Source: Mytilus trossulus
Taxonomy: Eukaryota
DNA: 64,000 bases
Assembly (NCBI RefSeq): GCF_036588685.1
Contig: NC_086380.1
Span: 27,590,001-27,654,000 of the forward strand
Direction: 5' to 3'
Positions 1 to 64,000 of this stretch are shown piece after piece (the first letter of the stretch is position 1; each line of letters starts with the position of its first letter). Position numbers and translations under genes: made by a program. Below the pieces are notes generated by a model. The model was not told where the DNA came from. It did not search any database and saw only the letters and a list, made by a program, of their open reading frames with translations.

Positions 1-100
1 TTGAGAGAGGCGCATAATATAGCGGGGTATCGAAATCTGCGCGGCATTCAAACCCTCCCTTAACCTAGGACAGGTAATAAGTCCATTCATCAAAGTATTC

Positions 101-197
101 AAGGCCGTACTTTAACCTATAATGGTTTAATTTTCAAATTGTTATTTGGATTGAGAGTTGTCTCATTGGCACTCACACCACATCTTCCTATATCTAT
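101..197 (+). repeat. Interspersed SINE-like repeat, 3' fragment (family A)
   Basis: AAGGCCGTAC...GAGAGTTGTCTCATTGGCACTCACACCACATCTTCCTATATCTAT recurs at 40481-40920 (-), 46720-46920 and 62100-62460, and partly at 31870-31950, 46330-46415 and 47260-47345. It is absent from the paralogous site at ~9538. Confidence 0.8.
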
Positions 198-489
198 TTA
201 TAGTGAGGATCTTTATTTCACCGTTTTGCTCATTCGCCTTTCCAAATCTTCTTATATAGAGCAGCATTTTTAAACATTTAACAAATTGCCTATTAGTTTA
301 TCCTTGAATTTATCATGACATCGGTTAGTTTATATGCTGTTCATTGCACTTATATACAAATCACAGATCTATTTTTATTGGTTTAAATGAAACGAAAATA
401 TAAAATGAAGAAATATCGAAAACCGCATGTTTATCTTTGCTTTGAAGAAGAAGGTTCAGTAAGACCCCCTTTTGTCCACAGATATATAA

Positions 490-1263
490 AAGTGGGACGA
501 AATATACCAAAGGGACAGTCAGACTCATAAATCTAAAACAAACTGACAACTCCATGGCTAAAAATGGAAAAAAAAACAAACAAAAAACAATAGTACACAT
601 GACACAACATAAAAAAATAAAGAATAAACAACACAACACCACCAAAAACTAGAGGTGATATCAGGTGCTTCGGAAGGGTAAGCAGATCCTGCTCCATATG
701 ATATACCCGTCTTGTTGCTTATGTGATAACAAATCCGGTAAATAGTCTTATTCGGTAGATCACATTCATGAAAGGGAAGGGGACTGTAGTTACGACCTTA
801 TGAACATATCCGATATCATTTGTGAAACGGTAATTCCATAATGGTCAAATAACTCGTGATGGCGTCCGTAAAATATGCGAAGGGATGATTTTAACTCCAC
901 CATTTGAAACTCCTGATTTAATAGCTTCCTTGTGAGCTGCAACCCTCTATCAAGAAAATCATGATAGGAAATGCAAGCACGGGAATAACGTATCAATTGG
1001 GAGATATATACACCGTATGCAGGTACTGCTGGAATGTCGCTACTTAGAAATGGAAAGTTCACAACTGGGAAGCTGAAATCATCTCTTTTGTCGTAAAGTT
1101 TAGTTTTTAACCGACCCTCATTGTCAATTTCTAGATGTAGGTCAAGATATGAAGCCGACTTATTTGTACCTGTAGTATCCTTTATCTTTAGTTAGATGGG
1201 ATAGATGCGTTCAACATAGTCACCAAAATTTGAATTGTTAAGTGGAAGAACATCATCTATATA
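490..1263 (-). mobile_element. Penelope-like retroelement remnant: RT C-terminal part plus 3' tail
   Basis: Minus strand reads YIDDVL...YVERIYPI*LKIKDTT...SASYLDLHL...KLYDKRDDFSF.VVNFPFLSS.IP..PAYGVYISQLIRYSRAC, with an in-frame stop. The tail (490-800) recurs at ~8200, 13320, 18200, 24150, 24600, 25940, 26690 and 47930. Confidence 0.8.
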
Positions 1264-3022
1264 CACTACAAAAGTCAAAAAGTCTGAAAAGACCAGTTTT
1301 TGTCTGAATTTGCATGAATTTTTACTTGACATTCTTAATTTGTCTGCATACTTTTTGAAAATTCTTGACATAGTATTAGTTTGTCTAAAAAGGTTCTTGA
1401 TTTTTCTTGACAAGTGTCTTGATAGTATTAACATTGTCTTAAAATTTCTCGACACTTCCTGTATCATCTGATAAGAGTCTGGATTAGTCTCGACCAATTC
1501 TTGACTGTCTTAAATTTGTCTCGATCTGTCTTGACATATTCTTGACATTCTTAATAATGTCTGAATTTGTCTTGACATATTCTTGACATTCTTAATAATG
1601 TCTGAATTTGTCTTGACATATTCTTGACATTCTTAATAATGTCTTAATATGTCTTGACACATTCTTGACAGTATTAAATATGTCTTGACACTATCTCAAC
1701 AGTATAAATTTCGCCTGAACGGTTTATGAAATCTTTTGAGTTTGTGTGGCTAAAAGAAGAAGAGGGGGGCTTTCGTGTTGGTCAAAGAATTTGTTCTCGT
1801 CTTGATTCAAACTATATTTTTAGAACAACCCCAAAACATTTTTGTTCTATTTGGGTGTTGAGTTTTATAATTTTTTATCAACAAAACATTTGTGATAACG
1901 GGCTCTTTCCTGAAAAGAAAAAAAATGTTTAGATCTATATCATGTATGTTTATTTGAGACCAATGAAATTATTGATTAAAAATTATAAAATTCAACACTC
2001 AAATTTGAATAGTAAATAGAAATCATTAATGGGACCCATTATGAATACTTTTTTTATTATTATTCCTGGAGTAGATAATAATTTTCTTTTAATCTTTGGA
2101 ATGTTTATGGCAGGTCAACTGATAAGTTGTATGGCTGATTACAGGTAAATCAGTAATTTCTATTTGACAGTTGCGTGTATTCTGGGGTGTGTTATAACTT
2201 AATTTTATGGGGAACATCCTGTCCATGTATAATACTTAATATATATTCCAACAGATGACATTACAAAAATTTTTCTTCTGTTAAATGAATGAATTTATAT
2301 TATCATAATTTGCTATTTATATAAACCACATTTTTTGTACAATAATTATTTACCATATTAACATTGGATATTATGAATGTAGAGTGAAATATGTCTACCA
2401 TATGATTGGTTTTAATAATTTAAGTAATAATTAAGATTTAGGAATCAAAATTTGTATTTTTTTTTACAAAAAAACACATTTAGATTGTTATATCAGCACA
2501 CCCTCATTTAAATTATTTTATACATTAGATTTTGTAGCCATATTTGCATTTGTGAAACTATTTAAATACCCAAATTTTCAATTGTTTTACATGCCCAACT
2601 TTCATATTTGTTGTAAGGAATGTAACTTAAAAACAACAGTCTATTATGTAAAAAGAAATAAAGATTAAAGTTATATTATGAATATTGGTCATGATTTGTA
2701 AAACTCAGAACTGTCAAGTGAATTTAAGACACAATTCAAAATGTTCAGAATATGTCAAGCCAAACTGAGAAAGAATAAGAATGTCAAGAATATCTCGAGA
2801 AATTTCAAGACAGTATTCAAATGTCAAGAATTTGTCAAGAAATTTTAAGACCATATTCAGAATGTCAAGAATATGTCGAGTAAATTTCATACAAATTTGA
2901 TATAAATGAGAATTTGTCAAGAAAAATTAAGACACGAGTCATACTTTTGGAGAATGTCAAGTAAAAGTTCATGCAAATCAAGACAAAAACTGGTCTTTTC
3001 AGACTTTTTGACTTTTGTAGTG
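1264..3022. mobile_element. Non-autonomous CACTA (EnSpm/CMC)-type DNA transposon, 1759 bp
   Basis: Termini CACTACAAAAGTCAAAAAGTCTGAAAAGACCAGTTTTTGTCT... and its near-perfect reverse complement ending TTTTGTAGTG. 3-bp TSD ATA (1261-1263, 3023-3025). Subterminal arrays of TCTTGACA (left) and TGTCAAGA (right). No transposase ORF. Confidence 0.85.
1527..1660. repeat. ~41-bp tandem repeat (about 3 copies) in the left subterminal region of the CACTA element
   Basis: TGTCTTGACATATTCTTGACATTCTTAATAATGTCTGAATT repeated head-to-tail. Confidence 0.85.
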
Positions 3023-3186
3023 ATAGCGGAAAGTAGAGTTAAAGGATATTGCTAACTTCTTATCTTTCTTCATAAGAAGTTCCTGCATGAAGTCAGCCTC
3101 ATCATAATATAGAAACAAGTCGGCCAGTAGAGGGGCAAAGTTTGTTCCCATATGAATGCCGACAGTCTGTTGAAAAACACGTCCTC
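3023..3186 (-). mobile_element. Penelope-like RT remnant, upstream half (continues 490-1263)
   Basis: Minus strand GRVFQQTVGIHMGTNFAPLLADLFLYYDEADFMQELL...FNSTFRY joins in frame to IDDVL once the CACTA element and one TSD copy are removed. Confidence 0.85.
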
Positions 3187-3394
3187 ATTAGTTTTATGAC
3201 ATTGTTTTAGTGTAAACTTTAAGCCATTTTTCGGAAAGTAGAATACTTCTGGTACATAATTATGGACTGTTTTTGATGGATGGGTTATTATACTGGTACA
3301 TTTGATAACTTTTTACAATGCGCAAATGTCGGGTACTATCATTATTAAGTCATATTAAAATGTTCATTATTTAAGCATTTGAAATACGTTAGTC

Positions 3395-3705
3395 ATTTCA
3401 GACGCTCATATTCAAGCTTAAATATAAAAAATCTATCCTTATGCCATAATATACCATACTATACCACTTTTCAGATAGTTTTTGTCAAAAATGAAAGTGG
3501 CTGCATTCGTGTTCATTCTTAATATTTAAATGTAAGTTGTATTTGATTATGATGCATAACATATATAAAGGTTGAGGATGAACTCAGATTCGACCACTTT
3601 CGTTTTTGACAAAAATTATCTGAAAAGTGGTATATTATATTATGGTATAGTGTTGCATATTTGATATATTTATCATAATTTAGCTTAAATATGAGCGTCT
3701 GAAAT
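3395..3705. mobile_element. Fold-back (palindromic) MITE, ~310 bp
   Basis: Nested inverted arms: ATTTCAGACGCTCATATT / AATATGAGCGTCTGAAAT and ACCACTTTTCAGATA.TTTTTGTCAAAAA.GAAAGTGG with its reverse complement. Confidence 0.7.
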
Positions 3706-3992
3706 AAATAAATCAGTTCAAATCTTTTACAAAAAATAATTGAATCGACTGATGTAGATACTTAAGTGTTGAAAAAGTGTACAAACCTTTCATCAGATGA
3801 ATCAGAAATTTGATGAAAAAATGGAGACTTACCGGACCTACTGGGTTATATTCTGGTTGGTGCCTTAACAAAGACAAGTTACATTTTTTGCGCTGCTTTT
3901 TCATATTTTAGACATGAGTTTGTTCATGGGGTTGTTAATCTATACGCAGTGTTGCTACTTGTATCCATCAACTTTATTTAATTTTTGAGATA

Positions 3993-5190
3993 TACACATG
4001 GAAAAAAGTATTGCAACACCAAATTGAAATTGAAATTAAAAAACACTCTTTATTATTTTGTTATATAATTTGGTAAAATAGAACAAGTTAAACATTATTT
4101 AAGTATCACCTGAGTTTGATCAATAAATATCGACTCAATAAGTTTTTATCTGCACATGCAGCTACTGTACCCGTAAACAGCAAAACAGATGTTTTTATCC
4201 TCATTGTTCTCAACACTTTAAATAACCAAGTTTTTAAAGTTATGTGATTTACACCTTGTAATGGGTCCTCGACAACTCTTGACTGCAGGAAGATGGCAGA
4301 TTATAAGCTTAAGAGAAGCAGGGATATCGCTGTAACAACTGCACGTATTGTTGGTCATCACCATTCCACTATACGTCGTGTTGAGAATAAAATTCAGGCA
4401 ATAAACGATGTTAAAGACCTTCCGAGATAATGAAGACCCCCTATACAATTTGCTAGGGAAAATCAAGCATAATAAAGGTTGGTCAGAAGGAAACACATTG
4501 CATACAAGACAATCCTATAAAAAGAGAGTGGTGGCCATACAGGAACCTTTTAACAAGAACTGTTCGAGATCGACTCATCGCTACTGGTTATCGTGCGAAA
4601 AGACCATTCCGGAGACCTTTGCTACCGAACAGACAAACAGTTTTCCGTATCCAATGAAGTGCAGAGCTCGCCAAAGTTGGAAATTAGCATCGTGGAAGAA
4701 AGTGCGCGAAAGAACACCCCAATTCAAACACATCATGAAATATACAATGCCCTTCATCAGAAATGGTTGCTGCTATCTTAGCAACAAGTTAGTCGATTTA
4801 TGGCAGGAATCAGAAGACGCTTATATTCGGTTATCCGTTTGAATGGAGGCTGCGCACAAAGTTCTCATCATTTTGCGTGTAACGATCAACCATGATGCGA
4901 ATAATCATCTGAAGATTAATTTTGAAATGTCTGACATTGTAAAGTTCGACTACAGTAAAAGTTGTAAAATTATTTTTTTTGTACAAAAAACACTTCATTT
5001 TGTTTTTTAAAATTGTTGTTATATAAATCATTTTTTTCCAAAAGTTTTTGTTCGTTTCAATGCCAATGTTGTCATAAACTATGTTTCAATAATATCATAC
5101 ACATATTTTATTATACTTCATCCAAAAAAAGAGGCTGATTTTTCAAGTTTTAAAAAATCCAGGTGTTGCGATACTTTTTTTCCATGTGCA
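3993..5190 (+). mobile_element. Decayed Tc1/mariner element with TIRs and transposase pseudogene
   Basis: ~28-bp TIRs (CACATGGAAAAAAGTATTGCAACACC / GGTGTTGCGATACTTTTTTTCCATGTG). Fragments from 4261: MGPRQL..GRWQIISLREAG, ARIVGHHHSTIRRV, DVKDLPR, RTVRDRLIATGYRAKRP, RARQSWKLASWKKV, NALHQKW...RRRL...NGG. Stops and frameshifts; DDE core apparently deleted. Confidence 0.75.
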
Positions 5191-5459
5191 TATATGTGTG
5201 GTTTATGAAAAAAGCAAAACGTTTCGAATAAGATAATTTGATTGTTTTAGTAGTCTTGATGTACCCAATTGCTGTAAATGCTTTCATTCTTCTTTCAATA
5301 GAAAATATTCCATGATCAGTCTGGCAATAACAAATCATTTCTTTTTGGAAACATTATCTTAACAAGGAATGACAGATATAAGGTTGTTCCTAACACATTC
5401 GTTATGATACAATGTATAAAAGTAGATGACACTCTCATTTATATTTACACCGTTGACAA

Positions 5460-5700
5460 TGTAATGGGATTTGATACGACTGTCATACAAGTGAGAGGTT
5501 TAGCTAGCTATAAAACCAGGTTCAATCTACCATTTTCTACATTAAAAAAATGCCTGTACCAAGTCAGGAATATGACAGTTGTTATCCATTCGTGTGATGT
5601 GTTTGGACTTTTGATTTTGCCTTTTGATTTTTGATTTTCCTTTTTGAATTTTCCTCAGAGTTCAGTATTTTTGTGTTTTTACTTTTTATTATTTCTAGTT
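5460..5700 (+). repeat. Interspersed repeat (family C)
   Basis: AAATGCCTGTACCAAGTCAGGAATATGACAGTTG...GAATTTTCCTC.GAGTTCAGT recurs at ~49580-49735. Confidence 0.7.
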
Positions 5701-6148
5701 TTATTTTCCAGAAAATTGTGCCCAAATATGCCACACCAAAGAATAAACGTTCAAGATGAAATAATTTAAACAAACATTATCAGCATTTTATGGTCGTTTT
5801 ACTTGATATATTCTTCATTTTTTTAATTTAAACTGAACTCCCAGAACCATAAGGCATTTTAAAAACTCAGATTTTAATATGCAGCAATTCTATAAAATTG
5901 CTACAGTTCAAGTAAATGTCAAAACCATGTTGATAACTTTACACGAGCAGCTCTCTATAATTAATGTTACGTGCATTGGTTTTCATTTCACAATGTACTT
6001 TACAACATTGTACAAAGCGGCTAGGTTTTAATTGTGATTGTTGTATTTTAAACAACTTTAAATATCAAATTATAATTCCCAAGGTTTTGTCCTCAATTAC
6101 TTTTGAACTTATATATAATTTGGCAATTATAATCTCATCAAATTTTTG

Positions 6149-6219
6149 TATTTAAACCCTCAATATAAAATCTAATAGCGTAGTTTTTGGACAAACTTGA
6201 ATCAGCTTAGGCAGGCAAG
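6149..6219 (+). promoter_or_regulatory. TATA box and non-coding exon 1 of Cys-rich gene A
   Basis: TATTTAAA at 6149-6156, donor CAAG|GTATTT at 6219/6220. The same arrangement is conserved upstream of paralogs B and C. Predicted intron 6220-7301. Confidence 0.6.
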
Positions 6220-7301
6220 GTATTTTACATTTTTATTTATCTTATTGTTAACGACTGCTTCATAGACTTACGACATACAAATTACTAGCAGAATTACTCG
6301 ACGAAATCCAAAATTTTAGCACCTATTCTAACATTTCATTCGATATTAAAACGATTAATGAACTTTAAGAACATCACACACACTATTTGCGTTTACTCGT
6401 TTTGAAAGGAAAGATCTATTCAAATTATGAAAGCATTAAAATTCGATTGTTTATCAATGTTTAGTGTCCTCATAACATTACTGATAAGAAGTAGCATTAT
6501 TCGTTTACAATTATGGTTTCCATATATATTAACATGGAAAAGTTTCGAAACGATTGACAATATTTTGTTGTTTGTTTAGCTTGCAGGGCGTTTATTTTCA
6601 ATACAGTCAGGTTAATTTATTATGGGAATTGTATCAACAATAACATTTTCAGTATTTGAAATGAAAAGACTCACAAGCATGTATGTTCATGATTTTTGTT
6701 AATTCCTCATCGGTATCTTTATGTTAATCATATGTTTCCTTGTTAACGTTCATTTGAATCAATTTTCGTTTAATTTCTGATACAGTAATGTTAGCGACTA
6801 TGATTAAGAATGAGAAAGTCATTGATCTTATTGCTGGGACAATGTCATGTACGGTATTAATTCAAATTGGCAAAAGATGAAAATCAATACAAGAATTAGA
6901 ATAGGATGTATACGAAGTCGTTGATGATGAAAAAAAATAAGAAAAAAAAATTCAATTGATAAAAAACGTTCAAGACAGTTGCTTCGATTGCGAAATATAC
7001 TAGCAAGTAAATTGGCATTAATCTGCCAGAATTTGCATGAAGCTTAGTAACATACAATCAGATAAAAAATTATAAAATTACACTAGTTTCACTGGTGTGT
7101 CTTTTGTCGACGAAATGCGCATCTGGTGTAAATACAAAATGTAATCCTTGTATCTATGATGAGTTTGTTTTGCCGTCTTATATAATTGTGTTTGGTTACA
7201 TGTTCGATATGATTTTTGATAATTTTATTTGAGACATACTTTATGAAAAAAATTTGGTCATTCAATGATATTAAATGTTAATATAATGCATTTTATTTCA
7301 G

Positions 7302-7685
7302 ATGTTTCCCACTTTAACAGCTGTCTTGTTCTTAGTGCTTATAAGCGTCACTACGACAAGCGGTTGCAGACAATGTACAGTCAATGGGCAGCAATATAGG
7401 GGAAATTCCCGCTTTCAGTTTACAAACGGCTGTTCGCGTTATAATTGTATGTGTAACTGTGATGGTAGCTGGAACTGCCCTGCTGAAGATACAACGAACG
7501 ACTGTACTGGATCAAACAATGGCGGTTATAATACGAACTGCAGACAATGTCAACTCAGCGGACAAACATACGCGGGAAACACCCAGTTCTCATATACCGA
7601 TGGCTGTTACCGGTTTAACTGTGACTGCCGCTGTGACGGAAGTTGGACTTGCCCGGGAAGCAGAACACAAAACCTTTGCGGATAA
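7302..7685 (+). CDS. Secreted cysteine-rich protein A (signal peptide + two 8-Cys modules), 127 aa
   Basis: Hydrophobic N-terminus, two 47-aa repeats with identical Cys spacing, splice acceptor TTTTATTTCAG immediately before the ATG, and two intact paralogs in the window. Confidence 0.92.
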   Translation: MFPTLTAVLFLVLISVTTTSGCRQCTVNGQQYRGNSRFQFTNGCSRYNCMCNCDGSWNCPAEDTTNDCTGSNNGGYNTNCRQCQLSGQTYAGNTQFSYTDGCYRFNCDCRCDGSWTCPGSRTQNLCG

Positions 7686-10428
7686 ATGATAATTTGTCAT
7701 TAAATTGCATTTGATTGAAGGTTGATTTTGATTTATTTTTTTCGTTATGAAACTTATTTGAAAATGATCAACACTTTATACTTAGTACTCAGAATATCGC
7801 TAGAAGTAGACAATCGATCCCCGAGAGTACTATCGCGACAGTACTTCAGTACTGATAAGATGTATGTCAAACCATTATATATATGTCTGTTTATAAATTG
7901 TTATTTTATTCCTAAACAATATTTTCAGTCCCCTTGTTCGAATAGATTCAGCTTTCATTTCTAATACATTTCCGGTCATGCAGCTCCTCAATTGCTTTGG
8001 TTCTGAGGTCCCCTAACGTTTCAAATGTTAAGTTTTACGGAAGAAGGCTGTTTAAAAAAGCTCTTCAGACGCATGGAATTCATAAAGTGTTGTAGTCATG
8101 TTCCTATACCAATCAATCTTAACACTGTTTTTTTTAATTGATAATTTGTTTTGATTGTTTTCTCGCTGTGATTCATTGGTACATGTACGTGTAATAACAA
8201 GTCAAAAGACACTAAAGGAACGTTCAAGCTAATACGAAAAAAATCGACCCACAACACTAGTATAAAAAGGTCGAAACGAAAAACAATAGTATACAAAACA
8301 CAACATAGAAAACTTAAGAGTAAGCAACACGAATAAAAAAAAAACACTTTAATTCATTTAACTGTTATTGTTATTTTATCATGTTTATATCCGTCACTGT
8401 TTAGCAGATATGCATTTCAACTAAAGAATTAATTAAACACAAATGATGTTCAAATTGAAAAGGATATGTATAAAAGGAAAGTTACCAAATAATCAAACAA
8501 ACTAAAATGTTAAAAATGAACCAACAGACAGAAATCATAACGACAATTAGAGTTAACAAAAAAAAACATTATAGAAAATATTAAAATCATAGCAGTACGA
8601 AATATGCTAAAACACATGGCTGATCATAGAAACGTCTGATTTGTAAGCAGGTCTTGTTCCATTGTTTGCACTGGTTTTGTTGTGCATAAAAGTCTGTGAC
8701 TGAATTTAACTACCATCGCCTAAGCTTAAGCATATATTTATAGTATACGCATCTTTATCTGAAAAAGTGAGAACAATTATAAAGTGCACATAGATGGAAA
8801 CCCAAATGCAATTAAACAAAAAGAGAAAAGGAGAAAAGTCTAATTTTAACATTTGACTTTTTATATCTGTTTCGAGCGACTTTAGAATTTAAATGAAATT
8901 GCATAATTAGGGATTTTGGCATTTACTATACCTTTTACTTGAATTAAAGTATAGAGATTCTAGATATTTGTAAACTTTTAAATTATAAAAAAATATCATT
9001 AAAGTGTCGATTATGGTCATTTCAAATAGCAGCGGATCTTTTTGTGCATAAGCATAAACTCCGCCAAAAACAAAATCGTCAGATAGATAATAGATTAATC
9101 TTTCATTAACATTAATTTGCATCACTGCCGTTTATGTTAGGGTATGTTTGAGTTGACTGTTATGTATAGAATGTCAAAACTGTCTTGTTCTGCACATTTT
9201 CAATACTTTATATGATGTGTATTTGCGTATATACGATATACACAGAATTGAACAACTCTAGGTCACGTACGGCCTCCAACCATGTGTAACGCCCGTACCG
9301 CATATGCAGCTTTAAAAGTCCCCGAAATGAAAAATGTGATACATTTAAACGAAAACAAATAAAGGCCTAATTCAGATAAACAAAATAAAAGAAAAACAAA
9401 TATGTAACAAATAAAAAACGACAACCACAAAAGTACAGGCACTTGACTTTTGACAGGCACAGATTATAGCGGGGTAACATGTAAGGTGGATCACAACCCT
9501 ACCCGGGACAGGTAATAGGTCAATAATTCAAAGTACTCCTTATAGTGAGTATCTTCATACCACAATTTGCTCACTAGCCTATTCATATCTTCTTAGAGCA
9601 GCATTTTTGCACTTATATGCCAATTCCTTATCCTTAACATTATAATAAAGATATGGCATGATTGCCAATGAAACAAATATCCACAAAAGACCAAAATGAC
9701 ACAGAATGATATGAAATGAATAAATATCGAAAATAATAGAAAATAAAAATAGAAAATAATGAAACCAAATAATTGACCACATTCACTTTTTTACCATTTT
9801 AATAAATTGTATATTCAAAATAATATCTAACTTTAAAAATGATACATTTTTTTATTATTAACTATGTTATTAACGGGCTTATTACTTATTGCACTAAAAT
9901 GTCAATGATGACACGATGACTATAATATTCGTAATTGATATCATTTTAGGTACAATCGTATAAATGAGCATATGCCAATTATCTTCATATTGTCATTCAA
10001 ATAGTAATTTACAAGTTAACTTTATAGTTTTCATATGCTTTTGGATATTTTAAATACTTTAAACGATCCGACTCTATTATAGTTATCTGTCTATTACTTA
10101 TTTGGTCTCATTTGATATTTTTTGTTCCTATACAAACCTGGCCTGTTCTATCTTTAACTTGAAAAATTCCTTTAAAAACCAAACCCATAAGAGGGAAATA
10201 AAAGTTAAAAAAAAACAATTAAAAAGGAAAAAATGACACAACTATAAATAGTATTTCGTGCACGGTAATAGTTTGATTATGAATAATGTTCTTGACAAAC
10301 AGATTAGGAAATTATTAAAGTAATTGTTGTATTTTGAACAACCTGTCAAACAATAATACCTTTGCCTTTTCTTTTTATTACTTTGGTAGTTATTTTTATT
10401 TTGCAATTACCAATTTATAAAATATTTG

Positions 10429-10502
10429 TATTTAAACCTTAAAAATCATTTCTAGTAGGATATCTTTGGACAGAGTAGCACTCAACACAGCAGACACGCA
10501 AG
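10429..10502 (+). promoter_or_regulatory. TATA box and non-coding exon 1 of Cys-rich gene B
   Basis: TATTTAAA at 10429-10436, donor CAAG|GTATTT at 10502/10503. Homologous to 6149-6219 and 21172-21245. Confidence 0.6.
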
Positions 10503-12386
10503 GTATTTACTTTCATTTTCTCCATCAATTTGTCATAAACGACTAATAATATAGACTTACAATGCACATATTTTTTACAAAGAAGATACAAACGGGGTTT
10601 GGCATGCTTAAGATTACCATTGTTACATGGACTCTACTAAAATTAGAAAAAAAGTTCAAAATTCTTAATCCTACTTTTTATGACCTTACAAATGAACTAG
10701 CCGGATCTTAATGGAGTTGTTACCTGGTATTTCTAAAAACGAGGAAAGTATTATGAAATTTAAACACAGCTGCATTTTGGCATTGAAACAGAGAAAATGA
10801 AGTTTTACAGTGACCCTATATCGAATCTCGTTGTGTTTAAGAATATTATACGAAACCCCATTAAACAACATGGTTATATATATCATGGCATGTGCCAATG
10901 TGATGTCTGTCTTTGTAATTGAAAATGATCACCGTTACTACGGAAACAGCATAATTGAACTTTAAAAAAAGCGACCGTTACCATGGCAATTAAGAGACCA
11001 GGGTGCCGTCCACTTTTGCGAGCACCAGGAAACCAACTTTCCCAATTTTACAACTTTTTCTCTTTTCTTTATTTTGATAACCCGTTAATGTCAATTTTTC
11101 TGTAAACCACAAATAGACTCTTGTAAATACACCATATAACACTTATTTTACACTAAAAGATGCAAAACATTTTTAACAGACCAATTGCAATCAATGTCAG
11201 AAAAATATACGATAAATTCGTTGATTTCGCTGTCCATCTACATCTGAATGCGATTTAACAACAGACATAATTCTAAATGTCTCTTTTTCACGTAGGTGAT
11301 AACCTATAAGATATGGACTTAATAAAAGAAAGAAATTGAAACGATTACTACTGGTTATTGATATCACCAACACCTTTTGAATTTTTGTTTCTTGTAAGGG
11401 AACGATCAGTTTAAGTTAGAAAAATGTTCAGTTTGTTCAAACTTTTACCGATATCAATTCGAATACAATTATGGTTTCCGTATAAATATACGTGAAATGG
11501 TCGGGAAATCATTGAAGAAGACAATTCTATATTATAAGATTACAAAGCAGCTCGTTCATTATCATTACATCTAGGTTTATCAACTATAGGAACTGTATCA
11601 ACGATTTTATGTTTAGTACTTTTATTTGACATGTGAGTCACGATCATGCATTTTAAAGAGTTTTTATCAACGGGTTTTGCTAGGTGCTGGTTAATTCTAC
11701 ATTGGCTAGATATATAGGGGAGGGTTGAAGTCTCACTAATCATGTCTAGCTCTGCTAAATTTTAGCACCTCTTTTAAGTCAGAAGCCTCTGCCCTTTGTT
11801 TATTTTTGTTTTTTTTTTAATTTTAGTTCATATATATGTTTTGGAATTAAATATGACGTCAACTTTCATTGAACTAGTACACATTTTTTAAGAGGTCAGC
11901 TGCTTCTACGATTGTGTTTATGAACATTCGAATCAGTGTTTGTACTTGTTATTATTTCTGTTACAGCAATGTTAGCGACTATGTTTCAGAACAAGGCCGT
12001 CATTGCCCTTAATGTTAGCATGTTATTTAACAAAATTGTTGAGTGCAAAAAAAAACCACTTTACAATATTAGCATGTAGTCGTTGATGATAATACAAATA
12101 CGAGAAAATAGTTCCCTCTAAACAAAATCATCCAAACAGTTATTTTGGTTGCAAAACAGACTTGCGAATAGATAAGTTTAGATCTGTCACAAGGCTGTGT
12201 AATATAGGAACAGCAACAAAAATCATGACATCACTCTCGTTTTGTCCTTCTTAAAATTTCTTTTATAAATTAAGTTTTATTTGACTTTTAATAATATTAT
12301 TTTGTGTATAACAATATGCATAAATACTACAAAAAGGTCATTCAATAATGATAAATGTTAATATAAATTAATGATTTTTATTTTAG

Positions 12387-12773
12387 ATGTTTCCCACTTT
12401 AACAGCTGTATGTCTCTTATTACTATTAAGCGTCACCACGACAAGAAGTTGCATACAATGTGAAGTCAATGGACAGAAATATAGGGGTGATTCCCGCTTT
12501 CAATTTACAGATGACTGTTTGCGTTATAATTGTGTGTGTAACTGTGATGGTAGTTGGAACTGTCCTTTTGCTGATGCAACAAACATTTGTGCTGGATCAA
12601 ACATAAGAAATGGTGGGTCTAATTCAAACTGCAGGAATTGTCGATTTAGAGGACACATGATTACGGGAAACAGCATTTTCGAATATTATACTGGCTGTGA
12701 CCGGTTTGACTGTGACTGCAACTGTGATGGAAATTGGTCTTGTCCGTCAAGCAAGAAACAAAACATTTGCTGA
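12387..12773 (+). CDS. Secreted cysteine-rich protein B (two 8-Cys modules, contains RGD), 128 aa
   Basis: Paralog of gene A with the same Cys spacing, acceptor TTTTAG directly before the ATG, and AATAAA at ~12810. Confidence 0.92.
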   Translation: MFPTLTAVCLLLLLSVTTTRSCIQCEVNGQKYRGDSRFQFTDDCLRYNCVCNCDGSWNCPFADATNICAGSNIRNGGSNSNCRNCRFRGHMITGNSIFEYYTGCDRFDCDCNCDGNWSCPSSKKQNIC

Positions 12774-14479
12774 AAAATTTACACTTTGTCATGTAATCGC
12801 ATTTGATTCAATAAATTATAGTTTAAGTTAAAGATTGATCTTGAATGTTTTTTAATGTTGTTTTTTTTTTCGTTATGCAAAATATTTCAAAATAGTGATA
12901 AGATTGACTGGTATAGAAACATGATTACAACACTTTGTAAATTTGTCAAAAGAGCTTTTCTGGAACAACAACATTCTTCCGAAAAACAATATTTGAACCT
13001 AAAGGTAAGTAAGAATAAAACAAAGTTCTGGAGCTACATGACCGAAAATGTTCAAGAAAATAGAGCTAAATCTATTTGCAGATCAACTAAGACAGAGAGG
13101 TCTGCAACTTTTGTTTCGTAAAAAGCTCACAACTTATAAAAAGATAATTATAGAATGATTTGGCTGAAGTACTGTTCCGATGGTATCCTCAGGTACTGAT
13201 TGTCTACTACCACCGATATTTTAATATAACTTTATAACTTTATTTTGGTTTTTATTGGTAAGGTCTTTCGATAGTTTTCTCGCTTTGATTGATTGAATAT
13301 GTACGTGCAATAAGGAGACAAGAGATACTAAAAAACAGTCATGTTAATAAGACGAAATCAAACTAATAACACGAGTATAAACAGGGCCAAACGACAAACA
13401 ACTGCATACAAAACACAACATAGAGAACAAAAGATTAATCAACCCAAACTGATTTATATAACTGTTTTAATTGAGCAATTTGTATATCCTCTACTTTTTA
13501 GTAGATATGGTAGATATGCGTTTTACCTAAAGTCCTGATAATAAAACACAAAAACTGTTCAAATCGATATATAAATTGGTAAAATAAAAAGGTACAAAAT
13601 GATCATGCAAAACGAAACGAACACATAAAAACAACAAATTGAAATATACTAATGAAATTTTATATAGTATTTTACGTAGTTTTACTTGAATTATAGTAAG
13701 GAACTTCGAGATAGTTGTAAAATTTAGACTATAGACAAATTTTCATATGAGAGTCGATAGTTCTCCACAAAGTAGATTTTTTTTTGTAGAGAAACATTAA
13801 CTCCGCCAAAATATACAGATATACAATAATTTATTTTTGTAAAGCATTTAATTACATCTCAGCGCTACAACTTATACCGATGAGAAATGTATAGCTGTTT
13901 TGAGTGGAAATCTTGCAAATATACATCAGACAGACACACAGTAGAACCTACCGGTCCCAAGCCCGGATAAAAGAGGAGGGAAGTATTTTTTCTTTTAATT
14001 GGCGCAATTGTATATTTTATTTTTGGCGCATATGAAACTATTTAACAGGTGGCACAAACGTAGCATCGAATAAAAAAAACAGTTGTGGCCCAACATGACG
14101 CATTTTTGCACAAACGAATCAAAAGAAGATTTAAACACATCAAAACTTACAGTACTAAATAATGAAATATATAGGTCAAGTAAAAAATCTTTCTCACGAG
14201 TCATAAATAAGTAGTATACCGTTGTTCGAAATTCATAAATCGATAGAGAAAAAAAAAATCCGAGTTAAAAACTAAGACTAAGTGAAACGCATCAAATGTA
14301 TACATCATAACTAATGATTAAACTAAAGTGGTGATAAAATACAGAAAAAAAACGGATAAAATACAAAAACAAACTTGGTGTATTCGAATAACAACTTTTA
14401 CTAAAAGTACTTGACGACAGATTAAGAAAATTGATCTTAAAAATGCACAACTTCGAAAAAGATTCATTTTCTGTGTGTA

Positions 14480-14706
14480 CTATATAGGGTTATAAGTCTT
14501 CTGTCCTATTCAAGATATAACGAACATATGGTATGGGTCTAAGTGTAGCCCTATTCGATTAAGATAACAAAAAATACACGGGAAACAGTTGTTTCAACTA
14601 CAACAGTGGCTGTTAGCAGTCAGATAAGTGTGACTGCAACTGTTATGGAATATGGAATTGTCCGTGTAGCGGGACATGGAGGATTTGCAAAAATAAACTG
14701 TTTTGA
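14480..14706 (+). pseudogene. Degraded fourth copy of the Cys-rich gene family
   Basis: Reads CPIQDITNIW (cf. CPFADATNIC) and then KYTGNSCFNYNSGC*QSDKCDCNCYGIWNCPCSGTWRIC. In-frame stop, most of module 1 and the signal peptide missing. The 3' flank is homologous to the gene A 3' flank. Confidence 0.8.
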
Positions 14707-15707
14707 AATACCACTGCTAGTAAACAGTAAGTACCCGAGGGTATCACCGGTGCAGCACCTTAGTACCCACATAATCTATAACAAGCCATTCTATAATTGT
14801 CTGTAAAAGTCTGCTTATTTTATGTTTATTCAGAAACAACAGTTTCAAACCTCACCGGTATAGTTGAACTTAAAATAGATGTAATTACTATTTTAGGTCC
14901 TGATTTATCATATAACTCCTCAACTTATTTGATTCGTTTCCTCCTTGGGTTTCAAAAATGGTTCATTTTCGTGGGTATACATTTTTCTTGGATTGCGGAA
15001 CTTTCGTCGATACTTGATTTCGTGGTTTTGCTAAAACTTGCAAACAAGCTTATAGAAAATTTGAAATTTGTTGAACATCTAAAATAATTCTTCATAAAAT
15101 AGAAGAACTGGTTTCCCACTAATGATATTGAATCCAAAGTATTCGGCTTTGAGCTTCAGGGGAGATGAAAGATCAAGAAAAGGTCATCGGATGCATGAAA
15201 TATATAAAGTGTTGTTATCATTTTACTACACCAGTCGATACTATCAAGCTGTTTGTTTTTTTATTTTTTCAATTTGTTTTTGTTACATTTGGTTTAATTA
15301 GTTTAAGGTATTGTATTGGTTGCTCTTCTGATGGTACCATTTCGAAATGTACTGTTATATCAATTGGTATGTTACTTGGTGTTTGTTTTGTTGCACTTTT
15401 GTGTTTCTGTTGCTCCGTTGTTTTCCTCTTTTTGTTGATGTTTTTCCCTCGGTTTTGGTTTTAACCCGAATTTGTTTTCTTTCAATTAAACTGCGACTTT
15501 TGAACATCAGCATGACACTATTGCCTTTATTTGTACCTTTTATCTATAATTTATGATACGTTAGATTCTTAGTTATATTTTTAAACAGATTAAGATTTTT
15601 TTAAATTATAATGTTGTTGTTGTTGTGTATAAAATATATTGCCTCTTATTATTTATAAAATGCCACATAACAAGTGTTCAAATCAATAATTCAAGTAACT
15701 GTTCATA

Positions 15708-17005
15708 ATTAGGTCTGTCAACTTTTCTGTGGAAAGACCTATTGTATTTCTCCTGATTATTGTTTTTTTTTCCGCCAAGTTTAGAAATTTTTGTTTCGCA
15801 ATATGTCGCTTAAATATTTAGTTTATTGTACCGTAGAGTTTAAACGCTTTTAAATTTCACCCTGTTAAGCCAAACCATTTTCTTTGTAAGAGTTATCTCC
15901 CTATTCACTGTTTATCAAATGTGTGAATCTCCTTCGTAACAAAAAAAGATATCTACAAAATTCTTTATACAATTTGTTTGTTACATCCTCGGGAATGTTT
16001 TGCTAATTTGGATCGAAGCGATTCAATGAAATTTTATAGAAGTTATCTACCTTTATGAAACAAATGTGTCAGTGTGGTTTTTTTAAATCACAAACCGCGT
16101 TTTCTCAGGCACTTTGAAAAATACAGATAAAGGAAAAATTGCAAAATATTTGCTTTATTGTAATGTAGATATGCTACGTTTAGTCTGATACAATTTAATG
16201 GTATCTTATAGGAGTTTGTGCCCCTGAAATGTATTATTATTCGGTTATTTGAATTTAACTTCAACTAAGTTTATTATAAAGCCATTTGACATTGTACCAA
16301 AGTTTAGGAGACATATGACCTTAAAAAATGACTATCGGAAGTGACCTTGACAAAATCAAAATAGTTTGTTTTGCACTTTTTTAAATATAACAGTACTCAG
16401 AATCCATATATGTTGTCATAAAGATACAGAAACTTATCAATCAAGACTAGCAATATCTTTCGACAAACCGGGAGTGGCCAATTATCTCCCGTTGTAAACA
16501 CAAATGTATATAAAAACTTTATATTATTGAAATCAGTGTGACAAAAGCTATCATATGAGACCGGAAATGACATTCATTTCACCGGAAGTAGCATATAAGC
16601 TCGCTCATAGCACTCAAAAGTATATCGAAACCATATATGTATCGAATCAGTAGACAGTTTCTGTTTTTGTTTCAAAATTTATTTGATGTGAAAAGACCTT
16701 CAATTGTTCTTTGATCAATTGGTTTTTAATCTATTGTTATTTTTTCCTTCCGCTTTTTTGTTCTTGCGATAAATATTTGTTTCGCAATATGTGCTGAGAT
16801 GGTATATGATATCAAACAGTTTATGCGCCTTTCAATTTTACCCTGCGTAACCGAAAACTTTTCTTTGTAGGAGTTATCTCCCCGAACACTGTTTTCCTAG
16901 TGTCTACTTTTCCTTTGCAACCGTAAAGTATATCGAAACCATATATGTATCGAATCAGTATACAGTAACTAGCTTCTTTTAAAAATTTCTTCAATTGTTC
17001 TCTGT
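15708..17005. mobile_element. Helentron/DINE-like non-autonomous element with partial tandem duplication
   Basis: 5' short inverted repeat AGGTCT...GGAAAGACCT; 3' AAAGACCTT followed by hairpin CAATTGTTCTTTGATCAATTG. 16730-17005 repeats parts of 15750-15910 and 16615-16720. Confidence 0.45.
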
Positions 17006-19329
17006 TTGTTTTATAAATACCTCCATCTCTTCCTTTGTTATCTTTTGCCTCCTGTCTTCCTAATCTACACATAGCATCGTTTTTAAATCATTGAACAAAT
17101 TACCTATCAATTCATCGTTTTATCATAGAATTAACACAAAAGTGATTTCACTATTGATTGCACTATATAAATATAAAAATCCCATATCTTTTATATTACT
17201 TAATGTGAAATGAAAATATACGATGAAGAAATACTATACCGAAAACAAAGTTAGATGAAGATATAGGACAATGAAGCCAAATAACCGAAAATTACATTCA
17301 CTGTTTTACCATGTTAATAAATTGTATATTTGAAATCATATTTAACATGTTTACTATACCATGGATACATTTATAATCAATTACTATGTTATTAACGGAC
17401 CTATTACATATTGCGCTTAAATGGCAATGAGAACACGATGCTCTCATTATTCGTAATTTATCAATTAAGTTACAATCGTAGTAATGATCAGTTTCCATTT
17501 ATCATCCAATCTTCATTTAGAGAAGAGATTAATTAGTATTTTACATGTTTACTACATATGTTTCATGTGCTATTGAATATAATATAAAGACAACAGTAGT
17601 ATACTGATGTTCGAAATTCATAAATCGACGAGAAAAAAAAACCAAATACGGGTTACAAACTAAATCTGAAGGAAATTTATCGAATATAAGAGAACAATGA
17701 CACAACAGAATCATTTGTTTTTATCTTTTACTTGAAAAATTGAGTTAAAAAAACAACCAAAACATCTTACAAATAATCTGGAAAAATATGCATTGTACAG
17801 AATAGTAGCAGGAAAGTAAAAGGTGATATATATTTTAAAGTGTGAAAGTCGTCAGGAAGTATTAAATAAAAAACGGACTGGAGGGAGTTTTTTTTACCCA
17901 TATTGACAGCTGCAGTTCTATCTTAAAGACCACACTAAAGTGGGATATGGTTTTGTGATGCATTCGAGTTTTCTAAGTAAATTGTAGATCATGAAATGGG
18001 ATGTCATTTTTATCCATTTCTTTTCAATACATATTCATTGCGGAGAAACAGATAGTTTTTTGAACAGGTTTTAACGAGCAGTTAAGGATTATTGTATTTC
18101 TTCTCATTTGAATGACACTGCATTGTTACAACAGCGAGAGAACTAAGACAGAACTGAAAATTATACTCCATCTCCATTGTTAATCCAACAATCCTATTAT
18201 AAAAGAGGACCGATAGATATCAGAGGAACAGTCAGACTCATAAATCTAAAATATACTGACAACGCCATGGCTAAAAATGAAAAAGACAATAAGTTAAACA
18301 ACAATACTCATGACACAACATAGGAAACTAGAAAACTAAAGAGTAAGCAACACGAACCCCACTTTATTCTATAAACACATGATAAAGTACGTGATTGTTA
18401 TTCTATAAAAATTTAAAAAGTGAGTTATTTGAATATTTGATAAAGAAAAGAGTATATGTATATATAGATATAATAAAAAAATAAATGATAAGTTTTGCAT
18501 TATGAACTTCATCTCAGATATTGTACATCTATTGTGGCAATACATTAACAAAATTTCTTTTTTATTTGTTTCGAAAATTAAAAAGTGCGTCCACAACGAT
18601 GTTTTGTAATTCAGTCTAATAAACAGAGGACAAATTTGTGTATGTCTTAATCCACAACACATGACAGGTATCGTACTAATAAGTTGTGCAAGTAAACTAT
18701 GTAAATTCTATTCATACTTAATATCGTCCAGGTTGATTCTTCAAAAGAAACACCTGTCGATCTAAAAACAAATGAACTCAACATACATGACATAGTTAAA
18801 TAAGTATTGATATCCATATTGATAAGATTTTAGTAAGTTTTTCTAAATGGATTGAATTTTGAATAAATTATCATATTCACCTGCAGAAAAAGTATATTCA
18901 CCGCGCAAACCGTCGCGTGCTTTTACTAGCATAATTTTAGTAAAAAAAAAAATGATATACAATTGATTCTGGTAAATAATTGCAATCACATTCTTTTTTT
19001 TTCGGAATATGGAATACAACTATTACTGTCTTTAATTTCTGTATGTTTTTTCGGTTAATATTTGGTTTAAATGACTTTTTAAGAGAATATCAGTTTTTCA
19101 AAAGTTCAATAAAAATTATATAAGCCTTATGAAAAGACAATAGTTGTATTAAATTCATCTGTAACCAATGAAAGTGAATACTGAAATAGAGTATATTGAA
19201 TAAATAGAGTAATCTTCCAAATTGTTTTATAATCTGACGACAAATGTGCCTTTTTTAAAGGCATGTTGCTAAGATACATTTAATAAGGTGATTCATCCTG
19301 ACATTACTTCTTATCATTATCACAGTTAA

Positions 19330-20294
19330 GGGCATATCCAACAGTTTATTTCTGACGGTGAGAATTTTTTCCTGGTATCTATGATGAGTTAATTCACTAT
19401 ATGAAACTGATAATTTGATTGCTCCCGTGCTCCAGTGGCAAATATATCACGCATATTTACGACGAAGCGAAAGTGGATCTGAAGTAAATCATTGATGCAT
19501 TATTATGATAAAGAGTTTGCTAGTGGTAAAACGTATGCCGTACTAGAATAAAGTTGCAAAATTATATTTGTATTTGTTTCCTCATACACCTTGAATACCA
19601 AAATCGTCAGATATTTTCTACTTGTATGTCAGTGTATATATTACAATGTTTTCCTATTTCATTTTTTTTTTTAATTATAACCGTGTCATCTTTTGTTTGA
19701 CATTGTTTTACGAGTTAAAGGTGGTATTCATTTAAAAAGCTACTGTACATTAATAGCACTTCAACGCAAAGCGTGATGAATGTTAGTTTACGCCGTATTT
19801 TATTTTTTCTCAAGAAACCTTTTTTTTTCATCTTTCAAGTAAAACCAAACTGTGGGTTTTCTATTTTGAATGTCAAAATCTCGGAAAAGTTTGGTAAATA
19901 ACAATTTGCATTCTAATGAAATAATAAATCATTATGCATTTGTTCCCGTAGTTCCTTACTGCATACATGTATTGACGATAATTTCAATAAAACGGAAACT
20001 TAAGTGAGTATGGTCTATAATGATCAAGATAATTGTATTTCTTTTATGATAGACTAAGAGGACAAAGATATCTTTAAAGATTTGAGTTCTAATTTCTGTT
20101 AATATTCTGTATGAGTTTTTTGCCGATTCGCGCCGTGCTCTTTCCTTTGATGAAAGAACCCTCCCTTTCCAGAAGGCCATAACAATTCCAATGGTGATTC
20201 CGTTATGACGTCGTTGAAACAACGTTAAATTACGGGAAACAATAGACGACGTTTACGTTTGTTATTACCTCCCCTGAAACTGTTGGATATGCCC
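19330..20294. mobile_element. Non-autonomous TIR element with TTAA TSD (Kolobok-like)
   Basis: Perfect 18-bp TIR GGGCATATCCAACAGTTT / AAACTGTTGGATATGCCC, flanked by TTAA on both sides. Confidence 0.7.
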
Positions 20295-21171
20295 TTAACT
20301 TCGAAGAAGCTAGCATGCCCTCTACTACGCTACATTCATAGTATAGTGAAGCGACGTCACCACTGTTTCGGAATTTGACGTCTCACATGTTTATAAAGAT
20401 GATGATTCAATCGCTCAAACCAATAAGTACATATACCAAGTTTTTTACTGTGTAAACGGAATATTTTCCTCTTATTTGTACGAGATAATAATTATAGCGT
20501 CACTGGTTTCTTTCCTATCCTAGTCTTTTACAAATCAATATTTTTTAAGAAATATTAAAATATCTTTTCTTTCTATTCATGCTATTGTAACAGATGTGCA
20601 TTCTATAGAAGTTAGAACACGTAAAAAAAGGCTTATGTCTTGCATTTTCTTCTATGTTTCGTTTTACTTATTTACTTTTTTTGCATGACATTAAGGAATT
20701 AGGCATTTGTTTTTTTATTGTTTCTTATGTCGATATTGCTTAATTTCTTATCCCCTCATCCTCCCTTTGAATATGCCTTGTTGTTTATTATTTTTGTTTT
20801 ACTTTTTGTCAGTAAATTGAGCTGAAGCAGTTAAGAATATTGGTCTTTTATTTGGGGTTGTCTCAATAATGCCACGTCTTCTTTTGTATCTAAACAAATT
20901 TAGTTAAAAAAGATGCAGCAAGTTTTTCCGAATAGCAACAGTTCATGCATATGTCAAAAGCGTGTTGATAATGAAACAAGATTATTCTGCTATAATTAGT
21001 ATTACGTGCACCGGTCTGCATTTCATTATGTTCTTGACAAACAAATAAAACATTATAGTACTGTAATTGTTGTATTTTGAACAACCTCTCAATCAATAAT
21101 AACACAGCATTTACCCTTTATTACTTTTGTAGTTATATCTATTTTGCAAATACCAGTTCATAAAAGATTTG

Positions 21172-21245
21172 TATTTAAACATAAAAAATCAAGTCTAGTA
21201 GCATAGCTTTTGACACAGTTGTACTCAACACAGCAGACATGCAAT
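21172..21245 (+). promoter_or_regulatory. TATA box and putative non-coding exon 1 of Cys-rich gene C (weakened donor)
   Basis: TATTTAAA at 21172-21179. Aligns with gene B exon 1, but the donor reads CAAT|GTTATT. Confidence 0.5.
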
Positions 21246-23663
21246 GTTATTTACTGTCATCAATTTTCATTGGTTTTGGGTCATAAACGACTTCTTATAA
21301 AGACTTACACCTTTGTGAAGAGGGCTTACAACTTTGCCTGTTGCCCAATCTAATTCAATTTATTTGAATAAAATATTGTTTAAAATTAAACTAAACTTAC
21401 AATGTACATATTGCAAAAGAAAGTAATCGAATATATACATAATCTAAGCAATGTAGTAGTACAGTTGTTATCACTTATTCTAAACTGGAATTCCGTCCTT
21501 GGATTTTTAACATCAATATTGTTTGGGCAATTGCTTGACTTGAATCAGAAAAACATGCCTCTAAAACATTTTGTTTATTTGCTCATCACTGTTGAAACTT
21601 TTACAGACAAAACACCTGTTTACACACTTCAATCCTGGTATATATGATGAGTTTAATTATACGTAAAGGTGGATCATATGTATTCATTTCCTCAGATGAA
21701 ACTCTGCCGAAATAAAGATTGTAAATTTGTTTTCAAACAAATGATAACATGTGTAGGTTACCGTTCTATTGTTTAAACTAAACGTCGTGCAAAATTAGCA
21801 TTTCGCATATATTGTAAATGGTAAATCAAACTTTTGTGAATGAGTAGAAATATTTGAGATAGAATTTTACAATAAAAAACAGGAAGATCGGTGTTTAAAT
21901 ATGATTATTGAAAAAAAACCGGAGTAAACGAAAATTGTTCGCCTACTACAAGTTAGTTAAATAATGAAAACTTCACCATCAGTCAAGTATACAAATTGTA
22001 CTCTGAGTTTTATCTCCCATGATTGACCAAGTTGATACTATAAATACAAGACCAAACGGGAGTCTCCTGATTATAAAGGGCACATTTATTACCTGAATAA
22101 TGACGTAAAAGGTTCAGACGTAAACATTACATGTGTTTATAGCAAATTCGAAATGTTGTTCTTTCTGCACCCTCCCTTTCTTTGATTCAGTAAGCAATGC
22201 TTATTCGCTATGTAAACTACATCTTGACCTTAAATTCATAGACCAATGCCCTTAAATTGCAAGCTAATATGTGCTAAATGCTTGTTAAGAGACACACAGA
22301 AATTCGAATCATAAAACAATTCGGAGAAATTTCGTTGATTTCGTAATACGGATTCCTATACTTAAGAATATGGATAATAATACTTCTTATAGTCGTTGTT
22401 TGCACCTATCGTCGCCGGCAGCTTGTTCGTTGTTATTCTAATTCAGTTAATCAACTATAGAAATGATATCAAAGATTTACATTTAACCATTTCATGCATC
22501 ATTTATGGGAATTATCTTTACTAATCTGTTCGTCTGTTCGTCCCGCTTCAGGTTAAAGTTTTTTGGTCAAGAAAGTGTTTGATGAATTTGAAGTCCAGTT
22601 AACTTGAAACTTATAACACGTGTTCCATGTGACCTTTCTCATTTTGACTCCAATTTCACGGTCCACTGAACGTATAAACCGAGAGTGCAACTAGGGTATC
22701 TGTGTACTATGAATTAATTATTATTCTTTGACATTTCAAGGGTCACAATTATGTTTTTCAAAATTATGATCTTTATCAGTGGTGTCTTTATATTGTTTTT
22801 TTTATGTAACAATCAATGTGTACAAACAATACTATATGTTTTAATACTTTTTCATTTCTGACTATGTTTTTTTCGTAAGTCATTGCTGTCAATGCTGGGG
22901 CACTAACAAACATGCAATTCAATCAAATGTTGGGATTTAAAAAAAATCAGCACCAAGCTGTCAATGAATAAAGAAAAGAATAATCAAAAAGTATTTACCT
23001 AAATAAAGGCAATCAAAACATTCATTTTGACTGCAGTGTAGACTGCGAATAAATTATAAAAACAATCTGTCAAATTGATGCACATCATAAAAGGCATGCG
23101 CAAGTTTATAAGTATACAACTTTCCGTTTTCACTCTGTATCTAATTAGACAATATACGTATAGTGTCTTGAAATATGAAATTTATTCGTATGAGGCTTAG
23201 AAACGGGAAAATGCGAGGTTCTATCGAGGTACCATTTTGGGGGATTTCCCTATGAACGTAGTCCAGGCGGTAAGACATTGAGATATTAAGGAATTAAAAA
23301 GGAAATTAACTTAATTAATAACATTTGATAAACATGGTATATAAATAACCATTTTGAAGACATAAAAGTTTAAATTCATAAAAGTTTGATCATTGTTACT
23401 TTAAGTTATCATGGTCGTAACGTGACGTTGTTGATGAAATACAGTAGTTCCGGTAAGGAGGCGGGACTTGTAGGTTAGTTGAGGTCATTGACGTATAAAG
23501 CTAACGTTTATACGAATAGCTTTATCTGTATAGTAGAATAGCTGATTGCAGTATAATTTCTTTTTTTCTTACTTTTTATAATATTATTAAACACCTATGC
23601 ATACATATTACAAGAGTTATCATACAATGATATTAAATGTAAATATAACAAATTTTGTTGCAG

Positions 23664-24047
23664 ATGGTTCACACCTTTACTGTTGTATTTCTTTTAATGC
23701 TGATAAGCGGCGTCACCGCTACAACCAGATGCAGACAATGTCAAGCCAACGGACAGAGATATAGGGGACATTCTCGATTCCAGATAACAGAAGGCTGTTT
23801 ACGTTATAATTGCATCTGTAACTGTGATGAAGGATGGGATTGTCCTCCCCAGCGTCCAACAAACGTGTGTTCTGGGTCAAATTATGGTGGTTCCAAATCG
23901 AACTGCAGAACCTGTGAAAGGGAAGGAAGAAAGTACCAGGGAAACTGTCGTTTCCAATTTACAGATAGCTGCTATCGGTTTAACTGTGACTGCGACTGTG
24001 ATGGAAGTTATAAATGTCCATCAAGCAGGACGCAAAACATTTGTTGA
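23664..24047 (+). CDS. Secreted cysteine-rich protein C (two 8-Cys modules + one extra Cys), 127 aa
   Basis: The true start is the ATG at 23664, after the acceptor TTTTGTTGCAG (the ORF-track start at 23655 is intronic). Same Cys framework as A and B; AATAAA at ~24094. Confidence 0.92.
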   Translation: MVHTFTVVFLLMLISGVTATTRCRQCQANGQRYRGHSRFQITEGCLRYNCICNCDEGWDCPPQRPTNVCSGSNYGGSKSNCRTCEREGRKYQGNCRFQFTDSCYRFNCDCDCDGSYKCPSSRTQNIC

Positions 24048-25939
24048 AATGTTTTGTCATTTGATCGTCCTTGAATTATCTCAATTAAATATAAATAAAA
24101 GGCTGATGTGAACGTGTGTATCTGAATATGTTTCAATTATTAGTGCTTTCCCAAGAACGATAATTACATGCTCCATACGTCGTAACGATAATTCCCTTCC
24201 CTTTCATGAATGTGACCTACCGAATTAGACTATATACCGAATGTATTACCCCTAGTTTTTGGTGGGGTTCGTGTTGTTTATTCTTTAGTTTTCTATATGT
24301 TGTGGCATGTGCACTATTTTTTGTCTGTTTGTCTATTCATTTTTAGCTATGGCCTTGTCAGTTTATATTAGGTTTATGAGTTTGACTGCCCCTTTGGTAT
24401 TTTTCGTCCCTCTTTTAATCATCTTACATATAATAACAGTTATGCGTCAGAGTTACTAACACAGATTTAAGATGTTTCTTTTTCTCACAAGCTTTGCAAT
24501 AAATTAAAGAGCTATGTAAAAACTGTCCCTCTCCCTGTATATATATGGAGAGAATAATTGCTGAAGTTAATTATATTTAAACTGTATAGATATGCATATT
24601 GTGGTGCAGAATTTGCTTACCCTTTTGGAGCAACTGAGATCAACCCATTTGTTTTAGTAAGATTCGTATTGCTTAGTCTTTTGTTTTCTATGTAGCGTCA
24701 GTTTTCTTTGTCTATAAGTTCGAATGTCACTCTTGTATCGTTCGCCCCTCTCTGACTTTTTATAGATAAACTTTAAAGTATTTCTTTAAAGGTCCGCCCA
24801 TTGGTTCGTGTAGTTTGATATAAAGTAGCTAGCTGCTATCATTCATTAAAAAAGTAATCACATCGTCAATCCCATACTTTCAAATCGTTTATCTGAATTT
24901 ACCTCCATCATGAAAGCTCGAAGTCGAACAATTCAGACCAAGATTTATAGGGAACAAATAAGTTAAAACAGCTATGAACCAAAAATGAGCTAGAAATTTA
25001 ATGTTTACAATCGTGGTTCCAATAAATTATTTCAAAGCTATGGTAAGTATGTTCTTCTATGTATGCCTCATTTCATACGATGGACCGTCGGTATATGTTT
25101 CCTCAATTTATCCAACAATCTAATGTTTTTTTCTGAAAAATTATCAAAACCAATTGCGAAAATTCAATAGTATAATATCTTGAACATGATTAGTAAAAGA
25201 GAATGGACGCAGAATGACAAATAAAAAAATGGCTGTCAAATTCAAAACGATATTAAGGTTTACGAATAAGATATATTGGGATGATATTAATCCCGCTTGA
25301 AACTTAATATTATTTTTGAAGGATATAAAATCAAGAGTGAGATGACACCAGTGGCATGTAAATGTACCCTTTCAAATAGGTGAGCATACCATATATATGC
25401 AGGACTCAGAAGTGTAATGGTAAGGCTGAAGTATAATTAAGAAAAGGAAAACAATTTCACAGTAAATGTGTTTGATAATGCGTCTGTTTTATGTTCTCTT
25501 TTTAATCCAAACAAAGTAAAACAAAAGGGAGATGTAGTATGATTGCCCCGGAGAAAATTATCGATCGAAGTTGAATTCAAGTAAAAACATGCAATAATGG
25601 GCAGCCGTAGGCCCCGTAACAATAAGAAAATCCACATATCAAAGTGGGCAATAAAATGTCCCGACATAAAAACATAATACATATAAAGTCATATTTATCT
25701 ATAAAAACTTATTGTACGAGAAACAAATATGACAAACACTAACTATAAGCTCCTGCATTGGGACCGGAATGTGTCTGGGTTAAGACCAGAAACCATCCTG
25801 ACTAGATATAGCAGGGTATTTATACAACCCTAACAATGAAAAAGACACAACGGACATGTCTGCAAGTACTCACATGTACAGCTAGTTCAATGGCTTTAAC
25901 AACAATTAAAATCCGTCAAGTATATTTTATTATATATAT

Positions 25940-26335
25940 AATGGTGAAGTTGACATCATCCCTTCGTAAATTTTTAAGGACGCCATCACGAGTTGGTAAA
26001 CCGTTATGGAATAACCGTTTCACAAATGATATCGATAATGTTCGTTTACTTCGCAACTACAGTCCCCTTCCCTTTCATGAATGTAACCTACCGAATTAGA
26101 CTATTTACCAGATTTGTTATCACATAAGCAACATGTGGAACAGGATTTGCTTACCCTTCCGGAGCACCCGAAATTACTACTAGTTTTATGGGGCTCGTGT
26201 TGTTTATTCTTTAGTTTTCTATGTTGTGTCATGTGTACTATTGTGTGTCTGTTTGTCTTTTTTATTTTTAGCCATGGTGTTGTCAGTTTGTTTTAGATTT
26301 ATGAGTTTGACTGTCCCCTTGGTATCTTACTTCCC
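25940..26335 (+). mobile_element. Penelope-like element 3' fragment
   Basis: MVKLTSSLRKF..RHHELV.RYGITVSQMI matches the end of the 790-1062 ORF and is followed by the same tail as 490-800 in the opposite orientation. Confidence 0.75.
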
Positions 26336-26849
26336 ATTTTATTTATAAGAATATGAGGATTAGTTCTCAAACAAATCTAAATATTGCACAAGGTATATAA
26401 TTATAGGTCAAAGCACGGCACAAGGGATGTTGATTTTTATTTTTCTTGAACAACAATTAGAAACAGTCATGTATCTTTTATATATAAGAAGATGTGGTAT
26501 TAGTTCTCAAACCAAGACAAATGTTGCACACCATCACAACATTGTTTACCATAATGAAATATCTTTATCACAGATGATCATGGATACAATGTATGTTTCA
26601 TGGTCTTATTACAGTCTTATAACAGTTCCTTCCTTTTTTCATCGATTGTGAAGTTGCGAATGAGACTAATCACCGAAATAATTTACCATGAGCAACATAA
26701 AGAATGAAGCAGGATCATTTTATCCTTCTGAATACTTTAGATCAGATCTTTATTTTTGTTGGGGTCGTGTTGCTCAGTTTTTAGTTTACTTTTTGATGTT
26801 TTATGGATTTGTTTGTCTTTTCATCGTCTTTTGTATGTGTCATATATAT

Positions 26850-27345
26850 ATTTATTATACTTCACGTTAAAATGCCATATTTGCTAAGACGAGAGTGTCA
26901 ATTTACTCTAGCACATAGCTGAGAGGGTGACATTTTTTTTTTAATGTTACCCAATCAGAAATCGATAATTCAAAGAACAATAAATTGAATTTACATCAAG
27001 GAATTACATACAATGTTTAAGTTCTACGTTTTGGCTCAGATTTTGTTATCGACTGTTTAAATACATAAAATAAAACATCTTATTTGACTTTTGTTGTCTT
27101 TTTTTAATGCCCGTAGGTTGTTATGAACGTGACGCCATAGAAAATACTTTTAAAATAAAAGTAATCTGTAAAAACCAATAATCATAGGACATTCAGTAAA
27201 ATAAATTAAATAACACTTAGCTGAAAGGGTAATAGAGCAGATTGGAACCCCTCGAAAAGGCATTGTAAACCTTGGCTTCGCCACGGTTGACAATGTTTTC
27301 TCGGGGTACCAATCTGCTCTATCACCCTCTCAGCTATGTGTTTAG
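26850..27345. mobile_element. Non-autonomous element with terminal long hairpin
   Basis: 27211-27343 folds into a ~60-bp stem. A second copy lies in reverse orientation at 43446-43865. Confidence 0.65.
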
Positions 27346-27799
27346 TGTTACTACCACATATTTAACGTTCTTTTGTTTTATCTGCCTCTGTCTACTCTTG
27401 TTTAACAATTTTACAATACCTTAATGATTAATTCAAAAAGTGTGTTGCTTAATCGTTTCGTCGGTTTTCAAATTGCATATGTTTTGTAGATTTTAAACAC
27501 AATATACAACTTTAATTTTTCGTACAGTCATTCAATCTTAATTCAAATGCAATGAATCACACCTTTATATATATATAATTGTATATTTAGTGCATCCTGA
27601 TATAACATTTTTACATACATTAACACAAAGTCAATCAGCCAGCCTGCAAAGGCTTACGAAGGACTGTTAAGTAGGATCTTTAATTAACGCTAGTATCAAA
27701 AATATGAAATGTATACTTCAAGAAAAATTTTAAACAAGATTATTTATATGTCATGATAAGAAAGTAACTGAATCCTGATTTTTGAAATATTGATTATAT

Positions 27800-28750
27800 A
27801 GTTTGACACTAGTTTACAGTCGGTAGTAAGCAATTTAACGAGTAATTTGTCATCAGAAAGAACGGAAAGGTCTGTGTTCTTACGTTGCTGAAAATCACCA
27901 AAGGCATTGTTTCTTTCATAAAAATATAAAGGACATTGAACTAAAAAACAATGTGTGTCCTCAATGGATACATTGGCATTACAAACTTTACAAAACGTCT
28001 ATTTGCAATTAGTTTCGAATAGTTCCACAAGAAATTCTGACTAAAACCAATCTCTGTTGTCGTGTCATATGAGAGGTTATGTACTGCTGTGTTTCAAAGT
28101 TTGTTTCAAGACATTTGAAAGTTCAAAATTTTGGCATGTTCACAATATCAATTTCCATTTTTTTATAAGTTTTTGAAGGAGCAAAAATTATGTTTTAGTT
28201 TTTGTTAATTTGTCGCTTAGTACATTTTTGTAATTATCATGATTATTGTTCAACAGTTCAAAAAGTTTTTCAATCACTGATTTTAGCTCGTTGTACCATG
28301 TTTTCTAATATTTTTCTGAGAAAGTTGAATCCCATTGGAAAATACGATTCGGAATTCGACTTGCGTGCATACTTTCTATTCTATGACAAAGTGTTATTAT
28401 GTTACACTGGCAACGGATACAGGCAGGAGTCCAACCAATATCACCACAAATTGCCGGAATCGGACTACATTTCTCAAATCCCATAAATGTCTTGATTGCT
28501 CTGTTTTAAAGTCTTTCAATATTATCGTAAGGCTTGTTACCTCAAACACCTGATGCATAGTCCATGATTGGAATAACTGAACTTATAAGTAGTTCTGTGT
28601 ATGTTTCGTAATCAAAACCATCCACCAGAAAATATTCTGATGATCAGGCACCAAGTGCTCTACTACTAGTTGTAATGAGTTTGTTCACGCACTCGTTGTA
28701 TTCTAGAGTTTCAGATACTGTTAGTCCTAGGTATCAATATTTTGGTGTGC
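27800..28750 (-). mobile_element. Non-LTR retrotransposon (LINE) 3' remnant: RT C-terminus and CCHC region
   Basis: Minus strand YLGL...SRALG...SVIPIMDYASGV*G...NRAIKTFMG...AICGDIGW...SRIPNRIFQWD, then RFCKVCN...IEDTH...QCPLY, with stops. Confidence 0.7.
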
Positions 28751-30468
28751 ATGTGTCCTGTGTTTGAGGTGAAAAATTGTAAGGTCATTTAAGCGATACA
28801 TTGAGCGTAGGAGGCGAATTGTACCTGTTGAACGTGCTTACGAATATCTGTTTTCTGTTCTACTTTAACTATATTTGTGGCGTTTTTCTTACCGTTATAA
28901 CCCCCTTTTATTTTCAAGTTTGAATACGTTATCTATTATCGACGCTACAACTCAATTTAATCTAAACAGTAACGTTGAGAACTTCATTAATATAAAAATG
29001 AAAATGAATACAACACATATGCTAACAACAGTACAAGGAATATGATGCAGAGATTTGTCTTCTTATAGTTCATTTCATTCCCCCGGTTAATTATTTGTAA
29101 CCCAGATTTGTTTCACCCTCCTGATTTATGACTTTCGAACAGCAATATAGAACTGTTTTCCTTATCACGAATGTAGACATGTTTCCGTACATGTTGATAT
29201 ATATATACATTAAATCGACATTTTACTTATCCAATTGATGGCCGAGAGGTTTTATCGATGTGTTCATGAACTTTGAAAAATACGTGTTTTAATCGAGAAG
29301 AGTATTCCACCCCCAATCACAGGATGTTAAAGGTTTCTAAGTCGAAGATAAGTTTTAAAGTATATTCACTTGAACAGAAATTCGTTAACAAAGGGAATTA
29401 TTGTATATGATTTAATAGCTTCACTTACAGGCTAAATAAACGCTTGGTTGACAGGTTCAAGTCCCAGTAGTTGTTTAATTATATGTAAACTTTCTTAATT
29501 GTATCACCGAAAATATCTCAGAACTGGTTTTTTGATACAACACGGAATGTTAAAGTATTATTCATGTAAAAGAATAACCAGTGCATTATAGTTTATATCG
29601 AATGATAACTATGCTTAATTACTCGTTTTTGTTCAGGTGGCATTTGCAGCATTTTTTACAAAACAAATAAATTGTTCCTCTTCAATTCTCTTCTTTTCAC
29701 TGTAACAGCAATGTGTAACTATAAGTATTTTTCTAAAAACAGTTTATGGAAAAACCATAAAATGTATACAAAAAAAAATCTCTTCTATTTTATTAATGAG
29801 ATTTAAACATCGATCAAATAACTGTTTATGCACGTAATGTAATTAAATTCCTGTGAGTTCCGATAGTCTTCACATAGAAACATGGCCTTATCTTTACAAC
29901 TAGAACTCATTTTACATTTGACAGACATTACGTAAGATAACAACCGATGGAAAATCAAATACAATTACTTGATATTCTTACTTATTTTGAGGAACATGTA
30001 CACTGACATTATGTTTGAAAACTCGACAAACCTATTGACCAATCAACCAAACATTATATTTTTTTCTTGTTTCTGGTAGTCTTTACTTTAACTGTTACAT
30101 GAATTAAAGTGTTTTTAAATATTGATAATTACAATAAACCTGTTCTAGAGATTTAGAAAAATAGATTTTTGTACCATACAATCAATATCATTGTGCCATA
30201 ATAAATACATGATACCTTTAAAAGAGACGAATCTACAACACTACAACACTACAAATTACATAATACTTTGTATAACGTATATGTCAAAGAAGGGCAGATA
30301 TGAACTACACCTATAAGTCTAATCTTACATTGTCGAACTGAAGTTTTGTGAAAAAAAGATTTTAATTATACATTGTCTGATTGACGTATTGTTAAAAATA
30401 TAGTTTTCACTAACGTAATATTGCTACCAAATTTCATTTAAAAAAAGTCACCAAATACTCATCATTAA

Positions 30469-31059
30469 GGTGGTATGGGAGTCTAAAATAAAAATGAATT
30501 TGTTAATACTTTGCCAAACCATAGTATCTATTGGTATATGTTCAAAAATATAATAAAAATGATAGGTCACCGTGCATTTTCACAAGCTACAGGACAAAAC
30601 AAAATTACACATTGTGTATGGATCATACAGGAAAAAACACCATTTTGTGATTAGAAACTAAACAAAATGATAGAATTGTTAAATACTTTAGGAAAAGATA
30701 GCTTTCAGACAATGTTTTAAGAATTTCAAAAGAAAAGATAAAGTCACCGTACAGTTTTTCCGGCTTAAATACCAAATAGGAAAATTTCATGTAAATTCCT
30801 TCCGAAAATGCACTGTTTAAGAGTTACCTCCCCTTATAACACAACTTTTTTTTTTTTTTTTTTAAAACAACCAAAAATAATCAACATTTGCAAAAGTTTT
30901 AATATTTATAAGTTATATTCCTATAAATTGGTTCTTTTGAATGAAAATCACATTTAATATATGTATTTCTGCATCAAATTTTGCTAGCTTGATAGAAAAT
31001 CGGGACCTTTGGTTCTCTGTTTTTTGCAATCCAAGATTGAGGTAGACACCAATACCACC
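30469..31059. mobile_element. Kolobok-like non-autonomous element, 591 bp
   Basis: TTAA|GGTGGTATGGGAGTCTA ... TAGACACCAATACCACC|TTAA. Confidence 0.7.
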
Positions 31060-31496
31060 TTAAGGTTCAGTTATAGGGATGTTTACATATCCAATGTTAA
31101 AATGATAATTTTACTCCATAAAAAAAATGCCATGTTAATTGATGGCGTACGTGGTTTATTTCAGAAAACTGTTTAAATTTTCTAATTATAATACATAAAT
31201 CATAATATTATTTTCAACTTATAGCACACAGAAAGGCATGAACTTTTAATTTAACCCGAAAATTATGTCAATGAAAATAAAAGTTACAACATGTACAATG
31301 TAGAGAAACTCATAAAATTGTTATCCTAATACCTAAATAACATTTCCTGTTGACAGCTGTTCTTTTCATTTTGATTATACTAGAATTAATAATCAAACAT
31401 TTCCAGTCTGATTAAGCAAAATCTTTTACGTATATATGAATATATTGACAAATACTACATAATTGCATAACTGGTTTTGTAGTCTTGCTAGTCAAA

Positions 31497-31569
31497 ATGG
31501 ATGCCCGTCTTAGACTACTAGTGTTTTATTTTTTTGTAACAATTACCCTGTTCGAAGTAATACGAAAAA
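31497..31569 (+). CDS. Prokineticin/astakine-like protein, exon 1 (signal peptide)
   Basis: AAAATGG start context; encodes MDARLRLLVFYFFVTITLFEVIRK; strong phase-1 donor A|GTGAGT; TATA-like TATATATGAA at ~31432; frame-compatible with exon 2. The link across the 12.8-kb intron is inferred. Confidence 0.55.
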
Positions 31570-32254
31570 GTGAGTTTTAACTATAATGCGCTTTTCATGA
31601 ATGCTGGATATAATTTTATTTTTTAAATTATTTCGTATTTTTGGAATATTTAAATGTAATCAGGACTTCAAAACGTAGGTCTGACTGCGAACATATTACT
31701 GTGTAAGTACTTATTATTTGTGGGTATCACTTAATATGGTTTGGGCACAAGTTGCATGTGTGTCGTTTCTTTTTACTTGGATTTAAGTTTTCTGGGGGGG
31801 ACAATTTGAATGTTCTAGAACTAATATTCTTCAAATTAATTATAGCATATTGATTTGTGGGAAATTGTCCTATAGTTGTTAATGTTTGTGTCATTTTGGT
31901 CTTTTGTGGATAGTTGTCTCATTGGCAATCATACCACATCTTCTCTTTTAAATCATCACTGTGTATAAAATCTGTTAAAGGGATGATATCTATCTTATCA
32001 TTTGGAACCTTGGGTAAATGAGATTCGTTAAAGGCAACAATTATATATCAATAGACTAATGCATGTAAAGACAAACTCTGAGAAATGTCGTATCAACTAA
32101 GTTATATTAACTCTATATTTAGGACTTCCCAAACGTAGAAAAAGAATGTAAATATTTGTTAAGCTAAGATCATCTCGTAAAATTTGTTCTCGACCGATCT
32201 TCATTGGCAACCCGATTGAGAAAACACTTATAGTATAACTAATCGCCGTACTTT

Positions 32255-32625
32255 AATATAAAAAATAAGACAATGCGTTACCGAACGACGCATGAATTAA
32301 ACGAGTGCGCAGCACGAGTTTAATCCATAGCGGCGTTCGGTCACAAGTTGTATTATTTTTTATATTCAAATACGGCGAAAAGTTATACTTTTTATTACAT
32401 TGGCTAGTGGCTTTTTTTTTATGAAATCAAGGTAGAAAATGTAAGGAACTATATGTGTTTCCTACGCATTCACAATTTGTTTTGATTAGACGTTATCAAA
32501 GTCTTGACAACGCATATTGTTGTATGACGTCAGAGAGTAAAATAACCACGTTTATTTTACATGTGAAATTATCGGTTTTTATCTAACTGGGAAATCAATG
32601 TAATTTATTGAAACCAATGTAACAA
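32255..32625. mobile_element. Non-autonomous element with terminal long hairpin
   Basis: 32255-32370 forms a stem around CGAGTGCGCAGCACGAG. The right boundary is approximate. Confidence 0.5.
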
Positions 32626-32684
32626 ACACAGTTTACCTATTTTTCTCTATCGTACCTGAACCGAATTAGATTTATAATCATATA

Positions 32685-32850
32685 TTATCACTGTACTATT
32701 ATGCATATTTTAGGGGCCAGCTGAAGGACACCTACGGGTGCGGGAATTCTCAATACATTGAAGACCCATTGGTTGTCTTCGGCTGTTGTTTGCTCTATGG
32801 TCGGGTGTTTGTCGCTTTGACATATTCACCATTTCCTTTCTCAATTTTAT
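32685..32850 (+). repeat. Interspersed repeat (family D)
   Basis: TTTTAGGGGCCAGCTGAAGG...CATTTCCTTTCTCAATTTTATT also at 44655-44815; related sequence at ~11860 and ~49020. Confidence 0.75.
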
Positions 32851-33136
32851 TGTATTGAGCAAAAGTACCACGTATGGTGCCACATATGTAGAAGTATCTT
32901 TAAAAAAAATCTCGAACATCTGATATGAAACGCACAAATGGTGTCATAGTAAATGTTATTTCTTACGACATGTATATAAAGATTATCGCAAAACTCAAAA
33001 ATACTTCTTCGGCTTAATCGTGTCACTAACATTGCTATGCCCTTAAAACGCAGATGCTGATATTCGACATAAAACCACTTCCAACTAATAACAAATAAAT
33101 ATCCTTTGTTTCAATGTAATATTTGTGTCACTATAT

Positions 33137-34481
33137 GGGAGTTTTTCTATTAAAACGTACTTTCTTGTCCTAGCCACTTTAACAAAAATGTGTTTGATCT
33201 TTGCAAGTAATTTTTTGTGCAGTCAATACATTGAATTAGATTTAACATTTTAAAGTAAAGAAACATTATATGTTTTGGAGGGATTGATAAGATATTGATT
33301 CCTGAATGGTCCAAAACAACCAAAATACCATGCCCCTAGACCGCCTCTTCAACATTCATACTCTAAAATATCGTAAAAAAATGTAGAAATAATTGCTATT
33401 TAAACTGAATATAAAATCTTTAATAATTCAAAAGTATGTTTAGAGCCAACATATTTTAATAAACAGCTTTTAACATAGGATTTTAAACTTCAGAAGGTGT
33501 GTCCCTCACAAAATGTCCACTACGAAACGAAGTCATTAAAATTAGCTAATAAACAGTTTTATAAAATCGATGTAATTTTGGTTTGCAAGAGATTACACAT
33601 TAGGGTCTTTCAAAAGAAGTGATGTTTTATAACGTCAATAAATTGTTGGTAAGAAAAATTGAGCAAATCAAATGGACCAGAGTGATACCGTATTTTTTGT
33701 AATGTCCACTACGAAACGGGTCAAATCTCCTTCAGTATCTGGTTTTTAAATTATGAAAAAAATATCAGTGTACAGCTTAATACATGCTTTGATGAATACA
33801 ATCAGTCTTGTTACTATTGCAAATAAGGGATTGTTGGGAAAAAATAAAACATGTGAATACGTCCCCTACGAAAAGGTCACCTAAGAAACGAGTATGGGAG
33901 AAAAAACGTTTGGTAGTGGACACTACCACTACCATGCAGTATTTTTTATTCTTTTTTCAATTATATTTGTGCAAAACAAATAACAAGGTTTAGTTTCATG
34001 TATTTTTTATTGTGTTTTTATTAACATAGAATAGGGTTGATGTCAACTACGAAACTTTTGTCCACTACGAAACGGTTTTTTCAACTACGAAACGCAGCAA
34101 AATGTACACTACGTAACACGAGTTGTACCTTCATATGTGAAGCACTGTCTAATCTTTATCGATAAAAAATGGTTCTCCATTTCAGAAAAAAATAGTTTTT
34201 TTCTAGTATATTAGGTAAACAAGCTGGAAAGTATAAAGAAAACATTTAAATTGCAAAAATATGTGCGTTTAGAAGAAGTTTCGTTGGGGACAAAAGTCCC
34301 CTACGCCACAGACACAAATTATGAAAATAATATAATTTTAAAGAGTATTTAAGATTGCATGTTTTGTTTAGAAACAGGTCTATAATAGAGGTATTTAAAA
34401 TAACTCTTGAAATTAAATTTTAGACAAGTTGATTTTCCGTTTTTTTAGGTCTGAAAGTTACGCTTTAATTGAAAAACGCCC
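33137..34481. mobile_element. Non-autonomous TIR transposon with 4-bp TSD and internal motif array (Sola-like)
   Basis: ATAT|GGGAGTTTTTCTATTAAAACGTACTTTC ... GAAAGTTACGCTTTAATTGAAAAACGCCC|ATAT. About ten copies of GTCCACTACGAAAC in both orientations. Confidence 0.6.
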
Positions 34482-34581
34482 ATATACCGTATGCCGAGGT
34501 AAATATATAGTTTCTATTCTGCCTTTGATTATTGTATAAAAGGTTTACTTTCGAAATTACTTTAAAAAGTAACACACATTA

Positions 34582-37500
34582 TAGTCCGGCCGATCGGGGA
34601 AAAAATTGCTCAAATAATGAGGAAAGCACCAATTTTTGCATGATAGTACATTTTTGTGTACTGAGCAATATTAGCTATGGACCCATCCTCAGAATTCAAT
34701 ATGGCGGCTTATTTCAAGATGGCTGTCGTACGTTCTAAAATAATTTCCAGTATCGCACAAACCACAGTGGATTTGATGCTTGGTGCACACAAATCAACAT
34801 ATTTCAATGACTTGGTGTACTTAGCAAGATCTTGTTTTGATCTATTTTTGAAATACAAAATGGCCGCCGTGAAAAATAAGCAAATATTCATTATTGAGAA
34901 TTGACCTACATATAAGCATTTTATTGATGTAAAATGTCATTTGGTATCTGTCCCAGTTCTGTCCTTTCTGATTTTGCCTTGCTTGTTATTTCATACACAA
35001 AGAAGAAGCTTTCATAAAAAGCTGCAGTAAGAGCTCTAATTAAAAGCTGCACTATTTGTTGTCTTGGGTCACACATAAAAGCTATGATTTGGGATTTATC
35101 TGCCTTCAGAAATTATTCAGTGCCTATCTTATCTCTTGGTCGCAGTATTTTGCAATTTGAGACATTAAACTGTGAATTGGGAATCAGTTAAACACATATC
35201 AATGAAATGGCAGGAATTGAGGACAACAAGGACAAGAACATTGAAATGGCAGAAACTAAATCACTTGGGGATATTTAGAAACCCACAGCTGAAAACGCTT
35301 TAACAGAGGACAGCTCAGAAATGACTATTAAACAATTGTATCAAGAATATTTAACAGATAGAAAATCAAATGCTAAAAGAACAGCTGATAGTTACCGCAA
35401 TATAAAACAGAGCGAAGCGCGAATAGATAAAATATGTGTTGGTCTCATTGCGTGTCAAGCTGAACAGAAAGAGGCAATCAATATCAATAACAAACAGGTG
35501 GAAGCAATATCTCAGCAACTTCAGCTGTCTGAAGACAGGATTTACCACAAGGCTAGTAAAAATTGCTTGGCGGAATTGATGGTCAGACCAATAAGATATT
35601 CAATGTTGTGGTGAGACGAATGGACAAGCTGACAACAACTGAGGAAGGAGACACAGTTGTATTTCAAAGTGCATTTGAACAGCAGGGTACATTCCAACAA
35701 CTGGCATCTGTTAGCTGAATCAGTGGACAATCGAAATAAATAAGTTATGGACACATCATCTAAGCCAAAATTTGACCTTAGCCAGTACAACGCAAGTTTA
35801 CGAAAAGTACACATCAAAATCCATGCCGTGGGTCTTTCCACAAATGTAGTTCGCATGAACCATAAACCGCGCCAACTCTGTTGAAGGTGTCTTTACCTTA
35901 AGTCAAAAGTCCTATGTCAGGGCCCTTGGCCCTGCATGAGACAGTTCAAATTATTCAACAACAATCTCCATTTAAGAACATACTATAAACCTCTAGTACT
36001 ATTCAAGGATACCAGCAAAAGGCTAATGTGTCTTCTTACGCACACTAACCATATACTATGAGCCAATAATATTTGGTTCAGCTATCAGCAAACCATTACA
36101 GAAACAATTAGCTGCAAATGGATTCTATCAAGTTTCTCCAATGTTGAATGCAGTGCCTACTTACGGTATCATCCCCGTCGAGTCAATGTTAAATCCCACA
36201 TTTATCACTCCAATTATGACAACCTCGTCCGCTTCTTGAGCTCTAATTGCTTCCCATAACATCAAGTTGGCTCCATTGACCGATCCAGGAAAGGGCAGAG
36301 GAAAGAAAAAGAGTGTGACAACACCTCTTCTTCAAACTCTTCACTTGAGAGAGAATATACCATGTGGCAAGAAAATCTTTGTGCAAGAGACCAGATCCGA
36401 AGCCCAAAGCTGCCAACAAATCAAAAACTCAATTGAAGAGGATCCATCTCTTAGGAGGCGCTCATTTACCATTTTGAACGAACTGCCGGTAGATGACAAT
36501 GGGAAATCAGGGAAAATGTGTGTAAGCCCCAGATTGCCAGGTCGATGTTGGCTTTGAGTACGCTCGCATGGTAAACACAGATAATGATTCCAAGGCCTTA
36601 AAAAAGCATTCATTTGGAGCAGCGCTTCAGCAAGGAAGACGATCAAACCAGATTGGAACCAAAACATTCCATCGAGGATGTAAAGACAAATATTCTTCAA
36701 GGCATGTAATAGAGAGAAACCCAGAAACATTCAACAAGGCGTTAAAACAATTGAAAACCTCAAAAGCAAACCAGATGGCGATATATGGATAAAAAAGTGC
36801 CAATTATGACCATCGACCACCGATAAAGAAAATATGAGCAGTCCTTTGGATAATGAGTTGCATAACCTCACACAAATTGTCACAAAACTAGATGATGTTA
36901 TGCTTTCAACTAATCAGCATAACTTTGGATTGGCCAATCAATATAATCTCGGTTCTTCTGATAAAAAAATCATGGAAGATCACAAGTTCAATTGAAGATC
37001 ACCTGATCAATATAAACGTGGAACATCTTTTGAGCAATACAATTGCGGTAAATCGGCAGATAGAAGTACAACCAAGCTTACTGCCTATCGATCAGCAACA
37101 CCCCCACTAAGCTAGAGATCATATATTCCCTAAAGACAACGGTTATCATCTCCACGGACAAACTCCAGAAATCCCGAATATGTCAGACAACGGTCACCTT
37201 CACCAGGATACGGAGCAAATCAAAGTGTAATCTCAACAATGGAGCAAAAGATCGGGCCAGTAGGACAACTCAGATTCCAAAGTCTACTGGCCATGAAACA
37301 TCATCTTATCACGAAATCGAACAGAGGCCCACTGTCTCGTCCAATATTGTCATCAGACGAGTAATTTGAAAGAGCTTAGTAGTACGAGGTACTACACATG
37401 ACCAGAAGTTGAGCATGATTGTGGACACTGCTGAAATGATAACATTAGTAAATGAGAAATTAATTCCGGTAGAAAATGGAGATTTGGAGAACGTAACGCT

Positions 37501-38581
37501 ACGTGGTTTGGGTTAACAGCTTGTTAATGAGAAAATTATAAGGAACGACTCTCGACATTAGTAGAGTAAATATACAATGGGATGTGTGCAAAGAGCCATT
37601 AATAGACTATGTTATACTTAGGCTAGTTATTTTAGACACACTGATCGCAGTGATAAACCTGAGTACTCCTACAATTACCATTAACAATAAAGAGATAAAT
37701 GCGTCATTTGTTAATAGTGGAAATGAGTTCAACTCAGCTAGTTTCCATAAAACGAACCATCACAGTTCCGCCAAATTCAAACATGACTGTTACCATTAAA
37801 ACTAATAACAGTGCTGACCAGGATTGCATTTTAGGACCATACTAGCTGAAATGTTGCAAATTGGTTACGCACGTAGTTGGAAAAGGAAATAGTTGCCCCT
37901 TAATCATTTTAAATGATGGCAATCGTCTAATCCGCCTGAAGAACGGTACACCTATTGATTACATAGAATATTTTGACGATGTAGTGGGTACGGCAGATGC
38001 AAACGAGATAAGTGACGTAAGACGTGGCATTGAAGAGACACGAGTCAAGGTGCCCTCGGCACTGCCTCAATGTTCAGATGAGTTACCTACTATTCCACCA
38101 CATTTAACCGACCTTTATTAACGTCAATCGACTCGTTTCAACCTATTTCCTTCCAACCATTAAAACTGAAAGCGTTTAAAGAACAATTACAATAACATGT
38201 TACATTAGGATATTGATTAACATTTTGAATTTCACTATTTGTTTTTGTATATGCAGCTATATTTGCAACTAATGTGTTATAGAAATACCCAAATTATTTG
38301 TTTTATACTTTAGAATTAATTGATAACAAATTTAAGAACATGAAGTCTATTTTTAAAGAATCATTACTTTAATTTCCGAAATTATATAGAATACTTTTAG
38401 GACAATCTTGAATTTTATACCGTTTTTCCGCCATCTTGAAAATGGCAGCCATATTGGATTAACAGAGTGGGTCCATAGCTGAAATCAAAGGGTATATTAC
38501 CAAGAACTGCTATGCAGAGTTTCATGCTTTCCTCATCAAGTGAGCAATTATGTTCTATATCTGCATCAATCGGCCGGACTA
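34582..38581. mobile_element. Academ-like TIR element (4000 bp)
   Basis: Termini TAGTCCGGCCGAT / ATCGGCCGGACTA; imperfect inverted similarity over ~150 bp (GAGGAAAGCA, AGCTATGGACCCA, CAATATGGC, TTTCAAGATGGC); 3-bp TSD TTA. Confidence 0.7.
35200..38130 (+). pseudogene. Decayed Gypsy/Ty3 gag-protease sequence inside the Academ-like element
   Basis: Gag-like FHRGCKDK..RHVIERNPETFNKALKQLKTSKANQMAIYG; retropepsin motif MIVDTAEMITLV (~37415); WDVC..PL.DYVIL.L..L...A.INL; ends at IPPHLTDLY just before where RT would begin. Many stops and frameshifts. Confidence 0.6.
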
Positions 38582-50088: not shown

Positions 50089-51701
50089 ACTATAAACAAA
50101 TATTACGTTCAACGGTTGAGCTTGTGCAAAAATTGTGATGTTCAATTCAATTTTTCAAGAATTATTTGTGTCCCGTGTTATTTTTTTTACAGAGCAAACC
50201 AATGTGCCAGACAATTATTAGTAAAATAAACGTAAACTTTAAGATGTTTCGTTTTGATTAAGACTGCTATGTTTTACATTGCGGTGTGTTTAATTTATTA
50301 TCAGTTGGTTTATTGTCATTGAGATTTGTTTATTTGTTCGTGTCTTGTCTAGTTTGTTGAACAGATATTAGTTATTCAATAAAAATGTTAACCACAAAAA
50401 GAAACAAAATTTTGCCCGCCTCAATTTATTGAAAAAAGTTTTTATTCACCTATACGATCATCAGAAAACAAATATACTAAAAGAATATGATTGGTTTAAA
50501 GTAAAATGGGTATATACCACAAGTTAAATGGATGTTTAAGAAAGTGTGATTGAATCCAGATCCAAGTTATAACTCTTTCAACCTCAATAGGTCAATACAA
50601 GTCACAAGATTTTCTATAACTTTCAAGTTGAATGGAAAAAAAGTGAAATCAGAAAAATACTGACTATTCTTTTCGACCCTTTTCTGTATTTAACCAGATG
50701 TGAAGCATTGTGATTTGTTGGTATAACACCTACAATGTATATACATTCTTTAATTATATTACTGACTAAAAAACATAATTACAGATTCCCCATTTATGAT
50801 CAGCATGGTCATAAATTACACATTCAGAAAGTAGTAACAGTACATAAACTTAAGGGGATATTTTAATATAATTTTATATAAAAAAAAATGATCATGCTGA
50901 TCACCAATTGAGAAACTTTAAGTGTGTTGTTCTAGCCATATGTAGTTAGTTATACAAGTAAAGAATTTATACCAAATTATAGTGTGTCACATACGAAAAA
51001 CTTTAAAAAAAATATTCCATTGAAATGAAATTGTAGGAAAGTTAACATTTATGTCATTACTAAAACAAAATATGAGTCATCAAGAAACACATCGGATGTT
51101 TAAATGCACAATTTTATTTATTTATTTGTTATGACATGGTTACGTTCGCTTTTTAAACAGGTGAAAATCTGATCTGTTGACCTTCAATGATGGTTATTAT
51201 TTTATATGCATTAAATGTTAAGTAAATCAAACCTTTATGTTCATGAAATGCTGTGACCAGTGCATAAAAGATTATGACTTTATTCCTAGACCATGAAGAC
51301 AAATAAATAAAAAAATTAAACAATAAAACAAAAAATACAATGGACAAAATGTTAACAGGTTAAAAAAATCAAATTTAAATCTGTTTAAAATCTTATATCT
51401 ATAAAAAATTAATTATAATTCTAGTTTAAATACTCTTTTTGTTGTTTTTTTTTTGTTTTTTTTTTTTCTTCTTACCAGGAAACATAAGAATATCGTAATA
51501 CATGCAAGTATGCGACCGTGAATTGCGTCACAATTAATATAAATGTGGCCAACTATGCAAATACGATACTCAATATTTTTTAACAAGTATTTTATTGTTA
51601 TTTTCGGTGAAATATAAACGTCCTCGTATTCTATTTAAACAACACACGTAAGTGTAAATTCCAGGTTTCGATATAAAAAAAATCAACGGGAGAAATCAGA
51701 A

Positions 51702-51756
51702 ATGAATATTTTTAAACAAATATCAGTAATAATGTGTTTTTACTACAGCATAACAG
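51702..51756 (+). CDS. Nephrin-like Ig superfamily protein, exon 1 (signal peptide)
   Basis: MNIFKQISVIMCFYYSIT; consensus phase-1 donor CAG|GTAAGT; in frame with exon 2 (ENFTESA-DVVMYP). Confidence 0.6.
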
Positions 51757-52149
51757 GTAAGTGTGTGACATATACATCATCGGGTTTTTATATAATTATA
51801 GAATACGAAAAAAATTATCAAATCCTTATTTGAATTCGGTGAGTACAAAATGTAAATTTGAACATGCACCTCTCAATTTTTATAGTTCTACACTTCCCTA
51901 TTTTATATTATAAAAAAAGAACTACATGTAAAAATACAACTTTATACTTGCAATATCTACAATGTCTATTTTCATACTTATGCGATATAAATTTTAGACA
52001 AAAACTGTTTAGTGTTGTCATATGTCAGCTGTATATAGTACGAGGCTATAAAAAAAGGGGAAATGCTGTTCATGTATGATTAATAGGACACCCTATTGAA
52101 TAATACATATCTTTACTTTTCACATCAAATTAATCCTTGTTACTATATT

Positions 52150-52572
52150 ACAACCCCCGCCCCCGGATTACTGGGGAACAGAAATATGGTCACTTGGTCT
52201 TCTCCCGACCGGCAGTAAAACGCTTGCTGATGTGGGGCGTCCGTTTGGGTTGCGGGATGTATCAAGTTTGCAGTCACGTCCGGTCAGAATGTGGACGTTT
52301 AATCCGATGCCTCGTGCAACGCTCTTTGCATGTTAAGAATCCTTGCAACAACTCTTTGAGGGGTCTGTTGGTGGCCTGTTGCAAGACACAATTTCTGTCC
52401 CTATTCAATATAATCTCATTTTCCACTGGCAGTTCTAATTTCCCCGAACATCATCCTGAATGGCCTCTTTAACGACTAGACCTACCTATTGTATTTATTG
52501 TGAACTTGTTCTCGTCCTGAATATGCATGACATGTTTGCAACTGGACGTTTAGTAACTAGCAATCAATCAAT
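52150..52572 (+). mobile_element. SINE-like element with (CAAT)n tail
   Basis: GC-richer block with GGACGTTTAATCCGATGCCTCGTG core, ending GGACGTTTAG...CAATCAATCAAT. The resemblance to bivalve V-type SINEs is from memory. Confidence 0.5.
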
Positions 52573-54316
52573 GATGGCCAAAAAGATATATGTCTATGAT
52601 TGTTGATTATAGATGTTGTTAAAACGTTTTCTGTTTCATTGGTGTTTTTTTTTGTTTTGTAATTTGTACAACTTTATATGAAATTATTTAAAAATGAAAA
52701 AGACAAATGTTTCTATTGGTATTATATTCATGCGTCCAAAATCATATTTTATTGCCGCCAAAATAGTTTATGTAAAATTTTAAGTTTTTATTACTTTCTT
52801 AATTCTTAAATTGTATATCTTTCGTTGAAAGTTGAATATTTATGTTGTCACTTCATTCGTCAAAAATGAATTGTTCATATTTTATGATTGATTAAGGCAA
52901 TAATAGTATACCGCTGTTCAAAAGTCATGAATCGAATGAAATAAAAACAAATAAAGGTTCCACATTAAAACTGATAGCAACACATCAACTATAAAAGGAA
53001 TGCAACGGAACAAACAGACACACTGACAAACATAGAAACGATATAATTGATATTAACTGTGATATTCTTGACATGGTACAGGACATTAAATGAAAAAATG
53101 TAAGCATGACACGGGTTTCTGATTAGTTAACCTCTCGCTTATATGGCAATGTTAAAGACATATTGCGACGGGAAAACATCACAAACAAACAAAAGAACAT
53201 TTAGCACAGAAAAAAATACAATAAATAGCAAAATCATAATATACGTTACAATATGTTAATCACAAAATAACAACGATCATTTTCCTTTAACAACAGCTCA
53301 AGACACAGTGACGTCATTTTTGTGACGGATATATAATCTTCAATTTAACACAATTATTTTCACAACACTAGTCCATTCTAACGGCAAACACGCGATTAAC
53401 AACTATAGTTGATGTGAACCTTGTAATACATTCACAGGACTTCAAATATTTGAGTTGATTTAAAAAAAAAACATTTATAAGTAAGCAATGCCTGTTGTTT
53501 TCAAATTTTATGTATCCTTATTTGTGCTTCTTTGATAAATATTTGTTTCTTTTTTGTTCTGGTCGATATTGTCACACAGTGATGATTGCGGTATCCCTAT
53601 TTTAACGGTTTGACCTGTTGAGTCTGTTTTTGTCGCGCATCGTTTTAGATATGTCGGAGTTTGATGCAGCCTAAAACTAACGGCACTAATGGACACCGAA
53701 TTTCTATTAAATAGTTCAGATACAATTTCGAACGAAGAAAACATTAGTTTATTTCTTATGGTACAAAGGTTCATTATCAAAACTAAAAGGTTTACAAACT
53801 AATGACTCACACAATAAACCTGTAAGCATTTCGTCTTATCAGTTGCATTTTTTCTTTACTTTTCAGTTCATTATGTAACTCAACTGACAATATCAATATT
53901 CTTATTATGTAACAGAGCATGTAGTTTTGATTTATTTGTGTATAATGTATTTAATTTACCAAGGAAACATATTAATATAAGCAATTGTTGCTTGTTTCTG
54001 GATCCTTATTGTGTATGTGTTTATAATTTATACTTGTATTTACCATAATAAAAATATTGTTTACACTAAATTGGTGCAATTTAAATATAATTTTGTAAAG
54101 TAAATGACGTTTACATGTTTTATCAACAAATGAAATGCGCTCAGCTAAATAAATAATTTAGTTCATTTAATATTCATACTTTCTTATTAGTATCCTTCTT
54201 TATACAAACACAGGTACAAACAAATTAAAGAATTTTAAATAATATTTTTATGAAAGCACATTTAGATTTTCTCCAACACCCCAATATTCAGACATTTATT
54301 TTTATCTCAATTGCAG

Positions 54317-54694
54317 AAAATTTCACTGAAAGTGCTGATGTTGTTATGTACCCACCTTCACCAGCATACGCTGATCTCGGTCAACCTCTAACATTGATGT
54401 GCAAGACAAATATAACTGATCTATGGAAAAGTACTTCAATTTACGACGAAACAAATTCTAATGGAGTCCCTAATGTCTTATATTTTGAAAAAGCGGTTGA
54501 TGGTACATGCCGCATATCAATTTCAAATCCAAATGTATACAATACTACTTGTGATTTAGCTATCGGAGAATTTAATTTGACTTTACTGTCCGTAGAGCAA
54601 AAATACCATATGATGTTCATAAGATGTAGTGTAAAATTTTCCAACGGAGCATCAAAGGTATTTGAGAATGCAACCACAGTGATATCCATTATAG
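54317..54694 (+). CDS. Nephrin-like IgSF protein, exon 2 (Ig1, V-like)
   Basis: TTGCAG acceptor, G|GTCAGT donor; GQPLTLMC...FNLTL...IRCSV. Confidence 0.85.
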
Positions 54695-55488
54695 GTCAGT
54701 TTTTTTTACTGAGTTAAGTATTATCTATGTCTATCAACATTAAATCTTCTTTTTGAAGATTGGTTACTAGCTGAGAAAGAAAGGAAAGTGAGACATAAAG
54801 ATAGATTTTGTGTGCATGCAAGAGAGAGAGAGGGAGATAGAAAGAATGGATATTTTACATACAAATCTGTATTATTTAAGTCATCACTCTTTATATACAA
54901 TTTAACATATATTGTAGAAAAAAATGGTATAATTGTACCCTTTGATAAACTGTAATTGATACATTTGTTATCCATTACATTTGAAGAGGTGTCTTAGCCA
55001 TGTGATATTACTTTCGTTATCAACTGCTCCCGGGTATTATCACATGTTTTTTTTTTCTGGAGCGTAATGATATTTTGACGTTATGTCTCGGGAAACTTTG
55101 TTACATACACTTCAATTGACGTTTGGAGGGGGAAAACTAGTAAAGAAGGATTAATAAAAACGATATAAAGAGACAGGAAAATATTATTAAAAAAAGGACA
55201 AAACAAATATTCCAATAAATATATATTTTTTAAATCTTGAAAAAGGTTCACATGTTTATATCTTTTGGTTCAAACAAATTATGTTGATTATTAATTATAA
55301 AAGTACATTCTATATATACATTCACAAAATGGATTCAGAAACAAGTGCTTATATGTTAATCTATCATCTGCCTTTTGTCAAGTTCACATCATAATTCAGA
55401 TTTGTCAGGATGATAAGTATTATTTATCTCATCAGGCAGTTTATTTCATTCAAAGCTACTACAAATCAATTGAAAGTGTCTTTTTCAG

Positions 55489-55779
55489 AGGTTCCGTCGT
55501 CTAATACAATTCTTATCACGGCGAATCCTACAGGACCAATTAATTCTGGAGATACATTACATGTGACTTGCTCTTTATCTGGTGGGAATCCATTAGCAAT
55601 TCTTACTTGGAATTGTAGTGGGACTGCTATCAACAAATCTTCAGAAAAATCCGCTTTTCTGGATATCGCATTAACAGTTGGACAACAGGACGATGGAACA
55701 ATCTGTACATGTTTTGCCAGCCATCGTATTGCGTCGTACAACGCTACAGCGGAAAAGGTTATTAGCCTAAAAGTGTATT
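55489..55779 (+). CDS. Nephrin-like IgSF protein, exon 3 (Ig2)
   Basis: GDTLHVTCSLSGGNPLAILTWNC...DDGTICTCFA; phase 1-1. Confidence 0.9.
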
Positions 55780-56526
55780 GTAAGTTAATTAAACAGAAAT
55801 TGAACAGTTTGACTATGGCTTAATCCTTTACCCTTCTTAATTTGAATAGTTAAACCAAATTAAGCATTGAAAAAAGCACTTTTGATCTGATTGAATACAG
55901 GAAGAAATATCGATTTACTCTACAATTTGACTACCTGTCTACACCAAAATTTGAATATACATGACAGAGTTTACTGTTTTCAATCAGCATACATTGTACT
56001 TTACAGTCTAATTCTATAAAAATTAAAAGAAGATATGGGATATTATTTAAAAATGAGACATCAATTAAGCGATGACAAAAACGACAAAAACATTTTCACA
56101 GCTAATATAAGGTTTCGACACATGTTCGTATATGTTCATACTTCGTAAAAGGGTTGATGTATCCCCATGTCAAAAGTGTTTAATCCTCCTTTACTTATTG
56201 GAGATCATGTGTTGTTCATCAGTAGTTTTCGTTTCTGTATATCGATGTTCTGGGAAAAGTTGAGTTCTGATGGTTGGTGAAGTCAGTCGTGCTATCTAAT
56301 ATGTAACGCCGTTCTATTGTTTTTAATTTTATATACAATTCCACAATAGAAAGGTTCTATACAAATGTTAAGGCTCGTAATTGTTCCTCGTCTAATTATA
56401 TAATAAATTGAGCGACTCTTTTGGATTGTTTAAAGCATCACAAACATGTACAATATAATATATTTGATCAACATAAAATATGAATTAACATATGCATGTT
56501 TGTCTGAAAACAAATATATATTCTAG

Positions 56527-56811
56527 TTCATCCCGAGGTTACACCGACAATTACACAAGTTCCAGAGGGAAATATCGATACTGGAGACCTTGTTCTTCTG
56601 AATTGTACTCTGAACGGAGGAAACCCTGTTGTCACTTTATCATGGAACTGTAGTGGTAACAATCACGTGACAATTTCAGGGAACACCGTAGTTAATACAA
56701 TTGAATTCAATGTTAACAGCTCTTACCATAATACAGTATGTACTTGTCTAGCGTCACAAGATACAATCGATAGTTATTCTGATAGTGCCAGTCATATGTT
56801 GAACGTTATCT
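56527..56811 (+). CDS. Nephrin-like IgSF protein, exon 4 (Ig3)
   Basis: GDLVLLNCTLNGGNPVVTLSWNC...HNTVCTCLA; phase 1-1. Confidence 0.9.
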
Positions 56812-57471
56812 GTGAGTATAATATACATAATAAATCGTTCCTACATTATTAAAAAGATTATTTTAATGCACAGTAAACCTATTGCAAATTCGGTAAAACA
56901 AACCTGTTTTAGAACCTTAATTATACGAAAGTAAAACTCCGCAAGGAGATATATTACACATGTAGAAAATCTTTGAAATAAACAGGAAGAATATTATCGG
57001 TAAAAATACATCCGCTAAACTGGGGAAAATGTGCTTTATTTAAATGAAAAATCTTTAAATAACATTATTGACCGTAACATCTTCCTGTTAACCTTTTTGA
57101 ATAGTTTTCATAAGTATGTAGTTCACTGATGCAAACATGTATTTTTCTGGAGATCAGGAAAACGCACTCTAATTTTTGAGGATGAATTCGCACTTCAGAT
57201 ACTTCAATTTTTTTATTTTTTTTTAGGAAAAGAAAAACCGCAATAAAACTCTATTCTTGACAAATGAGAATCACTAAAGATTAAAACAATGCTTTGCTTT
57301 TTTTCATTGGCAGGCTATGCGTCTCATGATACTAATTGCTTTACCATCAAACCTATCCATTCTAATTCGAAATGTCAAAACATGGTTATTGAAAACAATC
57401 GGTAAATATATAAATCAAAACTTATCACCAGATAACATGATTATTTTTCAACGCGTCAATTTTTTTTTAAG

Positions 57472-57753
57472 ATCCACCAGAAAGTAATCCTACAATACAT
57501 CAAGCGACACCTGGTCCAGTTGATTCAGGGAGCTCCGTATCACTGATCTACTCACTTTCCGGAGGCAATCCCTTGGCTTCCCTTACCTGGGATTGTAAAG
57601 GGATTACACAAAATTCATCTTCTAACACTAAAACGGAGTATATTGTCACATTCACAGTCAACAAAACCTTTAATGGAAGAGTTTGCACCTGCTTTGCTAC
57701 ACATCCTATTGATTCGTACAGACCGAATGTACAACATCAGTTGGCTGTGTATT
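57472..57753 (+). CDS. Nephrin-like IgSF protein, exon 5 (Ig4)
   Basis: GSSVSLIYSLSGGNPLASLTWDC...FNGRVCTCFA; phase 1-1. Confidence 0.9.
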
Positions 57754-58014
57754 GTAAGTAAAGAAACCTTATATAAATATTATTTGAGTGTAATTATTTC
57801 ATTTTATAATTTATGTCATGTATCCTGCTGACTTAATGGTCTAAAAATCCATCTGAGTATTTTGTCAATTTCTAGATGAAAGTCAATTATAAATTAGACC
57901 AAGGTGTATGTGTTGTATTTTTTGTCTTAACATCGATGAGATAGATGCGACCATCATATTAACTTAACTAATTATTAAGTGAGAAAACAAATAAAGTTGA
58001 GGAATACTGATAAG

Positions 58015-58430
58015 CTTCTTATTTGTCTTCATACGAAGTTCTTGTATGAAGTCAATCTCATATGAATTAATAAAAGAAAAGGGTCACAGTCGGTACCCAT
58101 TGGAATGTCCATTGTTTTCTGAAAAACACGTCCTCCAAAGTTAACGTAACACAAAAGAATGTTGTCAATTAAGTAATCGATCATCTTGATAATGTCAGTT
58201 TTAGAGTTATTTTTTGTTTAAGGCAGCAAAGTAAGATTTATCGCTCCCATAGACATGATACTTGTATCTTTGTTGGTCCTTCTTATTTATTATTCAAGCA
58301 TGACCAACTCTTTGGATATGTCTTTAGGTTTGGAAATTGGAATTCCTGTGTAAAGTGTATAAAAGTCAAATGTTGTAATACTATTGCAAGAAGAAAAAGT
58401 ATTGTGTTATATGTAGTTTAAAATATTTTT
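58015..58430 (-). mobile_element. Penelope-like RT fragment in an intron
   Basis: Minus strand TFDFYTLYTGIP ... DIIKMIDYLIDNI ... FGGRVFQ...IPMGT; homologous to 3023-3186. Confidence 0.65.
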
Positions 58431-59011
58431 ATTTTATAGTATCAATACCTTAATTAGTCAAGCAACCTCTAGTAACGGTTCTAAATAATTTGTACTAATT
58501 TAATACCTATTTTGATAACATACATCTACCAGCCCTTTAACTCTCTTACCCAGACTGTGCACACCGAAAGACTAGATTTGTTACCCCCGCCAGTAGGGGA
58601 AACCGATTTTTGGAATGACCCGAATCACTAAGGTTACAAATTTATCCCTGTTTACACTTTACTCTGTTTTCAATTATTTATTTAAGAGATTTGTTAAATC
58701 GTTTCCACCTGTTGTTATTATAAGAAAAAGAACAAACAATCATATTCTGATAAATGCATAAAACATGCTGTACGAAAACTACAGATAACAATAAGTGATT
58801 CACGCCAGTGAATTATCGATCTTGAAGTATTCAACTAAATAATGGTATTTTTAAAAGAACAAAAATGAAATACAAACAGATGATCACATGAATTATTTTC
58901 GCGTTGTTTTAGTGGCATGATGTCGTATCTCCAAAATGACCTACTTTTCGAAACAATTAGCAAACTACACTTTACTCCATTTTCTTTTATTTTCACTATT
59001 GTCTTTTCCAG

Positions 59012-59290
59012 ATGCGCCTGGTGAACCAGCTTTACGTTTAGGAGAAGAATTTCCGTGGTTTGAAGGGAACACAGTAATAGTTAATTGTTTAGCTGATGTT
59101 GGGAACCCGGAGCCAGTTTACAAATGGATGATAGGCAAACAGACACAGATGCAAAACAATTCCCGTCTACAAATCGAACCACTGTCTAAGACACACAATG
59201 ACCAGGAAATTAAGTGCTCTGTCAATAACGATTTCACGTTAAGAAACAACATCATATTGCAACCAGCATTTTTGAAACTTAACGTTGAAT
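59012..59290 (+). CDS. Nephrin-like IgSF protein, exon 6 (Ig5)
   Basis: EGNTVIVNCLADVGNPEPVYKW...HNDQEIKCSVNN; phase 1-1. Confidence 0.9.
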
Positions 59291-59612
59291 GTAAGTAGAA
59301 CCATTGTGTATCACGGTCTTTACAGTTTCTGGAGTCTGGAGTATTCAACAAAAAATACAGACAACACTACCAACAGTACTCTATACATAGTTCTTAGAGT
59401 TTTGTTATATGAACAAAAAACTTTAGACCAGTTAAATTCAATACTGACTTTCAAGTCATGATCAAGCATGATATCCGCGAAGTTTCATTGTAAATGTTGC
59501 TCTCGTCTTCTGAAACTATTTAATTGTAATAACAAGTAAAATGCCTTTCAATCCTTTATTTTGCTCATTAAACAACTCATCACACGCAACAAACATATCA
59601 CAATAATTGTAG

Positions 59613-59888
59613 ATTATCCGGAGATTGAATTCGACAGGTTTCCAGTATATGTAGTCGAAGGCGAAAATACAACAATTATCTGTAACACACGTGGCAATCC
59701 GATACCATATGCTCAATGGGTTATAAATGGTATAGAAATGACCCAGCTACAGCAAAACCAGTCGGTATTATATCTAACCGATATCGATCGACTGGATCAG
59801 AAAAGAAATTATTCTTGCAAAGCCACGTCCAACAGTATAAAATATGACATATTGACATCAAAAAGAGATTTGAGTATAGTTGTGTTCT
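59613..59888 (+). CDS. Nephrin-like IgSF protein, exon 7 (Ig6)
   Basis: EGENTTIICNTRGNPIPYAQW...RNYSCKAT; phase 1-1. Confidence 0.9.
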
Positions 59889-60727
59889 GTGAGTATGCAA
59901 TATATTTTTGTTAATTATTACAATAGGTTTACTTTGAATTACCGGGTGTGAAATATGTGCTGAATATCTCGTATGCAATGTGTATATGGATATGGTGAAA
60001 ATGAATGTATTTGTCGATCGTAAGAGCTTACCATTATTGTGGTTTGGTTATGTAATATTACCTCTTGAAACAAAGTTCTGGATTTTTAATTGATTCGACA
60101 AATTCAAATATTAAATAATGATTCGACCACATTACATTAGCATAAATTTAAAAATAAAAATAAACCAACGAGCACCATCTTTTTTGTTTCTTTAGTCTAC
60201 AGGTTACTGTTTGATGGTCTACGTGAAGCAACGATTTTCACCTCAAAAATTAAAATCCTCAAGCATTTATTAGCTGACTTCTTTACTATATGGCAACTAT
60301 TTCAGATCTGTGAGTTGAAAATTCAAATTAGCAAAACCATTAATTTGTATTCATTGCAAGACCTTTGAATATATATTTACTTAATTTTGGCAATTGGTTA
60401 TGGTTATTTGTTCTAAAAAATGTACGCATACAATCAAAATTAAATTGGTCAAAAGAAGATTAAAGCCCTACACATTTGAAAAATAAGATTGGTTATGATT
60501 GCTAACGAGACAAATATTCATCAGAGTAAAAATCGAACTCACGACAGACCCTCTCACACTTGTATTCCATAACTATTCAATATAACGACGTTCAAGAAAC
60601 CTGCACGAAACATGGTTTTTACGGGGTTTTTATTATTAAACTATGACAATGTATAAGTCAGACTTTGCAACAATCGACCAGTAAAACAGTTTATACAGTA
60701 GAAACAAGCAGTTGTGCAATTTTTCAG

Positions 60728-61018
60728 ATAACACCAGTGTAACTGAAGTGGATATTTTAAATGGTTTAACATTTCCTGAAAATGTAACAGCTATATTGCG
60801 ATGTCAGGTAACTGGAAATCCACTACCGAATGTTACTTGGTATTTCATATCAGATGAAACAAAACAAATTCTGCAGAGAGAAGACCGGATTGTCGTAAGC
60901 AGTTATATTATTAACACAACTAGTTGTCTGCATACAGGAACATACGAATGTGCAACTGAAAATACAGTAAATGGATTGAAAATAACCGATAGTAAACAGA
61001 CTGACCTGAAAGTTACTT
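60728..61018 (+). CDS. Nephrin-like IgSF protein, exon 8 (Ig7)
   Basis: ILRCQVTGNPLPNVTW...HTGTYECATEN; phase 1-1. Confidence 0.9.
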
Positions 61019-62528
61019 GTAAGTACATTAAGACTTTAATGTTATACTTAATATGGTATCCGGTGACACACATAATTTAAGATACTATATATTTATAGTA
61101 AAAAAATAAAAAAAATGTGGATTATTTTACAGTTATCCTTCATTGATGATTTCATTCAGACAAGTATTTGACATCCTAAATTTTACGTTAAAATTGTACT
61201 TAACGCGCGGAAATCACTATGTGATCTGTGTTAACTCATCGAACCTTTAAACAAACTTATAAGTAAGGGTTATCGTACCAAAGCGGGATGTATAGAGACA
61301 CACTCAACGTTATTGTTATCTCTAAAGAAGTCACTCCTCATTATCCTACTACCAGTCGATACATTTATTGTTGGCATTGCACAAGTCATGTCTTCTCTGA
61401 CTGATCATGACGTTTAAATACTAAATCCCTGGGATGTGTTTTAGTTGATTTAAGTCTCTGATGAATGATTTTTTATCATTATTGTTTTGACTTTTAACTA
61501 GCTGTCAGTAACTGCGAGTACTCTCAAATCGTACTTTCTTGTTAATTAGACCTGTTGATACTATTTGTTTTGTTTTTTTCTTATATGATATTAATATGGA
61601 TCTTGTCTATATACACCAGCTTTGATTATTTTTAGTATCTACTAATTTTCACTTCTTCGTTCTAAGAACATAAAAATTATCCTCCTTAAATCTGTATCTA
61701 GCTCTAATTGTATAGATTTAGTGTTGATATTCACTCCATATGTCTTGTATCAAGTGTTAAATTATGTTATTTATATTACAGGACTTTCTTTGTAGTCCTT
61801 ATTGGGTTGTATATACACAGAAGTAGTATACATAAATGACAAAGTTATTTTTCATTTACCTGTATATATCATGTATATTATAAAGCCATTTTTTTCAAAA
61901 GTGGTGATATTCTATGGGTAGGTTAATATTTCGCGGTGGTGTCTTGTCATGGCTTTGTTTGGACAGGTGTGTTTGCTTTTGGCCTTGAATGTGTGTCCCT
62001 AATAATTCTATTAACTATGCATTTGCTTTCAGGTATCGCAGATCAAATTTATGCGTTCATAGTGTGTTAATTAAGTCTTCCAATTGTTGTAATGTTATAC
62101 TATTGTTGTAGAAAAAGAGAGAAGGTGTTGTATCATTAACAAGTCTAATCCCGCTGCAAATGTTTGCACCGGTCCTAAGTAAGGAATCTGATGTACATTA
62201 GTTATCGTTTGTTTATGTAATTTATACATGTTTCTCGGTTCACGTTTTTTTTATATAGATTAGACCGTTTGTTTTCCTGTTTGGATTGCACGTACCGGTC
62301 TTACACTAGTAGTTTTTGGCCCCGTTATAGCTTGTTGTTCGGTGTGATAAAAGGCTTCGTGATTCAGACTGTATATTGATCTATAATGGTTTACTTTAAT
62401 AGATTGTTATTTGAACGGAGAGTTGTCTCATTGGCACTCATACCACATCTTCCTATATCTTAGTAGTAGAAATTGAATATTTTATAACACGTTATATAAG
62501 CAAAAATGTTATGCTGATTTTATTTCAG

Positions 62529-62813
62529 GTTCGCCACGTTTAGATAATCGGTACAGAGAAATTCCAGCAACAGTTACCACTGAAATTGGCAATGATTTGA
62601 ATCTAACCGTATTTCTTGTTGCTAATCCACCACCCAGTATTCGTTGGGTCTTTGGCAAAACCATTAGCTCAACAAACGTCACACGGACAGTCAGCGCTTT
62701 CACTTCGACCATGTACATTTCAAATATCAAAAGCTCGGATTTTGGCATATATACAATGCACGCCAATAATGCCAATGGGGATTTATTCATTCAGGTATCC
62801 GTGATCGAAAAAG
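62529..62813 (+). CDS. Nephrin-like IgSF protein, exon 9 (Ig8, no core disulfide)
   Basis: LNLTVFLVANPPPSIRW...DFGIYTMHANN; phase 1-1. Confidence 0.88.
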
Positions 62814-63140
62814 GTAACACCATTTATTCATGTTGCAATAGATCTTCCAATATACTCTATGTTCCTTTCATTTTTCAATGTATGTGGGTTTTATTTTTTT
62901 ATTTTTATTCGGCAAGCAAAAAAAGAAAACTATTGACAAAACTAATTGTAATGTGGGTTTCTGTACATATTAATCAAAGAAAATATGTGAAATGATTGCA
63001 AATAAAACAAGCGAGAAAAACAGTTAATTCAAATTAATCAAAATTGGTTTATATAGAATAGTCTTGTATACAAAAATGTCTTAAACATGTCTAGGTTATT
63101 TGTTATATTTTGGATATAATTTGTTTTATTCATGTTTAAG

Positions 63141-63440
63141 GAATTCCAACACCGCCTGTACATATTAATATTATTTGTAAGACAAAGTCTCTACACGTGT
63201 TATGGGTGTCTGAATTCAATGGAGGACGGGAACAAACATTCTTTGTTGAGTATTGGATATCATTACAGCTAAACAACAAATCTAGATCGGGAGCAGTAAT
63301 GGATTTAGGTGAATCAACGACTATCAAATATGACGTTAAAGGATTATTGCCAAGAACAAATTACAGCGTTCGCATCTTAGCATCGAATGCAAATGGTATA
63401 TCTGTATCAGAAAAGGTTGAGTGCATAACTGATTTGGAAA
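63141..63440 (+). CDS. Nephrin-like IgSF protein, exon 10 (fibronectin type III); gene continues beyond the window
   Basis: PTPP...LHVLWVSEFNGGREQTFFVEYW...VKGLLPRTNYSVRILASNANG; donor A|GTAAGT. Confidence 0.9.
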
Positions 63441-64000
63441 GTAAGTTGGTCTTAGATATGTTAATACTATTGGTCTTAGGATCAGAGACGTGTAATTGAA
63501 TTGCTACAGTTTTCGATGCTAGGACCAACGAATTTGAAATAGTTTTTTAAAGACGTAAAGCTTTTTATGTATTACTTTGAATCAAATTTTGCCAAAAACC
63601 ATGCTCGAAAAAAAACTGGTAAAGAAATAGGTTAAACAACTTGCTCATCATTTCTTGAGAAAAGATTTCGTCTAAGCTCCGTTCACTCTCAAAAGTGGCG
63701 CTAGAGATTACAGCTATTGAATTCGTTCGTTTAAAGAATAGTGCATGTTAGCATGTACGTGTGCTATAATTAACTGCAAAATTACGGTAGTTGACCGAAA
63801 ACAAGATCACTACCACATTTCATAAAACTGAAAAAAAAGATTATACTGATTACACAATAATATAAATAATCTGTAGAGTTTAATGTATACATTGTAGTGC
63901 TATTTGTTTTTTGTTGTTGTTGTTAATGTTGTTCATTTAACATGGTATACGCTTTTACTTATAGAATACCGAGAGAATGTAAATAGATATGTGTGGGTTC

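Follow-up and report, generated by a model that had tools for sequence, protein, structure and literature searches.

The three intact genes present in the window (the whole stretch of 64,000 nucleotides of Mytilus trossulus DNA that was analysed) encode small two-module proteins, which our analysis assigns to a new family inside a known fold group. We propose, with about even confidence, that these proteins are non-catalytic extracellular binders built of modules resembling the FN1 finger of fibronectin, that they belong with a giant protein of 18–69 such repeats and that the small genes are its offshoots; the fold and the disulfides are predictions, and we infer the origin and the binding. 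The coding features in the window are the following:

7302..7685, + strand: coding exon of gene 1, 127 aa (ORF list, cysteine pattern and RNA contigs)
7302–7364, 7365–7505 and 7539–7679, + strand: predicted signal peptide, module 1 and (after a linker) module 2 of gene 1
12387..12773, + strand: coding exon of gene 2, 128 aa, with predicted signal peptide and modules at 12450–12590 and 12630–12770
about 14499..14705, + strand: broken fourth copy, comprising the end of module 1, the linker and module 2 and carrying a frameshift and a stop codon in frame
23664..24047, + strand: coding exon of gene 3, 127 aa, with predicted signal peptide and modules at 23730–23870 and 23904–24044

The open reading frames and the cysteine pattern, found six times in the window and never in 200 shuffles, confirm the original prediction of three intact two-module genes in which all six modules keep every cysteine. 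The spacing, which had been called invariant, is exact (2, 18, 4, 1, 1, 5, 8 in a module of 47 aa) in five of the six modules, whereas the second module of gene 3 (23904–24044) contains the same eight cysteines and a previously unmentioned ninth within the 18-residue gap. Likewise, the G-x2-Y-x-G-x3-F motif, described as conserved, is present in five modules and missing from one. Residues between the cysteines were said to diverge strongly, which is overstated, as non-cysteine identity among the six modules is 31–69%. Recomputed net charges of +1, 0 and +5 for genes 1, 2 and 3, counted from the first cysteine (+6 for gene 3 including the preceding Arg), agree with the earlier values of about +1, 0 and +6. 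The predicted signal peptides of genes 1–3 are hydrophobic N-termini, recognized by hydropathy alone, and together with the eight-cysteine modules they are in line with the secreted, disulfide-rich nature claimed for the family. The stop codon lies at most four residues past the last cysteine in the family ORFs, which are without a propeptide.

The cluster extends upstream beyond the window, and the chromosome has nine loci in total, three of them broken, in addition to a collinear copy on another contig (C17). The remnant at 14499–14705 is supported by tblastn (E 5e-6 to 0.06) and by a blastn match to a C17 copy (74% over 153 bases, E 6e-21); its 5' half was not found within the window. Intact, one-module and broken copies adjoin each other in tandem, which fits the suggested birth-and-death evolution. 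A cluster of paralogs is thus present as described, but the family is larger than had been stated, including these nine loci and a giant form across molluscs.

That the copies are expressed is borne out by RNA contigs on all three genes. Gene 1 is found in runs X1, X2, X3 and X11, whereas genes 2 and 3 are each covered by one X3 contig (12385–12566 and 23679–23993, respectively). One X1 contig links 6217 to 7300, with GT..AG ends when the cut is shifted by +2 and with a short side of 26 letters, and reveals a spliced 5' exon:

6164..6170, + strand: TATA-like box, an inferred promoter element (sequence reading and regex scan; kept in the C17 copy)
6192..6219, + strand: non-coding 5' exon of gene 1, with approximate 5' end (one X1 contig)
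6220..7301, + strand: intron of gene 1, which closes with AG immediately 5' of the ATG

An AG stands immediately 5' of the start codon in each of genes 1–3 and in 12 of the 13 family ORFs that were delimited, the exception being a frameshifted copy. Gene 1 words are almost absent from runs X21–X24, even though X22 contains the giant gene, which does not by itself prove restricted expression.

The same module is repeated 18–69 times in giant secreted proteins of about 1,500–4,600 aa, in which Ser/Thr/Gly-rich spacers separate the modules. The profile search yielded 111 representatives, and the family spans 32 mollusc species of four classes, from chitons to octopuses, all species-named matches being molluscs. 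P0009, which at first seemed non-molluscan, shares 72% identity with a module of the giant form. As the repeat unit of a giant protein across molluscs, the module is not confined to mussels. The giant gene in the Mytilus trossulus genome is spliced in three of four runs. Small forms among the named matches occur only in attached bivalves, and a Saccostrea entry is a three-module member. A C-type lectin domain is joined to one of the snail giants, possibly through a gene-model error; apart from this fusion, the whole proteins consist only of the module and low-complexity spacers. In a tree of the 47-aa modules those of the small genes are interspersed, with weak support, among giant modules, and the exon layout of the small genes differs from that of the giant. 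Probably the small genes branched off from the giant as short forms, tandemly multiplied in mussels and with counterparts in oysters, although the descent from the giant itself is a conjecture.

Members carry automatic database labels such as 'Balbiani ring 3-like', 'kielin-like' and 'kielin/chordin-like'. The repeat of the Balbiani ring 3 silk protein of Chironomus is of the CXCXC type and short, at about 26 residues. Identity with it was rejected, as the module repeat is 47 aa long and the so-named P0253 and P0012 have no CXCXC match in Pfam. As originally predicted, no named family could be recognized: Pfam contains no curated family for the three window proteins or 41 modules, and ten larger family proteins gave one lectin domain and otherwise summed-repeat noise with no stretch passing. 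A single-sequence search of the PDB returned 0 matches, and an Atlas search with gene 1 gave no usable match. A profile search of the PDB retrieved fibronectin FN1 chains alone, weakly (three matches, E 0.03–2.3). In the profile alignment C2, C4, C5 and C7 of the module lie opposite the four cysteines of FN1, and the G-x2-Y, C-x-C and G-x-W-x-C elements also line up.

The AlphaFold2 model (pLDDT 68.9, pTM 0.41) consists of two repeats of a hairpin and a sheet, with no helix reaching four residues. In Foldseek, fibronectin chains that contain FN1 fill the best 13 rows (E 4e-4 to 1e-2, TM-scores of about 0.3), and the entry titles describe the matched FN1 pairs as crystallized together with peptides of collagen and of bacterial adhesins. 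Comparison with 48,161 chains using VIA-align gives FN1 domains in the best seven rows (Z 4.4–4.8, in a range below 5 that can arise from a common small beta arrangement), six of which align 40–45 residues at an rmsd of 1.8–2.4 Å, followed by VWC (Z 3.6–3.8). We therefore predict, with moderate confidence, an FN1-like module in which a two-stranded hairpin packs on a three-stranded antiparallel sheet. An echo of the FN1-like N-terminal half of VWC domains had been noted before and called loose; that qualifier needs revising, since FN1 is the best structural match in the PDB profile, Foldseek and VIA-align searches.

The FN1 modules of fibronectin, tPA and factor XII (PDB 3EJH, 2CG6, 3CAL, 4BDX and 1TPN) share with the mollusc module the predicted hairpin and sheet, a length of about 45 residues and a use in tandem arrays of secreted proteins. 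However, FN1 has four cysteines instead of eight, and no Pfam fn1 match was obtained for the three window proteins, 41 modules or ten family proteins. Fn1_2 (PF23003, MIG-18-like, nematodes), FnI_RECK (PF25028), SVWC (PF15430), Pacifastin_I (PF05375) and VWC (PF00093), which by clan membership belong to the same broad fold group as the module, differ from it in cysteine number and spacing and have no Pfam match to the family members scanned. Modules of these types are the weakest profile matches (2 of 111) and occur among Atlas look-alikes at 0.75–0.79, which are leads only. As such invertebrate modules exist, finding an FN1-like fold beyond the chordates is in itself no novelty; FN1 itself is largely limited to chordates according to a review (PMC3308698).

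The position of VWC next after FN1 in the fold search and the 'kielin/chordin-like' labels of some members raise the idea that the proteins bind growth factors (BMP/TGF-beta), as VWC repeats do in kielin, chordin and crossveinless-2. VWC domains have ten cysteines, including those of a C-terminal CCxxC subdomain. This subdomain is absent from the 47-column module profile, Pfam VWC matches none of the window proteins, 41 modules and ten family proteins, and fast gene turnover is in our judgement atypical of developmental regulators; we consider this role most improbable.

Pairing of the cysteines was approached through their joint loss. From 1185 module matches, 1089 unique full modules and, at <70% identity, 689 modules were obtained, with P0068, P0112, P0113, non-representative cluster members and modules cut at protein ends removed before counting. 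In these 689 modules C1 and C6 (phi 0.94), C3 and C8 (phi 0.67) and C4 and C7 (phi 1.0, lost together in five modules) disappear together, and C2 and C5 are kept in at least 99.6%. This co-loss points to the pairings C1–C6, C3–C8 and C4–C7, with C2–C5 as the remainder, which would correspond to the FN1 core plus two bridges. The core disulfides of FN1 are 1–3 and 2–4, the second of which agrees with the C4–C7 co-loss. The extra C3–C8 tail could obstruct the edge strand of the predicted sheet, a point against the binding reading.

The putative bridges C2–C5, C3–C8 and C4–C7 also mirror the topology of pacifastin, whose disulfides are 1–4, 2–6 and 3–5 around a C-N-x-C-x-C core, with a reactive loop C-T-x3-C. 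A three-disulfide core is likely common to both, and the proteins might accordingly be pacifastin-like serine protease inhibitors. A pacifastin/VWC-repeat protein, P0112 (Pfam VWC E 4e-42), is among the weakest profile matches (profile–profile probability 32% against the module, which is uninformative), and the Atlas look-alikes include pacifastin clusters (0.75–0.78, again leads only). However, the module has C-x4-C-x-C in place of the pacifastin core, Pacifastin_I matches none of 41 modules and ten family proteins, and the C-T-x3-C loop is found in 0 of 689 modules, its place being taken by an 8-residue loop that usually begins with Pro. Inhibition of the pacifastin type, a form of the protease inhibition suggested originally, is therefore very unlikely.

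Small, secreted, disulfide-rich proteins encoded by intact, one-module and broken tandem copies could also serve in defence as antimicrobial or directly toxic peptides, with genes that evolve by birth and death. Mussel antimicrobial peptides of the CS-alpha-beta type have a C-x3-C helix motif, a cationic mature peptide and a propeptide. Mussel defensin, mytilin, myticin and mytimycin are, like the present family, small, secreted, cysteine-rich and clustered, with gene gain and loss, but the family differs in its cysteine spacing, its two modules, the lack of a propeptide and a predicted all-beta structure. C-x3-C is absent from all six window modules, no defensin-type Pfam match was found for the three window proteins, and the lack of any longer helix in the model does not favour such a peptide. 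Cationic copies (+4 to +5) do occur, but net charge across the 13 scored ORFs ranges from −2 to +5. Selection is similarly two-sided: some pairs have a rather high dN/dS, and with the invariant cysteines left out, an omission that biases the ratio upward, 6 of 45 pairs lie above 1 (maximum 1.26), whereas over the whole mature region all 45 pairs stay below it (0.17–0.96). The proposed 'diversifying effector' is not borne out by these values. As the module is, moreover, mostly used in proteins of about 1,500–4,600 aa, we regard a directly toxic role as quite improbable.

The repetitive giant with its Ser/Thr/Gly-rich spacers suggests instead a silk-like scaffold, and the family might comprise matrix proteins, structural or adhesive, that self-assemble or cross-link in larval glue, the byssus cuticle, mucus or the matrix of the shell. 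The restriction of named small forms to attached bivalves, the ninth, possibly free, cysteine of gene 3 and the reported presence of cysteine-rich mfp-16 to 19 in the mussel cuticle (PMC7018715) are consistent with this, and the occurrence of gene 1 in aquatic and seawater metatranscriptomes would fit larvae, without showing larvae. However, the giant is also present in Octopus and Elysia, which have neither byssus nor adult shell. Cysteines are lost pairwise, so that internal disulfides are expected rather than free cross-linking thiols. Scallop Sbp5-2 is reported to have two cysteines per repeat and 8.4% cysteine overall (PMC9117251), and does not match a module with eight. As far as their published descriptions go, neither scallop 4C-repeat proteins nor the byssal proteins of the quagga mussel that have kielin matches correspond to the family. 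A matrix role is thus unlikely on balance.

Returning to the proposed FN1-finger-like binders, in each module a beta-hairpin would lie against a sheet of three strands, and four predicted disulfides would hold the structure together, C2–C5 and C4–C7 as in FN1 plus C1–C6 and C3–C8. FN1 binds extended peptides through strand addition at the sheet edge. By analogy with the FN1 arrays of fibronectin, the giant would, in haemolymph or matrix, hold on to extended segments of collagen-like proteins or of foreign surface proteins through numerous contacts that are weak individually, and the two-module forms would bind likewise with low valency and varied specificity. A snail plasma proteome (PMC5433772) reports a Biomphalaria 'balbiani ring protein 3-like' recovered from plasma on columns of schistosome larval proteins (8–13 unique peptides), with little or no protein on control columns; its authors classed the protein as non-immune and did not exclude non-specific binding. 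P0253, of the same name and species, is a 32-module member of our family; the plasma protein (XP_013096729.1) is equated with it through name and species only. These column data bear on the giant and not on the small proteins. A search of openly accessible literature found no description of the family beyond one line in that proteome. More speculatively, and with only a modest chance of being right, the family may be a mollusc analogue of the N-terminal finger array of fibronectin: an ancient giant haemolymph protein with up to 69 four-disulfide FN1-like modules would zip onto collagen and parasite or microbial surface proteins, and mussels and oysters would have trimmed it to a shifting repertoire of opsonins or decoys with one to three modules.

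The novelty is limited, because the fold group is already known, invertebrates included. Nevertheless, a phylum-wide secreted protein and its module, now mislabelled in databases as Balbiani-ring or kielin-like, have been identified, and the family gains a predicted fold and disulfide map, with single-exon, easily expressed members of 12 kDa. If the binding role is true, molluscs would possess a recognition or matrix system akin to the fibronectin finger. It would provide a candidate for snail–schistosome and bivalve–microbe contact, and an example in nature of a small multigene family arising from a giant repeat protein.

Analysis of the window reveals three intact two-module genes and the remnant of a fourth.

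7302-7685: gene 1, intact open reading frame (hydrophobic N-terminus, then two modules of 47 aa)
12387-12773: gene 2, intact open reading frame (hydrophobic N-terminus, then two modules of 47 aa)
about 14499-14705: broken remnant of a fourth copy
23664-24047: gene 3, intact open reading frame (hydrophobic N-terminus, then two modules of 47 aa)

The three paralogs of the original prediction are real. The spacing C-x2-C-x18-C-x4-C-x-C-x-C-x5-C-x8-C, which it took to be invariant, is exact in five of the six modules, but the sixth carries an additional ninth cysteine. The pattern occurs six times in the window and never in 200 shuffles. Identity to gene 1 is 66% for gene 2 and 62% for gene 3, and outside the cysteines the six modules are 31-69% identical to one another. 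A run of 141 N (45101-45241) lies distant from the small genes.

An AG acceptor immediately precedes the ATG in all three genes. In one contig of sequencing run X1, a short upstream exon is spliced onto the gene 1 ATG across a GT..AG intron (6220-7301), and a TATA-like box is present upstream at 6164. Gene 1 is matched by contigs of X1, X2, X3 and X11, and genes 2 and 3 by those of X3; these contigs come from other individuals and speak for presence but not for level, tissue or strand. Almost no contig sequence falls in the intron bin 6335-7001 in any of the four runs, of which X2 and X11 are recorded as RNA and X1 is RNA by guess.

Searching the 1.3 Gb genome with gene 1 gave 38 matches out of 52 candidates. 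Within ~73 kb on contig C8, where the window occupies 27590001-27654000, the cluster comprises five intact genes with two modules, a single intact gene with one module, and three broken copies. The one-module gene (L043:8743-8949; C8 27587743-27587949), the smallest family member with 68 aa and a predicted signal peptide, lies just upstream of the window, and contig C17 has a copy too. Another two-module copy (L039:727-1105; C8 about 27540727) carries, in this assembly, a frameshift in its signal-peptide part, whereas the closely related database protein P0004 is unbroken. The allele may be null or the assembly faulty. A region of C17 (5.5 Mb contig; 3880001-4080000, pieces L047-L066) is collinear with the window at ~80-95% identity and contains counterparts of genes 1, 2 and 3, a 24 kb internally duplicated block (98%) and a broken family copy interrupted by a tandem repeat. 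This region could represent the other haplotype or a duplicated segment.

The surroundings include a gene for a protein with multiple immunoglobulin domains, visible as several exon-sized ORFs (54250-63000, + strand), two of which give below-cut-off Pfam Ig family scores (E 2e-4 and 2.5e-6). Self-complementary stretches (3377-3723, 27212-27342, 32232-32389 and 40919-41178) and many short dispersed repeats are probably miniature transposon copies. Upstream of the cluster (L045; C8 27515409-27517722) lie long open frames (617 and 158 aa) whose cysteine patterns, as judged by eye, are EGF-like, laminin-EGF-like and thrombospondin-like.

Contig C10 encodes a giant secreted form, with at least 31 modules together in two open frames (1345 and 962 aa) that are joined by splicing in three of four runs. 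Unlike in the small genes, the giant signal peptide begins in a separate upstream exon. Named proteins of Mytilus galloprovincialis and M. edulis match this giant paralog at 97-98% identity, which marks the genome as that of a Mytilus. The giant gene (L033:8857-9879 and L034:3901-4365; C10 about 40816857-40818365) contains nine near-identical six-cysteine modules, all without C3 and C8, which arose by recent expansion within the gene.

A 41-module profile run against 1.84 billion proteins returned 111 representatives, the two weakest being a pacifastin/VWC protein and an SVWC protein; P0068 looked spurious. Species-named hits are confined to molluscs (32 species of bivalves, gastropods, cephalopods and one chiton), but the range may extend further, since many hits carry no species name. 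Ten giants examined have 18-69 modules, and two- and three-module forms among named hits occur in Mytilus and oysters only. A weakly supported tree of small-gene modules and the modules of three bivalve giants groups several giant modules with those at the same position in other species and places the small-gene modules among the giant ones. From these sequences we infer that the small genes derive from the giant, by one origin or several. A divergent two-module subfamily (P0239, P0100, P0086 and P0091), with Magallana gigas and Ostrea edulis as its named species, branches separately from the mussel-like small genes. In the Batillaria giant P0256, a C-type lectin domain sits at the N-terminus (E 8e-20), through either a true fusion or a gene model that joins separate genes, and the M. 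edulis model P0041 (CAG2241244.1), with a second signal-peptide-like stretch mid-protein, appears to join two adjacent small genes.

All 45 pairs among ten genes have a Nei-Gojobori dN/dS of 0.17-0.96 across the mature region; without the invariant cysteines it exceeds 1 in six of 45 (maximum 1.26). These values indicate fairly fast change under constraint and are no demonstration of positive selection. Net charge of the small proteins ranges from -2 to +5, and a role as antimicrobial peptides is quite unlikely.

As predicted, no named family is recognisable: Pfam scans gave none fitting the module or the family proteins. The only three PDB matches to the module profile are fibronectin type I (FN1) chains (E 0.03-2.3). 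An AlphaFold2 model of gene 1 (38 aligned sequences, pLDDT 68.9, pTM 0.41, linker unresolved) gives each module a hairpin and a further sheet. Its top 13 Foldseek rows are FN1-containing fibronectin chains (E 4e-4 to 1e-2), with TM at about 0.3 owing to the differing orientation of the two modules. VIA-align against 48,161 chains places FN1 domains in rows 1-7 (Z 4.4-4.8), then FCGBP, more FN1 chains and VWC. The Z scores are middling, yet the three methods agree on what would be an FN1-like fold. Atlas look-alikes, which are leads only, score 0.75-0.79 and comprise VWC2L, pacifastin and nematode Fn1_2 clusters. That the proteins are growth-factor binders is highly improbable.

Among 689 modules of <70% identity, which are related so that losses are not independent events, C1 and C6 are both missing in 87 and just one in 10, C3 and C8 in 73 and 59, and C4 and C7 in five and none; C2 and C5 are nearly invariant. 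The inferred bridges are C2-C5, C4-C7, C3-C8 and C1-C6. The first two would correspond to the FN1 disulfide pair, and C3-C8 would have a counterpart in pacifastin. The pacifastin reactive loop is present in none of the 689 modules, and protease inhibition is a very unlikely role.

By sequence criteria, the module falls outside Pfam fn1, VWC, pacifastin and Balbiani-ring repeats. FN1 proper is largely confined to chordates, according to PMC3308698. An FN1-like fold is nevertheless not new to invertebrates, because the FN1-like families Fn1_2, FnI_RECK, SVWC and pacifastin exist there. A literature search of sources outside subscription journals and most supplements, including parts of PMC9168380, PMC9117251, PMC6337849, PMC7018715 and PMC6474901, found no description of the module family. 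What appears undescribed is a four-disulfide molluscan family with giant-and-small architecture, in a comparison lying outside the sequences of the mussel cuticle proteins mfp-16 to 19. A role as structural adhesive matrix proteins is unlikely.

No catalytic motif is visible in the module, and the best structural matches are, per entry titles, crystal complexes of FN1 pairs with collagen and bacterial adhesin peptides. In Biomphalaria, a plasma 'balbiani ring protein 3-like' is enriched on schistosome larval protein columns, where each of the four conditions gave 8-13 unique peptides (PMC5433772, S2 Table); the authors class it as non-immune and allow for non-specific binding. A 32-module family member shares its name and species and may be the same protein. 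These three observations favour extracellular binding. By analogy, the family may work most like an FN1 array, and chances are about even that small proteins and giant alike are non-catalytic extracellular binders. The modules would act as binding units outside the cell, multivalently in the giant and with low valency in the small forms. That they constitute a molluscan fibronectin-finger-like recognition system is a tentative and unlikely reading.
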